A DNA stretch of 64,000 nucleotides from Psammoneis japonica (lineage: Eukaryota). Positions within the stretch are counted from its first letter, which is position 1, and each line of letters begins with the position of its first letter. This document shows, one piece after another, positions 1 through 64,000 of the stretch. The translations under genes were made by a program, and so were the position numbers. Under the pieces are notes generated by a model. That model had not been told where the DNA came from. It did not search any database and saw only the letters and a program-made list of their open reading frames with translations. The DNA is taken from positions 703,607 through 767,606 of the forward strand of contig QPGO01000005.1 in NCBI GenBank assembly GCA_008632985.1, given 5' to 3'.

Positions 1-937
1 CGCCCCTGAACTTGTGATGACTTCTTTCGAGAGCTTACCACGTCGATGCGATCAAACTGAAGGTGACTTAGAGTGCGTCCTGCTATTGAATACGTTGGCA
101 ACCATTGTCAGTCGTGGTGGAAAGCGTGCGGCGCATCATCTATTCATTCGGCTCGGCCTTTTTTCTTGGCTTCGGTCAGTTTTAGTCGGTCGAAATGTAT
201 GTGAATTGCTCCCCACGGTCGCTTGTCGACTGTCGTTTCTTCATCTTGTGACTGTTGCTGCTCGGATAGTGGACCAAGCTTACGACGGTGACAGCAAGCT
301 TTCCACCGATAGCACAGTTGAAGAAATCTTCAATTTAGCCAACCCCATTCTACTTTTGCACGAGACTGGGCACCAGCGGTTGAGACATGGAGGTGGTTTG
401 GTGTCTTCTGATTTGGCCAGTGCGATTTGTGATTCACTTTTTTCCTTGGCAACTGCTGTAGACCGTGCGTTTGCGACGGGCAGAGGGTCATACCACCGTC
501 TTGGTGCAAACCCTTTTGGACTATGCATTTCATCAGCATTGCAGTTACTCGCCATGACTCCCGCGGCTTCTTTAGAAAAAGCTGTTGCTTCATTTTGCCG
601 TCTACCGTTTCGTTTCGAGCCTACCAAGGCGAAGGAAGCTTCTGATTGTTGCGAATATATATTGACGTTTGTTTTGAAGAGCAAGGATTCTTCAGTTATT
701 ATCGCGGATGTGTTACGGCGGGTTTCGCTGTTTGCCAAGCTCTTTGGAAACTCACTTGAACCTGATGGTCGCATTTTAGCGCTCACTTTGGCATCTAGAC
801 GTTGTTGCAATGGTCTTCTTGGCGGCAAACAGGAGTTTACAGAATGCATATCAATTCTTTTGGAGTGTCATTCAAAACCCAGTCGCCTTCCTGAGGATGT
901 TGCTGGCATCGCTCATCGGATACAAGAATCTAGTTGA
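1..937 (+). CDS. 3' part of a large helical protein, probably URB1/Npa1 (nucleolar pre-ribosomal-associated protein); 5' truncated by window edge
   Basis: Frame is open from the window start. The segment 'ELVMTSF...LLLNTLATIV...HHLFIRLGLFSWL' resembles the NopRA1 domain end (L...GLLSWL). Normal TpA/CpG content. Confidence 0.5.
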   Translation, partial: APELVMTSFESLPRRCDQTEGDLECVLLLNTLATIVSRGGKRAAHHLFIRLGLFSWLRSVLVGRNVCELLPTVACRLSFLHLVTVAARIVDQAYDGDSKLSTDSTVEEIFNLANPILLLHETGHQRLRHGGGLVSSDLASAICDSLFSLATAVDRAFATGRGSYHRLGANPFGLCISSALQLLAMTPAASLEKAVASFCRLPFRFEPTKAKEASDCCEYILTFVLKSKDSSVIIADVLRRVSLFAKLFGNSLEPDGRILALTLASRRCCNGLLGGKQEFTECISILLECHSKPSRLPEDVAGIAHRIQESS

Positions 938-1236
938 GCGAATAATGGCGTCATAGACGAGTGAATTCAGATTTGCTATTAGACCATGGAGCAATCATTG
1001 TCTTGCTCGTAGTCATGGATTCGATTCGGAGCTAGTAGTGTTACGCACGCTACATGGGTCGAGGGGGACTCATCGCCGCATTGATCTTTCGTGGCGTCTC
1101 TCTCGAGAGAGCTTGTGTAGCCAGCATTTACCACTGTAGGTCCGCTTCATAGATCGCGTGCGCGACCGATCTCTACTCAATTGATGGCTGCTGTAGCTGG
1201 GGCCCTGCCGGCACTCTCTCTAGCTAGCCATCTCTA

Positions 1237-4200
1237 CCCCAGAGCCACATGAAGGTGGGCTTTGGCAGATTTGCCATCTTGTTGTTGTTGAGACAAGCCA
1301 GCTGCGGTGCTGACAAGCTTGACTCTTGTCGTGCCAAACTTTTCTTCCAGCACCAGTGTTGCCACTTGGCTGCAGCAGATGTCATTTTCTTCAACTGCTT
1401 TTCTTGCCATCTTGTTGCAGGCTGCCCACACCATGTTCTTGAAGTTGAGCAGTGGCTGTCTCTGTCTGTTGCCAGTTTCAACAGCTTGTCAACAAACTCA
1501 ACCATCTGGTCAACGTGCAGGGGCACACTCCAGTTGGCCAGCTCAGCATGTGGCCAGGCTTGGTTGCCACCTTTTCTTTCTCAAACAGCTGATCAAATGC
1601 ATGTTGCAAAGCAGTGGCAGCTGGCTGCAGGGACACATGGGGCTTGTGACACTGCAAATTTGTGGGGACAATGCATTGATGCGCTGCACAACATGCTCAA
1701 AGAGCAACATTGTCAGCAGCGCCCCTTTCAAGAAATCTGCCTCAGTGCCCCACCCAAAAATCAACAACAATCATGTGATGTCTTGAGGTGCTGGCAAAGT
1801 TCAGCAAGTTTTGGTCAAGACCTGCAACACATCATCCTGCCTCTAAAAAGGAGTGCACACATCAAGCGCAACATCTTGTGACTGCTCACCACCCTGCTGA
1901 GCTGCTTGGCAAAACTTTTTTGTGTGCCAGATTAAAACCTGGGCTTTCCACCTTTCTCACAGCACCAAGGGACAAGTTTGTGGTCTGATGTCAAATGAGC
2001 CAAAAACAAAATCAACACTCAACCACTTCTTTGGCAGAGGAATGGTGCTGCACCTCCAAGCTGGACTCTGAAACATGGATTGGGCCGCATTTTACATGTG
2101 ATGCTTGGGGTGCTGGTCAGCTCTCACCAAGCCACTTGGCAGTGTGCTTTGCATGCGCTCTTTTCTTTGCGCACTTTTCCATCAGCAGCAGCCACTTTTG
2201 CAGCAATGCAATGCTTTTGTGCTGTTGTGCTCTCTTCCTTTTCAACAAGCACAGGAGTCAAGTGGCTGGCACATGGCACAAAAACACCAACAGCACAAAG
2301 ACCAGCTTTTGCCGGCTCTTCAACAAGTTGATTTTTGAGGGCCAACAAGCCAACAATTTGTTCAGAATTCTGGCAGTCTTCTGCACAACATGGCAGTTTG
2401 GACAGACCACTTGTGCACCCAGTTCTTGCATTTTTTTGTGCCTGCAGAAATTGTGCATGGCACAATCTCTGCAGAATGAATTGCACTGTCTGACTTTGGC
2501 AACAACTTCTCTCCATAAAAAAAAAATTGGCTCACAAAAGGACAAAGTGCACAAAATGAAAAGTGCTGCTGACAACTGTGACAAGCACCATCAGACAAAA
2601 TGGCCTCCACTTGCTCATTTTAAGGAGACAACTCCAGATGTGCTGCAGCAGCGTTGGTGGTTGAAATGAGGCAAGTGGAGATCAAAGAGTCAGACAGAAA
2701 ACATGGGGCTGCATTGTGCAAGAGGTTTTGCTGGATTTTTCCATGGGGTGAGGAAGCAACAGGAGTGGTGGTCCCCAACACCAACAAGGGAAGCATTGGA
2801 GATGGGCAAAGGACAGCATGAACACTTGCTAGATGCCTTGCTTGGGGGCTGGCTTGGATGGAATTGTCCTGGGGTGTCAAGTTGCTTGTCCATCACTGAA
2901 AAGACAGTGCTTGGTGGGTTCAAACACTGCATCATGGGCATGCCACTGCTGCAACTGTGGCTGAAGATGGCAAAGAAGTTTTCACAATGGCAAAGCAGGA
3001 GTCAATGGTGCATGCCTCAATGTTGCAGATTGGCGAGCCACTCTGGTGCAACAGCAGAGATGAGTCAATGCAGTGCCAGACTGCCAATGACAACACAAAC
3101 AATTCAGAGTGCAGCAAATGAGCAGCATTTGCCAGTTTGGAGCAGCTTGGCTTGAATCATTTGTTGCTGTTTGTTCATGCCTCAACAACCTTGAAGCATC
3201 TGGAGCAAATTGATGATGAAAAGGTTGCTGTGCAGATCAAGCCGGTTGCCACAAAAAGCATGCTGGGTGCCACAGTGGGGAGGCGCCTGCCCACACCAAG
3301 GATGTTCCAAGCTGGAAGTCAAGGATCTGAGGTTGCAAAGCAAGTCTTGATGAAAAAGCTGAAAAAAGAAGAGCCAAGCACCTCCAGATGAGGAGAGGGT
3401 GAATGACTTGGGTGAGCACATGCTGAAGGTGATGATTTTGGTGACCGCAATGGTGGAAAAAAGATGCGTGATTTGAAGAGTGATGTAAAGAGAAATGAGC
3501 TCACCTCAAATCATGCAAAGATGTGGTGGCCAAGCTCAGGAAGGATCATGATGGGTGGCCATGCCAGAAATGAGAAAGGAAATGCTTGAAGTCAGAAAAC
3601 AATCTGAGCTTGCCAGTGCAAAGGTGGAGCAGAAATGTGGCTTGTCATGTGTGCAGGACCCTTGTTGGTCAGTTGGATGCCTTGTTCTCTTTAAACAGCA
3701 AACTGACCCAGTGCACCCCAAGAAAGCATGACCAAAACCATGACTGTCAGCTCCAAAATCAAAAAATTGAAGACAACTCAGCTGCAGTCATGCAGAAGGA
3801 AAAGGTTGCAAAGGGGCACAAGCGGGCTGCAAGCTGCAAAACCTGGCCGCAAAAAGTCCTGCACGACAGCTTTTTACAAAGGCAGTGAAATTAGAAAGAT
3901 GAGAGAACTTCAAAGATGGCAAAAGTGTGCAATGCCACAGTTTCTTCATGCTCTGCCCCCTTTTTCCTTTTGTTTGGATTTGACACTTGATGACAGCACC
4001 ATCATGATGACAATGCTGCGAAGGTTTGCCGCTGCACTGTTGTCTGTTGTTGATGTGACATTGTTGTTTTCGTTTGTGCTGCAAGATTTGTGAGATGTCA
4101 TTGTTGTGTGGAAGTGTGCAAAAAGCCTTGGTGCACTTCAGATTGGCGCCACATCTTGTGCACAAAGTTCCTGTGTGTGCACGAGCAAAACCATCATGAC

Positions 4201-4780
4201 AACAGAGCCCGTCAGACTTTTTGGAAAAGCCAGCCATCCAGTTTTTGCTCTGGTCTGTCCATCCTTCAAAATGCCTGCAGAGTCTGGCAGGCTTTCCTCA
4301 CATGTCTGTGCCCACCTGAGTGAGCCCAGCACTTGTCTTGTGCATGTCACTTGCCCATTTGGCACATGGAGGGCGAGCATCAGATGTGTCAGATTTTGCT
4401 GTCAGAGAGACCGACCTCACCCACCATCAATGGCTCTGGTTGGTGAGCACCTTCTCTGCATTGTTTTGCAACTTGGCTGATGCTGCAGCTGCTTTTGAAG
4501 CTCTTTCTCCCACCAGATGTTGTGCTGTGCCTGCAGCTGGTCTCGCGCAACATTTTCTGAATGGGGGCAAACAAGTGGCTCTGCTCTGCATTTTGCATGG
4601 TTTGGAGCCAAAGAAAGAGAGCACCAAGGACAAAAAGAGAAAGCACAGTGGTGGCAAAAATTGCAGTGACAAGAAGGCGCGCTGCTGCCATGTCCTCACC
4701 AGCACTGTGCTTGCTGTGTGTTGCCACGCGGTTGGTGCCGGCTTGGCATGTGACAGTGGCAGAATGCGCTCTTTTTGAGA
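1237..4780. other. Degenerate block depleted of both TpA and CpG, with unidentifiable gene-like remnants
   Basis: By eye there are no TA dinucleotides in 1237-1843 and only about 5 CG. Translations are Cys/His/Gln-rich in all six frames. A signal-anchor-like remnant lies at 4389-4727 (-). Confidence 0.75.
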
Positions 4781-5122
4781 AAGGTGGGCAGTTCCCCCAT
4801 GATCATCGTGCTTCGGTTGTGGGGAGTGTGTTTTTGTTTGGGTGGGTGAAGGGGTTCGAACGGGAATCATTTCTGCATTCACAAACAACAGATGCACCGT
4901 GATCAGCTCTCCCTCGTGCGAGTGGTCGCGCGCGCATGCGGTGGGCAGGGCCCACATCATTGCAAGATCTAGCTTGAGATGACTTGACAAAAGTTGTGTG
5001 AGAACCGAGGAGAGAACCCATCATCGCTGATGCAGCCCAAACGGCAGGTCGTCAAATGGTGTGGGTTAGCGCACATGACGACGTTGCTGACGCAGACGGT
5101 CATCCTTTAAGCAAGTAGCCCC

Positions 5123-5151
5123 ATGTGCGCTATAAAGTTTATAGCGCACAT
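5123..5151. repeat. Perfect hairpin ATGTGCGCTATAAA-G-TTTATAGCGCACAT within subterminal repeats
   Basis: 14-bp arms with a 1-nt loop. The TGTGCGCTA-like motif recurs at about 5066-5076, 5187-5201 and 5209-5224. Confidence 0.85.
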
Positions 5152-5693
5152 AAAGAGCTGCTGACGTTATAGGGTCATTCTGCTTCTATGTGCGCTACAA
5201 ATCTCCCCTGTGTACGCTATAAAGTGACATCCACAATTATGAAGAAAGACAGAAAGGTAATGGGTCAATTTTCAGTTTGGATTACCGACATACATCGATG
5301 AATGTGCATGCTTCGCAGGCACCACGCAACAAACTGCAGCACCACAATGATGCGTGCCGCCGGTGTCTCACTTTACGGCATGATGTCTCAATGACGCTTT
5401 TGCCGATTTTCCTGTTTGTTTTTGATTTCTTAACAAAAATTGTGCAATTCATCCGAAAAGCTTGGCGCTGTGGCTTCTTGACTTTGCTCATGCCATCCTC
5501 ACAAAAGCAAGCCTTTGTTTCCTTGCCCTGCTTCTGCTTTCTGCTGCTGCTCACCTTGGGCTTTGGCATGTGCTGGAGATCATTTCTGGCCACCTCAGAT
5601 GCTGCATGCCTGTGAACTTGTCTGTGCTTTTTGTCTTTTCTTTTTGTTGTTGCTCTGGCTTCTTGCTGTTCCAACACACAGAGCACTGCTTTT

Positions 5694-5694
<1 letters not shown>

Positions 5695-5724
<30 letters not shown>
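5695..5724. repeat. (TGC)10 microsatellite
   Basis: Directly visible. Confidence 0.95.
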
Positions 5725-5727
<3 letters not shown>

Positions 5728-6924
5728 TTTGTTCATGATCATCATGCTGGGGAGCTCCTTGCCAAAGCTGCAAAGAGATGATTTTCCAGATCTGCAACAA
5801 GCATCAAAGCAGCAGTTCTTTGTGAGGCAGCTCTCAACAACAACTGGGCCAAACCCCAAAGTGGTGCTGAGAACACTTTGCAGTTTGCAAGGTGCTGCTT
5901 GGTCATGGACAACATGCAGAGTTTCTCAGCTGGCTTGCTGTGGTGGCAATGAGCTCTTGCTGGGTTGTGCTGTGTAGAGCATCTCAGCTGCTTGTGCTTT
6001 TGGCACCCAAAGCCGTCTCACAAGTTTCTCTTTTGGCATCTTGTTCATCCCTTCCACCTGTTTCTTCAAGATGCAGCATGCAGCAGGGCTCTCTGTGAGA
6101 GCTGGCATGTGGTGCCATCCTGGCTTCTCTTGCAGCCATCAGAGCTGTGGCTGGACACACTGGTTCTGCACAAACTCTCCTTGTCTGCATGCCACACTTT
6201 GTTTCACACCAAATTGTGGGGCAAATCTCAACTGGCACAGCTGTCACACACCCCAAAATGGCATTGAAAACACTTTGTGGGGTGCTGTTTGGCTGCGGAC
6301 AACCTTCGGCCTTCTTGGCTGGGGCCAGCTGGGGGGCAGCAGCCAGCTCTCTTGCTGCTGGGTCACAGCACAACACGCTGCAGAGCATCTCTCAACTGCT
6401 GCTTGCTTTTGGTGCCCAAAACAGTCTCACAATTTTCCCTTTTTGGCATTTTGTTCACCCCTTCCACCCAGTTCTTCAGTGCACAGCACACACCACTCTC
6501 CTCTCTGCACCCCGGCTCTTGCCCCTCTTCCTCTGGCTCTCTGCGCATCTTTTTTGCTTCTTGCTGCTTTGCCTTTTGTTGCAGCCACTGGTGCTGTGGC
6601 CAGACACTCTCTGTTTTGGCACAAGCTCCTTGTCTGCATGTTGCACTTTGCTTCAAATGTTGTTCCTTGTCCTTTTGAGATGAGATGCCTTTGGTGATGG
6701 GTGCTTGTGCAGAGTTGTTTGTTCTCCCCACTTTAACATCCGGGTCACTTTTTCGAGTTGACTCTCGCTTCGCTCGAGTCGAGTCAATCAAAACCTGCTG
6801 CCCACACCAGGTAAAAAAATGCCGCCCAAACCCAACAGTTTCCCATGTGTCTAATGCGTTGGTTGGCACACACATGTCAGAGAGGGCACACTCGGTCATA
6901 GAGCACATGTGCCTGTCTCACTCA

Positions 6925-6936
6925 CTCTTCCCCTCC
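6925..6936 (-). other. Polypurine tract of the Gypsy element
   Basis: Purine run (reverse complement of ctcttcccctcc) immediately before the TG start of the 3' LTR on the minus strand. Confidence 0.85.
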
Positions 6937-7032
6937 ATGGTGCAAGGCACACACGCACCATTGGAACCACTTGACTAAAATTCAAAACCCACCACGCACG
7001 GAGAAGGGAACCCAGACGTTGGGAAGAAACCC

Positions 7033-10000
7033 TCAACTCCGACACGGCACCACACGGCGAACATTGATTTGCTCGACAACGTGCAGTGCTCGCAGTGCCG
7101 AAACAGTCCCGTTGGCGTGGACTTGTGCAATTCGAAACGGACCACAAGCTCGTTCTTCTAACTTCCAAGGATCCACCAACTTGACCAACACATCTTGACC
7201 AACTGGGCAATCGCAGGAATGTCGCTTCACATTCTGTCGTCGTAGATTCTCGTCGATCAACACTTGTCGGTTGGCTTGTGTCGTTGCGAGGTCGGAGACA
7301 ATGGGCAGGTCCAAAATCACATCACGTTGGAACACGAGAGCTCCACTTGAAACACCCGTGGACCTTGAGTGGGAGCATCGCAAAGCACAAGAGGCTGCAG
7401 CAAGGGCATCGTCCACAATCTGTTCGGCCTGTTGAACATTCAGAGGTGGGTTGGCAACAACCACAGTGCGCAAGATGTCAGCTGCCGTCTGGTGCATTCG
7501 TTCACAAATGGAGTTGGCTGCAGGATTTCGAGACGTCATTGGAGCATCAGCAACACCCCGCTTGATTCAGTGACATTTGGAATTCCCAACCAATGAACTC
7601 TCCACCATTGTCATGGATGCATTGATTCGGTCTGGGGCAACGAGCTAACCAAAGGTTGCAAAAACTTGTCAGTCACATGCTGAGAAGTTTTGTTGTCAAT
7701 GCGTGCAAGTTCAGTCAATCCAGTGACAGTGTCAATGCAAGTGAGAGTGCTGAATTCAATCTCTTGATCTTGAATCGGGATCTTCCATGGTCCAATGAGA
7801 TCAACTGCTGCTTCCGTCCACGGAGCCAACGGTGCTTGACGTTGAGGCAACTCTCCATGTCCAGGACCCAGTTGTTTAAATCATTGACATGCATTGCAAA
7901 CAAATTCATTACAACGTCGCCGCAAAGCAGGATGGTGCATGTGAGTCCGGATGCTTTCATGCAATCGCACGACTCCACAATGGCCCAATGTGCGATGATG
8001 CCATGCAACCATGTCAGGCAACAATGCAGCAGGAGTGCAAATCTTCCAGGCTCCAGGCGGATCATTCAATTGCAAATGACAACAAATCAAGGGACGATGG
8101 TTCACGATCTTGACCACAAACTGCTGCGGATTTTGTTGTCTTTGCTGGTTCAGTTGGAGGTCTTCGAACTGGAGCTGTTGGATCCTTAGCATCTCAGCAG
8201 GATCCGGCATCTTGTCCAACGTTGGATGATTCAAAAAGCATTCAAATAATTCAGGCTTGTCAAGCAAAGAGGAAAAGACGGCGTGAGACTCATCAGAAGG
8301 ATCAACAGGAGCACGGCAACACTTGAACCTGCAAGCGCCCAATTCCAAATCTTCTTCGTCCTCGGTCGAATCCAACTTTTCAAAATGAATGATTTTTCCT
8401 TTGCATTCACCACTTGGCCCAAGGCTCTTCCCCTCCGAAGGCGGATCCACATGTGGCAGACGAGAAAAACAATCGGCGAGCACGTCATCCTTGCCTTCGA
8501 CACACTCAAACGCAGGTGCGAAATCTTCGAGGAACAGGCGCCAACGAAGGACGCGCTGTGTGTTCAAAGTGCAAAAGGTGAGATTTTTGTGATCAGCATG
8601 CACAGTGATGTCAGCACCAAGTGGCATCGAACGAAACTCCTTGAAGCACATGACGACAGCCAGCAGTTCTTTTTCCATTGTCAAGTGGTTTTGTTGAGCT
8701 GCCGAAAGCTTTTTAGACCAATGCGCCACTGGCTTGCCATCTTGATTGACAGCGGCGCCCATCTGGTGGTCTGATGCATCGGTGCAAACATGGAATGGTG
8801 GGCCATGGTTGGGGCAGGCCATCAATGCTTCCGCCGCGATCACTGCTTTCATTTCATCAAACGCTTTCTGACATGATTCCGTCCATTGGAACTGACTCTT
8901 GCCTGTCAATTCAGTCAGAGGTGCAAGTGGGTGAGAACAGCGAGGCCACACATTGCGACAATGAGTTGCTGCACTGAGAAACGATCGGAGTTGAGCAGTG
9001 TTCCGTGGAGGTTGCATTCGCAGAATCGCTTCGACCTTTTTCTTCCATGGTTCAATGCCAGTCAGAGCAAGCCAATGCCCTAAGAAATCGGTTTCTTGAA
9101 CACACCACTCGCATTTCAACGGATTAACTTTTAAACCATTCTCTTCGAGACGATGCAGCACCTTGTCAAGACAAGAGAGATGGCAATCAAAGTCAGCATC
9201 AAACGCTCCAATGTCATCAACATAAGTTTCGACATCCAAACCATGTGAGATCTTTTCAATGATGGACTGAGCAATGTCTGGAGCTGGCTTCAATCCCATG
9301 GCCATGCGACAGCACTGAAACTTTCCGCAGGGAGTTGTGATGGTGGCAAGCTCCTTGCTTTCATCGTCCAATTCCAAATTACAGTGGAACACAGTAAGAT
9401 CCAATTTCATGAAGAATTTGTAGCCCGCTCTCCGCTGCAGCACATCTTGAACAACCGGCAGAGGACACACTTTCCGCTTGAGGACCTTGTTGAGCTCTCG
9501 GAAATCTGACACCCATCACACTCGACCGTCCTTCTTCAGAGCAATGAAAGTGCCAGCTGCCCATTCCGCAGGTCCACATGGTCGCAACACACCGAGGTTC
9601 ACCAAGTGCTTTGGTTCCTTTTTGAACGCTTCTTCATTAACTTGAGCAACAGGAAACGGTTTTGAGTGACAAGGAACAGCGTTTTCATTCACTTCAAGGT
9701 GCACCTTTTCATGAGGATGATGGCCCAACGTTCCGTCAAACAAGGTCAAATGCTTCTCCAACACCGCTGGTGGTTTCTTCTTTTGTTCTTCCGTGAGATG
9801 GTCCAAATTCCGAACTGCCTCCGCTGGATCCGTTGCTTCATGCTTGGCATCAAGCACACAGGTGTCGCACCCGTCCTCGCATCCGCAGTCCGACTCGTCT
9901 TCATGATCTTCATCAAATTCATCCATTCGGTCTGAAGCAACATGCCAATTGTAGGACTTGGACCAATGACGAGGCTCCTTCATTGGGATCACGCGGTCTA

Positions 10001-10637
10001 ACCAATGCAGCGTTCTTGCATCGTAGTTCAAATTGAGGCCAATCTCATCCAAAAAGTCTCGACCCAAAATGACATCACACGCACACGGAGCATCGAACAC
10101 GTGAGCCACACAGCCGTCAACCCTCCTGGTCTTGTCGAATTCCGGTGGCACAATGTCGCTCAGGGCTGCCCAACGACCCGATTGGAAAGGACCTGCAATG
10201 GTTTGAAAAGCTCGGACTCCCTGTTCGTCAAGAGATGGCACGGCTCCTCGAGGTAAAACTTGAGACGAGATCATAGTGTGAGAACCACCTGAGTCAAACA
10301 AGACATGCATCACACGATTCAATTCGTGCCGCTGGATCGATTTTGCAACAAGCAGTGTAGATGGGACCAATGCAGTGCACGATGCTTGCGATTTCATTTT
10401 GGGGAGAGGAATGTGATGCTCAAATGCATCTTGATCGAACACGTCCCCCTCTTCATTCATGTAATTTTCTGCAGCATTTTCAAATTTAACAGGTGACAAT
10501 TCGTCAGGATTTTCAAAACAATCAAAAACAAAACATTCATCATTTCTTTCAGGTGGGACACAATCATTTTCATCAACAAATGCTTCTCTCACAGGCAATT
10601 GGGAGCACTCGGCTCCGGAGCATTCAGCTCCTTCTTC
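7033..10637 (-). pseudogene. pol: Gypsy pol (protease, RT, RNase H, integrase), disrupted
   Basis: PR 'VLFDSGGSHTMIS'; RT 'YVDD'; RNase H 'TDAS..EKELLA..DHKNL..LADCFSR'; IN 'H..LGH..CNAC', 'AVDLIGPW', 'NSICERMH', 'GPF'. In-frame TGA stops at about 9516 and 7881, plus a frameshift in IN. Confidence 0.93.
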
Positions 10638-11897
10638 TCAGAACTGCCGAGGAAACTGCCCGTCTGGCTGAAACCTCACCACACCTCCACAACGTGGAGG
10701 GCCTCGTCCGATCACATCGAAATGGCGCACATCACCACGAGGAGCTTCTCGAGCCTGGTTGTCATCATTCACATTGTCTGCTTGAGCAGCACATCCGTCG
10801 GCCTGACCTTGGCCTCCACGGTTGTTGTTTTCATCACAATGATGCTGACCACCACCTTGGTTGCCATTGTTGTTCTGGTGTCCATTGTTGTTGTTGTTGT
10901 GATGGGTGCCACGACCTCCTTGGTTCTGGTTGCCACGACCACCAAAGCGTCCACCGCCTCCACGGCCTTGTCCACGGCCTCCTTGGAAACGACCTCCACC
11001 TCGACCTCCACCGCCACAGCCTCCACCTCGACCGCCACGGTTTTGAGGCCCACGACAGTTGGGGTTGTTTGGATTGTCACAACACTGGCCCCACGCATGC
11101 CTTCCATGGTGCCATGGGACCGGACACGGATCGTTCGCCTTTGGTTGGCCCTTGCTGTCCTTCTTGTCGCGGTTGCCCTTTTTGTCACTAGAGTTCCCTC
11201 TGTTGCCATTGTTGGACTTGCGCTTCTTGTTGTCCTGACCATCGGCGAATGCCTTCTCATTGCTCATGTGGGCTTGGACATCCACCATCGAGTCCGTAAC
11301 AAGATTCTTGCCCGCACGAATGCAAGACTGCTGCCAGGTCAAAGGGAAGGTGTAGAAGATGATGTTTTTCTGCTCCTGCTCTGTGAGTTCAGGAACGGTT
11401 CCAGGCAAACGGTCAGTGTGACGAAACAAAGTTTCCATGCAATCAACATGAGTTTCTGATTCCACTGAACAGGGCTTTTTGCAAGCAGGCAAATGCATCT
11501 TCATCGTGTCGCGAGCTGTTGGTTTCACGCAGCGCAAATGGTGAGCCGAGACAGCCTGATTGAACCGAGCCACCGTCCGTTGATTCTGTTGGATGCCCGA
11601 GGCAACATTCTGCCATTTCGCCTCCGCAGCACCCTGAAGACAATCTTCGAAAGCATCAAATAATTCTGGTCCGGCATCACAATCGAGTTGTCTTGCCACC
11701 TTCCGGAACCCATCCTCCACATGCAATGATGATTCAATTCCATGCTCTCCTGTGAAAATGGGACACATTTTTGAAAGTTTAGCACCATCATCAAAGGTTT
11801 GAGTGAGCTTCACTTCCTGCAATTCTGAATCCACGAATTTGGTCTTATGCTCAATGCACGCTTTCTCCAAGGCTTCTTGACACATGGCGATGAACAA
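10638..11897 (-). CDS. gag: Gypsy gag (degenerate)
   Basis: 419-aa ORF upstream of pol with the knuckle-like 'CPVPWHHGRHAWGQC' followed by an RGG/N-rich tail. Confidence 0.8.
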   Translation of the reverse strand: MFIAMCQEALEKACIEHKTKFVDSELQEVKLTQTFDDGAKLSKMCPIFTGEHGIESSLHVEDGFRKVARQLDCDAGPELFDAFEDCLQGAAEAKWQNVASGIQQNQRTVARFNQAVSAHHLRCVKPTARDTMKMHLPACKKPCSVESETHVDCMETLFRHTDRLPGTVPELTEQEQKNIIFYTFPLTWQQSCIRAGKNLVTDSMVDVQAHMSNEKAFADGQDNKKRKSNNGNRGNSSDKKGNRDKKDSKGQPKANDPCPVPWHHGRHAWGQCCDNPNNPNCRGPQNRGGRGGGCGGGGRGGGRFQGGRGQGRGGGGRFGGRGNQNQGGRGTHHNNNNNGHQNNNGNQGGGQHHCDENNNRGGQGQADGCAAQADNVNDDNQAREAPRGDVRHFDVIGRGPPRCGGVVRFQPDGQFPRQF

Positions 11898-12212
11898 TTT
11901 CAGCGATCAAACACAATCAACAATCCACAAGATGAACGAAACAAGGCGTTCCCAATTGATCCACACAACGAGAACAATTGGTAACCAAACAAGAACGAAT
12001 TCAACAGTAGCAACACGAGCTTCGAGTTCAAACAAACGCTGCTCTGAATCGCCAATTTCACGAGCATGACTGCGCTGCTCTTCTGATTGACTTCGAATGA
12101 AATTTTCTGCACGCGCTCGTAAATGGATTTTCTCTCTCCTCGATGACACTCTTCGCATTGTCATAAAACTGATGATGCAATGAACAAGCTATAACAACGA
12201 CTGTAATTACAG

Positions 12213-12387
12213 TGCAAGATCTAGCTTGAGATGACTTGATAAAAGTTGTGGGAGAACCGAGGAGAGAACCCATCATCGCTGATGCAGCCCAAACCTAACG
12301 GTTTCCCGTATATCTAATACGTTAGTTAATATACATATATCAGAGAGGGCACACTCGGTCATAGAGTACATGTGCCTATCTCATTCA
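12213..12387 (-). repeat. 5' LTR (175 bp), TpA-rich and apparently unmutated
   Basis: TG...CA ends; matches the split LTR; flanked by TSD ATCAT. Confidence 0.93.
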
Positions 12388-12759
12388 ATCATGGCCCTCA
12401 CAGGGTTGCCCCCCCTTAAATAAAAATAATGCACTTCCTCATCACTGAATGTCACTCCTTCTCCAAGATAAACTGGAAGGCAATTGTTTTATGAGTCATT
12501 ATGTCTCAGATTGATGTCAATAAAGACTACAGAGACTCTCACAATGACTCAAACCAAAGTCTTTTTCAGCACATCGGAAGGCAGACAAAATTAGGGCACA
12601 TGTTTTTGTTCACACCTGATCACGTTCGGCATCGAGCAATTTCATTCGAACAAGGCAAAACGAAGTCCATTGAAAAGGAAGCTATTCCGGCTCGAAAGCT
12701 TTGAATCTCTTTGGGCTCGAACTGCTTGTTGTTTCATAATCTGTCGAACTCAGAAGAAC

Positions 12760-13632
12760 ATGCTCTCGACACGAGCAAATCACGGTATTCTCTTGTTTTT
12801 GATGCTGTCTAGATTCATTCTAGGTGCCCATGCTTCTGTTCGAAAAAGAAAGAGGCGGCTTCAAGACTATGGAAGAACCTATTATAGCTTCGACATGAGC
12901 CTAAATGAAACAGAAGCAGCAGCAGACGGAATGTTGGACAAAGACGGCGGACTGAAGACCGATGTAGCCATCTGTGTCGAGACATCCATTGCATCCAACG
13001 CGGACAGATTGACGCGAGAATACGCAAAAGACATCAAAAACTTTCACGAAATGCGTCGGTGGTGGAAAGTGGCAAAGGTCTCGTATAACTGGAAGGACTT
13101 GCGTTATATTGCTCTGGTGGTGAAGAGTGTTTACGTCGGGATTGTGGAAGTTTTTGTCAGAGACGTCCTGGTATCAACAACAAAAGTAAGACTAAGAGGA
13201 AAAGAGAGACAGGCAGATGCAAACAATTCCAACGTTGGCATGAATGGGAGAAATTCGAACCGTCGCCGAGCGCAAAGGGGAAGCGCCCAGGTCGTTACAA
13301 AGAAAAAGAAGCGTCCAAGGAAGAAAAAGGGAAGGAACAGGAGAAAGTGGGATCGGTTTCGGATCAAAGCACATTGTCAACTGTGTAAGCCCGATGATCT
13401 TGACGCTGGTAGAAGATTGTTGCAGGACGATGATGTCGACTATGCAACATGGATGAACGAAAAGCTCAAAGAGCAGGTGTCAGGTGACTGCCCTGGCATC
13501 GGCAAACATGTTACAAGTACACGGCTTTTCGAGTGTGATTGCACGGGAGAGCCGCTCATCAAGGGCAGAGGAAGGAAGCTCTGTGAGATTGAAAGCTACA
13601 TGGCGGCGAATGACGTGGATCTTGGTCATTAG
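12760..13632 (+). CDS. Hypothetical secreted basic protein
   Basis: Single ORF with a signal-peptide-like N-terminus, RRLQ/RRLL processing-like motifs, a K/R-rich tract and 'CQLCKPDD'. Confidence 0.6.
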   Translation: MLSTRANHGILLFLMLSRFILGAHASVRKRKRRLQDYGRTYYSFDMSLNETEAAADGMLDKDGGLKTDVAICVETSIASNADRLTREYAKDIKNFHEMRRWWKVAKVSYNWKDLRYIALVVKSVYVGIVEVFVRDVLVSTTKVRLRGKERQADANNSNVGMNGRNSNRRRAQRGSAQVVTKKKKRPRKKKGRNRRKWDRFRIKAHCQLCKPDDLDAGRRLLQDDDVDYATWMNEKLKEQVSGDCPGIGKHVTSTRLFECDCTGEPLIKGRGRKLCEIESYMAANDVDLGH

Positions 13633-14048
13633 TTTAGTTATATCATCCTGGAGCGATCTTACCCGTCATGCGGTACGATACTTCTAGAGTAGAAACATCT
13701 ACCATAGTATTCAATTGCTGCATTGTAATCAACAAATATTGCATGCACGTGGTTCTCTTGGTGGACGGAGGTTTTAGCATACTTTTAGCATAACCTAGAC
13801 TAGTCTACCTCTATCATACGCTACATGAGCATCAGTAGGTTGCGTGTTGAAGGGGTCGCAGACTGTCGTGCGTGCCTGCGCGCATGCGTGCGATGAGCGA
13901 CGATACGCCAAACTCGCACGACCGACCGAACGACACCAATGACAACTGACAATGAATGAATCGACGGTTGTTACAGGTGACAAGAGCCCAAGCTTCGCTC
14001 TCTAGCCAGTTCTGGATGCTAAGAAACTCGAGATCATTTTTTCCTGCG

Positions 14049-16071
14049 ATGATTCATGCAGTACTGCTGGTTCTGCTCAGTTTTGGTTGTCTTTGCAGAG
14101 GTCAAAGTGACAACGCCAGTCTCCACGAAAACGGCATGTTGTTTTCACCACAATCAAACAGCAAGAACATCAAAGCGCTCCAAGCCAAAATTGGGCCGTA
14201 CGCATGTGGAGAAATTCTTGCTACGTGGAACAAGGCAGAGGTGGAGGCTTCTATTGATATTATACTCGTCGAAAACGATCTTACGGAATTCCGATTTCTG
14301 TTGATACCTTTGATCCAGCACGGTGTTCAGGTACGAAAGGTATGTGCATCATGCCAGGACTTTAATGAGGACGCTCCAATATTCAACGAAGCCTGTGGTC
14401 CAGGTGCACATGGGTCTAGTTCAACAGTATCGGGGTTGCTGGCGTTTCCTCTTGACAGCTCGCGACAACTGAAAGCAGGAACGATTCCTGCCAATATATA
14501 CGTTAGACCCACCACAATTTCGTCACATCCGACAAACAGCTGGGGCAGTGCAATTACTACGATGTTGGCCGTTGTCCCAGCTTCAATCGGATTCGTGAAT
14601 ATACTCCCAGACACGTTAGGCTATGGCGAAAGTAGCACGGACGCATTCAAATCATACACGATAAAGCGCGCTTATCAAACTTCCACATTGCCCCTCTGGT
14701 ACAAAGCCGGAGCAATCCTGAAAGAAGAGTCGAAGTGCGCATCGAGGTTGGCAGAAGCAACGTCCGTCATGGGATACAGTGGTAAGGGTGTAATTGTGTA
14801 TACCGACGTTGAAAATCCTCCCAACACTTCATATTTCTCTAATGTTTTGTACATTCTTCAACTTCCTCTGCAGAAGGTGGTTATGCCTCCGTTGCTGTTG
14901 CCACTGGTGAGTTTGGACAATTGAAAAGTAGTCTATTTTTTGCTTCTCGAGATGGTTCTCACTGTATTGCATCGATGAAACTTTCCCTCCCCAAATAGCA
15001 CTTGATGAACTCGGGGTAAACATTCTTCAGGTTCAAGCCGGCGGTGCACCCTTTCGAATGGGTACAATCACTATCCCGAAACTTATTCAATCGATTGATC
15101 GTGGGACCTTTCCACGGAGGGAGCAAGTAGACTTGGCCCTCATTGGCTCTGCTTACTCATCAACGAATCCTAATGTTGCGAACTACAACAAGGGGCACGA
15201 CTTTCTGAAAGCCTCGAAACGAGATGAATTTGTCGCTCTCATTAGAGAAGGGGAAAGTTCAAACGCCGTACTCAGAGAAATTCCTAGAAACAATCCACTC
15301 TCTATTTTTGACGAGGAGTTACTTAGTTGGGCGCGTCTCATTATACAACAGGACGTGACAGATCCATGTGGAGCCAATTCCCCGGTCCCGTTCCCCACAA
15401 GGGAATTCATTTGCCCAGCTCTTACAGAGAACGACTTGACGGAAGCTTTGGAGAGCGCAGATTTTCCGGTCAATATTTGCCATAGCACAGACGACGAGGT
15501 TGTATCATTTGATAATGTTCCTGATCTGAGCAAGAACCCACGGCTGACTTTAGTGGCAACCAGAGGTACCCATGGTGAAGCAAGCTCCTTTTGTATTCTA
15601 AGTTCCGTGCAAAGCCTCAGTGGAGTTATCGCTAGGGTTAACTTTGATCCTCCAAATGGATGCGCAGATCCAACCCCCAGTCCTACTCGAAACCCAACGA
15701 CCACTCCGACGAGGGCCACTCCCTCCCCAACTCAACCACCAACGACAATGACCCCAACGCGGGCAACCCCGAGCCCCACCCAGGCAACTCCGAGCCCCAC
15801 GCAAGCAACACCGTCTCCCACTCTAAACCCAACGGACTCTCCAACACAGGTCACTTCTTCTCCAGAATCTGGATCAACAATTTCTCCGACCGTTGCCAAT
15901 TTTCCTTCAGAATCAGGATCAACGTTGTCTCCAACCTCTCCCTCCCCTACTCAAACAGGAGCGACTATATCACCGACAGAGGCCAACCTTCTTCCTTCTG
16001 CTGTCTACTTTCCATCACTGACAGTACCAACACTTCTTGTCACGTTCATGCTTTTCATTCTTGCTGCATAA
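14049..16071 (+). CDS. Secreted alpha/beta-hydrolase (secretory lipase-like) with Pro/Thr/Ser stalk and hydrophobic C-tail; 2 introns
   Basis: Signal peptide. Introns 14782-14873 and 14907-14998 (GT-AG) reconstitute the nucleophile motif GYSEGGY and 'AGGAPF'. Also 'HSTDDEVV', 'GTHG' and PSPT repeats. Confidence 0.8.
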
Positions 16072-16214
16072 TAAGAAAAGCTGTGGTTCCTGGCACGTGC
16101 GCACCAAAACCGTACAAGTACTGTACGACTATCTGCGGCAATAGATAACCCAAGTTTATGGTGAGAGTTAAGCCATCTATCTGATGTCACGTCCCTTCAT
16201 ACTGCTGCCGCTAG

Positions 16215-17636
16215 CTAGTCATCATCTTCGTCCTCCAGCACAGCCTGATTCGATCGCTTCTTGCTTGCTGATCCAACCTTGGATCGATTGATGATGACTT
16301 CGTCGTCGTCACTATCAGAATCATCACCCAGAACAATATCTTCATCATCGTCATCCTCCTCTTCGGCTTTGTTAATCTGTTGTCTCTTGCGTTTCCTGTC
16401 TGACAATTTCTGAGTGGCCCACTCGTCTTCTTCATCCAAATCATCATCCGAGTCATCTCCATAATCAAAGGCTTCCTCATCACGACCACGGCGTTTCAAA
16501 GCTCCGATATTGACAGAATCATAACGTCCATCATCCTCGTCTTCTTCCAAGTATCGTCTCGTCATTCCCGGCGTAGAACGTCTGCCACCTCTGGCCCTGT
16601 TTTTGCGAGCATTGTCCTTCTCCATTTCTTCCTTGATTTTGATGCGTTCGGCCTTTAACTTTTCTGGATCTTGCTCCGTCACGTATTCGGCGATGCGTGC
16701 CTTTTTCATGTTGCGCTGTCTCACGGCAATGGTCAAACTGCGATGAGCCTCGGATTGAAGAGACGACGGACGAGCCGTAAGTCTGGAAGTAATGGGTCCT
16801 GCGCATTCCAGTACGGTTCCTCCTGGCGTGCGCTCTTCTTTTGATTCTTCTCCCGTGGTACTGTAAGACGCCTTTTGACTCTGATAGAGATATCCATTGA
16901 TGCCTGCAAAGCCAGCAGGAGTCTTCGTCTTGAGGGAATCCACTTCAAATACCTCGGAGCCAACATGAAGAGTGTAGGATCCGTCGTCCCATTGAACAAT
17001 CCGAGTATTCGATTCTCGTACCAACTTGTCGTTGTCATCCCGTTCCAACTCTCCATCCGAGTCCCGCTTGTACCTCCACCGAATCATGTGAAGCACGTTG
17101 CTGTATTCTTCCTCTTCCATCGAGGCAGAATAAGTCTCTTGATCAAAAGCTTCTGGCTGAATTCCCACCAGCATACCTGGTAACTTGGTCATGTGTAGTG
17201 ATACACCCTCGGGAGGCTTCTTAGTCTCCAACACATGCATAAACGTGGGCTTTGAAGTTTCAGACAAGGTCTTGTTGCTCGCACCGTCAGAAGAAACGGC
17301 AGCGTCCATCTCCTCTCTGGCCCTTTCCACTCGAGGATCCGACCTCCCGACAATTCCTGCTTCTGCATCATCAAATTCCGCATCACCTTCGTCATCGTCG
17401 CCATCCGCTTTGGCGTCTGAATCATCATCGTCGTCTTGTATCTGACGCTTGGGTGCTTCTGCTTCAGACGCCTTTTCTTCTTCTTGTTGGTTTCCTTTTT
17501 CTTCTTCTACTTCTTCCACGGGACTTGTATCCATGGCGTCGTCACTTCCACCAGACTTTTCCTTCTCATTCTTATCGCGACCGACTGACTCCTCATCGGA
17601 GGAGTCTTCCGCAAACAGCTCTGCCATGGACGCCAT
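16215..17636 (-). CDS. LEO1: PAF1 complex subunit LEO1
   Basis: 'ESNTRIVQWDDGSYTLHVGSE' Leo1 signature, 'IRWRY', 'RPSSLQSEAH', acidic flanks. Confidence 0.9.
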   Translation of the reverse strand: MASMAELFAEDSSDEESVGRDKNEKEKSGGSDDAMDTSPVEEVEEEKGNQQEEEKASEAEAPKRQIQDDDDDSDAKADGDDDEGDAEFDDAEAGIVGRSDPRVERAREEMDAAVSSDGASNKTLSETSKPTFMHVLETKKPPEGVSLHMTKLPGMLVGIQPEAFDQETYSASMEEEEYSNVLHMIRWRYKRDSDGELERDDNDKLVRESNTRIVQWDDGSYTLHVGSEVFEVDSLKTKTPAGFAGINGYLYQSQKASYSTTGEESKEERTPGGTVLECAGPITSRLTARPSSLQSEAHRSLTIAVRQRNMKKARIAEYVTEQDPEKLKAERIKIKEEMEKDNARKNRARGGRRSTPGMTRRYLEEDEDDGRYDSVNIGALKRRGRDEEAFDYGDDSDDDLDEEDEWATQKLSDRKRKRQQINKAEEEDDDDEDIVLGDDSDSDDDEVIINRSKVGSASKKRSNQAVLEDEDDD

Positions 17637-17966
17637 GGTGTTACGCCGCTGTGTTGTCGAGGGATAGGTCGCGGTCACCACCACGGGATCTGTGGGTCGT
17701 GGTACTGATTCTACAGTACTGTACGGAGATCTTACGTATCGATTCTGTGGCACGGGCTTACGCACGGGCAGACGGTTGTTTTCGACTGGCCGCCGACCGT
17801 AAACATACCTACTATGGAAACGACAAGCCGACAAACGACTGCGATAACAATGTTGTGAAAAAAGAGAACGAACGGCACTTATTAGGGAGCAGCTTTACCT
17901 GGTATACGACATACGACACGTCCATGACGATTATTCATAGAGGGCTGTGGTAGTTGTTCGCTTAAA

Positions 17967-18653
17967 ATGGATCAAAATCAGGAGAAAAGCAACGAAGCTG
18001 CCGCTGTTCAGGTCGGGCTGACACTCAACACCGCTCGACCCGCAACTGTTTCAGGGGGGGGGCGAAGAAGTATCGTCTGTACACCACGACGACGACACGA
18101 TGATGAAATAATGAATCCACAACTTAGCCACCCAGATGAGTTGTACGGCGAACATGTGGATCAAGAAGATGAAGAGTGGGTGCACAAGCACGTGCGGGGT
18201 GGTGTACAAGAGACGATCTCTGTGGGGAAAAAAGCAGCATTCACCCTCATCATGCCATGACGGCAATAACAAGAGCAAAACTCAGGAAACGACCCATCAA
18301 ATTAAAATGTTGAAACCACGAAATTCCGATGCTGTTTTGAATTGCCCTGTGGACTGTCAACAGCACGAATTGTACGACAAACAGTGTCGAGCCGTGTGTG
18401 TCATGAATATCGGTGTCAATTGAGATAACAATATGTCTTTTTGGAACGAGACGGGCAGCTAGCTTCACCAAAACAAAGTGCACACCAACATAAAGAAGAC
18501 CGACAACATGACTCGTACCTTGTCGATCAAAACCACAAACAAAAAGAAGGACTGTACCGTACTATTCTATCAACAATCTGTCAAACTGAAGTGGCAGCGT
18601 CGAATATGGACGATGAAGACTATCATCTCTTTGGTTGCTTGGCGTCTGCTTGA
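17967..18653 (+). pseudogene. EAPP: E2F-associated phosphoprotein (EAPP)-like, disrupted
   Basis: 'DELY...DEEWV', 'NSDAVLNCP', 'DCQQHELY..QCRAVCVMNI' and 'CQTEVA...YHLFGCLAS' are spread over several frames. There is a TGA at 18421 and a deletion between CP and DCQ. Confidence 0.75.
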
Positions 18654-18864
18654 CGTTTGCTATTCGGCATACTGTAATTAGGCCTAGATGGTTAAACTGT
18701 GTTTTAGCAGCGATATGTACATACCAACGTTTCCTGGTTGAGTTTGTCGTTTGCTTGATTGTATTAATGTGTAAAATTCATTCGATATATCAACAGACGA
18801 TGGGCAAGTCATGAAGCAATGAATCAAAATCAAATGCCGTGCGGTAGGGCCCCTAAGTAGCTAG

Positions 18865-19902
18865 CTAGTCTTCGTTGCCGCCCATCCATCGTGACAATTC
18901 CTTCTCGGGCAAGTCTTGTCCGGTCCTCTCAAAATGACCAAGGACAGAATTGAAAGTATCTACAAAATCTTCTCCACTCTCGATCTCTCTTGTAAATGGA
19001 GGAAAAGTCCGTATTGACACGTTAGCTTTCTTTTTAATGTCCATGCCAATGCTTTCATCAGCGTGCCACAACTTTTCGGTGCCGTGAACGCCAACAAACC
19101 GTATTGGACGCTGCGCTAGTTTGGCAAGGGCATAGGCTCCCGGAAATACCGGTAAGAGTCCGTCTTCGGGAGTAGGATTTAGTTGACCTTCTGGAAAGAG
19201 AAACAAATCAAAACCGTCTTGGAATGACTCTTTTGTGAGTTTCAGCATGTTCTTGAACGATTTCTTGTCGTACTCGTTCGGATTGCCAGAGCCATTGTTT
19301 GCCATTTCGACAGGAATGAATCCTGCATTGTGAAACAAGATTTTACACACTGGATTTTCATCCAAGCCTTTCCAATAAATAACTTTGAGAGGTCTTCTCT
19401 GCTTTCCCCGAATTTGATCATCCGTGGCCAACCACAAAAAGGTATCCAAGGAAGAAATGTGGTTGGCACACCAGACACTAGGTATCGGGGGCTCTGGCTC
19501 ATTTTCGCAGGGTGTGACATTGACTTTGCAAAAGGGCATGATTTTCAGCAAATTCTTGGCACACTGCTCTCCAACTTGGAGTGATCTTTCTTCGCGTTGT
19601 GTCTTGGAGATCAAGCCAACCTTGTGTAGCGTCCAGACAGGCAACAAGAACACTGGCAACGAAATACACATGGAGGCAATATACGATAGCATTGATATTT
19701 TGATAATATTAGATTCGATAGGACTGAGAATGGGAGAGTCGCCTTCTCGATTCTCCAATGGTTGAAGAGTTTTAATGTCCGTGACCATACCGACGGAACG
19801 CTTGGTGCTGCGCCAAGAAGTAAAAGACGGTTTGCTTGCAGGAACAAACGCCTTCACGGAGCATGGATAGAGAAGGGCAAGTACAATAAAAAGCTTCTTC
19901 AT
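18865..19902 (-). CDS. Plastid-targeted 1-acyl-sn-glycerol-3-phosphate acyltransferase (PlsC/LPAAT family)
   Basis: NHxxxxD ('ANHISSLD') and 'FPEG' motifs; signal peptide followed by 'VKA-FVP', an ASAFAP-type bipartite signal. Confidence 0.85.
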   Translation of the reverse strand: MKKLFIVLALLYPCSVKAFVPASKPSFTSWRSTKRSVGMVTDIKTLQPLENREGDSPILSPIESNIIKISMLSYIASMCISLPVFLLPVWTLHKVGLISKTQREERSLQVGEQCAKNLLKIMPFCKVNVTPCENEPEPPIPSVWCANHISSLDTFLWLATDDQIRGKQRRPLKVIYWKGLDENPVCKILFHNAGFIPVEMANNGSGNPNEYDKKSFKNMLKLTKESFQDGFDLFLFPEGQLNPTPEDGLLPVFPGAYALAKLAQRPIRFVGVHGTEKLWHADESIGMDIKKKANVSIRTFPPFTREIESGEDFVDTFNSVLGHFERTGQDLPEKELSRWMGGNED

Positions 19903-20199
19903 TCTGCGGTGGTAGTTGGTACAACTGCGCGCTGAAAATGAGATAGAGTAGTCTCTAGAGGCGACAGGTTCCGATTTTGAGCGAGGGTTCTCATTTTTGC
20001 ATTTCAACGAAAAAGTGATCCAATCACACTTTCAGTGTTCAACGAGCATACGGATCCTACGGGCATGGATACAATCAATCTGGCCAAACCTCCCGTCTTG
20101 ATACAATCGTTTCTAGCTGCTTGTGCTTTCGTCCGACCGTCGAGACATGCATGCATGCCGGTGCTAAAATAAAAAGTCATCACAACAACATCTCAATCT

Positions 20200-22024
20200 A
20201 TGTCGATGTTGTTGGAAACTACAATTGGAGATGTAGTGATTGACTTGGATATCGAGGGTAGTCCAGAGCTCGCTCGGAATGTTTTGAAACTAGCCAAGGC
20301 TCGCCACTGCACCAACACGCTGACTCACAACATTTTGCCTCAACGACATTGTCAACGCGGAGACCCCAAGGGCAATGGCAGTGGCGGCGGCTGTATCTGT
20401 GGACTGATTGACGCTACAACAAACAAAACGAGCATCGAAGAGAGTAAAAAACGATTTTTGAAAACAAAAGGACGCTTCTTGAGCAAGGAGGAACTGCAAC
20501 AGCGAGGGCGGGTCGTGGCAACTGAAATGAAAACGGGGTGCCGGATGCCATTGGATCTCAGCTCATAATTACGTTGGAACAGGGACCTTTGCAAGCTCTG
20601 GATGGGCTCATGGTGGAATCATCGAACAGTGCTGAACAACAGCAACAGCAATTCTTGTCGTTGGGAACGGCAGCGGAGGATGAAGACGGTGTGCCAGACA
20701 AGCTTCAAGCGGCTCATTGCGATGCCGATGGACGACCGTTTGTGGGTGTGCACATTGTGCGTGCTTTGGTGATTTCTGATGCATTTGATGATCCTCCTGG
20801 AATGGAAGACTTGCTCAAACATCGTGGCGTTGCAATGGAAGATGACAGAGTGACGGCGTCTCCTGAACACATTCGTCCTCCAGAAGAAGTCGCAGAGCAC
20901 CGCATTCAAGCAAATGAAGTGGACGAAGCGGAGGAGGAAGACGAAACTCACGAAAAGGCTGGACAACGAGAAATGGAGATTCACAAACGAGAAGACAAAT
21001 CGCGTGCCATCATTTTGGAAATGTTGGGGGACTTGCCATCTGCCGGTGAGTTTGCACTTTTGCAAGCGTTCGACTTGTGTGTGTTTTTGCTTCTTGTTCT
21101 CTTAGCTGCACTGTGTTTTGCTTTACAGACATCAAGGCTCCCGAGAATGTTTTGTTTGTTTGCAAATTGAATCCAATGACGGATGTTGATCCAGACGTCA
21201 AGGCTGAAATCATTCGAGACAATGAAGCTGGCGCGTCTCTCCAGTGTGCTTTTGTCTAGTTTGCCGACAAGCAGAAGTGTGTGGAGGCACACTTTAAAAT
21301 GAAGAGTGCACTTGTCGATGACCAGAGCATCAAGGTGGACTTTTCACAGAGTGCAGCAAAAGTGTGGAACAAGCATGTGCAGCGAATGAGAGCACCGGGA
21401 GGACCACAAAAGTCTCCCAAACGGAATCGACAGCAAGGTGGCAATGGTCAAAGGAGACACAACAGTCAGTCGGGACATCAGCAGCAACGCCCACCACAGC
21501 GTCGTAACGATTGTCGCAACGGAGACAGAGAAGTGCGCAGATCGCCACCGGGAGACGCAAGGGATGGTCGTCATGTGCGACAGATGCAGAGACCGTGGTG
21601 ATCACGGACGCGACAGGCCGGCATCAGGTGGGAATCGACACCACGATGATCATCAAAGAGACGGCTCACCGCATTCACACAGGCAACACAACAATGACGA
21701 TGACCACTGCAATTGACAGCGCAGACTTGACAAAGAGGATCATTCAATGCAAAGAAGCTGTTCCCATTCCTTCGACAGATGCTCACCCGGCCAGTCGCAG
21801 CAGTGAGAGTGATCTTAGTCGCAGCCCCAAACATCGGAGGAAGAAACATCACAAGAAACGCCACAGAGATCGCCATCGACACAGACACCGTGATGATGGA
21901 GGTGACGATCGTCACAGTCGGTGCAGACACCACCATGATTGAGAGGATGAAGCACCGTCACGACAAGAAGCACAAGAGGAAAAGGAAACGCCACAGCAGG
22001 ACTCGCAGTGTCAATGAAAGCTAG
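20200..22024 (+). pseudogene. PPIL4: Cyclophilin-RRM protein PPIL4/CYP59, frameshifted and TpA-depleted
   Basis: 'MSMLLETTIGDVVIDL', '[29 protein letters not shown]' (retained intron about 21046-21128), 'EAHFKMKSALVDDQSIKVDFSQS', RS/K-rich tail. Frameshifts, a stop and an RRM deletion. Confidence 0.88.
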
Positions 22025-22029
22025 AGTGA

Positions 22030-23640
22030 TTAAATCTTAGGTTTGTGTTGGCATCAGCAAGGTCGGAGCTCAGCTCCCCCACCCATTGCGCTCTTGCATC
22101 ACTTGTGACTGTTCTTGCGTGTCGAAAATCAAAGTGAGGGTGTCCTTGCGCAATGGCGATTGAATGGAAACCAGGCACGTCTTGTTCTTCAGACAACATG
22201 TGTGCACACTGAGAACAGTCATTTGCTCCAGCATTCTCTTGTTCACAGCCGGCCTCTTTGTTGTTTCTGTCGCACTGAGTGATGCAGCTGCTTGCCCAAA
22301 GAGCGACACACCCGACATGGCCGAAGCGACATCAATGTGAAGTCGTGCAAACAACCCAGTGCCAAAACAGTCCAGCACATGTCATCACAAGCCTCAGGGA
22401 ACAGCCCCACCGCAACGAATGTCCCAGCGTGGGCCCCAGGCAAGGAAGCATGCAACGACATTGAAAGCACTGCGACCGTCATCGCAGTCCATGGATGTGC
22501 ACACGGAACAACCAACACGCAAGCATGGATTGCTGCACTGTGCTTTCAGTCTTTCTGCTTCTCTTTTGCAAACGTTCAAAGTGGTGTTTCGAATGTTTGG
22601 AACACTCCAATGCCAAAATTTGACAGAGATCGGTCGCGCAGGATGGACGCGTTCCAGGTCCAGGTGGGACCTCGCACCACTGAACTGTGACATCGACAGT
22701 TTTTTGAGTCTCGTCGTATGTCGCGCACGTAGATTTCTACGTGATTTTTTCGACATTTTGTGTCATTTTACGGTGCACTTGTTGAGCGATCCGTCCAACA
22801 ACTTTTGACATTTTTTGTTACAGCGCGATTCTATGATGTCTCTAGAATCGCGTAGGGCAGGCGAAGTTGCAAAAACGTCGAGTGGCAAGAGGCATAATTG
22901 CACCACAAACTTGGGCGTTTATTTGATGTTGAAGATAAATGCATCCATTAATTAAATTCTTGTACTGCGGAGCTCGCACGCAGAATTCTACGGGCCCAAT
23001 GTCACACGGAGTCCCACCTGGGGCTGGAACGCGTCGATGACATTGCCTCAAGAGCACCATCAAAAGATGGAGCTCAAGCTTTTGCGCATCTTCAGAGTGA
23101 ACTGTCACTCAAAAAAAAGCAAAAGGGGGGATGCACTGCGGAGACAACAAGAAAACTTGCGAGTCAACCGCGTGCTGAGCCAACACTCCCTGTGAGTGAA
23201 GACTTGCCGCACCATGTCACTGATGTGACGGAAAACCCCAAACCCCGCATTCCGTCAATGGCATGATCTGCTTGGCGAGCTTTTGCTGCTTTGCAGACGA
23301 ACGCTGCTGTCTGTTTCAACAGCTGTGACCTGACGGGTCAAGCGAACAGGCAACTTCCTGCGGTCAAAGACACAGGAGTGGCATGGACTCCAGGCCGGAG
23401 ACACGCGTTCGATTTGCCCCGACCTCCGGACTCAACTGGCAACACCTGCGCCACCTGGAGACAACACACCATCAAGCAAAATGAGTTGTGGAATGCCAAA
23501 CGAGAGCGAGTGCTCAATCCAGGGGAAGGGCGAGCCATCCTTGGCGATTGCGGCATTCAAGCTTGGCGAACAACAAACACATCGTGCGAGACGACGAGTT
23601 GTGATTGAAAGCGTGAAAGAATTTCCGAGAGATTTTGCAT
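22030..23640. other. Largely TpA-depleted degenerate segment (membrane-protein-like remnant at 22070-22560 on -, then hairpin-containing TE-like DNA)
   Basis: TA is nearly absent in 22045-22710 and 23000-23645. Hairpins at about 22726-22743 and 22824-22852. No family recognised. Confidence 0.45.
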
Positions 23641-23990
23641 GGCCGTTGCTAAATTTCTCAATCACTGTCATTTTTGTGTGTGTTTGTAAATTAATGCCAT
23701 GAATTCGCATGTAGAAGAATCGTAGGAAATCAGTGCTTTCATTAACATTACCAATTCCTACGTACGCGTTACGGCAACCGTCGAAAACGCAAAAAAAAAA
23801 AAACTGCCGTGTGCTCTGATGTTATTCGTTGCTGCGCGTCGCGCGCCGCGCGCTCTCAACGCTCGCGGTCTTTTTGGCATGTTTTATTTGGCGGAATAAG
23901 CTTCCGTCCTCCTTCCTCCTTCTGCTGTTCCCCTCCGTTCTCAATAGGCTCTTTAACTCTGTACTTCGTTTATAAAAGTGAGAATCGACA

Positions 23991-25778
23991 ATGACTGAAC
24001 ATCCTTACGGAACGACGTTGCTCAGCCGAAAGAAACCCGAGAATTTGAAGCTTTGGGGTCCAAATGGCGTCGGTTACATCGATGTGGCTTCAACTGTATG
24101 CACAAGCGACGGTCAGTGTCCGTTTTACGAGTACAAGAAGGACGCGACACACGAAGGAGCTCTGCAAACGCCGATTCACCTGCTGATTGCTTCGTTTCGA
24201 GATCAGCTTTGCCCTCGTACCCTTCACAATGCCTTTAGCCATGCGGAGAATCCCAAGCGTATATTTATTCGGGTCATTGAGCAAACCAAACCCGACAGCG
24301 ATCTGGTCGACGACGCTGGCTGCTTCCAACGGTACTGTGCGGAATTCAACACGAATTGTAAGGAGTATGAGAATCAAGTCAGAACAGTTCATGTACGTCT
24401 ATAATGGTGTCTTGACTTATCTCTTATCTATGCTGAGTGCATGACTTACTCAATATCTCTTTGGTGATACGCCATACCCAGCTTGATGCTTCAAAAGCAA
24501 AAGGTCCAACCGATGCTAGAAGCAAGTTGAGTGCCATGATAAATTGGGATTTTGTACACCGCTTCGAGCCTTCCGAGCTGGACTTTCACCCAGTTCAACT
24601 TGAAGATTTTTGCATGCAAACAGACTCGCATATGGATTTCTCAGATAACTACGACACGGAGTTAATATACATGCACCACAGGACAGAAAACGATTACGCA
24701 GTTCTTTCAACTTATGTTGCTGATATTAGCCAGAACAATCAAGATATACGGGTAACTCCCAACCTGTGCAGTAAGTGCGCCAAGTGTCTCCCTCTTTACC
24801 TTTGTGCATACCATGCAAGCACATTGCCTAACCATACCGCTTTCTTGTTTCTATCGTTTCAGTGGTCGAGTTCACTACCACTATTCGCAACTGGGGAACG
24901 AAAGAGTGTCGGAACTTGGTGAAGCCAAAGCTCACGAATGCCATGTGGGGAGCAGGCTTATCGTTTCATCGATGCCATGCTGAGCTTAACGTTCCAGTAG
25001 ATCCGTATCTAGATAAAGTATTTGATGGAGAAGAGGGTAGTCGTGGGATCCGATTCTTTACTCATGGATACGACGTTTATACACCGGATCGCGTTTTGGT
25101 GAGTTTGGCGAGGCGTTAGCAACGCAATATTACCAAGGTTGCGTACCTTGGACACTCTCTTGCTCATTCCACTTTCGTTTTGTGCTCTGACAGGTTACTC
25201 ATGACTATAAGAAGCACCAGTCGAACCCAGTAGTTCACTCCTGGGGTGGAAACAGACTCCGCGGAGGACAGAAAGGCGAAATCCGTGATAGTTGGAAGTT
25301 TACGAAAGCAATCGAAATGGAAAGACCCAAACTCAACACGCTTGGTGTGAAACGAGTCAACATGCTGTTAGACATTGGTCCGCAGGACTACAGTGCCGAG
25401 TCGCTCAAAGAAGAGCTCGATAATATTAGGTTTGGGCGATTCGGGCTTGGCAAGAAGCGATCCCTCGAGCAAGTTGCCAAGTTCACTGGCATTGATCTCC
25501 GTGGTAGAAAAATGGTTGAGAACAAATGCGGAAATCTTGAGTGGGTTCCTTTTGAAAAGAGTGACAATTATGGCGTTGAAGAAATCCTCTCTAGAGGGCT
25601 TACTGGTGGCAGTGTCGCACCAGAAGACGTTCCAGATGTGCGTGGAGTGGCGCCATCAACAAAGGGGCAAATCCAGCAGTGGAATTTGGTGGTCGGCATT
25701 ATTTTGCTGGGCCTAGTAGGGCTGAAGCTTTTCAGCCGCCGCCTCGACGCGAGAAAGGGGCAGAGGCACAAGAACTAA
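23991..25778 (+). CDS. GT60/Gnt1-like (Skp1-hydroxyproline) N-acetylglucosaminyltransferase family protein; 3 introns
   Basis: 'IASFRD', 'AKGPTDAR', 'MQTDSHMDF', 'WGAGLSF', 'VPVDPYL..VFDGEE'. GT-AG introns at about 24393-24481, 24770-24862 and 25100-25193. C-terminal TM helix; N-terminus uncertain. Confidence 0.85.
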
Positions 25779-26053
25779 GACACTAGAAGCACGAGCAAAT
25801 GGCTTCCTCAACGGATGCGGCATGTATGTGAAATTAATCGTAGGCTTCCAGTGATTAGCTAACGATGAGTCCCCCACAAGATGAGACGATAGTCTACTTG
25901 ACAGCGTCCAATGCTAGTGACAATCTTGATCCACCATCTCCCTCGCCTGTCTTTCGCTACCTGGTGCTTCATTTACCACTAAGAAAAGTAAGAGGGCTTT
26001 TATTGACAGCCCAGAAAACCTCTATTGTTGCTTTCCGCGGTCTCGCCCAATAG

Positions 26054-29000
26054 CTAATGTTGTTCAATGCTTTCTTGGAAGGCACATGCCATCACGTCTG
26101 CAACAATCCATGGAAAGCTAAACAGAGCCACAGGTTTGTTCTTGATGGCCCGAGAGTGGCTACCGGCGCCCATTTCGGGATGATAAGTGACAACGTAATA
26201 GGCGGCGCTGAGCATGCGGGCCCACTTCTTCAACTTGCATACGTGTGGCGTTGAAAGCCTGCCATCGGCACTGAATTCTGCTCTGTCACCTCCAGTTATG
26301 CTTTTCGTTGTAACAGCCATTTCGATCTGACCGATTAGGTCTTCCTCTAGCTCCTTCTGAATGTCCTCACCGTCGACGCAGCGTACAGAGTCAATATGAT
26401 CAGCCTTTTCTAAAACGCTACGAAAAAAGTTCTGTCGGAATTCCATTCGCAACTCACGGGTTTGGCGCTTGACTTCTTCACAAAACTTGTAGCGTCCCCG
26501 TTTATGCAGTCTGTGATATTTTAGAATGCATCCGGTGAGGAGCTCTCCCTCGCTATGAAGTTTGTAGCGGTTCATCAAGGCTATCAATCTATCTTCGTAG
26601 CCATAACGATGCTCGATAGCAATCGACAACAAGGCCGATTGGTCGTTGCCAATGTCGAATCCGAGGATCAATGGAATGTCGGGCATGTATATTCGTGAAA
26701 GAAGCTTGTTGTAGTCTTCTTCTTGACGAGTCATACAAGTTATTTGCCCATGTCTGTCGTACCTTCGACCGGCTAGAGCAATGCACTTTTCCCCAGACTC
26801 CTTATCTTTCCGAAGCTGGTTTGTGATTTCATCGTACAGCTTACCAACTACACTGTCACAGTGATATGACATTGTGTCGGCTCGTTCTCGCCAGTGAGCC
26901 CGTGGGGCGTCTTTCGGAATCTTCACTGTGTCTGGAACTTCAGCGGGGATACCGCTTTTGGGAAAATCCACAGCAATGGAGTGTAATTCGGCAAGGCGTA
27001 AACACTCCTGACAATCCGCACCCTTCTTTGCGGCGTGGTCAAGCCATAGCATGGAAATGCGACCCAAGTTATCAGCCTTGGCGTGGTTGAGAAAATGCTC
27101 AATTAGATGACTGTCTTCGATCTTATCCACTTCGGGGGCCTCACCTTGTGCATCAAAGTTGTGTGGTTTGCGGTTTACCTCTTGAAGAAGTTGAGAGCAG
27201 TAGTTTACTTTTTTGCTGGTCAAAGACAACAATGTGCCGCCCGAAGCCCGCCATTCCTTCTCTGACACCTTCTTACAGTTGTTCCACTTGTTCAGAAAGA
27301 GAGATTCATCCCAGCAAACGGCAAATTGGTCACCATCCAAGTCACTGCCACTCATTTTGTCTGCTTCAGGTCGCAGGCCACGCTGCGAAAATAATATCAT
27401 ATTTCGGTGGCTATGCAGCTCCGGGATGTCAATAGCCAACAACATTCGGACATCTCCGGGATGCATAACAGGGTGTTTTGTAACCATTAAAGGCCCCGTT
27501 AGAATCTGGAAGGGTTCGTCTTGGCAAGTCGGATCTTTTTCTGGAGAAGCTCCCAAAGGTCGCAGCTGGACAAAAACACAGCCCTCGGGAATCAATATTG
27601 TTTCATCGAGGCCACCCATTAGCACTGCACCTTTGTCGACAAATATCCTGCTCTTCTTTCGAAGCTGCATCAGATGGTGGCTTCGAATTGCGTGAGCACA
27701 TGAAAATAAGAAAGGTTCTTGATGAGGAGAAAGACCGCAAGAGATCATGTGTATAAGCATCGAGGTCATGCTACTGTCGGGACCGCTGAGACGTGGGATC
27801 ATCCTTGAAGCCTTCTCTCCACACATACTAGCATTTCATTCAGATCGTCTAGCATTCGTTGCTGCATCCGAAGGAAGGTTATATCGGGCACGTCATGGAC
27901 ACCGAAGAACATGACGATTTAAATAGTAAGGCACGTGGCTTCCGACGGAGATCACTTCCACGTGCCTGTATGGCGCCTTAAATTTCACCATACTCGGCCG
28001 AAAGAGAATCTTGCTGTTGCGGAGGTAGAGGGAGGGATAACGACGCCGCAATGCTTTGAGATTCCATGCTGTTAGTGTACCTTTAGCTCCACCGCATCGT
28101 ATCTGAATAATTGAGACGACACTGGTATTCTTCGGTGCAAAAGGAACACTTCTCAGCAGCGTTCGCAACATCGTTTCACAAATGATACCTGTTCCGTCGG
28201 AATGGCACATTTCCTTCCCGTCAGAAGCGGTGCACAAGATGTCGGGTAGTGCGTCGCACACCCGGAGTCGCGAGGATGAATGAGAATTGATGGAGGCGTC
28301 AGTGTCAACATGGGGTGCTTGGACCGTTGTTGAGAAACATTGGCCCATCCGAGCAGCATATTTTGACGGAGTTTTGCACATTGTGAAGTCGCCCATCCAG
28401 CGTCTAACCTCATCTATTCCACTTCCATTCGGACTGCTAACCATCCACAGCGAAAGCTCCTTCAGTTGACTGGAAGAATAAGACAGAAAGCGATAATGCA
28501 TGCCATTGATTTCGAAACCACCAAGAATAATAGATGAAATTCTGCTGCAAACCCATCTCGATAGCTCATCGTTGTACAACCTGTCTCCATTTTCCTCTCC
28601 GATCGATACACGTAAGAAACTAAGTTGTGAATAGCCTTTGACATTAACAAACTCACGCAGGACTCGGTTACTCATTTCTATCCCAAAGCCACACGCAACG
28701 ACACGAGTCGGCGTTACAAGGGCGCGTGGCACCTCCATGCAGTAAGGTGGAACTTGAGCTGACTTATTTTCATCATCGACGTCTTCCTCTTCTTCTAACG
28801 GCAGTATCAACAAGTCAAGCACACCAGCGGGATGAAGAGTATGCCCCTGCATTCCCAGCATTGACGTCAAAGCCTGATAATCGCCAATTTCGATAGCGTG
28901 AGCAGGACATCGTATTGAATCCGTCGTGAATCACCACAAGTACAATTTACTCACCCGACGACCATGTTCGGGATTTGATCGATTGAGAATGTCACACATA

Positions 29001-30347
29001 CTGTAATCTACATTATCTCGGGTCACCCTGTCACTCAATACGGAGTACCAGCATAGTTTACCAGTATCAAGAAGAGTCTGCAAAAGAAAGCCTGCGTGGC
29101 GGTTGTTCACTGTTAGATAACAATTGAAATCAACGAGAATTCCGCACAGGCTCCTTACCGGATTTCTTGTCATGGATACTCTTTATTTCCGCTTCGAGCA
29201 TGCCTTTACCACTACCAATCGACATGAAGTTGGCTTGTTCTGCGTTTAGTGAAGAGACTAGACCGTGCCGCAGTATTCCGAAGTTTCTCAAGCGAGTGAC
29301 AACTTTGTCGTTTCCCAAAAAGGCCTCGCTTTGAGATCTGGTCAGCCGCAGCTGATAACTGAAGCAACTACCGAAAACATGACCGCTGACTGTTGGTATG
29401 CTAGTAGCACGCTCGACTATCTCGTGGTCATGGTCAAGCATACGCAAGATAGATTGGAATCTTCTATGAATCCTCGGAGGCTCACTCAATCGAAACACCA
29501 GCGAATAGAACGAATCAACCTCGGATGAATGGCACAATTCAACAAAGCCTTGGAGACTCTTGAACCGAAAAGAAACAAAGAAGTATTCAGAGCCTGAAAG
29601 TGCTTGTTCGACGGATTTCTGCTCGGGGAAAAGTGCTAGCCGCGCCTCCCTCATTTTCATATCAAGCCTGAAAGTGCCACTGATGGGAATCACTTCTTCT
29701 TCGAGAAATGTGTTTCCATGTGGAGATGGTGAACTCGAAGAATAAGAATCCGAATCCGAATCCGGCAAAATGGGACTGATTTCGGATTCTTCAGGAAACC
29801 AGTGACCCATGGAGAAGGCACAAAAATTCACTGATATATGCGTATCTGGCATGCTATCTTCGAGAACACCCTGATATGCTTGCGCTGGTTGTACACGAAG
29901 AAACCCTTTGTAGCCAACGTTTGGCTCCATAATCCGCACGCAGTCTCTATCCTCGCGAGCCTTGTGCAATACCTTCCCGCTGAATATCCTTTCCGCGTGG
30001 ACCTTACTATAAAAGCGAACTCGAGCTGGCGGGTGCCTACTTTTCTTTCCTTTCCTCCACTTTGAAAATTCGGCTCGATCACATGCGTCTACAGGACCGT
30101 AGGTCGAGGCGAAAAATGCTTTCAGAAGCTGGAGGTTGCGGTCCTGATAGAGGTCTTTTACTTGAGTCACAAACACAGTTCGGCTAAGAATTTCTCTCTC
30201 TGCAGTAGCAATCTTGGCAACATATTCAGACTGACTTTCTTTGTAGCTCTGGTATTTGAGGCTATCGTCAAGCTCTCTCTGCAAATTCTGCTCTTGGAAG
30301 CTTGCCGCTGCCTGGGCCGCACGAGATCTTCGTTTCCTTTTTCCCAT
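26054..30347 (-). CDS. Eukaryotic RNA-dependent RNA polymerase (RDR, RNA silencing); 2 introns; two frameshifts near 27.8-27.9 kb
   Basis: Catalytic 'SGSDLDGD', 'TKHPVMHPGDVR', 'KYAARMGQCFS', 'SDGTG', 'QIRCGGAKG', 'AVDFPKSG'. Introns 29092-29158 and 28874-28954. Confidence 0.92.
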
Positions 30348-31204
30348 CGCTAAGAAAAAAGTGAAAGGCTTGTTTCTCTCGCCATAAGTTACCGGAACAT
30401 CTTGCCGTATGTTGAACTAGGAGCCGGTTGCACGAAAACTTGGATCTATCTGAGCCGCTCTTCAACTTGGGAACCAATGTATCATACTTTCCCGCCCTTT
30501 GCTTCAGCCCGCTCTTCGCGTGTAATGACCGCATACGGAGAGGTGAGTGCATTGCGCGTTTGCATGGTTCGACTAGTCGAAACGTCCCGTCAGGAATAGA
30601 CATGATAGTGCTTTGGAAACGAAAAGAGTTCATTCTTCTCAAAGCAGTTGCATGTTGCACTTCTTGCTGGCGGCCTGAACGGGTCACCAGGCACACCCTT
30701 GCAATTGCACTGCTGTTGTTGGCGTCTTCCCTCTTCCTGGGGCCTAATCACCGAGCATCGTGAAGAGGTTCTCGTGGCAAGACCTTTCCCATACTTCACA
30801 GCTACTCAGCACTCCTCTACCTCGTTCCTCTCGTACTCGTCACTTTCAACTTCATTCTTTCATTCTCCCTGCCCCGCCCTGCCCTCCGCATTTTGGATTT
30901 TGTGAAGGCGCAAAAGATACCGGTAGAGCGCGAAGTACTGTACTGTATCAATTCCAAAATGAGCAAGACGTCACGCTGATGTCATCATTACGGCTGCATG
31001 GATAATGTGATGCGGCGTGGTCCTACTAGACTATTGTAAGGTTACTTTATGTATCCGCTAATTCAGACTTGCTGCAGGATCATTCGACTAAAAACTATTG
31101 TGACGATGGACTAGTTGTGATCGCGAGACATGCAAATGTCCGGCTTTGGCTTGAAGCTATCTCACTTGAAAACCCTCGCCATGTGGGCATCGATACAGTA
31201 TCTT

Positions 31205-31879
31205 CTATGCCATGTTCTCCCAGATCGTAGTACTCAGTCTCGATTTTCTCGTTACATTGTCTTCCAAGGTGATATCACAATTCAAGCTCTCTCCAAGCTT
31301 TTCCAACTCTTTTCGGATCTTCTCCGAATCAAAGCCACTTGCCAACGGGTATGCTGCAGTGGCGATTCCATCAATGTTAAACAACGTAGTCCCACCATAA
31401 GGTGCCGTCTCTTCTTGTGTTTCCATTGTATCAATAGAAAGCCCTCGACTGGCAAGAACTGACGTGACGGCGTTGACAAGACCTGGGTGGTCTGCACCAG
31501 ATAGACAGAATCGACCAGAGTAACCAACTCTTGGCGATGCAGCAGCCGCAACTTTGCTGTTCTCCGAGGACTCAACATATTGAGTCTTCATTCCCGAGAG
31601 ACCTTTTAGTGAAGACTTGAGAGCATCGAGTTGACTTGATGGAACAGACGCCACCATGGTGAGCGAGAAGCTAGATCCGAGCTTGGTGGCCTGCGATTCT
31701 CCGACGCTGCCGTTCGCGTCGGTCACAAGCTTTGTCATTTCCGACACAATACCGAGACGATCTTCCCCGAGAGCATTGATAACCAGGTACTTCTTCTCAG
31801 CTGTACTAAAGGATGCTTTGAACGTACTCGTGGATCGTGCGAGTCGAGAAAGCGCAAGAGACGGGGACATCATCTTCAT
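31205..31879 (-). CDS. Tandem ACT-domain protein (GcvR-like) with probable mitochondrial presequence
   Basis: 'LVINALGEDRLGIVS' and 'LSGADHPGLV' ACT motifs; Ser/Arg-rich N-terminus. Confidence 0.8.
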   Translation of the reverse strand: MKMMSPSLALSRLARSTSTFKASFSTAEKKYLVINALGEDRLGIVSEMTKLVTDANGSVGESQATKLGSSFSLTMVASVPSSQLDALKSSLKGLSGMKTQYVESSENSKVAAAASPRVGYSGRFCLSGADHPGLVNAVTSVLASRGLSIDTMETQEETAPYGGTTLFNIDGIATAAYPLASGFDSEKIRKELEKLGESLNCDITLEDNVTRKSRLSTTIWENMA

Positions 31880-32238
31880 GGTGCGATCACGAAAGAAAAA
31901 TGAGTGTCGAAGGGGATGAAATTGCGTAAGACATACGTACGCTTGGTACTGTGACGCAAGCTACGTGGTTTCTACAGCAAGTGTTGTTGTCATCATGACG
32001 TGGCAAACAGGATTTGCCTCAAGTTCACTAAATACAGCTGACGCGGATAATTCGGGTGATGTCATCTCAAATTTCTCGTACGTACGTCGGCCGCAAGGTC
32101 TTCCCGCCATTTTCTGACTTACCGGTATTCAGTTTCTGGAGTTCTAATCGATGCTGTTGTTGCAGTGTTGTTGTTCTTTCCGTGCTGCTTCACACCTTCT
32201 TCCTATTTCTTGTTTTCGTTGCAGACAGTGTTGCTACC

Positions 32239-33009
32239 ATGAGCTTTTCTATTACCTTGAAAGATGTTTTAGAGAGGACAGACCCCAACCTTGAAGTGCT
32301 AGATTTGAACCGACAACGCATCGGCGACGATGGTGTCAAGTTGTTGTGCACCGTTCTTCCGTCTCTTGTTCGTCTAAAGAAACTTCTGCTTGGTTGGAAC
32401 GACATTGGACCTGCAGGAATAAAGACTCTCTGTGACGTATTACAAGACTGCACGTCTGTGACGTACCTCATGCTTCGAGGAAATCGAATTGGAAACGAAG
32501 GAGGCACCCATGTCGGAAGACTTCTGAAAAGTAACCAATGCCTACGAGAATTGTATCTCTCGTGGAATTCAATCGGAAGTGAGGGAGCCAAAGCGATCGC
32601 CAATAGCCTTTCCCATAACAGCAGTGTGTATTACGTCTCTCTGAGTGACAATGGGATTGGAAATGATGGAGCACGTGCGATTGGAAAGATGCTAAAAAAG
32701 AATACGACGCTCAAGACGTTTTACTTGTTGGGCACGTTGTACGGTATTCGTGGCAAAAATGCTCTCATACATGGCATCAAGCAAAACACCACCTTGGAAA
32801 GCTACTTGTTGGATGGGATTGATCCGGGCTTGAAAATGGAAATTGATTGCTATCGAAAATACAAGCAACGCGGTTGCGATCTGCTACGTGATGCTTCGCT
32901 GCCGGATTCGATATGGGCGTACATGTTGGCACAAGTACAAAACAAACCGGATTTGCTGTTTCATTTCATCAGGGCAAAGCCGGATATAATCAAGAGTCGA
33001 ACTTCATAA
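32239..33009 (+). CDS. RNI-like leucine-rich repeat protein
   Basis: 28-aa repeats of the type LxLxxNxIGxxG. Confidence 0.85.
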   Translation: MSFSITLKDVLERTDPNLEVLDLNRQRIGDDGVKLLCTVLPSLVRLKKLLLGWNDIGPAGIKTLCDVLQDCTSVTYLMLRGNRIGNEGGTHVGRLLKSNQCLRELYLSWNSIGSEGAKAIANSLSHNSSVYYVSLSDNGIGNDGARAIGKMLKKNTTLKTFYLLGTLYGIRGKNALIHGIKQNTTLESYLLDGIDPGLKMEIDCYRKYKQRGCDLLRDASLPDSIWAYMLAQVQNKPDLLFHFIRAKPDIIKSRTS

Positions 33010-33231
33010 AACTCAAACGTGACCGGCCTCGAATCACATCAACGTGCAATGATTTTAAATGTGCCGTCGTGAGGGAATCAGCCGGCTCGATTCTTCACCA
33101 CCCACTGTACAATGCATCTATAAAAAAAATTAAACCATCACTGAGTGGATAACTGTATGCCTAATGAAATGTGACGTGCACACTACCGTTGCTGTTCCCG
33201 TTCGTTGTTGTTGTTCTGTTGTTGCCATTGT

Positions 33232-34014
33232 TTATTCCTTAACGACAGCTGATAATTCACTACCAGGTTGAATCATCATGGATGAAATGGCTCCAAGACT
33301 AACGCCCTCTTGAAAGACACTGTTGCGTTTGGTATTGTCCGGACTGGCTACAAAGGTTACCAAATCGTTCGAAACATTCTCCACAATAGCTTTGCCCGTC
33401 AAGTCACTAGCGCCCTTTATGTTTGCTGCACCTAGAACCATTTTCAACGGTGCCGTGCGATACGATAGAGCAATGGTTGGTAGAATAGCATCCGAAATGT
33501 TTGCTTTTGACTCGACTGCCAGCGTGTGCAAGACCTTGTTGTCCGACTGTTGGGTGCAAAATGCATCGTATGCGGTCCAAAACTCGGCAAACTGACATGA
33601 GTCCAACAAGTCGGCACAACTGAAATAGGGATACAACACGTTTTCATGGTGTTGAGTTTGATTCCAGAATAGCAAAACTAAACGTATCTCGGTCACTCAC
33701 CGAATAATAGAAGCACAGGGTTCACGCGTCTGAATGCGCTCCGCAATTAAACTCTGCGACAAGAACAAATCTTGCAACGTGGTGGGATACTCCACAAGAG
33801 CCAACAGCAGAATCAACGCAATGGTTGATTCATCCTCCAAATGCGGATGAAAGAGGTACATTTTAAGCAGGGTGCGATTGACTTTGAAACTGTACTCGGT
33901 ACCTGCACTTGCCGATGCGCGCACATAGGCTTCCAACTGAGGAACAATTGATGCGTTGTAGCCCGATTTTTCCATCAAGGACGTCACTTCTTCCAAGGAT
34001 GGTGCAGCAGACAT
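33232..34014 (-). CDS. EIF3K: Translation initiation factor eIF3 subunit K; 1 intron
   Basis: 'YNASIVPQLEAYV', 'NRTLLKMYLFHP', 'LLDSCQFAEFW'. Intron 33620-33700 joins the exons in frame. Confidence 0.8.
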
Positions 34015-34326
34015 GGTGATAGCGATAATAACAATTGCTCTGGAGGTTGCTCTGGATAGTTTGTAGGTAGGGAGTAGATGAATGCCGTCGTCTTGTTGTG
34101 ATGTTGCGGGGATGATGAAAGATGAAAATGAAAGCTCGGGCGAGCGCTGCACAACGGTGATGAGCCGGACAGACTTTTCATGTCGACCGTTCATTTTTGG
34201 TGGTGCCAGTATGAATTGCGCGTGGATTCCTACGCAAAAGCTCAAAGAACAAGACACACACACAAACAAGCAAAACACGACACAACAACAACAGCAACGC
34301 AAAATAAGTCCAACATTGCCTCCACC

Positions 34327-35971
34327 ATGCCGGTTCATCCTCCAACAGCAGCAATCATGCTCTGGCTGTATCATACATTGTATCTGAGCTCATGAAAGCT
34401 TATGAGGAGGGATCCTCTCTTAATTTTACAAAACTCAAGGGCGATGCATCCAAGAAATACAAACTCCAAGGAATTCCCCGCATGTCTGATATCTTACAAT
34501 CGATACCGTTGGAATATCGGGAGAAACTGTGGCCCTTGTTAAAGACCAAGCCAGTCCGCACAGCTTCGGGTGTTGCGGTTGTGGCGTCATGTCCAAGCCT
34601 CATCGATGTCCTCACATTGCCATGACGGGAAACGTTTGTGTGTACTGTCCGGGTGGACCTGATTCAGACTTTGAATACTCAACACAAGCATACACTGGAT
34701 ACGAACCGACGTCCATGAGAGCGATTCGTGCACGATACGATCCGTATTCTCAAGTAAAGGGCCGAGTCAATCAGTTGCGTGCTATTGGTCATACAGTTGA
34801 TAAGGTTGAGTTTATCGTCATGGGTGGTACTTTTCTGTCTCTGGATAAAGAGTACAAGGACTATTTCATTCGCAATTTACACGATGCACTCTCGGGTCAT
34901 TCTTCGCAAACGGTCGAAGAGGCCATTCGCTATTCAGAGCATTCCACTACAAAGTGTATTGGATTACGATTGAGACACGTCCTGACTATTGTCTCAAACC
35001 ACACTTGGAAGAAATGCTCACCTTTGGTTGCACACGGATTGAAGTGGGCGTACAGAGTGTTTACGAATCAGTGGCACGAGAAACCAATCGTGGTCACACG
35101 GTATCCGCCGTGTCTCATTCATTCCACTTGGCCAAGGACTGTGGTTTCAAGGTGGTTTCTCACATGATGCCCGACTTGCCCAACATGGGATGGGAGCGAG
35201 ATCTGGAAGGATTTTGTGAGTACTTTGAAAATCCAGCCTTTCGCTCAGATGGACTAAAGCTCTATCCAACCTTGGTGATTCGTGGAACGGGTTTGTATGA
35301 ATTGTGGAAAACGGGACGCTATCAGAATTACACCCCGGATCAATTGGTGGAATTGACGGCTGCCATTTTGGCCATGGTGCCACCGTGGACACGTTGTACC
35401 GTATTCAGCGTGATATTCCAATGCCCCTGGTATCGTCGGAGTCGAGCACGGGAATTTGCGTGAGCTGGCATTGGCCAAAATGGCCGATTGGGGTTTACCG
35501 TGCAAGGATATTCGTTCTCGTGAGGTTGGAATGAAACAGATTCATAATCAAGTGACGCCGGATCAGTTGGAACTTGTGCGTAGAGATTATGTTGCCAATG
35601 GAGGCTGGGAGACTTTTCTGGCATATGAAGATCCTCAGCAAGACATTTTGGTGGGATTGTTGAGATTGCGAAAGGCTAGCGATGCTGCATTTTTACCAGA
35701 GATTGCGACTGTGCCTTCCTCTATTATTCGGGAGGTGCACGTCTACGGTACTGCGTTAGCTGTGTCGGCAAGAGACAAGGACCGATTTCAACACCAAGGA
35801 TTTGGTACTCTGCTGCTGGAAGAAGCAGAACGAATTGCCAGAGATGAACACGGAAGTCAGAAATTGCTGGTTATTTCCGGTGTCGGCACGAGGCATTACT
35901 ATCGAAAGCTCGGTTATGAACTTGATGGCCCCTACATGTCAAAGTCCCTCGTGGGAGTAGATAAACAATGA
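34327..35971 (+). CDS. ELP3: Elongator subunit ELP3 (radical SAM + KAT); five apparent 1-nt deletions
   Basis: 'KPVRTASG', '[17 protein letters not shown]', 'TIETRPDYC', 'HMMPDLP', 'QHQGFGTLL', '[12 protein letters not shown]'. Confidence 0.95.
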
Positions 35972-36087
35972 AACGTTCTTACTCATAGTTATCAATAACA
36001 AAAACCTCATTTATCAGATTTATGAGCACTATTGCTCGCGTCTCCAATTAGTCTATGGTATGTGACTGACGCGCGTTGTTTTTTTCT

Positions 36088-39000
36088 CTAGTGGAGTGCA
36101 TTAGGATGGACAAGGCTTATCTTGTCTCGCAAGAACGCTCCATTTCCAAGCGTTACCTTGAATGTTTGGCACTTTAGTAGGTCGAGTCCAGTATCTGACG
36201 GATCTACCAAAGCTGACGCATACTTCTCCATTTTGTTGGAGGTAGCCGCACCATATGACGAGTCTATCAAGTACCACAGCTTCACGACATCTCGTGCGGT
36301 GGGTTTCAATGATTCGTACACTTCAACGGACACAACATTGTCAAAGATCACTTCCCATAGCACACTGCAAAAGTCTCCATAGCGATTGCCGTTCAAAAGA
36401 AGAACTCGCTCTGATGTTATCATAAGGATGTGCAAAGACGAATCCAACCTTGTGGAGGCTACTGCCGTCGTCTCAACAACGACATCTTCTAAGTGACAAA
36501 TATAGCCTTCTCCGAGATGCATGCCCATTCGAACTCGAGAGAGTATAGCATTTCCTGCGTTCTCACCCTCGACGTATTCTACCAACAGATCCTTGCCACC
36601 GATGTTGGCAAACAGTCGAGGGTTCCGGGACCGGATGAGCCACTATAGAAGCGGCGTCCTCCAGTTCCTACTCCGCGGTACCGGAAGGATAAAGAAACGA
36701 CGGAAGCAAACCTCGAAGACGCAAACAGCAACGACGACGCCATCCTGGTTGGCACAGTCAACAGCGACCTGTATAAGTGTTCGACCGCAACAACCTGCGT
36801 ATCTGCGGTGTGGTCCTTTCTCTCCTCCAGAAGCCGAGGTTCCGCGTTTACTTGAGTCAGCCGTAGGAACCCTTCTCCATAAGTATGAAGCAATCTTGAA
36901 ACCCAATCAAACGCCGTTGCAATTCCTTCTCTCGTTGTTATTATAGAAGCTCGGATGAACACTGTGGGCTTGAACGCTAGTCCCAACAAGATGTCTAGAA
37001 TTCTCCAGATACTTACATAGTGGTATTTCATGTTATGCAAGTGATCTTCCACTGTACCATATGCGTGCGAAGCGGTGTACTGACGAAGAAGCAGAGGCAT
37101 ACCCTCAACCGTGAGCGCTGGTCTCACCCAACCGAAAAAGGAGAAGATGGCTGCTGGGAGTGCACCAGACCAACTGATACTCGTTTTTATCGTCGACAGC
37201 TTCATTTTTTCGATGTAATATGTTCTCCTTGGTGCCCGAGATGGAGCAGCGGCTATAATCTCGTCCCTCCCTCCATAGTCGCCGTCATCCATGAGACTCG
37301 TCGACAAACTTCCACGACGAGACTGAGCCTTTACAGCTAGCTTTGCCGCCATTGCCGCGGTTGCAAAGAACTCGCTATCAAATGTTCCAATTGTTCCTCT
37401 CGTGCCTTTAGTAATCCCCTTTTTGTTTGTGCTCTCGGAACTAGGAAGCCCGTGGCGGTAGTCGACAATGCCAAGAATTCTACTCAACTCGGCATTTCGC
37501 GATGTTGAATCGTCCGAGATTTCATTCGCATCCGAACTTATACCTGCCACTCGCTGTGCCATTGCCCAAACCAAGTCCGAGAGAGCCCCGTCGACGCTAA
37601 GGTTTATCGGTTCAGTTGTCAACTCGACGTTGTTTAGTAGCGTGAGATCTCCGTGTCCTCCATGAGAGTTGATAGCTCGACACCAAGTCAGCACTATGGC
37701 GGCGTTCTTCACCTTGCGCTTGCGGCGCTTTTCGACGAGTCCCACACGACCGCTTCTGCTTCCAATTTTCATCAAAACAGGATATGGAGTGATCCAGAGC
37801 TGGTTGCTTACTGTCACGCATCCAAATGAAATCAGGTTGTTTTCTTTTCCTGAGTCTACTCGTCTTTCAATAATGACTTCATCGACGCGGATGTACATCA
37901 GCTCTCGCGGGGCCCAGTCGACCACGCTAATTCCAATGCCTTGAGAAAGCTTCACATCTATCCATTGGCATGCATGAGGATGTTTTTCAGGCTTGTAGAA
38001 ATTGGTTGTACGGTCAATACCTTCAAACTCGCTGCTAGGAAGACGTGGAAGCGACGCATCAGTGATACGCAACACTTGGGTTGGACCGTCGGCGACAACT
38101 TGCCCAGAAAAACGAGTGTTGTTCAGATGTAGATCAGTGCCCGGGGCGATCCTGTCTAGCTTGAAGCTTCCGAGAATCATCCCGTCACGGTTGGGTAACC
38201 CTGCGGCTTCATTTGAATACAAGAAGTCAGCGACACAAATAACAACAGCACGTCGCCGTTCATCTGGTTCGTCCCACGCAAACTCTGCATTGTGGTAGGG
38301 TAGAAGCATGCTCTCTAGGGAGAAATCATCTTGAACGAACGTGGACGACTGCCCAAAATGTAAAGGGTGCATCGTATGGTTTTCAATGCGGAACGGAGGG
38401 TGGCTAACTGTCCGCATTATCAGCAGTTTACCAGGCGAGTTTTGACCTGTGTTGAACTCAATGCTGATAATCATTACGTGGCCCTTCAGTTTGTGCCGCA
38501 AGCGCATTAACACTTCTCTTCGGTTTTTCTTGAGACTTATGGGCCCACTCCATCCCCATCCGAATTCCCGGGGTCTTATCCGTATTCTATCCGAGTCATC
38601 AAAGTGAAGGGGAGTCGGCCACTGATGAACACCGATGGCGACAGGCACGGCATGCCTATGGTCGGGAAGAACTTCAATCTCACGACCTAATTCATTCAGA
38701 ACTGCATACCGATTGACCAGATGGACCAACTTCGTACCATGATGACCCCCGAACCTCTCAGGGGCAGACACAATCCTTGAGCGAAACGCAAAAGGTTCTA
38801 GCGCAAATGATCTTCTTGTTTCAGTGGGATCATCAGAAGCCGATGGAGGCATGACTGTGACATCTTGGCAGAAGTTCTCAGCTGATTTGAGCGCAATGGG
38901 ATCCGACCAATGGTTGATAACCTCTTTATTCAAATCGCCTTCTACGCCCCACATGTACCTTCGGCGAATGCTAAGTCGGTTTGACTTCTCATCTCCAATC

Positions 39001-42000
39001 ATCAGCACGTCGAAGGATGGCTTCGCTCTCATTGACAGCAGATCATCATCCAACAACAGTTCGGCGAGTCCCAGCGCTGTACCAGGCTTCTTCCTGGATT
39101 GACGGTCTTGAATGCTAGCAAATATTGAATGATGAGGACGCGACGGTTCGTCAGACAGCTGCCCTGCTATGGACGTGTTTGAGAAGAACTCGAGATCTCG
39201 ACCAGTGCTATCGACCACCCAGAATGGAACGTAAATGCCGACTACTCTAGAGGCCTCGGAAAGTGCACAGGCAAAATCTCGAATGTTCTCTTCCTGGGCT
39301 GAGCCACTGTCATGAGTCACATTATCTTCTAAACTGACAGAAAGACTCAACGGCACCCCCAACGTATCGTCCACGACCATCTTCATCGACGAGAATGCAT
39401 CGGAAGCACCAGATTTCTGTTTAGCCTCAAAAGGGGACTGCGACGGTATCACAACAGGTGTACTCCAGCCAGGAAATCTGCGTGACGGCTGGCCACGTTT
39501 CTCGCACAATCTAATCCTGATCTCCATTTCAGCGGCTACAATAGTTCCAGTCCAGCTGATTCCTTTCCCGCATGGAAGCAAGCCCAAATTTACCCATTCT
39601 TCGTCACGCTTATTCAGTTCAACGCTTTCGTTCGGAGCACGCGCTGCCCCGACGAGTCTCGACGAACTAGGCTTTCGTCGTCCAAGACCGGACTTTCTGC
39701 GGACCTGAACTATGACAGCCACAGGAAGATGATTCTTGATAACTACCGGAGGACGAAATAGGAGCATCCGTTGCTCGGGAACGCCGGGGTCCCCTTTTTC
39801 CACATTTGTGTTCGGATCTGAGGTCTTTGTAATCCCTTCAAGGGCGAAACGACCTATTCGGACAGAACATACGTTTACATGAACGCTTTGCTTCCGGACT
39901 TCGTGGAGAGCAGGCTTCCGTTTACGCCCTGGTAGAGGCAGTAAGCTGATCTCAACCAGCCTTACCACTCCCCGACGGATCGATTGCTTGGAATAAGGAG
40001 GTGGCGGACTAACGCGAATAGAGTGCCGTTGCGTGACTTCGCTTACCTCTGTTTCGATGTTGGCAGGAGAGTCATGGGGAAGTGCAGACACAGATAAAAC
40101 CGCTGATTTATCGTCGAGAGCTGGAATGATGTCAATAGGAACTGGGATGTAGCTTCCATCAGACTTAATGGCACCTGATCCTTTTGCCGTCATTGTTGAC
40201 TTCGGTATTCGGGAAGTCCATATTAGCGGTAACCCAACTCCCCGGTCGCGCACTTCAACCAAGAGATCAGAGTTAACAGTGTTCTTCACAACAAGTGGGG
40301 ATTCTATCGAAACTACTTTGATACCGCCACGAAGAGCTATCCTCACGATGACCCATCCAAGATTACTGTGTTTTTCAGCTCCCTCCCCTGTTTGTCTTTA
40401 TGACTCTCCTTGTTCAACGCGAGTGGAAATTGGTGCACACCAACGGTGTCAAGCGGAATTTTTCCAATCACCTTGTATCGGAAGCTGGTCGACAGAGAGC
40501 CCTTAGGAATATTGTACTCTTGATCATTAGCACGGCCGGCGGTGTCCTCGAAGCCACCCACTTCAAGCCAAATGTGGCTGCGGTGTGGATCACAAGACTG
40601 CGAAATTGCTCTTTTTAAGGACAATGGAATTTCACACCCAGTCGATAGTGTCGTTCGCTTTGCTTTTTCGCCTCGTTCAACACGTTCACGATCAAGAATT
40701 TCTCTGAATCTGATTTTCATCCCGCATTCGTTTCGGAGCCAATGCGGCCCAACTGGTCTTGAACGTGGCCCTTCCTGAACATGTAGGCTCATGTAACGCA
40801 ACATGTTCTCGATGCATGCACCAGTCAAATTGACGTTCAGCGGCCTCTTGTCCGTTACGGAGACTGCGAGAGGAGGATGAGTGACGCTGTTCAATATGTC
40901 TCGCTCGCTGGGCAACGGCAACGGGTACCCGAACTGAGCAAGCCATTCAACGACAGAATGCTTCGGCAACAGTTCGAGCCTTCGCTGGTGCGACAAGGGA
41001 TTCGTTGCAGCGTTTGAATGCCGCACAGGCGGATACAAGGCCAGCTCAACCATTGTCCGTTCCATTGACGCCAGCATCAAAAAGCAGAGATCAGTGTGCG
41101 TTTCTATTGTCTCCTGGATAGGGTCGTCCTTCAATTGTGTCGGAGAAAGACCAACCTTGAAAGGGGAGCGCAATAGTCGGCCTATATCGCGGATTCTTTC
41201 TCCGGCACGCTCGTTTATCACGTCAGGCATGAAGCCCCTATGTACGACGGGAGGTGAAAACGAATCCCATCGCGGCACCGGAGATATCTCTTCGCGCAAA
41301 ACCGGTTCTACATGAAGAAGCTTCGCCAGATCGATGCCAATGCGAGCGTCGACATCCCATGGTTCAACAAGAGGCTCCCAAGCAGCTAGCCAACGGTTAT
41401 GATAGCTTGCTGCTAATTCACAGTTCAGCCACCCTCCAGCAACGAGATGGATCATTTGCTCTGATACTAATGCATCTTTGATAGCAGGCGCTACTCTTGT
41501 ATTCACGGATTTCAAAGTAGGAGAAGACTGATCGACGTCCTTTGGGGCCCCGCTCAACGCGATGCCAATGCCAAAGTCCATAAATGACGCCTTGACTATT
41601 GGAGATTCGGTCAGTCTTGTTGCTCCTGGAACACAAGTCAGTTGGAATCCGACTGCCTGAACAGACGCAACAGCAGTTGCAGTCTTTATCAGTTCCTGTA
41701 TCATAGATTGAGAAGCCTGCGACTGGTGTTCATTGAACTTTGGTCTAGAACGTTCAGGATCGTCGTTGCCCTTCAACATCGCTAGCATCGGCTGGATCGA
41801 AACTCGAAAGGCCTCGTTCATGCCATCTTTGCTTTTCCTGAGGTATAGAATAACGTCAACGAATCCAACTTCCAGTTGAAGGGAATGCGCTATCTTGACG
41901 CGATTTAAGCGAGTATTGCGCTCTGTCTGGATCTCACTAGAGTTGGACCTACTGAGGTCCAGGCCGCCAAGAGATGCGCCAACAAGGCTATGTGTTAACT

Positions 42001-45000
42001 TGAATTCAATTTGATTTGTAACCCTCTGTTCTCCAATTGCTGGAGGGTTGACCATGTAGCAAAAGGGCACCTTTTGAAGATCATCTGTCCCTTTCGCTTC
42101 ACGGACTAACCTCGTGACACTCGTGCGGAGAGCTTGGAATCCTCGAACATTCAAGACGATTCTTGACTTGATTACTGACTGGACGTGCCCCGTATTTTGC
42201 TCTGGTTTCCCTTCGCTTTCGGTACGTCCTCCTTGGCTGAGTTGCACCCCAATGAAATCTTGCCAGATTCTTGGGGCTTCGGGAAATGAATGGTCGCCTG
42301 ACGACGAACTGTCAGAAGCAGCCAAGGAACGTAACAAGCGAAGAGTGTCGTCTTCCGCGGAGAACTCCGCTGTCAGTTCTGCATTCCAGCGGAAAGCTAC
42401 AACCGTTATTGGTTCGGCAGAGTTCTCCTTAATATGGGTATAAATATCCCGAGAGGCGACAATGCATTCAACATGCCCAGCTCGAAATGTCACGAAGAGT
42501 TTGTCGACACTGAAAGGCAGCGATTCTGCGTCTTGGGAGTCCCCTTCGCTCAACTGAGAGGCTGCTTGATGATTCAAAGTGGGATTGCCAAGGTCGCGAT
42601 CGCCTACGCCTCTTAGGCAGGACTTAAAATCTATGATCGACTCCAAAATTGAAGGGACAACAATGAACTGGATACTCCCGAATGAAACTTCCACGTTAGT
42701 AGAAACACCTCCATCAACGTCTCGAGTCATTTTCATACCAACTGTGACAAAAAGCGGATGAGAGCCAGGTTCAGCACCATTGCCGTAGTCTTTACCCAAT
42801 ACACGAACACCCGGAAGCCGCGATAAGTCATACAGCGAAACCTTCTTGACTTCAACGCTTGCCTCGGAATGTTGAGAATCGTGTCGCCCGAACATCGCTA
42901 TATTTTGCGCTGCGAACGACAACCGCGGCTCAGCTGCCGAAAAGGTCGACCCACTCGCTTGCTCTCGAAGTAGCTGGCATTCGAAGGATTGGAAACTAAA
43001 CCGTATACAGACCGCTTGATTAAAATTGGGTGCCTTGTCCTCTCCCCGGCTTGAAGTGGAGGTAACGCGGTCATCGCAGGGATCGTCAGCATTGGTCGGC
43101 TTCATGGTTTTTATCGCGTCATTCAGAAGGGAAATAACCTGCGCAGAGAGATTAAGTCGTATCGGTGAAACTAGAACCGAAATGATGTAGCCCTCGTCAG
43201 AACTTAACAGCAACCAGTTCGCCTCATCATCTGGAGTAGAACCTCCGATAAAGGAAACGGATTCCTGTTTCATCCATTCTCCATGATCGGATCGCTTTAA
43301 TTGAGGAGGAGGGAAGTCTACCCTACCGAGATTTGGAAAAGCAACGGTAACAGCGCATGTCAAGTCCACGGGTTCTAAGATAGGCCAGTCATCTGAAGAT
43401 CGTTGGACTGACGTGTCGGTAATTCCCACCTTTACCGCAAGCGAATCCCGCTTTTGTAGCGATTCTTCGACGCACAGGTGCAAAGAAGAAGTGACTACGA
43501 CCTGATTTACGACATGATCCGGTAAACTCCACTCCGATACAGTTTGGCAGGGGAGAATAGAAGTGACACTGGTCAAAGCAGCGTCAAACCGCCAACGAGT
43601 GGGTATCCTAGGGGTTGCATGTTTGACATCAGACCTGCCCAAATTCGTTGCCTCGGCCGCAGCGCTCGTTTCAGATACATCTAAATGGAACTCAACTTCT
43701 CGATTACCGTCAATGGACTGGCAGGCCTTTAGTAAGTCAAAGATCGGGTCGACAGTCCCCTTAATTGCGTCCGGGGAAGCGATTAAATATATAGATTGCA
43801 CTTTCAGTCCACAGTGAAGATTTATCATTTTCTCGTCAGTTGCATCAGACACTACGAACTCGCTCTTTGACCAGCAACGCTGAACGACCCATCCACCATC
43901 CTGTGACGCGGGCACCAGCTGCATGCGAAGCCGGGACTGCAAGAGGGGTGCGTATGGGTCCCTGCAGCCAAAAAGCTCTCGGGTATTCCCAGAGTCGGCC
44001 TATTCATCACCACTCGATTCACGTTAGCTTTTGTACAATATCGCTTCGTTTGAGATGAGCTGCCAAATATAATGACACTTACCGTGCTTTGTTGTAGAAG
44101 CTGAGCATTTCCACATCTAAAGTCAAGCTGACTTCGACATTTATACTCGGAGGCAGCGAGCGCCTGTCCTAATCGAGCGCTTACATCGCTCAAAACAAGT
44201 GCTCCAACTGAGTTCCCCTCGACTACAACATTGAAACGAAGTGCAGAAACTCGAAAAAACAAATCAATCAAGCATTTTTTCCGCAGGTCTGTACCAAACA
44301 CTGGTGAACCCCGCAGCAACAGAGCCTCGCATAATTCATCAACAAGGAACAGCTTAGAAGGCCGATCAGGCGGCGTTGATCCATTTGAAGATGATTTGTT
44401 TTTGACAGGGACGAGTCGCTTCGTGCGATTCCAAAATGCAAACAGAGGCACGATGCGTTCCACATCAGGCGACAATTCCACGTCCCCAACCAGCATTCGC
44501 ACCTTTGTTGTGTCGCAGTTTGACTGCGCAGTACGGCCCTTCTCGTGCCTATGAGTATCCAAAGAGATACGAAAGAACTTGTCTTCCATAGGTTTGGAAG
44601 CGAAGAAATTCGAATACCGAGGGGCTACAGAAGTGTCACCTGGACGTGTACCTGGGCCACCGACAAGGAGTTGGACGGCTGGCAACTGTGAACAATCCCC
44701 CACTTTGTTGCCAACGCTTACGCTTCCAATGCTTACAATGGCTTTCATGTTGTTCGCCCTGTGGAGAAGGGAGGTAGACAATCGCGAGAGGTGAAGCTCG
44801 CATGTCGCAATGTCCCCTTGTCCGTTGCTATCATCGAGCTGGTTATACATGACTGCAACTGTAATAGACGAGATTGTAAGTGAGACCCGAAAGAGCTCCC
44901 TGTTGAGCCCTTTAGTCAAGTTGTGATCGAAACCTTCGATTCCGCGTGAAGATACGGCTCGCTGCTTCCTCGCCCGCAAGAGCGCTTTGGCATGCGCAGT

Positions 45001-48000
45001 AGCCGCACCTGATATTTGAATGGCTGTCGACGGGGTAAGTGGTGACTGTGGAGGTCTCTGCGCATCGGCATCGTCAATATGAGCAGCATTCGCATCAAAC
45101 GGTGACAGCAAATCATCGTGTGCCGCTTGAAGAGCACGCAACTCCGCTTCTAATCTAGTCTGCTCCAGCTTTAGCGCCTTCCTCTTCTGTCTCTTTTCCT
45201 TCGCTTCTCCACTGCCTTCAGTGACTTCTAGCATGCTTGTGCTCTCAGAGAATTGCCTCTTCAGTTCTTCTATCTCCGCTTCAGTCCTAGCAATATCTTC
45301 TCGAACAGCGACGGCTAGCTCGTTGTGATCTCTAATCGACATGGCCGAGTGAAACGATTCAACATCACTCTCCGCGTCGCTTTCAATGCTGGAGGTGTCT
45401 TCGGCAACAATCTCGTCGAGTCTTGCAAGATTCTCTTCATTCAGATAATTCAATTGCTTACGCTTCGCGCGCGATCTTCGCCGTGACAAGTCCGAGACCG
45501 ACGACATATCTGATACGGACGGCTGCTTACTCCGGCGACTCTTGGGCGAATCCGTGTTGTCGTCCACACTTTTTTCATCGGATAACCACCCGTCATCAAA
45601 CCAGTTATGCACACCATTGGCCTCAGATACGTTCTCAAGTGCATCAAGAAACTCATTTTCATCCACATCACTCGAACTTTCCGAAATGAGATCCTCATTT
45701 TTTGCCATCGTGGAATCTTCCTTTACTCCTCGCGCTTGTAACTCAGACCGAATGGTAACTTTCCCTCGGAAATCGCTGCTAGATACAAAAGGCTTCTGAG
45801 ACACTTTTTTATTGAGTACTCCACTCCACGCTCTCAAGATGTAGCTTACGTGCTCCAGGTGGCTCTCAGAGACAGCCAGCACAATGTCGTCGACTATGCA
45901 GCTCATCTTCAGGCGACAAAGAGTGTGGTCCGCTGGGATTACTGATTTTTCGAAAACGATGCTAACGCTAATTTTGTCCAATAGATTCAGATGGTCCATG
46001 TCGCCTCTGGAAATCGTCGCTGTCCCTGAGAAGATTTTAAGCTGGAATACGTCATAGAAGCAAGAGTTTGAAATGTTCTCCGAAGAGGAACGGCGATTCT
46101 TTCGTCTGTCGCCGCGATTGAATCCAGAAGACAATCTGGTCGGGTCATTCTGATTCAACGAGGCGTTGCTTCGACCAACGTAGTGTCCACTGTCGACTGA
46201 GAGCGCCGAGGAACCGAGAAAAAAGCTGTTGAGGCCCCTCATAGGCTCATTATAATGACTGGAACCATCGCCTGGGATCGGATTATATGAACTCGACTCT
46301 TCCAACGCACGTAAACCTCGCGATGCCGTGCCAACACTTCGATCGCCAATGTCGCTATAGTCGTCATGGGTCTCGTCCAAGGTATCTATAGCAGAAATAT
46401 GAAGCTGTCCCATGGCAACTCCAGCAAGTCGCTCTGTTGAGAATTCAGCGCGACCAAAGTCAATTACGAAGTCGCTTCCTTGTCCGTCTCCAATACGGAG
46501 AACCGGACATTCCACGTGAACATTAAAATCAAAGTTCGTATGGTTAAAAAGTGCAGTCTCTGCCTTGGCATAGAATTCAGCTGTAGCAGAATCAGAAGAA
46601 TTGATCCGCGCCATGCTTAGGTCCTCCCAAAACGATTCAACGCTTTTCGAAACACCCGATGACGTGGGCGAGACAGCCGCAACTAAGTCTCTCAGGCGAA
46701 CTAACCATTCACACTCTGGATTTAAAATAATCTCGATGGCCTCGACTTGAGTCCGGAGACCGAAGTCACAACCTGGACTGTCAAGGGGCTTTCCTTTCAG
46801 TTCTAAGGACACCAGTTGGGATCTCTCCGAGCCTAGATCAGAACCATTGAGTTGGGGCAGTTCTGATGGCCCTGCACCACCCGAGAAACCGACTAACTCA
46901 TATCCAAGTAGTGGGTCAGCATCGCGCGATATCATTCTGGAGATGAACGCATACTGATTCCTATTTGATCTGATTTCACATCCATCAAAATCACCGAGAG
47001 ATGTCTGCAAGAGGAAGGAGCTATAGTTCCCGAAGAGAGTGTAGCCAAAATTAAGGTCGCTGAGCTTTAAATCGAGGAATCTCTCGTGAAGGCGTCTGTG
47101 CTCGTTGAGATCAGAAGTCGATGGAAGAGGCGAAAACAACGAGATGCATACGGTTTCCAAATGGGCTTGGATAGATACCGCAACCAAAGACTCTTCTTCG
47201 CATCCAGTTACCGCAACTTCCTTTCGTTTTGACGCGTTTTCTACGTACGACAGTAAACGTGCGTACTCTTCTTCAGATCTAACATCGTCGCCTGCGAAAC
47301 TTGACATCATGCGACGAAATCGAGAGGGGTTGCTTGAGCTCCCTGCCTGGCCATTCCCTGCCGCATTCGCGATTTGAGCTACTCTCGCATTTACCAACGC
47401 TCTGAATATGAGAATATCCAACACGCTGAGGTCGCCTCGCGTCCCATCTTCCAATTCTTGTAGTTCTTCGGCCTCTTCTTCGGTTAAATTCCGTCTTTGG
47501 CGAGACAAGTCGTTTTCGTTTAGGGAGCTTCGCACACGATCCATATCGACCGCTGATGGGCCTGCACCATCATCCGGTGTAGACACATGATGTGCTCTTA
47601 TTTCCTCGGGAACATCGGGTAATCCGTTGACAGAAGTGTTGCTAGATTCCGGCAATGTCACGATTGTCTCGGGGACATCTAAACTAACCCTACTCTCAAC
47701 TCGGCTGATAGGTCTGGTTGCAGGCAACTGCTTCTTTCGTTCGTACAGTTCACAGTAGCGTCGGCGTTGTTGAAATTTGTAGTGAAAGCGCTTCCAGGAC
47801 CACCGCATATTACTTTCTCGCAACTCCGTCTGAATGACACGAAACGAATAAACCCACCAAGCTCGCGGATCTTCTTTGACTGACACACCGGGACGGAATC
47901 TTCTGTACTGCTTGGCAAAGCCGTGTTCTTTCATGCACGAAAGAAGGGTCGCTAATTGGTGACACTGGAAATCCCGCAGTTCTATCGGTATTGCTTCAAC

Positions 48001-49081
48001 ATGAATTGATGCTACCAGAGCAGGTCTTGACTCCAGATTTCGCGGGTTAGTTGATAAACGGATGTTACAGGTGCTGTCCACGGGCCTGAGGATATACGAG
48101 TGGGTGGGTGTTGACTGATGCGTTGCAGCTCTCGAAGGCGATGACATTGAGTTGGATCTACGGACAATGCACCTATCCAGGCTTTGTGTGAGAGCGCCTG
48201 TATTCGTAGTGTCAGTTAAGTGAAGGACTGAGAATTCCGGTGGCAAGTCATCTCCGTAGTCCAATGCGTTCCAGTAAACCGCAAAGTGGTTGAGTTGCGC
48301 CATCTTACGAATGATGGTTCCTCCTCCTCCTCTTCCTCTGCTGGCTTAACATCTGCCACGCCTTTCTCTTGTGACGGGTTCTTCATGACAACTTGGAAGT
48401 CATCTGCCTGAACGTGTAGACTCTCCAACGTCATTCCGCATGCAAATGGACTAGATGGCACCGAATCGACGTCTTCCAGGCGAATGTGGACGTCTCTTAT
48501 ATGAATTTGTAAATTCTCCAAAACGTCCTTTAGTATTCCCTCTGCGATACGCTTGTGAAAGAAGCCGGACAATCCGGAATGAGAAGATGTTGACGAAGTG
48601 GTGCTCTCGTTCACAGCCAGAACCTCTTGCTCCAATTCCTTTCGTCGCTGTGCAATTGCGGCACGTTCAAGGGCATCATCATCGTACTCGTAGCTTGTTC
48701 GAAAAAGAGCGTGCACGCCATCAACCACAACAACTACTACCGCTTCATTCTGCAAAACTCTAGGGTCGTTGGTAGAAGTAAAATTTCGGGGAGGTGACGA
48801 CTTGGACCCGAGCTTGGCCCAGGGAACCGTGATTTCGACCCTTCCGAGTGAGCAATGTACGAGCTCTAGCGGCTGTCCTTTGCCTCTCAGAATCTCATTA
48901 ACAACCTCCTTTCGAAGCTCGAGGTTCTCCAGCGAAACGAACCCGCTCCAAACACCAAGCTGCGTCCACGACGATGATGATGTTGTCTTTTCTTTCGTGA
49001 AGTGGAGCCATCACTTGTCGAAGACACAAAATACTTGGAAAGGAGGCGGCTCAACAATTTACCCGCAAGTTTCTCAAACAT
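36088..49081 (-). CDS. VPS13: VPS13-family lipid transfer protein (several frameshifts, at least one intron)
   Basis: Chorein N-terminus 'MFEKLAGKLLSRLLSKYF..GVWSGFVSLENL', 'IHIRDVHIRLED', 'WEPLVEPW', 'FRIEN..FAWDEP'. About 13 kb of coding sequence in consecutive ORFs; intron about 44001-44081. Confidence 0.9.
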
Positions 49082-50201
49082 TGTGAACTATGGGATTCTC
49101 TTATGTATCTTTCTCACAGCCTGCTGTAGCAGCGGAACGTTTCCGATTGATTCAGTCTCTATTGTTTTCTCGATACGAAATACAGTACCAGTAGCATGTT
49201 TCTTTTATTCAAAGGGTAGCTTGAATTGCTTTAAGAAAGCGGAAGGGGGGTTGTTGAACAAAGGTGGTGGCGGCGGGAGATTGGGATCATGCATGTCATG
49301 ATGTTGTGTCGCTGGTGCTGGGTGCGGAAATTCAATGGAGAAGATTCACGTAGCTTCTACGGGACTTTGAGTACGGTGATCCTCTATCGACGATGACGTA
49401 CGTACGACTACCACGACTCTTTTTGGCTTCTTTTGGCGCCAAAAACACAAAAGCAGATTATGGATTATGTAAAACAGACAGGGACCACACTGATAGACGT
49501 CCTTTCCCTTGTGCGCTGGAAGAGAATCATCTTCCCTTTCCTTCTGCTCCTCTGCGAAGAGGATGATTATAGGTGCTCTCTCCTCCGTGCAGACAACGTG
49601 ATCGGCAACACGCAACACCCACGCAGCATCGAAAATTTGAAAAATGGCTTCTCACAACAGGATACTGTAGTTGGAGTGCAGAACATAGACTGTCTACTCT
49701 CTAGTCCATTGGAGAGTAGCTAGAGTAGTACTAGACAAACTGTTGCGACTTCTTCCGATGACGTCGAACGACAAGATTGATCGCATGCAATACGATGAAG
49801 AAAGCGAATTTGGTTTTGATACAAAGAGGCATATATACATCCATCGATTTAAATAAAAATAACTGATGAATCGCGGTATTAGAAATGTCAATGTCCATTC
49901 TACGGAGTTTACTATCCGTCAATTACTGTATTGGAAGTCGAAGTCATTTTGATGACGTGTCTCGAACATTGCGATAAATAATTCACGAGGGTCACAACAA
50001 CGCGACATTTCTTCAAAAACACAGCACATTTTGGTCGGCTCATCCCGACAAAAGCAAACAAAGCGAACTTTTGTTCATAAACTGCAGTGTGGTGCGATGA
50101 TTTAGGCCATAACCTCCTCGTATAAAACCGGAAAACCGTCCTTAGTCTTCATTTTTCACTTGCTTTTGAACTTGAACCGTTGTCTCAGCGCACACGGCAA
50201 C

Positions 50202-51562
50202 ATGAATTTCAAAGCTCTTCTTGCTGCGTTTGCCGTAATGGCTCCACTGTTATCGACTGCTCAAGACATCGAAGGCAATAGCCTGTCTCGAGCAACTGAT
50301 GGGGATCACCGTGATCTCTTGTTGACTCTTAAACGTGTTGTTATTGACAAGCTCGCAGAACCAAAGAGGTATCCTATTGGTGAGTGCCAAGGGCACTGCC
50401 GTGGCAATGGACAATGTAAAGGCAAGCATATGAAATGCTACCTTAAGGAAGGCCTCGTCCCGGGATGCCGTGGACTTCCCGAAGAAGGCGTAAGGTATTG
50501 CTACGACGTAAGGAAAGCCGAAACATCCATTTCGGAAATAATTACTACAGCTCCAAAGTCAATACCTCCGGCAACGTCCAAGGGAGTGTTCCGCGCGAGG
50601 CTCAAATACGTTGGAAAGTTCAGGCGTCGCAAGGAAAAGTATCCCCTCGGAAGATGCAAAGGCCATTGTTTTGGGGACCGTCATTGCAAGGCTGGATTCA
50701 AATGCCACAAGGTTCCGGGCGAAATTCCATATGGCTGCAAAGGGAGGGCAAAGAAGAGAGTACAATATTGCTACAAGCCACCACGAATCCTCCACCTCCT
50801 GAAACTGATGCTCCTTTAACAAGAGATACGACATCTTCGCCAACTTCTTCACCAACCATTTCCCCTACTACTCAGGCACCCACACAATCTCCGACGACTT
50901 CGTCACCAACGATGTCTCCGACGCTTGCACCCACGAACCCGCCTACTCCAACTCCACTTCCACTGCTCAGGGAAGTTGCCGACGACTTGACGACTGTCTT
51001 GGGCGAGTGCGAAGGCGACTGCGATAGCAATAAGCAGTGTGCAGGCCGTTTGATGTGTATGAAACGCGAGGCATTCGAAGACGTGAGTTTCTTTTCGCAT
51101 TTTGTGATGATTTCCATCCTACGAGTTTGATTCCATTTCTAACCCCTTTTAATTTTAACCACACATAGGTTCCTGGATGTTCTACTGAATACAAAGGGAA
51201 GCAACCACTGATTACTGTTATGATCCGCAAAAAGTCGTAGTGGAAAGAACGCCCCCTCAACTTGGTACAGACGGCAAGATACTTTATCAGGATGTCACCG
51301 AAGACACACCCACTTCGCCTCTTGGAAAGTGCCAGGGCGACTGCGACGCGGATATTGAGTGCGAAGGTCGATTGCGGTGTCAAAAGCGCAATGCGTGGGA
51401 ACAAGTAAGTCTTTCTATTTCATTCAGAACTGATTGATAGTTCAAATTTCTTGCTCTAACCACACTGCTTTTAATTTTTGAACGACACAGGTTCCTGGAT
51501 GTTCTACAGATACGCCAGGCCAGTTCAAACAGGACTATTGTTATGATCCCTCCGATCTTTAG
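50202..51562 (+). CDS. Frustulin-like secreted protein with four Cys-rich repeats and a Pro/Thr linker; 2 introns, 1 frameshift
   Basis: Signal peptide; CQGHC, CKGHC, CEGDCD and CQGDCD repeats each ending (V)PGC...YCY. Introns about 51083-51168 and 51405-51490; frame change about 50780. Confidence 0.8.
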
Positions 51563-51769
51563 CTGAAACACGTGGTGGTGTTGAGCTTCAAGGTGGTAGC
51601 AATTTTTCGACGTAGATCGAACGTGTTGGTTAGCTGTTGGGCGTGACCACAATTTTTCGAGTAGAAGTCGTCAGATGGATAAAATCAAGTTCGTCACAGG
51701 CTTGCTCTATCCAACGAGATTAAGATAATGATAGAAAAACCTTCGGAAATGAGCCGGATTAGTTTTTTT

Positions 51770-51910
51770 AGTAGAAGTAGCTCTCTACCCTCTCTACTCT
51801 AGCTATGGATAGAGCTCTACTCTCTAGAGCTTGAGCTAATACTCAGCTACTGTAGAGTAGCTACTACTAGTAGTAGCTAGCTAGAGATAAGAGTAGCTAC
51901 TAGTAGGCTC
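51770..51910. repeat. TAG/CTA/AGCT-rich low-complexity tract
   Basis: Dense tagtag/agctag/ctactc units; a similar short tract lies at about 49693-49735. Confidence 0.7.
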
Positions 51911-52132
51911 ATTTTAGAGTGTACGAGTAAGGGAATACACTAAAGTCAAAGAGAAGCATGTGGTCGCGCGACGGGAGCAATTCAGTCGTGTTTGTGGAGA
52001 AAAATGGGTTTTGAGCTCTCTACCGTCACATGCCGCAATGGCCGCATGGCCGCCTCATTCACCCCCGCAACCCGCAAAACTCCATTCCAATTCTTCGTCT
52101 AGACTACCGTATCGTTCGTCGCGTCTCCCGCC

Positions 52133-55100
52133 ATGATATCAAGAGCGTTGTTGGCCGCCGCTCGTTCTCGACGGGCAGTCTTCGCAAATCAGCACCACAC
52201 GTATCGTCATAACAACAGGCAATGGAATTCTGTTGTGGCCACTTCAGCGGCGTCTCATCAGCAAGCCTTCGCCTCATCGCTTGCGTCGGTGTCTTTGGAA
52301 GATGATGACACACTATCGTTTTCACTGTTTCAGCATCAACAAGTCCGTTGGAAGCGTAAAGGAGGTGCTTCCGCTTTTAAGAAGCCGCGTCCTGTGCCGA
52401 GAAAAAAGTTGAAGGCCTTCAACCGTCGTAAGAAAGCACAGCACTTTGAAAAGTATGGAAGACACTCTCCACCGGGTTCCAAAGCCGCGATTCGACGAGA
52501 ACACGAGAAAGACGATTGGGACGCGCTTCTTAACCACGATCCAAATGACACGGGCTTTGGTGATCCTAAAAAGCTTGAGTATGACATGGCCGACGCCTTG
52601 TTGGATGATTTGATTGGAAGCACTCCTCAGCTCACCAGCACTCCTACACCGGAACCAACGTATCTCGGGCATCTGCATAAGAAATTCTACAATCAAGTGG
52701 CAGGAAAAATGGATATTTATAAGCAGAGCCAGCAAGAGCTTCTTACTTCAAAAGAATCTTCGCCAGCCGACACGAAACTGCTTCCCACCGAAGCGCAATT
52801 ACCTTCGGATAGAGAGATATCCCTGGTTCTCAGAGCCTACCGCGATCGCCACGGCACAAAAACCAAACCGATCGGCATTGTCAAGGCTTTGGAACACTTG
52901 CTTCGTGACTTGAATTTGCCAGTATCGTCCTTTGGTGAACTTACCTTCACAACCCTCCTGACGTGTTGTCGCACACCCAAAGAAGCAAGGCGTATCTTCA
53001 AGCTACAAAAGGATTCACAGCATCCCATTAGTTCGTACAGCTGGTCAATTCTGGTAGATATCCACGCCAAACTCGGAGACTACGAGGGATGCAATCGCGT
53101 CATGGAAGAAATGGTGTCGGAAGGGGTACAGCCGTCCCTCGCTGCGTACACGTCTCTCTTGGCTGCATGCTACAAGGTCTGCAACTCGAGCGGTAGAGTT
53201 CCAAATTCTGTTCGATCCCAAGCCGGAAAGCTGGCATGGTCCAAATGGAAAGAATTGCGCATTATAGGATTAGAGCCAGACGTAATGGCGTATGGTGCCA
53301 TGCTGCGGATTTGCGCTGCTCGTGGACATCCGGAAAGGGCCCTGAGTTTGTTGGAAGAAATGCAGACTCAAGGTGTCAAACCAACAACGCTGTGCTTCAC
53401 AAGTGCGCTGCGAGCAACTGCACGGAGTCATGAAACTGCGGTGCGTCATGAACGTGCCTTTTCAAAGAAGAATCGACGACGAGAGCATACAACGGCTCAT
53501 CATGGTAAACTGGCAAGGTCGATTCTCATTTTGGCAGAGAATGCGGAAGTAGACCAAGACGATGGTTTTATAGCAGCACTTATTCTCTGTGCTGCGGCGG
53601 CTGGAGACTCTGCAACAGCCAAAGCAATACTTTTGGCGAGTGACGTTAGGCGAATGGACCATTTGAGAACTATTGGTTCCGACACTCATTTGAAGCAGTT
53701 GAGAGGAGAGGACAATTTGTCATTATCTGAGGATTCCGCTCCACAAATAAGCCACCACACAGACACGCAAGTCCCAATGCTTCAGCAAAAATCACGTCGC
53801 GACTATCGCCCATCTTTTGCTGATCGGGAATACGGTGGTCGGGACACACGGGCGTTGTCGGCGTTGCTACTGGCTTGCTCTAACGCCGCCGAGAACCGCG
53901 GATTGGGCGACATGTGGGCAGGGAGAGAGAACAAGGGCTACTTATGCGATAACTCTCTTCGTCTCATTACCGTACGACCCGCACCAAAGTACGACGAGGA
54001 GAGGATCCCTGGTGTGTCGTATCAAGAGCTAGCCCACAGCGCCATGGTTTGGGATGAGGAAGAACCGGAGCATATGGGGAAACGCTTGCGACGAGCAAAG
54101 TTCCGTGGTGTTGATATAGATGAGGATGCAGGATTTACATTGGACGAATTAGATGACAGTCTGTATCACATGTTTGCAAATGACAGCAACGAGCAGGTTT
54201 CGAATGCTGATGGAAGTGACACTGTTGACGCGCAGGAGCTTATCATGGGAAAGGATACCAACCATGACTGGGTCGACGATACAACTGTTTCATTTGATAG
54301 TGCTACGGGAAGAATAAGCTCCACGAGCAATACTGGGGACATACCAACGGAACAATTGTACTTTGACGATGATAACAATGATGACTGGATTGAAGGTACA
54401 ACTGCTTCATTTGATAGTGCGACGGGAAAGATTAGCTCCGGGGATGCTCACGGTGTCGTACCTGAACAATCGCACTTTGACAACAGTTCCAATATCTCAT
54501 TCGAACAAGACACAGGTCTGTCCTCGGTTGGTAAGAAAAGTGATCATCACGAGCCAGAAGAGGAGTACGTCTTTGATAGAACGCTGAGGAAATGGATGAC
54601 TCGGCCTAAAGCAGACAAGTCTGCCCTTACAGTCGACAGACATCAAACGGTGCGTTATATTTTATCGTTTCATTGAGGTGCTTCTCGTGGTTGGGATCCC
54701 GCGTCTATTGCACGTTACCAGCTTAACACTTCATGATGCGTTCTGGACGGGTAGTCTTTCTACAAGTCTTGTAATCATGATCACGGTTGTTCCGTCTGGA
54801 TCGAAATGCGGGTAAATTGAATGATTATGGCTTGCCTTTATCAGTGTATTTTCGACAGGAGGATGAGAGGAATAACAAGGCAGTTTTTCATACATGGCTA
54901 TTCTTTTTCCAATTCTAACTCGTGCTGGATTCTGTTTCGTGCTTCGCTCATAGAGTATTGAACAAATGCAGCACGAAACGCCATATAGCGATGGTGGTGC
55001 TTTGGACGACGATGAATTCCAGTTGTTTTTTGAGGGACTTAAGCATGAAGTAATGGAGAGTGGAGAAGAGGTCGAGGTACTCGAAGAAGATGCTCGTGCA

Positions 55101-56832
55101 TTTTATGAAGAGACGAAGGCGAAAGAATCGTTTAAAGATGTTTCTCCGCCACCAAGAACTTTGACAGACTCTGATAGTCAAGAGATAGACAATGATGAAT
55201 TCAAGCTATTCTACGAAGGACTCAAGCAGCAAGTCAGGGAAAGCGGCGATGACATGCCAGTCAAGGAGAAGGACGCACGTGAGCTGTTTGCAGCGATGCA
55301 CGATGAGTTCAAGGAAGAAGAAGACACGTCACAAACCGGAATCGATCACTTGGAGAGCTTCAACGCTGCAAAAGGGCAATCTCCCCTCAGCAATGAAGAG
55401 ATTGAGTTTAGCTCATTTTACGGCTCTATGAAAAGAGAGGCTATAGAAGCTGGCGACGTCGACGCTGTGCAAGAGGAGGAAGCTAGGGAGTTGTTTGATA
55501 TGTTTAATAGCGCGTTCAATGAAGAGGGCGATCAGTCTGCGTCCTTGTCTGAAAGCGACGCATCTCTTTCGAGCTCTCTGGGCATGGGTATAGAAACAAA
55601 AACAGGGGAACCTCCTCATGCAAGCTTTGACGATTTTTTAAACGATCTAAAAGATGAATGGCGAGCTGAAGGTGTTGATATGGGAGACATGGACGAGCGT
55701 TCAAACGAAAGAGAGATACAGGCGAGTCACAAAATGACCGGAGGTTTCCAAACGAGTGACAACGAATTAAGTGAACAATTGCAACCAGAAATTCGTCTAG
55801 GCAACGAGACTTGGATAAAAGATAAGATCTCTAGTGCTCCGAAATCCGGAAAACGACTGCCGGAAGCCGAGGCAGGTCCCATCGGCCAACCAACTGAGGC
55901 CAAGCTCAATGTTCAAACACAAGAGGGAAACACAAGTGCTGTTGCTGGTTCTGCTCAATCGAAGCCTTCCTTAAGACCAGGTCATGCAAGTCTCTCTGAA
56001 ATCGACAAGGAGCTAGAGGCAGCTCTTCCCGGAATGCCGCATAGCCGCGTCGTTAAGATCCGCAATGTTTTCGTAAAGAGCCTTGGCGACCCTTCCATGT
56101 TGAGGTTGGTGCCTTTGCTGCGAGAAAACATGCCTGACTATGTTACCAGAGGATGGCTCAAACGCAAGAATTTACAAAACGCATCATTTGTCATGAAGAA
56201 GGCCAAAGAGGACGGTTTGATTGATATCCACATGCTGAATGGCATGCTACAGGTCGAAACAAGTTGTGGAAGTCTGGATCGGGCTCTATCGTTCCACCAA
56301 GAGAAATTTGAACGTTACAATACGGTGAGTATCGAGTGTTATCAGTCCTGGAAAAGATAAAATGTTGGGTACGATGATTGTCTCATATTTTTTCCGTTTT
56401 TTTGGTTGATGCACATAGTCGGCCAACGTGTACAGTGACCGTCTGGTTCTCCAAATGTTCGTAAGGAATAACAGAATGCCACGTGCGCTCGCGTTCAAGC
56501 AGAAGGTGGAAGAAGCTGGTCGATCAATAGACATCCACTCGTACGGTTCCATCATTGAACATTATGGCAACAAGGGACAATTGGGATCAGCCTTGTTAAT
56601 GCTAAAAGAGTGCATTGCTGTCCATGGTGCTCCGCCTGGCGACAGCAGTTTGAAAAAGGTGCGCCTTCTATGCCGACAGCACGATGTTGAAGACCAAGTG
56701 GGAATTGTAGACTTGATTGGAAAGGACCCTGTGGAATGGATACGGCACGGGGAGCAAAACCTCAAGCGTGAATACTCGTATCGCGGTCGACGCAATGTGC
56801 TCTTGGCGCGGAATCGAATGGTGAAAATCTAG
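52133..56832 (+). CDS. Pentatricopeptide-repeat protein, probably mitochondrial; at least 2 introns
   Basis: PPR motifs ('YSWSILVDIHAKLGD', 'YTSLLAAC', 'PDVMAYGAMLRICA', 'SYGSIIEHYGNKG'); R/A/S-rich presequence; introns about 54649-54952 and 56325-56418. Confidence 0.85.
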
Positions 56833-59800
56833 TCCGCTTGCCCGTCTCATTCAAACGAGTCATACTTTAAGCCATTAACCCATGGTACCTCCACGAGTAG
56901 TATGATAGCAACCACTTGGATCCACCTCTTCGTCTATCGAGTGCTGATCGAACAACGACCCCGGCTGCATTTGGCTATCGGAGTTTCAGCAGTCCAACGT
57001 GACTAGTCAATGCTTCAATGCTTCAATTTGTTCGTCCAAACATCAAGTTGATGTGTTTACTGTGACTATATGAGGGACTGACCCGTACGTCGTGACACGG
57101 TACAGTTGAATCTCTCTGCGAGACTATCCGCATTTCTAACTCTTGGATCGATATGTGGGAAAGACTAGTTGCGGAACCGAAGGTGCGAAGACATTGAAGC
57201 TAATGAGGGATACGAGGGAGTGCAAGGATACCACTTTCTCAAGCAGGATATAGCACGGAATGCCAAGGGACTGCCGAAAGGCAGCTGCTAGGTCGATTGA
57301 ATGTCTCTCTGTGCACCTTGATGCTACAAACCGCGGGTGATTCGATACCACTACTAGAGATATTCTTGCATCTCAGTTCGCAATGCTTGTTTCGTGGTTC
57401 GTCATGGCAGAAGTATGTACCGAATATTTCAATCGACGAGGAGCAACAGGCAAGAGGCGGCGGTTATGATCCTTTGCTTGCGCAGCTTATACTGATGAAA
57501 CTAACTATTGGCGCGGAGTTCACCTGACCTACGCGGAGCAGTGCATATTTTTGTGCTACTGTGGTTCAAAACCAGCAAAAGGCCGGCGGCAGATGCTTTT
57601 CCCAGGGTTGAGCTCATGATACAGAAAACACCATTTTGGCTAATGCGAATGGAGTTGTAGCTGCCGTCTTGCCTTGATAAAAATGCTGAACGCGTCTCTT
57701 GACATGGGGGGTATGGTTACTCATTGCACACAAGTGGTCATGGGCGTGGAATGTGGTTTCCCCGCTTCTCGAAGGGGACATGCGCGAGAGGTGGGGTGGC
57801 TTGAACTGTTTGGCGCTAGGGTTTCTGTTGCGTCTTGGAGCAAACTTGAGACGCCCACACACGCGAGAATCGCCGTCGGGTAAGTTGCAATGCAGCGCTT
57901 GGGCGGTATTCGCATACACCTTACGAGTAATGTAGGACACTCCGTGTCCTCTCTTGCTCTGGCATTGAAAGTGGCTCTCCAAGTTTAGAAACTTGGTTGC
58001 TCCAATCCTTGATTGGCACAAACGGTGATGCGTTGGGAGTGGCGGCCGTGAAAATGATTACAGTGACAATCGATCCCAATGCTCTCTCAGTGAAGTGGAC
58101 TACGGAATCTTGGAGTACTCGTGCAAAAAGGATGTGTGCTCTTGGCAAAGGTGCCGGGTTTGCTGCAGCCACCCGAGCTGCCTGTGCTGTACCGTCAAAT
58201 CGGGGGAAACAGTATGACGGGGAAGGGGTGGGAAAAGCACAGTTTGAAAATATCTTGCAAGAACAGATGTCGCAACATGACAAGGGAAAAAAAGGTTCGT
58301 TCCGAGTGGCTCCTAGCAATGGTAGATCCCATCGAAGTGCGGCTTTCGTCGATTCTCTTTTCTTTCCTTATTCATCTTACGATGCCTCCTTATTTGAAGC
58401 CAGGCATGAACCTGTGACAGACTCGCTGGAAGCAGCACCGTGGCCTTATCTTGTACATGACTAATGCTACCTTCGACAAAGTGCTTCCGAAGCAAAGCAA
58501 GCGTCATTCTTCAACTCTTTTGACTTGACACATCTTGAGATTTGCCTTGTTGGGCTCGATATAAAGCTTGAAGGTAGATACAATTGATAGTCGGATGGCG
58601 CTTGACGGAGCACTTCAGCCGGTATGCTGCTACAACGAGGACGATTAGATATCAAGGCTCGATACATGTGACAGCTTACTCATGCTTTCAGGCCTTGAGA
58701 TAGCTTCTGAAAAGGAATCGCGCCAGACGGAGAAATCTCGCTTTCTTCGTACGGGTACCGTACTCTAGAGAGCCATGACAGCACTGTAGCCGTACCATCT
58801 TCAACATGAACCAGCAATTGATAACCTTGTAAATATGTAGACCCCCCTTGTTGCATTTCTCCATTCATATTCATCTGTCAAGAACGGAAATAAAAAACTG
58901 AAAAGAGAGTGTGAGTTATAAAGTATAACTCAGCGAGTAGATCAATACGAACGAACGATACAAACAGATCTTCAAACGCTGTGGGACGTGGAGAATATAG
59001 CTGATATAACGGGCCGGCGACCCATAGGAGTATTAAACATACGGGGGATCAGATATGAGATGCTCAATGAGCAACTCAAGCGGTCTGAACCACCTTACAA
59101 CCTTCACGAAAAAGGCTGCCCTTCGGGGTTATCAAGCACACCGTCTTAGTCCACGACGTCTACAGGCGTTCAGCGTGCATTCAAAAAAGAAAGCAGGGGC
59201 TGGCCCTCATATGGTTCCTGCTTAAACAACCGTTGCACTAAAAAGTGCGTTGGTTGGCACCGGGTTACTGCCGTATTGGACGTTTACAAGCATGCAGCGC
59301 ACACGCAAGGAGCGAGTTTGCTGGCAATCGTGGTGTATCTCCGTCGGCACCACGGACTACTTTGACAGGCAATCGTCATTTCGCCTCGAACCGACTTCCA
59401 AAGATATACGCAATCAAACGCACAGAGGAAAACCGTCAAGGACCCAAGCCTTCAGGTCTACATGGTAATCGTGTGCGGACGACATTCAATGACTTAACTC
59501 CAGCAGATCTAATTCACAACGAGAACGAGACGATCGACTCACCTTTGGCAGAGAATTGAAGCAACCATGGCAATTGCGACGACGACGTGTTTCAAAAAGT
59601 CAAATGGCGATTTTTGTGTGCTTCGTGAACAATGAACAAAGTGAATCTGAATCCACTTTTCCCGGGTTCGCCGTTTCAAAATTTTCGAAAATTTTTTTGG
59701 AGGGACGCGGAGCGTCCCTGGAGGGACATTTGTCCCGCGGAGCGGGAGGGACGCGCGAAGCGCGCCCCCGAGGGACAGGGTGTCCCTCGGGTCCCTCGCA

Positions 59801-60665
59801 AATCGGCCGGAAATCGACGGGTGGAGCCGGCGACCAGACCGGTCACCCTACGACGGACGACAGACGGTCCGACCACCGCACTACATACCGCCGCTCGCTC
59901 GTTGCTGCTGTTGCACTATGGCCTCTCTAGCCCCACTCCGCGCGCACTGTGCATAGCATGCTATGCACAACGTTTCAGAGGTGTCGCGAAACTTCCCCGA
60001 GACATTACATTTCTTGAGACATACCGAACCTTTCAGTACACTCGACGGTCGAAACAGGCTGAAAAGGACAGCTTCCGCCATGGGGCTTACATAGCTGTTT
60101 AATGCCACAGAAGTTGGTCAATTTTGGCGGGATTTTTTACGTAGAATTCTACGTTGTGCATAGTATGCTATGCACAAGGTTTGAGTCGCTCAAGTTCCAA
60201 GTACCTCGTTTCAGTAGGACATAGATAGCGTTTATGGACGATGAGTCAATACTTGTTAGCATGTTTAATGGACAGCCTTTAAAATAGCAGCTTTCTTGTT
60301 CCAATGACCTTGGAAGTGGAGTCACTTGTTGGCGAGGCTAATGCGTAGCTTTTGTACGAGGGGTTACACAGGTATTTTTCTACGTCATTTCTACGTGAAT
60401 CGCTGAATCAATCTCATTACACGTGTACCACATCAACCGCTTCAAGTGGGTCAATATCCCTGCTTATTATTTACGAGCTCGAATTTGCACAGACATGCTC
60501 TGGAGCGCATCTGTGCATTTACGTAGATTTTGTACCAGTCGCATCGTAGAGTGATGTTGTTCGCCTGCCCCAACGAACTCTTTCTCGTACATAAAATATT
60601 ACTCACGCCTGCCGGATAGGTTGGAGGTACATTTTCCTGGTACAAACACGTAGAATTTAACGCAG

Positions 60666-60739
60666 CTGCACAGATGGTCTCTGGAGACCATCTGTGCAGG
60701 CGATGGTGCACAGATGGTCTCTGGAGACCATCTGTGCAC
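60666..60739. repeat. Tandem pair of identical 32-bp hairpins TGCACAGATGGTCTC-TG-GAGACCATCTGTGCA
   Basis: Copies at 60667-60698 and 60707-60738. Confidence 0.95.
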
Positions 60740-61028
60740 AAGTGGGGGTAAGAACGTCAAAGGCGTCTGACATGTTTGACACAATGAGGTCTTTCTAGAC
60801 ACTTCAAAGTGGTCAATTAATGGGATGACCAAAAGGCGCCAAAAAATTGAGTTGTGCATGGCATGCTGTGCACATGCGCGATTTTGTCGACAATTCGCAA
60901 AAATTTCTGTGCATGGCATGCCATGCACAGCGCGAGCAGGGCTAGCTAGAGTCTGCCGTTTTCATTGCCATTGTTGCGATTCGTTGCGATTGGACTTGCA
61001 TGGCACACGCTGTCGGCATCATTTGTCC

Positions 61029-62038
61029 ATGATGCCATCTCTCATCAATGAAAAAGATGCTCCAACTGCACAGGCCCAGGACGGGTTGGAACCACCAGCA
61101 ACCACTTCAGCAGGCACAATCTTCTGCTCGCATCACAACAACCCACGCAAGAAGGACAAGTCCAGCGACGAGCCGAGCAACGAGGCAAAAGCGAGTGAGG
61201 TGGACCACGTCAATCGACTTGCTGCTGAGCTTGAGGCCTCCTTTTTGGAAGATTCAAATGAGGATGAGGCAGAAGAGCGCGAAGACGAATCCATGATGCT
61301 CCAAGCATGCGCAGAAATGCAAGACAAAGCAGACTGAACCGAAGATGGCCACAAGACGGCGGTCGCAGCATTTGACGTTTTTGCCAAAAAAACAGGATGT
61401 CCACCAGTCCATCAGTTGGAACGAAAGCATCTGCGTGGAGAGACTCTCACTGTGCCGAGCTGCAGCAAATTGATGAGGCAGTTCTGTGCTTTCTCAATGG
61501 AGTGCAAGATTGAACATGAAGGTGCTCGCAAGGGGACTCATTGGAAGCCCAAGTCGCAGGCACAATGTGATTCTGGTGTGCACATGGTGCTCAAGAAGAA
61601 GTTGGGGCATGGAGCACTTTACAAAAAATCCGAGCATGACGAACTCAACAAATCTCTAAAAGCAAGGGCCCGCGTGCGCTGTTTGCAAGTGAGGAGAAGA
61701 AGCACCTCAATGGCAGCAATCATCCTCAAGCAAAGGATCATGACAACTGCATGGCTTGGTGGGACAGGGCTTGCAAGATGTTGAAATCCGTGTCTCTCAA
61801 GCACATTTTCAATTTGGTTGAGCAGCACAACAAAGCCGCGCCCTTGCACAACAAGCTGGTTGATGAAAAGAAGGCAGCATCAACTCGCAGCTTCAAAGCT
61901 AGCACAAGTGAGGAGAGGAAGGTCATTGATGGAAAATCCAAATTGGAAAACAAAGTGGGAGCTGTTGTTTCGGCATTGGAAAAACTGCAAACGATGATGA
62001 ACAAGATTGAGAAAGAGGGCAAGAGGGCGGCGGCTTAA
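61029..62038 (+). pseudogene. Degenerate ORF, possibly the N-terminal (core-binding) part of a Crypton-type tyrosine recombinase
   Basis: Reading through TGA at 61335 and reverting H/C to Y gives 'RTEDGYKTAVAAFDVF...LMRQFCAF...GTYWKPKSQAQY.SGV', a pattern reminiscent of YR core-binding domains. No catalytic motifs seen. Confidence 0.3.
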
Positions 62039-62952
62039 AAACTCCAGTCACATTGACAGCAGATTAGCATGCCATTTGCATCACTGGTGTTTATTGTAAG
62101 AGTCTCAAACTTAACAACCTAACATGCTCTATCATGCGACACCACTGGCAGTTTCGGATCGACGGCAGATTAGCTTGCTGTTTGCACCACTGGCATTCAT
62201 TGTGGGAGTCTTAATTTTAACTACTACATCATATGCTCTATCACATGTCACACAACATACAATGGTGTGACACTGCCAATAGTTTCGGATCGACCATTGG
62301 GAATCGAAATGCTGCACAACCTGCATCCTTCGTACACGCTTTCCCTAGTGCGCGCTTCTCCAAATTTGAAATTGCTGCATGGTTTCAAACAAAAGAGAAA
62401 TCCATAATTCACAATGACACACAATGGAATCAAAGTCATTGGATGTATTGTACAATTTATGTTAAGAATGAAATAAGCAACGGGAAAATCGGTGAAAGTA
62501 TCATTGAGATATCACGCCGTAAAGTGGGACACCGGCGGCTCGCATCATTGTGCTGCTGCAGTTTGCTGCGTGCAAATTGACTTGGTAAAACTTTGTGAGG
62601 GTTTCGTGTCCCTTGGAAATTGTGCGTGTTGTGTGCGATTGATTATGTGTCTGTGTATGGCACTTGTATGCGTGTCGTGTCCCTCAGGAATTGGGTGTAC
62701 TGTCCCTCTGAGTCGGTCTAACACTGAAAATGTGGCGGGAAACCGCAAGGGAAACCAACGGTTTTTTCGTATCACTTTTTGTGTGAACACCTTCGAACTT
62801 GTACGAACCCCGATGACGTCGGCCAAATTCATCACAGTACGAGCTCCGAAGTCCAGATTTCTTCCCCCCGCCACCCACACACACACACACAACGAACACA
62901 CCACACACCACACACCACACCCGCACGACATGAGAAATCTGAAAGACGCACC

Positions 62953-64000
62953 ATGACGAAACGGGGTAGCGGAGGCATGCCGGTTGAACCATCCATGTTG
63001 GTCGCAGTGCCATCTCCTGGTCGAAAGCGTCAACGAACTCAGAATGGTGGCGATACAGAGGCAATGATTGAGATTCGTGACGTACCTGCTCATGTGACTC
63101 CCCTGGTGTTTCAGACGCTTCGAGTTGCTACAAAGTTCTTTCAACGCGCCACAGCAGCGGCCGCTGAACCACTCATTGAAGATAGTCAGAGGAATGATAC
63201 TGATATTATTCGCTTAGATACGAGGCAGATAAGCAGTGAAGGAGTTATGGATTCGATAATGTCGCGCATCGAGGCCTCGTCATCAGAAGCGAGTGAAATC
63301 GAAAAGCAAAAGCTAAGAAAACAAAAGATGGACGAAGGCATTAAGGAGTTGATGGAGTGTATTCGGAAAGAAGTTAGGCTGTTCACAAGCACTGACGAGA
63401 AAAAGAGAGAGACAATAAGGACGAGGAAATCCGTTCCCGTTGCTTGTCTAATCTATATCTGCAACCTTTGCAAAACTCATGTTCGTGTTGCCGTCCGTCG
63501 GGCATCACTCCGGACGTTTGGAGTCCTTCTGATGAAAAGTAGCGAGTGCCGAGAATACATGGCACAGGATAGAAACTTACTGGACTGGCTGGAATCCATC
63601 GTTTTCGCTTCTCAGTTTGATGGGTGGAAGAACCCCGACGAGGCTTCGGTTCAAATACCGCTTTTTCAACGGGAAGCCCTCGAGTGGGTCAATGCTCTTA
63701 CCGATCGATACGTATCCTATTACCCCAAACTGCAGGTTGCTCTTAGATACATCGAACAACACTGTCCAAACTTGCGGTACGGGGGGCAAGAAACGACTAC
63801 CACAACAAGCGCACCGGCGGAGTTGCGTCGTTTGCGAGACTTGGCGATCAACCATGGGCGCGAGGAATGTCAGCGCGTTCAGCGACTCGCACAAAAGGCT
63901 CAAACTTACTTGGATATTCTGGTACCAAGATTCGGGCACGATGCAAATGAATCTTTGCAAGAGAGAACAAGTGATGATGAAGAGGAGGAAAGTGATGTGG
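62953..64000 (+). CDS. UVSSA-like protein, runs off the window (not in the ORF track)
   Basis: Open frame from ATG 62953 to the window end. 'LLMKSSECR..FQREALEWV..YPKLQVALRYI..LDILVPRF' plus an acidic run resembles the UVSSA N-terminal region. Confidence 0.55.
   Translation, partial: MTKRGSGGMPVEPSMLVAVPSPGRKRQRTQNGGDTEAMIEIRDVPAHVTPLVFQTLRVATKFFQRATAAAAEPLIEDSQRNDTDIIRLDTRQISSEGVMDSIMSRIEASSSEASEIEKQKLRKQKMDEGIKELMECIRKEVRLFTSTDEKKRETIRTRKSVPVACLIYICNLCKTHVRVAVRRASLRTFGVLLMKSSECREYMAQDRNLLDWLESIVFASQFDGWKNPDEASVQIPLFQREALEWVNALTDRYVSYYPKLQVALRYIEQHCPNLRYGGQETTTTTSAPAELRRLRDLAINHGREECQRVQRLAQKAQTYLDILVPRFGHDANESLQERTSDDEEEESDV

Follow-up and report, generated by a model that had tools for sequence, protein, structure and literature searches.

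TpA-specific A:T>G:C hypermutation of an integrated Ty3/Gypsy retrotransposon in a diatom

Two LTRs that were identical when a Ty3/Gypsy retrotransposon inserted into a diatom genome now differ mostly at TpA, where one of them carries TpG or CpA instead. We consider it highly probable that a single insertion (minus strand, 4961–12387) was followed by a nearly saturating process that turned TpA into TpG or CpA on chromosomal double-stranded DNA. The window, that is, the whole stretch of 64,000 nucleotides analyzed here, contains the features listed in Table 1.

Results

The two LTRs of one insertion diverge at TpA

The right LTR (12213–12387) is 175 nt long and has TG..CA ends; the left LTR, also 175 nt, is in two parts (4961–5042 and 6832–6924), interrupted by a 1.79-kb insertion (5043–6831). 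Both ends of the element are flanked by the 5-bp sequence ATCAT, and the two copies are therefore a true LTR pair derived from one insertion. Direct alignment gave 18 differences over the 175 sites. At 13 of the 16 TpA of the right LTR, the left LTR carries either TG (7) or CA (6), so that it keeps only 3 TpA; two sites have CG in the right copy and CA in the left, two are other transitions (6866/12329 and 6921/12384), and one is a transversion (4999/12251). A sequence-only reading of this DNA had given the number of differences in each of these classes and the 16 versus 3 TpA, and every count was reproduced on realignment. The differences are concentrated in the 32 nt that form TA (13 of 18; the remaining 143 nt hold 5; Fisher p = 1e-7), and 13 of the 15 A:T>G:C differences sit at TpA. 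Only 2 of 6 CpG sites changed, compared with 13 of 16 TpA. The first 82 nt have 2 differences (one is TA>CA at 4988) and the last 93 nt have 16, an uneven spread that arises because the TA sites themselves are unevenly placed. After purine/pyrimidine collapse, the identity of the inner LTR part to the right LTR rises from 84% to 99%.

Dinucleotide composition separates the two copies in the same manner. The observed/expected ratios (o/e) of the right LTR are 1.13 for TA, 1.12 for CA, 1.02 for TG, and 0.75 for CG, whereas those of the left LTR are 0.27, 1.70, 1.88, and 0.37, respectively. The border of the spared DNA is abrupt: TA o/e is 1.0–1.1 in 12164–12387, and the neighboring 155 nt (12009–12163) contain a single TA (o/e 0.09). 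The TpA changes took place in DNA that was already integrated, and they affected both strands. Since the two LTRs were the same at insertion and met opposite fates, targeting was by position or chromatin and not by sequence alone; the 5' LTR was spared despite its identity with the 3' LTR, which demonstrates that the process is position-dependent.

Table 1. Positions of the features described in the window (o/e, observed/expected;., no strand assigned).
Feature	Position	Strand	Basis or remark
Erased block 1: older repeats, Gypsy element, nested element; TA-normal island at 5043–5431	1236–12163	.	
Left target-site duplication copy, ATCAT	4956–4960	.	Read from sequence, same as 12388–12392
3' LTR, outer 82 nt, hypermutated copy	4961–5042	-	96% identity to 12210–12294
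Nested poly-A retroposon-like insertion (5043–6819) and second 12-nt duplication copy (6820–6831)	5043–6831	+	
TA-normal, CpG-normal 5' part of nested element	5043–5431	+	Dinucleotide o/e
Internal tandem duplication (~410 nt) of nested element	5821–6655	+	
3' LTR, inner 93 nt, hypermutated copy	6832–6924	-	16 differences from 12295–12387
Ty3/Gypsy internal region, dead through hypermutation	6925–12212	-	Pfam matches
Polypurine tract, + strand reading CTCTTCCCCTCC	6925–6936	-	Adjoins 3' LTR directly
RT-RNaseH-(start of integrase) frame, source of polarity test	7881–9512	-	Conserved Tyr columns
Unmutated patch: 5' LTR (12213–12387) and ~50 nt of leader	12164–12387	-	21 TA in 224 nt
Right target-site duplication copy, ATCAT	12388–12392	.	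Read from sequence
PPIL4-like (cyclophilin + RRM) gene copy in block 2, hypermutated	20200–21400	+	
Erased block 2, with TA-normal, CpG-rich island at 22691–23000	20600–23600	.	Dinucleotide o/e
Erased block 3	60860–61960	.	0–2 TA per 200 nt

The LTR pair also bears on another source of such changes, namely A-to-I editing of the transcript by an ADAR- or ADAT-like enzyme favoring a 5' U, whose products would have become fixed at reverse transcription, ahead of integration. A>G preceded by T is indeed like the 5' U preference of ADAR cited in the Discussion of a preprint on the alga Bigelowiella natans (Mettrop et al., bioRxiv 10.64898/2026.01.13.699255); in addition, the sense strand of the element may have gained more TG than CA, and the nested element was amplified after TA had been lost from its body (both described below). 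However, had editing preceded integration, the two LTRs would be identical, which they are not at 13 of 16 TA sites. It would also give A>G on the sense strand alone, whereas Tyr-to-His changes (T>C) in the pol frame equal Tyr-to-Cys changes (8:8) and the LTR ratio is 7:6, and non-retroelement DNA (the PPIL4-like copy, apparently with an intron) is affected as well. For this copy, RNA editing is contradicted by the LTR asymmetry, and we regard it as very improbable.

TA is the ancestral state

The element has the features of Ty3/Gypsy retrotransposons: TG..CA LTRs, a 5-bp target duplication, a polypurine tract, and reverse transcriptase followed by RNase H. Pfam matches in the internal region include RVT_1 (3e-17) and RT_RNaseH_2 (8e-24); the match to Integrase_H2C2 is weak (20.0 bits, below the cut-off of 25.5), and neither an integrase core nor a tRNA primer-binding site was recognized in the element. 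Across the 1322 aa of its three long open reading frames (ORFs), there are just 6 Tyr. Eighteen alignment columns hold a Tyr that is conserved in 60 homologues; in these, the pol of the element has Cys at 8, His at 8, and Tyr at 2, and the control columns are unchanged (Trp 8/8, His 6/6, and Gln 8/8). Therefore, TAY became TGY or CAY, and TA is ancestral, as the sequence-only reading had proposed with its A:T>G:C direction at TpA.

Taken alone, the LTR pair makes both directions equally parsimonious; in the reverse polarity, the TA-poor state would be ancestral and the right LTR would have been struck by CpA>TpA mutation like that of fungal repeat-induced point mutation (RIP), a case that the sequence-only reading had set as grounds for its own refutation. 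This is contradicted by the Cys or His found at 16 of 18 conserved Tyr columns. The right LTR, moreover, lacks the CA/TG depletion of a RIP-like mutated copy (o/e 1.12 and 1.02), other LTR copies in the public sequencing run X1 mostly share its T at position 12311 (413 of 492 depth units), and TA o/e of related elements in metagenome loci is 0.45–1.0. We see practically no chance that the polarity is reversed, and we read the changes below as losses of TA.

The pol frame as a whole bears the same mark, with Tyr at 0.4% and Cys plus His at 10.5% of residues, whereas the medians for 120 homologues are 3.9% and 4.7%. First-position A>G changes after T account for five I>V and two M>V, plus K>E, N>D, and T>A. 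TA density is 6.7 per kb in this pol versus 56.8 ± 10.5 per kb in related pol genes. Relative to 30 relatives, the sense strand of pol has gained 42 TG per kb and just 10 CA per kb, a possible excess of TG that contrasts with the balance in the Tyr codons (8:8) and the LTR (7:6).

Loss of TA depends on context: TAY was wiped out, YTAR survived best, and TAY was lost more than TAR. On the sense strand of the element, 31 of the 34 surviving TA have a 5' pyrimidine, as do all six retained Tyr codons (CTAC in four, TTAC in one, and TTAT in one). The kept Tyr of YVDD lies in TTAT, a survivor-type context, and selection as the reason for its retention is unsupported. Selection for UpA avoidance is out, since conserved Tyr residues of the catalytic domains were destroyed. 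Stop codon counts are 493 for TGA, 60 for TAA, and 35 for TAG.

TpA-erased blocks have sharp edges and take in a gene copy

The LTR pair is merely the edge of an 11-kb erased block, and the window holds two further blocks. The erased repeat blocks contain 66 TA in 14,357 bp (o/e 0.07), compared with 1893 TA in 46,903 bp (o/e 0.60) in the gene-bearing rest of the window; in block 1, 0–3 TA are found per 200 nt where 8–19 are expected. The edges of all three blocks are sharp within this one 64-kb window. In the erased blocks, CpA (o/e 1.64) and TpG (1.60) are high and CG is low (0.57), and the deficits of TA (35.8/kb) and CG (22.3/kb), 58/kb in sum, stand against a CA+TG excess of 61.2/kb.

In every contrast measured, erased DNA is lower in CpG than the spared DNA adjoining it. 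For example, the erased parts of block 2 have a TA o/e of 0.08, 0.07, and 0.00 and a CG o/e of 0.77–0.89, and the values for its island (22691–23000) are 0.61 and 1.59. This lower CpG would fit decay of methylated CpG, and it is through such decay, weak in block 2, that the erased DNA may be linked to silencing.

The PPIL4-like copy is colinear with residues 1–72, 134–233, and 290–324 of human PPIL4; it has HC in place of the conserved YY and CICG in place of SI(F/Y)G. It is non-retroelement DNA and appears to be intron-interrupted. Among 79 stop-to-stop segments of the other erased blocks, the only one to pass the Pfam cut-off is a cyclophilin fragment, and block 3 gave no Pfam match. Self-BLAST of the window, both plain and purine/pyrimidine-collapsed, revealed no additional hidden LTR pair; a 150-nt segment is all that the nested element shares with the flank of block 3 (62424–62572). 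A simple transcription-start model accounts for 5' sparing in the Gypsy copy, in the nested element, and to some extent in the PPIL4-like copy; it fails at block 3 and is a lead only.

The nested element multiplied after its body lost TA

The insertion within the left LTR ends in a poly-A (6813–6819) and is bounded by a 12-nt duplication (5031–5042, TGCAGCCCAAAC; 6820–6831, TGCCGCCCAAAC); no Pfam match was found in 5043–6831. Its first part (5043–5431) has a TA o/e of 0.71 and a CG o/e of 1.01, compared with 0.04 and 0.16 in the remainder (5432–6819). Between its tandem copies (5821–6206 vs 6215–6655), there are 17 CA<->TG double differences and 1 AC<->GT, which means that each copy resolved their shared ancestral TA sites on its own. 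The nested element is covered by X1 contigs at a depth of 560–710 with 1–3 differences, which indicates about 10 near-identical copies in the genome. The element thus multiplied after TA had been lost from its body.

Public reads and related elements

Run X1, a public sequencing run that may be the assembly's own sample and whose platform is not on record, contains 55% of the sampled words of the window; runs X2 and X3 contain next to none. Of 3182 X1 contigs on the window, 489 are at least 99% alike. One matches the TA-free stretch 4504–4892 at a single-copy depth of 61.8 with 1 difference, and another single-copy contig begins precisely at 12388 (depth 59.6, 0 differences).

These contigs, which reproduce the TA-free stretches, argue against an artefact of assembly or base calling, in which a long-read platform would have misread modified TpA in repeats as C or G. 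The sequence-only reading had named this as a check on itself, and there is some room for it in that the platforms of both the assembly and X1 are not on record and X1 has just 55% of the sampled words. Yet the X1 contigs match TA-free DNA at a k-mer depth of about 60 with 0–1 differences; misreading on both strands should yield CG at former TA sites, and CpG is instead depleted (o/e 0.57); and Tyr-erased pols also stem from separate public records. An artefact therefore seems to us scarcely credible, and we treat the loss of TA as a property of the DNA. In other genomic copies in X1, transitions account for 644 of 734 variable places, with their classes roughly equal. Among the 40 listed of these 734 places, 5 have TA in other copies where the window has TG or CA, and most are private or CpG-type changes; therefore, the reads alone do not show a TA-rich consensus.

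Public data yielded four further Tyr-erased Gypsy pols, one among 120 and three among 148, in separate records. They show the same Tyr replacement, and control proteins keep their Tyr. Among 79 related metagenome loci, TA o/e fell below 0.25 in no 1-kb window, in a search whose patterns contained Tyr and were thus biased against mutated copies.

Discussion

If our explanation is correct, the inserted element, as chromosomal double-stranded DNA, would have undergone an A:T>G:C transition at the A of either strand in the palindromic TA step, giving TpG or CpA nearly to saturation. The same process would have stripped TpA from neighboring repeats, the nested poly-A retroposon family, and the PPIL4-like gene copy and left ordinary genes unaffected, with its targeting presumably set by position or chromatin and not by sequence alone. 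The process is most likely enzymatic, with adenine deaminated to hypoxanthine by a polynucleotide deaminase that would be recruited to silenced chromatin, and it may serve genome defense.

As TA is palindromic, the sequence leaves A>G and T>C on opposite strands indistinguishable, and thymine could be the altered base: in silenced DNA, a TET/JBP-type dioxygenase would oxidize the thymine of TpA to 5hmU or 5fU, which pairs with G and yields T>C, leaving adenine undeaminated. In dinoflagellate DNA, 5hmU prefers TpA. However, we saw no sign here of such a base or enzyme in diatoms, and the B. natans authors, in the accessible part of their preprint, favor a candidate ADAT2-like adenine deaminase (Mettrop et al.). 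We consider thymine oxidation unlikely and keep adenine deamination as the working mechanism.

TpA-specific A:T>G:C hypermutation has so far been described in one preprint and one rhizarian alga. The same signature in diatom retrotransposons would place it in at least two SAR lineages, one of them ecologically dominant and genetically tractable. This shared pattern in an unrelated alga suggests a wider genome-defense process. We can tentatively envisage, although we rather doubt it, an ancient SAR-wide defense common to diatoms and chlorarachniophytes, in which a DNA-acting deaminase recruited to methylated or silenced chromatin would erase TpA and spare promoter-proximal, CpG-rich DNA. It would strike transposons and integrated viruses alike, along with any other DNA that happened to lie in the domain. 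Such a defense would remove TAA and TAG stops, destroy Tyr codons, and kill coding elements, and non-coding retroposons with intact promoters would go on amplifying. In practice, erased blocks are devoid of TAA and TAG and rich in false long ORFs, mutated copies evade ordinary similarity searches, and LTR-divergence dating is badly inflated in such genomes.

Comparison with known systems

Our literature search found no report of TpA hypermutation in diatoms; the accessible text of Hoguin et al. 2023 (PMC9998398) discusses DNMT4/RID relatives in diatoms and makes no mention of hypermutation. Ascomycete RIP resembles the diatom process in several ways: it is a dinucleotide-specific transition hypermutation that acts on repeats at the DNA level, is seen on either strand, kills transposons, and produces compositional blocks with sharp limits. 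However, its direction is opposite (CpA>TpA, with TA raised, versus TpA o/e of 0.07 and CpA/TpG of 1.64/1.60 here). RIP is triggered by homology and strikes both copies of a repeat, whereas here 13 of 16 TA are gone from one LTR and all 16 are present in the other; and RIP creates stop codons, whereas in the diatom TAA and TAG are lost and long spurious ORFs result. ADAR hyper-editing and APOBEC3 editing in animals are likewise deaminase-type hypermutation of retroelements, but they act before integration on RNA or minus-strand cDNA and leave a one-strand signature and identical LTRs, neither of which is seen here. Decay of 5-methylcytosine at CpG also feeds CA and TG, and it has left CpG-low erased blocks and 2 CG>CA changes in the left LTR; but it cannot remove TA, and it is slower here (2 of 6 CpG vs 13 of 16 TpA).

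The sequence-only reading did not recognize a described process, a claim overtaken by the preprint on B. natans (Mettrop et al., bioRxiv 10.64898/2026.01.13.699255), which already reports that integrated NCLDV and virophage DNA undergoes TpA-only A:T>G:C hypermutation. According to its accessible part, de novo mutations in culture lines fall at TpA only, give TpG or CpA, and arise at a rate ~1000-fold over background; a candidate ADAT2-like DNA adenine deaminase is proposed, and the authors propose the process as a defense. The likeness in signature is real: in both algae, A:T>G:C changes at TpA yield both TpG and CpA and, as far as that part of the preprint and our one window go, are restricted to DNA that is foreign or selfish, the remainder being normal. 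The two processes would thus be of the same kind. They differ in host (a diatom, that is, a stramenopile, versus a chlorarachniophyte, a rhizarian), in target (an LTR retrotransposon, a poly-A retroposon, and a gene copy versus integrated viruses), and in extent, erasure being near-complete here (TA o/e 0.07) versus a Rho of 0.45 in the B. natans NCLDV region. Mutation-accumulation evidence comes from B. natans only, the diatom case being known from sequence. Beyond mutation counts, the LTR pair adds action on integrated DNA and targets set by position or chromatin, not by sequence. Relative to the accessible account of B. natans, what is new here is this LTR-pair proof of a post-integration, position-dependent process, together with the spared 5' ends, the lower CpG, and the TAY>TAR bias.

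TpA loss in the LTR pair and across the window

The LTRs of the Gypsy element are 175 nt each with TG..CA ends, and a 5-bp ATCAT duplication is present at both outer ends of the element; the left LTR is the 3′ LTR because the polypurine tract abuts it. Since an insertion interrupts this LTR after base 82, it was rebuilt by joining 4961–5042 to 6832–6924 (175 nt) and compared with the right LTR (12213–12387). The two copies differed at 18 sites, with exactly the class make-up given by the sequence-only reading: at 13 sites the right LTR has TpA and the left has TG (7) or CA (6), at two sites CG in the right is CA in the left, and the remainder are two other transitions and one transversion. The TpA counts of that reading (16 in the right LTR, 3 in the left) were also reproduced. 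Thirteen of the 18 differences fell within the 32 TA-forming nucleotides (Fisher p = 1e-7), and the diverged part of the LTRs was 99% identical in purine/pyrimidine space. In the right LTR, the observed/expected ratios (o/e) were 1.12 for CA, 1.02 for TG, and 1.13 for TA, the CA and TG values being ordinary.

The LTR pair is only the edge of a far larger phenomenon. TpA o/e was 0.02–0.15 in each 1-kb bin from ~1.3 to 12.1 kb, was also low at ~20.6–23.6 kb and 60.9–62.0 kb, and was 0.5–0.7 elsewhere in the window. The erased blocks pooled contained 66 TA in 14,357 bp (o/e 0.07; CA 1.64, TG 1.60), and the gene-bearing remainder contained 1893 TA in 46,903 bp (o/e 0.60). Within the erased blocks, the deficits of TA (35.8/kb) and CG (22.3/kb) balance the excess of CA+TG (61.2/kb). 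Sharp borders lie at 12163/12164 (1 TA in 12009–12163, 21 in 12164–12387) and 5431/5432 (20 TA in 5043–5431, 3 in 5432–6819).

A base-calling artefact was examined using the public sequencing run X1, which contains 55% of the sampled words; 489 of the 3182 X1 contigs compared were at least 99% alike. Contigs over the unique flanks had a depth of ~60, and one began exactly at 12388 with 0 differences. X1 contigs reproduced the TA-free stretch 4504–4892 (depth 61.8, 1 difference). Misreading on both strands would also have yielded CG at former TA sites; CpG is depleted instead. A small doubt remains, given the unrecorded platform of X1, which is possibly the source sample.

Features located in the window
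Feature	Position	Strand	Evidence or remarks
TpA-erased block 1	1236–12163		
Ty3/Gypsy LTR retrotransposon, single element	4961–12387	minus	LTR pair, ATCAT duplication, Pfam domains
Nested insertion (1.79 kb)	5043–6831		Within 3′ LTR; poly-A end, flanking 12-nt duplication, internal ~410-nt tandem duplication
RT-RNaseH frame, longest in element	7881–9512	minus	RVT_1 3e-17, RT_RNaseH_2 8e-24; integrase zinc-finger match weak
PPIL4-like gene copy (cyclophilin + RRM)	20200–21400	plus	Colinear with human PPIL4 residues 1–324
TpA-erased block 2	20600–23600		
TA-normal islands	22691–23000; 23601–24000		CpG o/e ~1.6; directly beside TA-free DNA
RNA-dependent RNA polymerase (RdRP) gene	26054–28861	minus	Pfam RdRP 3e-71 and 5e-51, over two ORFs
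VPS13-like ORFs	36579–48303	minus	Three successive long ORFs (1204, 1193, 1483 aa); VPS13 N-terminal and adaptor-binding domains
Near-perfect 72-nt palindrome	60667–60738		Just outside block 3
TpA-erased block 3	60860–61960		

Direction, timing, and strands of the mutation

The TA of the right LTR could in principle have arisen by a process like repeat-induced point mutation (RIP), which runs from CpA to TpA. Polarity was tested via the pol protein, using 60 homologues and 281 columns conserved at 60% or more. At 18 conserved Tyr columns, the window pol has Cys in 8, His in 8, and Tyr in 2; it retains Trp at 8/8, His at 6/6, Gln at 8/8, and Gly at 15/16 conserved columns. Its frame contains 0.4% Tyr and 10.5% Cys+His (medians over 120 homologues, 3.9% and 4.7%), and its further replacements are first-position A>G changes behind a T (I>V at five positions and M>V at two, along with K>E, N>D, and T>A). 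TA density in pol is 6.7/kb here versus 56.8 ± 10.5/kb in 30 related pol genes. Together with the ordinary CA and TG of the right LTR, these results indicate that TA is ancestral; a RIP-like origin thus fails, and the direction first proposed, TpA to TpG or CpA, holds, as conserved Tyr reads Cys or His in 16 of 18 columns.

Both LTRs of an insertion derive from one template, so any pre-integration editing, whether of RNA or of cDNA, would leave them equally marked. Because 13 of 16 TA were lost in one LTR and 16 were kept in the other, such editing is contradicted for this copy and the mutation post-dates integration. Both DNA strands are involved, since the two products are equally common (7:6 in the LTR, 8:8 in Tyr codons); however, the Gypsy sense strand differs from its relatives by +42 TG/kb and +10 CA/kb, which conflicts with these balanced counts. 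The ~410-nt tandem copies within the nested element showed 17 CA<->TG double changes versus one AC<->GT, the mark left when two copies resolve one ancestral TA in different ways. Of the 734 places that vary among other genomic copies in X1, 644 are transitions, and these split almost evenly into four classes (A>G 145, T>C 144, C>T 190, G>A 165), as independent TA resolution predicts. At 5 of the 40 variable places listed, other copies have TA, and the X1 reads by themselves do not prove a TA-rich consensus.

Surviving TA and targeting

TTAA, GTAA, CTAA, TTAG, and CTAG were over-represented 2.4–3.6-fold among the 66 spared TA. On the plus strand, none survived at CTAC, CTAT, GTAT, ATAC, ATAT, or GTAC, which make up 832 of the 1893 background TA. 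A 5′ pyrimidine precedes 31 of 34 surviving TA on the Gypsy sense strand and all six retained Tyr codons, including that of YVDD, so selection is not needed to explain the latter.

Identical LTRs met opposite fates, and the target was therefore not chosen by sequence alone (homology pairing, small RNAs). The patch that escaped, next to normal host DNA, consists of the 5′ LTR with ~50 nt of leader. TA also persists in the first 389 nt of the nested element, and in the PPIL4-like copy depletion is only partial over the first 400 nt (TA o/e 0.40), with erasure beyond (0.08). CpG o/e in spared versus adjoining erased DNA was 1.01 versus 0.16, 1.59 versus ~0.8, and 0.75 versus 0.37. Judging from composition, the mutator may follow methylated or silenced chromatin and halt at promoter-like DNA; block 3 does not match a simple distance-from-start rule. 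The two TA-normal islands look like unmethylated CpG-island-type promoters.

Insertions, reading frames, and genes

No Pfam domain was found in the nested element. Its body is present in ~10 near-identical copies (X1 contig depths 560–710 versus 60), so this non-coding, TA-erased retroposon family appears to have gone on being amplified after its TA was lost. A 150-nt segment in the element's TA-normal head, at 5323–5471, recurs (86% identity, 91% in purine/pyrimidine space) in DNA beside block 3 (62424–62572, minus).

Six-frame stops in block 1 were TGA 493, TAA 60, and TAG 35, and in normal DNA 1358, 602, and 658. With TAA and TAG depleted, the erased blocks, block 1 included, carry many overlapping long ORFs (29 with 100 aa or more within 9.5 kb, both strands), so ORF length is uninformative on integrity here, and gene predictors would call false genes. 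The Gypsy pol, whose named relatives are diatoms, is dead though its frames are long; one of seven ORFs tested had a Pfam match.

The colinearity of the PPIL4-like copy extends over three frames and includes an intron-like gap. The copy lies within block 2; its conserved YY has become HC and SI(F/Y)G has become CICG. This copy, possibly a dead duplicate, is hypermutated, and the process therefore hits gene-like non-transposon DNA too. The RdRP gene, which encodes an RNAi-pathway component, is located between erased blocks and is probably divided by an intron. The VPS13-like ORFs are apparently one giant gene. For a Leo1-like host gene, the top named relatives were all diatoms (Cylindrotheca, Nitzschia, Pseudo-nitzschia, Seminavis, and Fragilaria; 45–57% identity).

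Spread and comparison with known systems

Tyr was replaced by His or Cys in four other public Gypsy pols (1 of 120 plus 3 of 148 matches), namely P0116 (9 Cys and 3 His in 20 Tyr columns), P0245 (4 and 10 in 18), P0262 (5 and 3 in 14), and P0258 (3 and 6 in 13); control proteins retain Tyr. No erased locus was found among 79 related metagenome loci (median TA o/e 0.71), for which the scan patterns contained Tyr. The initial observation and its reading were judged correct, and the phenomenon is real and extends well beyond the LTR pair.

A literature search found no diatom case of TpA hypermutation, and the examined passages of the DNMT survey by Hoguin et al. (2023) place an RID-related DNMT4 in diatoms with no mention of hypermutation. 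The sequence-only reading did not recognize a described process, a view now superseded: a preprint on Bigelowiella natans (bioRxiv 10.64898/2026.01.13.699255) reports the same signature. In its mutation-accumulation lines, A>G or T>C transitions accounted for 230 of 231 mutations across two regions of integrated viral DNA, at a rate ~1000-fold above background, and according to the authors all those GC-biased mutations occurred at TpA, yielding TpG or CpA. Other parts of that genome hold clusters poor in TpA and rich in CpA+TpG, in which RT and DDE domains are enriched, and an ADAT2-like deaminase is proposed as a candidate enzyme. The window thus adds a new lineage and a new target class to a process described only months ago, whose enzyme is putative.

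What the first reader, a model, noticed from the sequence alone, without database searches (positions are those of the whole stretch)
7033..11897. Conserved Tyr residues of Gypsy Pol became Cys/His, which polarises the mutation as TA loss
Seen: 'FHVCTDASDHQMG', 'PVAHWSKKL', 'QQNHLTMEKE', 'VHADHKNL', 'GKFQCCRM', 'FECVEG'. Known: Gypsy RT/RNaseH normally have Tyr at these positions (YTDASDY, PVAYY/WS, NYTT.EKE, VYTDH, KY.Y). TAY to TGY/CAY is exactly TpA to TpG/CpA on either strand. Only a few Tyr survive (e.g. YVDD). The process therefore hits both strands and would inactivate the element by missense load rather than by stop codons.
Basis: partly seen in the sequence, partly recalled or inferred. 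Interest (0 to 1): 0.75.

Follow-up and report, generated by a model that had tools for sequence, protein, structure and literature searches.

The report
TA-erasing mutation of diatom retrotransposon
A dead retrotransposon in diatom-like DNA had about nine in ten of its TA steps rewritten to TG or CA after it inserted, the scar of a DNA mutator aimed at mobile DNA that I found in print for only one unrelated alga and whose enzyme is unknown.

Summary
Confirmed. Window 4961-12387 is a Ty3/Gypsy element. 14 of 16 Tyr columns conserved in 120 relatives are Cys/His here. Against a TA-rich sister copy, 175 of 201 TpA became TG or CA. TA loss is the true direction: 90 of 94 shared TpA sites are TG in some copies and CA in others. 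The element's own LTRs, identical at insertion, differ at 13 of 16 TpA, so the DNA was hit after insertion, on both strands. TA followed by C/T is preferred, as for TadA-derived editors. LTRs bordering unmutated DNA are partly spared, unlike fungal RIP. 60 of 140 sampled genomic kilobases are TA-erased. Four Gypsy proteins from public assemblies carry the same scar; the two tested are not from this genome.

Corrections: the His in VHADH is not from Tyr; YVDD is itself hit (I>V); this copy also has two CpG-derived stops.

Closest precedent: TpA hypermutation in Bigelowiella natans (2026 preprint). My searches found no report for diatoms. The enzyme is unidentified; adenine deamination is most likely. 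This scan noted the same process many times elsewhere in this genome.

The parts
12213..12387 (-). 5' LTR, TG...CA; keeps its 16 TpA; borders TA-normal DNA
12388..12392 (.). target-site duplication ATCAT, right copy
   Evidence: (read from the sequence)
11907..12212 (-). leader between 5' LTR and gag; partly erased (7 of 15 TpA kept against L031)
10638..11906 (-). gag-like frame, 422 codons stop to stop, 1 Tyr; ends at a TGA shared by all 17 aligned copies (natural stop, in frame with pol); no Pfam hit
9516..10637 (-). protease and start of RT; ends at a CGA>TGA stop (9518). No Pfam hit here; the matching frame of L031 hits Asp_protease_2 weakly (E 5e-4, below cut-off)
7881..9515 (-). RT, RNase H and integrase zinc finger; holds all seven motifs; 14 of 16 conserved Tyr are Cys/His; ends at a CGA>TGA stop (7883)
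7033..7880 (-). integrase core and tail, with a frame change near 7660
   Evidence: rve hit (E 7e-5, below cut-off) on the matching frame of L031
6925..6936 (-). polypurine tract just upstream of the 3' LTR
   Evidence: read from the sequence
6820..6924 (-). 3' LTR, inner piece; 12 TpA of the 5' LTR are TG or CA here
5043..6819 (.). 1.78-kb repeat of another family inserted in the 3' LTR (nine other copies at 94-97%); interior TA-poor in all copies, first 300 bases erased to different degrees per copy
4961..5042 (-). 3' LTR, outer piece; 1 more TpA>CpA
4956..4960 (.). target-site duplication ATCAT, left copy
1300..4955 (.). older TA- and CG-depleted repeat into which the element inserted (pieces at 67-79% elsewhere in the genome)
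20300..23600 (.). second TA-depleted block, repeats of other families
61000..62000 (.). third TA-depleted block, a repeat with nine near-full copies at 93-96%

Best explanation
A Ty3/Gypsy LTR retrotransposon inserted into older repeat DNA. A host process then changed its chromosomal DNA at TpA: A became G on either strand (read as TG or CA), one hit per site, independently in each copy, until about 90% of TpA were gone. SHOWN: direction, timing after insertion, both strands, near-pure transitions, preference for TA followed by C/T, confinement to repeat blocks with partial sparing of edges that touch unmutated DNA, and action on several repeat families. I put this part at about 0.93. INFERRED: the chemistry is deamination of adenine to hypoxanthine in DNA by a TadA/ADAT-fold enzyme, fixed at replication (about 0.6). 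The address is silent transposon chromatin rather than pairing of homologous copies (about 0.7). The effect is to disable autonomous elements by missense load without creating stops (about 0.75). It works like the TpA hypermutation measured in Bigelowiella natans; whether the enzyme is the same is unknown.
For: Direction: window against L031, 201 TpA give 81 TG, 94 CA, 0 CG, 24 kept, 2 other; only 6 of 711 TG/CA go the other way. 90 of 94 TpA shared by the two TA-rich copies are TG in some and CA in other of 15 TA-poor copies; control TG/CA columns 75 of 538. Timing: the two LTRs of the window element, with matching ATCAT target duplications, differ at 13 of 16 TpA, all one way. Independence: pairwise agreement at hit sites averages 0.61; the maximum, 0.72, lies inside the permutation range. 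Specificity: A>G in 937 of 1203 A preceded by T against 288/6265, 170/6135 and 115/5023 after A, C, G; transversions at TpA 9 of 1203. Context: fitted relative hazard for the base after A is C 3.3, T 3.2, G 1.5, A 1. Survival is 3/795 for RTAY and 102/407 for YTAR. TadA-derived editors favour YAY over YAR (PMC10188366, PMC12528748; passages). Strands: hazard ratio 1.1 and no strand-coordinated runs. Edges: LTRs next to TA-normal DNA keep 7.4 of 14 TpA on average (13 LTRs), others 2.1 (17 LTRs); rho 0.51, p 0.004. Breadth: three other repeat blocks in the window, 3 of 4 loci of other Gypsy copies, and 60 of 140 sampled kilobases. Recent activity: a family at 94-97% identity shows A>G at 52 of 393 TpA adenines against 30 of 7928 others. 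Diatom TEs lie in CG-methylated islands with H3K27me3/H3K9me (PMC9998398, passages), and CpG decay here fits that (51 of 249).
Against: No enzyme was identified. The deaminases found look like an ordinary set (ADAT2, a TadA-like gene, two A_deamin genes, dCMP-, guanine- and RibD-like deaminases; labels partly from recalled motifs). No chromatin-reader fusion was seen in the frames I read. TadA editors also accept CA, whereas CA is hit no more than background here (2.8%). TpA is palindromic, so a lesion on T in RTA gives the same counts as one on A in TAY. TA loss and CpG loss are only loosely coupled across 16 copies (rho 0.41, p 0.11); L016 has 56% CpG loss but 49% TA loss, so 5mC chromatin alone does not predict it. 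Some repeat-rich regions largely escape (C265, C160, C196, C402). The spread of pairwise agreement slightly exceeds all 500 permutations (0.048 against at most 0.046), so a little shared history among copies remains. No chromatin, methylation or RNA data for this genome.
Confidence: 0.62

Rival explanations
1. Same targeting, but the errors come from an error-prone polymerase (polymerase eta type, A>G at WA) filling repair patches in methylated repeats.
For: AA is the next most changed context (4.6% against 2.3% for GA and 2.8% for CA). CpG decay shows that repair substrates exist in these blocks.
Against: About 99% of changes at TpA adenines are transitions (937 against 9), TA exceeds AA about 17-fold, and there are no strand-coordinated runs. 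Polymerase eta tracts are recalled to carry many transversions and same-strand clusters (from memory, no call).
Confidence: 0.12
2. The lesion is on thymine: repeat DNA carries an oxidised T (5-hydroxymethyluracil or a further product) at TpA, which mispairs with G to give T>C.
For: The counts cannot tell A-in-TAY from T-in-RTA. In dinoflagellates 5hmU is enriched on repeats, and older work reported a TA/TC preference (PMC11071213, passages).
Against: No Tet_JBP (PF12851) match in G000 (weak, because the search is not exhaustive). The same paper found no sequence motif for 5hmU in its own species. T>C at TpC is at background here (the GA class, 2.3%).
Confidence: 0.1
3. Two steps: adenine in TpA is first modified (for example N6-methylated) in silent repeats, and the modified base is then deaminated or miscopied.
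For: It would explain strict dinucleotide specificity in the way CpG methylation explains CpG decay (inference).
Against: Eukaryotic 6mA is associated with permissive chromatin (title of PMC12695648, search listing only) and is recalled to sit in ApT, not TpA. ApT is not depleted here (o/e 0.93-1.01 over 7-12 kb). I did not search for adenine methyltransferases.
Confidence: 0.08
4. ADAR-type editing of the element's RNA before reverse transcription.
For: Two A_deamin genes are present. ADAR favours an upstream U (Mettrop et al.).
Against: Both strands are hit nearly equally. The two LTRs of one insertion differ, although they are identical after reverse transcription (established knowledge). 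One end of a 1.78-kb repeat is erased to different degrees per insertion.
Confidence: 0.02
5. Reverse polarity: TA-poor copies are ancestral and the TA-rich ones were made by fungal-type RIP (CA>TA, TG>TA).
For: At face value, three-way counting placed 42 of 479 CpA>TpA changes on the L031 branch.
Against: Those sites are parallel hits in the outgroup: where L031 has TA and L016 has TG or CA, 85 of 89 sites show both TG and CA among TA-poor copies. TA-rich states encode the Tyr conserved in outside relatives.
Confidence: 0.01
6. Base-calling or assembly artefact at modified bases in long reads.
For: The genome's sequencing method is unknown to me. Only 0.42 of sampled words are held by the best public run, which may be the source sample.
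Against: 489 of 2400 contig pieces of run X1 match the window at 99% or more. Each copy has its own TG/CA pattern. Identical LTR sequence is intact in one place and erased in another. Separate assemblies hold proteins with the same scar. The B. natans signature was called from Illumina data.
Confidence: 0.02
7. General TpA avoidance or codon bias, with no targeted process.
For: TpA is under-represented everywhere in the window (0.42-0.89 over 24-60 kb).
Against: The distribution is bimodal (60 below 0.2, 9 between, 71 at 0.35 or above), edges are sharp, and conserved Tyr are destroyed.
Confidence: 0.01

Closest known systems
TpA hypermutation of integrated NCLDV and virophage DNA in Bigelowiella natans (Mettrop et al., bioRxiv 10.64898/2026.01.13.699255; abstract to conclusion read, methods and supplements not seen)
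   Same: TpA>TpG/CpA on both strands, almost only transitions, confined to foreign-type DNA. TE domains (DDE, RT) are enriched among its TpA-poor coding sequences. An ADAT2-type deaminase is proposed.
   Different: Rhizarian alga against a diatom-like stramenopile. Measured there as new mutations in two viral regions (TpA o/e 0.45 in the larger); here near saturation on transposons over about 40% of sampled DNA. No flanking rule in that main text; here TAY over TAR. LTR-pair timing and edge sparing are shown here. No rate was measured here.
Repeat-induced point mutation (RIP) of ascomycete fungi
   Same: Dinucleotide-specific, both-strand, post-insertion transitions that destroy repeats (listings; recalled).
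   Different: Opposite chemistry: RIP is C>T and creates TpA and stops; this destroys TpA and makes no stops. RIP is triggered by pairing of duplicates, whereas the LTRs here, the most repeated part, are often spared at block edges.
CpG decay of DNMT5-methylated transposons in diatoms (PMC9998398, passages)
   Same: Same target class; it runs in parallel here (14-70% CpG loss per copy) and also ends in TG/CA.
   Different: Passive C>T at CpG, slower than TA loss in 15 of 16 copies; it makes the CGA>TGA stops.
TadA-derived adenine base editors (ABE7.10, ABE8e-YA; PMC10188366, PMC12528748, passages)
   Same: A>G in DNA with a YAY over YAR preference.
   Different: Engineered enzymes that accept CA as well as TA; here only TA. 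A resemblance in context, not membership.
Ty3/Gypsy LTR retrotransposons of diatoms
   Same: LTR-gag-PR-RT-RH-IN-PPT-LTR order, 5-bp target duplication; named relatives are from diatoms; Ty3 Gag-Pol is the best solved match.
   Different: Nothing unusual in the element itself apart from its mutations.

Membership tests
Ty3/Gypsy LTR retrotransposon | RT then RNase H then integrase in pol | tested here: met
   RVT_1, RT_RNaseH and Integrase_H2C2 in that order (the last below cut-off); Ty3 E 4e-41
Ty3/Gypsy LTR retrotransposon | Two LTRs TG...CA, polypurine tract, target-site duplication | tested here: met
B. natans-type TpA hypermutation | A>G/T>C almost only at TpA, both strands | tested here: met
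B. natans-type TpA hypermutation | Confined to foreign or mobile DNA, host genes spared | tested here: met
   All four TA-poor blocks of the window are repeats; Pfam-bearing host genes are TA-normal. The sampled genome stretches were not annotated.
B. natans-type TpA hypermutation | New-mutation rate about 1000 times background in living lines | not testable with these tools
   Only indirect: a young repeat family shows the spectrum
B. natans-type TpA hypermutation | Acts on single-copy DNA (no homology needed) | tested here: inconclusive
   All targets examined are repeats; edge sparing of LTRs argues against pairing but does not prove it
B. natans-type TpA hypermutation | Same enzyme (ADAT2 candidate with HxE, PCxxC and the Asn noted by Mettrop et al.) | tested here: inconclusive
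   An ADAT2 gene with HAE, PCIM and an Asn in GCRNDRFGG exists at G000:C26. That this Asn is the position meant, and that it is general in ADAT2, is recalled; presence does not show activity.
Fungal RIP | C>T transitions at CpN that create TpA | tested here: not met
   C>T at CpA 33 of 6093 in TA-poor copies; TpA is lost
Fungal RIP | Both members of a duplication mutated alike | tested here: not met
   Window 5' LTR keeps 14 of 14 TpA shared with L031, the 3' LTR 2 of 13
ADAR editing of retroelement RNA | A>G on the transcript strand only, same in both LTRs | tested here: not met

The most novel reading that the evidence does not exclude
Diatoms and Bigelowiella share an old, still uncharacterised genome-defence pathway in which a natural double-stranded-DNA adenine deaminase is guided to silent chromatin and rewrites TpA across the whole transposon load. 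It would be an adenine counterpart of RIP that needs no pairing of copies, present in several SAR lineages, and a natural DNA adenine editor of a kind so far obtained mainly by engineering TadA.
Probability: 0.35. Interest if true: 0.92.

Novelty: new variant of a known kind. Interest (0 to 1): 0.72.

Why it matters
Repeat-directed mutators known to me act on cytosine. An A>G mutator that has rewritten roughly two fifths of sampled DNA in a 91-Mb algal genome would be a second chemistry of genome defence, so far reported only in one preprint on integrated viruses of a distant alga. Diatoms have genetic tools, so the enzyme can be hunted, and the TAY rule gives a fingerprint to match. There are practical consequences too. 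LTR-divergence dating fails in such genomes: 13 of about 18 differences between this element's LTRs are TA hits. Erased repeats keep long open frames that can be mistaken for genes. Near-zero Tyr with high Cys/His is a cheap screen for the process in protein databases.

Tried and rejected
Literature: five searches aimed at a diatom or algal report found only the B. natans preprint; the library lacks most subscription journals, and that preprint's supplements were not seen. No RNA holder listed, which says nothing about expression. Naive three-way polarisation with L016 as outgroup misplaced 42 changes because L016 is itself half erased (resolved). L031 is also partly hit: 24 of 48 sites where L016 has TA and L031 TG/CA are mixed, so the loss rates are, if anything, underestimates. 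Queries with TA-rich frames returned no erased relatives: 0 of 77 proteins (lowest Tyr 1.3%) and 0 of 8 metagenome loci (TpA o/e 0.42-0.78); these queries are biased towards intact sequences. No DNA could be fetched for the four erased outside proteins (viral scan empty), and the look-ups gave no organism names. P0148 and P0219 were not searched against G000. The deaminase searches returned no ADAT3-like inactive subunit, so they are not exhaustive. The ESM Atlas called the second A_deamin gene an ordinary A_deamin domain, with a recognition value under its threshold. Strand-coordinated runs: none beyond chance (z -2.2 to 2.1 in 15 copies). Look-ups of earlier findings in other genomes by place and by sequence were empty. 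Rows left out: partial copies L015 and L018-L030 were not in the multiple alignment; three LTR alignments in the edge test are poor (L012 3', L014 3', L017 5') but were kept; L016 was excluded from the LTR totals. The 14 genome stretches were picked by me at arbitrary places on large contigs, not at random over the whole assembly.
Full report
OBSERVATION. All seven motifs are present in one minus-strand frame. That frame has 7 Tyr codons in 1624, with no GTA, ATA or TAA and one each of CTA and TAG. Only 31 TpA occur in 7001-12000, against 30-69 per kilobase over 24-60 kb. Against 120 outside Pol relatives, 16 columns are conserved Tyr; the window has Cys or His at 14. Of 88 conserved F/W/D/G/P/H columns, 76 are kept. 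Small corrections: the His of VHADH is His or Phe in relatives, the change there being T>A; YVDD is YIDD in most relatives, so it is also hit.

THE ELEMENT. It runs from 12387 to 4961 on the minus strand: 5' LTR (12213-12387), leader, gag, a TGA shared by all 17 aligned copies, protease, RT, RNase H, integrase, polypurine tract, and a 3' LTR split by a 1.78-kb repeat, with ATCAT on both sides. The best solved match is Ty3. Named relatives are from diatoms, which is my basis for calling the host diatom-like; I did not test host genes for taxonomy. The genome G000 (91.4 Mb, 597 contigs) gave 54 matches. Of the 30 loci fetched, 24 are TA-poor (o/e 0.03-0.12) and 6, from five copies, are near normal (0.46-0.60).

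DIRECTION. L031, a 91% identical copy that is itself broken and partly hit, has 201 aligned TpA; the window has TG at 81, CA at 94, TA at 24, CG at none and something else at 2. The reverse reading (RIP on L031) had to be excluded, because a three-way count put 42 CpA>TpA changes on L031's branch. The column patterns settle it. At 94 TpA shared by L031 and L016, 90 are TG in some TA-poor copies and CA in others (pooled: CA 678, TG 521, TA 165, CG 9). At the 89 sites where L016 differs, 85 are mixed too. Control TG/CA columns are mixed in 75 of 538. TA is the one state from which both arise by single transitions, apart from CG, and TA is what encodes the conserved Tyr.

TIMING AND LEVEL. The two LTRs of a retrotransposon are identical at insertion (established knowledge). 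Here 13 of the 16 TpA of the 5' LTR are TG or CA in the 3' LTR, among about 18 differences in all. Both strands are hit (TG share 0.37-0.50 per copy; fitted strand ratio 1.1) and there are no strand-coordinated runs. So the target is chromosomal DNA, not the transcript. Agreement between copies (mean 0.61, maximum 0.72) is mostly what site preferences predict, with a slight excess spread. Copies were therefore erased separately and left few or no erased descendants (inference), which fits inactivation.

SPECIFICITY. A>G affects 937 of 1203 adenines after T and 2.3-4.6% after other bases; transversions at TpA are 9 of 1203 (counts over related copies are not independent). The base after the A matters: C 3.3, T 3.2, G 1.5, A 1. 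RTAY sites survive in 3 of 795 cases and YTAR in 102 of 407; none of the window's 32 surviving TpA in 6930-12000 is RTAY. TadA-derived editors favour YAY (passages of PMC10188366 and PMC12528748), but they also take CA, which is background here.

WHERE IT ACTS. All four TA-poor blocks of the window are repeats, with edges sharp to a few hundred bases. In 14 stretches from other contigs, 60 of 140 kilobases have TpA o/e under 0.2, 9 lie between, and 71 are at 0.35 or more. Three of four loci of other Gypsy copies are partly or fully erased. Over 15 copies, 5' LTRs keep 92 of 209 TpA and 3' LTRs 39 of 198. Retention follows the neighbourhood (7.4 against 2.1 of 14; p 0.0004), and in L002 it is the 3' LTR that is spared. 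This fits a chromatin domain that fades at its edge better than pairing of copies, but promoter activity of the 5' LTR may contribute. A young family at 94-97% identity shows the same spectrum (52 of 393 against 30 of 7928), so the process was active recently. Some repeat-rich regions escape, which I cannot explain.

EFFECT ON THE PROTEIN. Among 1381 codons compared with L031, TA hits give 93 missense and 54 silent changes and no stop; CpG decay gives 24 missense, 18 silent and 1 stop; other changes give 64 missense and 82 silent. TA>TG/CA cannot turn a sense codon into a stop. The two internal stops are CGA>TGA. CpG loss runs from 14 to 70% per copy, while TA loss is 87-97% in 15 copies and 49% in L016.

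ARTEFACT CHECK. Contigs of public run X1 give 489 of 2400 pieces at 99% or more identity to the window. The run's method is not on record and it may be the source sample, so this is modest support. Copy-specific patterns and the outside cases are stronger.

ELSEWHERE. Four unnamed proteins from other public assemblies carry the scar: P0180 (no Tyr in 699 residues, 14 of 16 columns Cys/His) and P0148 among 120 hits, and P0219 and P0220 among 150 (where P0180 recurs). P0180 and P0220 match G000 at 56% or less among the candidates scored, so they come from other genomes; their organisms are unknown. The process is thus not private to this genome, but most relatives are intact.

MECHANISM. My best reading is deamination of adenine in silent repeat DNA by a TadA/ADAT-fold enzyme. 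This step is inferred. G000 has an ADAT2 gene, a TadA-like gene and two A_deamin genes, none with a telling fusion in the frames read, and no Tet_JBP match. An error-prone polymerase, a thymine lesion or a two-step adenine modification remain possible, since TpA is palindromic and sequence alone cannot name the damaged base. Diatom transposons sit in CG-methylated islands with repressive histone marks (PMC9998398, passages).

WHAT IS KNOWN. Mettrop et al. (bioRxiv 10.64898/2026.01.13.699255; abstract to conclusion read; methods and supplements not seen) measured the same TpA>TpG/CpA change at about 1000 times background in two integrated viral regions of Bigelowiella natans, one shown to be single-copy, and suggested that transposons are also targets. 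The main text does not mention diatoms or a flanking context. Five searches found no diatom report. It works like that process; membership cannot be settled while neither enzyme is known. It is not RIP. Earlier notes of this scan describe the same signature, and the TAY rule, on many other pieces of this genome; I had derived both before reading them.

VERDICT. New variant of a recently reported kind: another lineage, transposons as the main target, near saturation. Interest 0.72.

Noticed in passing
window 26054-28930 (-): Host RNA-dependent RNA polymerase gene (PF05183, in two frames), part of the small-RNA machinery that could guide silencing; TA-normal.
   Followed up: no
window 5043-6819 and L068-L076: A 1.78-kb repeat ending in an A run, with a duplication of about 8-13 bases at its insertion site. 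Its interior is TA-poor in all ten copies, so it spread after erasure; its first 300 bases are TA-rich with palindromic stretches and are erased copy by copy (2-29 TpA left).
   Followed up: partly
G000:C265 about 40-72 kb; C160, C196, C402 (L031, L032, L034-L039, L098): Repeat-rich, more AT-rich regions that largely escape TA erasure while other copies on the same contig are erased. Unexplained.
   Followed up: partly
L131, L132, L133, L140 (G000:C301, C297, C28): Cytosine methyltransferase genes lying in fully TA-erased DNA with 0-0.5% Tyr in the long frames seen, about 30-55% alike to intact ones over most aligned pieces; perhaps carried by mobile elements.
   Followed up: partly
L051-L054 (G000:C40 and C79): Two A_deamin (ADAT1/ADAR-type) genes; whether two is usual for diatoms was not tested.
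   Followed up: partly
L050 (G000:C151): A broken deaminase-like gene at the edge of a TA-erased block.
   Followed up: no
L041/L042 (G000:C41, C317): A dCMP deaminase-like gene with two deaminase domains in tandem, present on two contigs, probably alleles.
   Followed up: no
window 10638-10640: The gag TGA is in frame with pol and shared by all 17 aligned copies, suggesting stop read-through or separate initiation for pol.
   Followed up: no
L102 (G000:C5:303-310 kb): A block where both TpA and CpG are almost absent (o/e near 0), the end state of both processes.
   Followed up: no
window 36579-48345 (-), 52103-54676 (+), 16215-17894 (-): Ordinary host genes: VPS13-like, a PPR protein and Leo1.
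   Followed up: no

Follow-up and report, generated by a model that had tools for sequence, protein, structure and literature searches.

Why should a copy of a host gene, lying among active genes of a diatom, have lost most of the TpA dinucleotides that its source still has? This question is raised by a stretch of 64,000 nucleotides from Psammoneis japonica (termed here the window), within which a PPIL4/CYP59-like sequence carries other residues where the family has tyrosines. An earlier note, based upon the letters of the window alone, attributed this to a TpA mutator that either reaches duplicated or silenced cellular genes, as RIP does, or spreads from adjacent transposon-like DNA, and suggested that either would shape paralog or allele loss. 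Here the copy is compared with its intact source, with other copies in the same genome and with related metagenome contigs.

Structure of the mutated copy

The copy is part of a single inserted unit (Table 1) that lies between the starts of two head-to-head host genes. Inspection of its ends within the window revealed neither a terminal inverted repeat (TIR) nor a clear target-site duplication; the upstream flank (18600-20099) is single-copy except for one 70-nt match. Pfam recognises PF00160 in the window copy. In the intact gene, a cyclophilin-RRM gene which we take to be the PPIL4/CYP59 of the family and whose translation has an RS-rich tail after the cyclophilin and RRM domains, in that order, it recognises PF00076 as well as PF00160.

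The window copy is interrupted by a 2-nt insertion near 20530, a 30-nt deletion near 21185, a stop at 21257 and further indels, and all 15 of its 15 tyrosines are altered (10 to His, 4 to Cys and 1 to Arg). The motifs read there previously, KARHCTNTL, AHCDADGRP and EAHFKM, are present in its frames; the intact gene has KARYYTNTL, AAYCDADGRP and EAYFKM--that is, a tyrosine in all three--and the related contigs L063, L064 and L066 retain the motif tyrosines as well. The TA observed/expected ratio (o/e) is 0.42-0.67 in the flanking genes and 0.07 in the interior of the copy.

Table 1. Features of the inserted unit and its neighbours (positions within the window).
Feature	Position	Strand	Remark
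PPIL4 copy, ALG12 tail and repeat, as one inserted unit	20100..23806	+	Collinear with G000:C39 over 20100-22644 and 23036-23795
PPIL4/CYP59-like pseudogene copy (cyclophilin, RRM, RS tail)	20200..22024	+	88% identical to intact gene G000:C1:902853-904723(-)
5' edge, TpA partly spared	20200..20460	+	6/13 kept vs 8/62 in 20461-22346, p = 0.012
Retained 83-nt GT..AG intron	21046..21128	+	At the intact locus, X2 contigs skip this intron
Last 277 nt of ALG12/Alg9-like mannosyltransferase gene, co-copied with PPIL4	22070..22346	-	12/12 ancestral TA gone in 22025-22346
Non-coding multi-copy repeat with mixed gene fragments, interrupted by a MITE	22347..23806	.	85 matching pieces
390-nt MITE, ~25-nt TIRs, 4-nt target duplication	22646..23035	.	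14 TA kept, 14 changed to CA/TG
Left host neighbour, acyltransferase (PF01553)	18865..19902	-	TA normal
Right host neighbour, GlcNAc glycosyltransferase (PF11397)	23991..25778	+	TA normal

Elsewhere in the window, further TA-erased blocks occupy 1235-11900 and 60947-61900; CpG has almost vanished from 1500-4500 and 5500-6500 and is mostly retained in 7000-11900. At a distance of 2 kb from the insert is an RNA-dependent RNA polymerase gene with normal TA (PF05183; 26054-30416, minus strand). This closeness may be due to chance; the gene is nevertheless a candidate for tests of RNA-guided silencing.

Source and origin of the copy

A search of the genome with the window copy found at least 26 matching pieces, among them an intact PPIL4 gene of 590 aa on contig C1, 180 kb from the window copy, such as the earlier note had proposed to look for. 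Its neighbour, in tail-to-tail orientation, is an intact gene for an ALG12-like mannosyltransferase. The same tail-to-tail pair occurs in the related metagenome contig L063 (62% identity) and is absent from the other four of the five related contigs (43-53% identity); the two genes that flank the insert occur in none of the five. Contigs of run X2 skip both the ALG12 and the PPIL4 intron and, in the pieces listed, do not differ from the intact locus; although catalogued as 'DNA?', this run is, judging from the skipped introns, probably RNA. Because the PPIL4-ALG12 order is conserved in a related contig, and the locus is intact and spliced, the ancestral locus is the C1 gene beside ALG12 and not the window.

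The homology between the window copy and this locus continues past the PPIL4 stop through the end of ALG12, and breaks off at 22346 into the repeat. Since part of the neighbouring gene was co-copied, the window sequence is a DNA-level copy of another locus, i.e., captured cargo rather than a lost allele. The earlier view that it is no retrocopy, which was based on the intron, holds: a processed retrocopy is rejected both by the retained intron and by the co-copied ALG12 tail, which is on the opposite strand. The suggested loss of a paralog or allele, on the other hand, is not borne out, the ancestral locus being intact and spliced; the locus does not show the loss of a working gene.

The window copy and a copy on contig C39 share both junctions, and a tree leaves open whether the two are sisters (an alternative has 64% support). 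When a single outgroup is used, the window copy shows a synonymous excess that would bear on its past function (21 N : 19 S, p 0.008); this excess weakens with stricter outgroups (13:10, p 0.10; without CpG 11:6, p 0.41).

Mutation spectrum

There are 6 TA between 20571 and 22021, where the TA content of the gene-rich 24-60 kb part of the window would predict 58 (Poisson p 3e-18); the poorest 1450-nt stretch of that part has 42. The near-absence of TA reported for about 20570 to 22020 is thus real; its bounds are wider than was supposed, however, in that 7 of 13 TA are already changed in 20200-20460 and the loss extends to about 23640. Of the 69 aligned TA in the intact gene, 50 are CA (34) or TG (16) in the window copy, 14 are unchanged and none is CG.

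To polarise these changes, ancestral TA were defined as those common over 20200-22346 to the intact gene and to the C39 copy, which serves as a second witness that is broken and yet keeps its TA (n = 63). In the window copy these sites are now 31 CA, 21 TG, 8 TA, 1 AA and 2 gapped, again with no CG. Per site, A>G changes on the window branch number 44/107 at TpA versus 18/738 at other A (p 1e-29), the latter being comparable to 13/744 at other A on the C39 branch; the TpA rate estimated in this way is at least 17-fold above background, and differences from the intact copy are strongly enriched at TpA as the earlier note had predicted. With the C208 and C6 copies as extra outgroups, 20 of 24 such sites have become CA or TG. 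Losses of TA (52) far exceed gains (3). Because there are no CG products, the target is the intact TpA step: once one side has changed, the other is safe.

The two products show no strand bias (31 CA : 21 TG, p 0.21; with the repeat included 49:42, p 0.53), and an A>G change on one strand is, from sequence alone, indistinguishable from T>C on the other. T>C changes affect 17 of 31 synonymous and 16 of 30 non-synonymous sites; this equality, together with the loss of every tyrosine, indicates mutation without selection. Running against that symmetry are the A>G changes, at 0 of 9 synonymous and 13 of 52 non-synonymous sites, a comparison of small numbers in which context is uncontrolled. TAC and TAT have changed more than TAA and TAG (34/64 vs 10/43), and sites of the form YTAR survive more often (4/8 vs 10/67, p 0.036). 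CpG transitions are likewise raised on the window branch, far less than changes at TpA (23/223 vs 19/596): 29 of 129 CpG have been lost (22%) and 93 remain, as against a loss of about 85% for TpA.

Erasure is graded along the insert. It is complete in the repeat (22346-23640 outside the MITE, 0/33 TA kept), strong in the gene body (20461-22346, 8/62 kept) and weaker at both ends, with 6/13 kept at the 5' edge and 8/16 kept in 23641-23810. Both of these ends presumably adjoin host promoters. The transposon-like DNA noted earlier at 22.7-23.8 kb corresponds to this repeat, which is indeed erased to about 23640, except that 22646-23035 is a TA-richer MITE.

Other copies of the same gene

Fifteen copy pieces at 14 places were scored for the TA that they keep; two more, at C47:484 kb and C314:44 kb, were left out. 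Six are erased, namely those in the window (14/69 TA kept) and on C47 (1/55), C158 (0/28), C76 (2/37), C131 (0/14) and C25 (piece C25b, 0/4). Nine are spared: C39 (53/67), C314 (22/39), C208 (20/35), C6 (23/38), C25a (13/21), C89 (27/39), C180 (7/11), C17 (5/9) and C83 (3/7). C314 and C208 are near-duplicates, as are C180 and C17, and hence there are fewer than nine independent cases. Stops or frameshifts occur in seven of the nine spared copies, that is, wherever the protein alignment reached; because these copies are broken, their sparing is not due to selection.

The other five erased pieces have TA-poor flanks and have lost 62-76% of their CpG, compared with 22% for the window copy, which is also the least diverged erased copy (2.1% transversions). 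Since this little-diverged copy has kept most of its CpG, the loss of TpA is in advance of the decay of CpG. The intact source has a TA o/e of 0.58, within the range of neighbouring genes (0.42-0.67), despite an erased block directly upstream (flank o/e 0.13). The C39 copy, which has the same combination of gene and repeat as the window, is spared.

Expression was viewed through contigs of one sample (three runs), which is probably that of the assembly itself. Three loose ends in X2 match copies exactly (C314/C208, C314/C208/C25a and C180/C17), and the X2 sequence that matches C180/C17 is joined across an intron that C180 and C17 hold in DNA. Several spared copies are therefore likely to be transcribed. 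Among the 40 of 67 entries listed there are 12 gene places with X2 depth, and at these the depth falls entirely on letters other than those of the window, a pattern that, coming from contigs, cannot prove silence.

As a separate observation, the DNA upstream of four spared copies (L013/L014, L015, L016 and L017, i.e., those on C39, C314, C6 and C208) is itself TA-erased (o/e 0.06-0.22), and this erasure ends at about the start of PPIL4.

The putative carrier repeat

The repeat that adjoins the copy occurs in dozens of copies; 85 matching pieces were obtained from the 40 scored of 1613 candidates. The C39 locus has the whole unit (20100-23795) in common with the window, while on C6, C208 and C83 other pieces of PPIL4 adjoin the same repeat, together with other captured fragments. 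The repeat thus looks like a gene-capturing element.

Its affiliation was sought among known carriers. Pack-MULEs have long TIRs and 8-11-nt target duplications; this type of carrier was rejected, there being no TIR in the window or in nine copy neighbourhoods. Helitrons begin with 5' TC and end in a 3' hairpin followed by CTRR, ends that are common to autonomous Helitrons. The right end of the carrier has only a weak, variable hairpin; the genome has 49 Helitron-like matches, and the carrier matched none of 18 stretches around Helitron-like genes. A 128-aa open frame within the carrier has no Pfam match, and no long source gene was found for it.

Several further features of these repeats deserve mention. 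The AT-rich right end of the carrier (window 23641-23810; also L037, L039, L040 and L042) often coincides with the border where erased DNA gives way to DNA of normal TA content, as a boundary or a promoter might. Unmutated carrier copies (on C39 and C6) contain a 26-nt perfect palindrome, the counterpart of which in the window (22586-22607) is damaged by TA>TG changes. A PPIL4 fragment borne by the repeat is apparently spliced in X2 (L050:5080-5300, L052:4940-5160), at a depth of 348 versus 12-19 for the intact gene, contig depth being a poor measure; a high-depth X2 piece was traced to two more copies of the carrier on C14. Fifteen stretches around matches to Helitron-like Rep/helicase genes (L121-L135) are all TA-poor and many have open frames of 800-1800 aa; the loss of TA removes TAA and TAG stops and may in this way keep frames open. 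Finally, near-identical duplicated segments (L098/L099 on C41 and C317, and L107/L108, both on C14) are either recent duplications or uncollapsed haplotypes.

The nested MITE as a clock

The MITE within the repeat belongs to a family with 297 exact end matches in the genome and 4-nt target duplications. Among the first 30 matches (L068-L097), 25 copies are complete. Every one of the 25 has at least one flank with TA o/e <0.25 and 19 have two, versus 22 of 106 blocks of the window. Copies span from 7 to 31 TA, and nine of the 25, with 29-31 TA, sit in flanks of o/e 0.29 or less. The presence of such nearly TA-complete copies in erased flanks implies that the family lands in DNA that has already been erased.

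In the window, the target duplication reads GATG on both sides of the MITE and the empty site on C39 reads GATA, so that erasure here likely preceded the insertion. The window MITE has itself lost 14 of 28 TA; compared with nine close copies it differs at 15 places, of which 11 are TA losses. Given both the TG in the target duplication and the MITE's own losses, the process is likely to have acted before as well as after the insertion. (One X1 contig joins across the MITE site; it may derive from another copy of the repeat.) The range of TA within this family provides a ready clock for the mutator.

Mechanism and alternative explanations

The reading favoured here, with a probability of roughly 0.7, is that the locus contains a dead copy of PPIL4 plus the ALG12 tail, likely moved by the repeat, in which a mutator, likely directed at silent chromatin domains and not at duplicates, has rewritten TpA to CA or TG on both strands. 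On this reading, the repeat would have captured a PPIL4-ALG12 segment and inserted it into the window; the insert would have turned into a small silent domain, other copies having presumably stayed transcribed and so been spared; and an activity at the level of DNA would have turned the A of TpA into G, on one strand or the other and probably in repeated rounds, while fading close to active promoters. As a trigger, homology fails and mere adjacency fails, and local silence fits.

A search for deaminases found nine PF00383 matches in the genome, which by their motifs we take to be of housekeeping types (dCMP deaminase, TadA, ADAT2 and RibD), with no special candidate among them; TadA- and ADAT2-like genes are expected in any case, for tRNA editing. 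The chemistry that comes first to mind, at slightly less than even odds, is that a TadA/ADAT-like enzyme deaminates adenine in DNA to inosine, which is then read as G; it is placed first because it was proposed in a preprint on Bigelowiella natans (10.64898/2026.01.13.699255) and because, as far as the available text of PMC9630288 goes, TadA-derived editors prefer TA. A broader proposition, somewhat less probable again and put forward tentatively, is that diatoms share with Rhizaria a natural adenine base editor that serves as a genome defence: guided by silent chromatin instead of homology, and blocked by transcription, it would erase TpA in rounds from any insert that has newly fallen silent, down to a size of 3.7 kb, far in advance of CpG decay, and would settle, one copy at a time, what becomes of captured host genes.

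The same targeting of domains could instead be coupled to another chemistry, such as a modified T or A that mispairs at TpA, or error-prone repair of the polymerase eta type following methyl-CpG processing; this is the most serious competitor, although an unlikely one. In its favour, TpA loss accompanies CpG loss in most erased copies, and CpG transitions are raised on the window branch. With polymerase eta, however, one would expect transversions and a rise of A>G at ApA as well, whereas ApA changes are at background (11/247 vs 9/265 and 10/282), and near-complete loss of TpA while most CpG remain speaks against any dependence upon CpG turnover. Diatom transposons bear DNMT5 CG methylation (PMC9998398, available text), which also counts in favour of this chemistry. 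Passive spread, in which an adjacent repeat or MITE suffices to mutate any neighbour, agrees with the gradient from the fully erased repeat toward the 5' end of the gene and with the erased flanks of all complete MITE copies; to this extent the earlier suggestion stands. But the gene is the repeat's own cargo, the same repeat and gene are spared on C39, the intact gene is spared beside an erased block, and TA-intact MITEs sit in erased flanks, the TG in both target duplications indicating that the window MITE likely arrived after erasure; spread of this kind is accordingly improbable.

Still less probable is a homology trigger like that of RIP, under which the copy was hit for being a duplicate. 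The mutated sequence is one, and RIP acts on duplicates above ~65% identity and 100 bp (PMC7296669, in the portion available). What largely refutes it is that the 88%-identical source keeps a normal TA content, that the C39 sister, which is broken and under no selection, has retained most of its TA, that most scored pieces are spared, and that in B. natans the target region is, according to the available preprint text, single-copy. A host-derived, intron-keeping DNA copy was indeed hit, but the comparison 'as RIP does' is not supported, since duplication alone is insufficient. Editing of an RNA intermediate by an ADAR-like enzyme, or reverse-transcriptase error during retro-copying, might be entertained in that ADAR favours U before A (10.64898/2026.01.13.699255, available text) and that an antisense retro-copy could retain an intron; it is rendered highly improbable by the equal change of both strands and by the same spectrum in the MITE, a DNA transposon that was inserted separately. 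Lastly, a long-read base-calling artefact, GC-biased conversion and selection against TA can be regarded as refuted. The assembly does contain some indel errors relative to X1, but the short-read contigs of that run bear the letters of the window copy (0-1 differences in each of five pieces of 166-338 nt, and 4 in a sixth, 22309-22676), which excludes the artefact; A>G changes outside TpA are not raised; and selection against TA is at odds with T>C changes that are alike at synonymous and non-synonymous sites and with the loss of every tyrosine.

Comparison with known systems

The decay of methyl-CpG in methylated transposons starts from CG, whereas here the starting point is TA, and the losses of the two dinucleotides are unequal. 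The locus resembles the DNMT5-methylated transposons of diatoms (PMC9998398) in its probable restriction to silent domains and in its TG and CA products, and CpG decay occurs here too, at a lower rate; the available text of that paper contains neither 'TpA' nor 'deamination'. Like RIP of Neurospora (PMC7296669, available portion), the process destroys mobile and duplicated DNA through transitions in a specific sequence context; RIP, however, is a C>T process that makes TpA and is triggered by duplication, while here TpA is removed and the source and most duplicates are spared. As in the gene-capturing Pack-MULEs, Helitrons and CACTA elements (PMC5861414, 10.1101/777037 and PMC1947982, each as far as its available text goes), fragments of several genes have been multiplied within a repeat, with introns kept and with some copies likely transcribed; in contrast to those elements, neither TIRs nor a target duplication nor Helitron ends were recognised in the present carrier.

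As far as the literature was searched, the one published case of a TpA-directed A:T>G:C mutator concerns viral inserts of B. natans, and no report of one in diatoms was found; the supplements of the B. natans preprint, which lay outside the search, may list cases of host genes. In that alga, according to the available text (Mettrop et al., bioRxiv 10.64898/2026.01.13.699255), DNA of NCLDV and virophage origin that has become integrated undergoes TpA hypermutation, which was measured in mutation-accumulation lines over viral inserts of 25-186 kb, proceeds at a rate raised ~1000-fold, is active in only some lines, acts on a large target that is silent and single-copy, and is ascribed to a proposed ADAT-like deaminase. 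The same text lists some TpA-poor coding sequences with host-type Pfam domains, and contains no comparison of source and copy.

The window locus works like this process and is not RIP. Both convert TpA to TpG or CpA on both strands, are confined to regions and run against the usual AT bias. B. natans belongs to the Rhizaria and its target is viral, whereas here a diatom carries a host-derived 3.7-kb insert among active genes that has been mutated nearly to saturation; there are also sister copies as controls, a preference for TAY and CpG decay alongside, the process being known here from sequence comparison. TA-poor 'paralogs' in such genomes will mislead both annotation and dating. Because the locus comes with built-in controls--the intact source, an unmutated sister joined to this repeat as well, 13 other copy pieces and the nested MITE clock--both the targeting signal and the enzyme can be tested on one gene family. 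Hence, relative to the viral inserts of B. natans, this locus extends the TpA mutator to host-derived coding DNA in a diatom.
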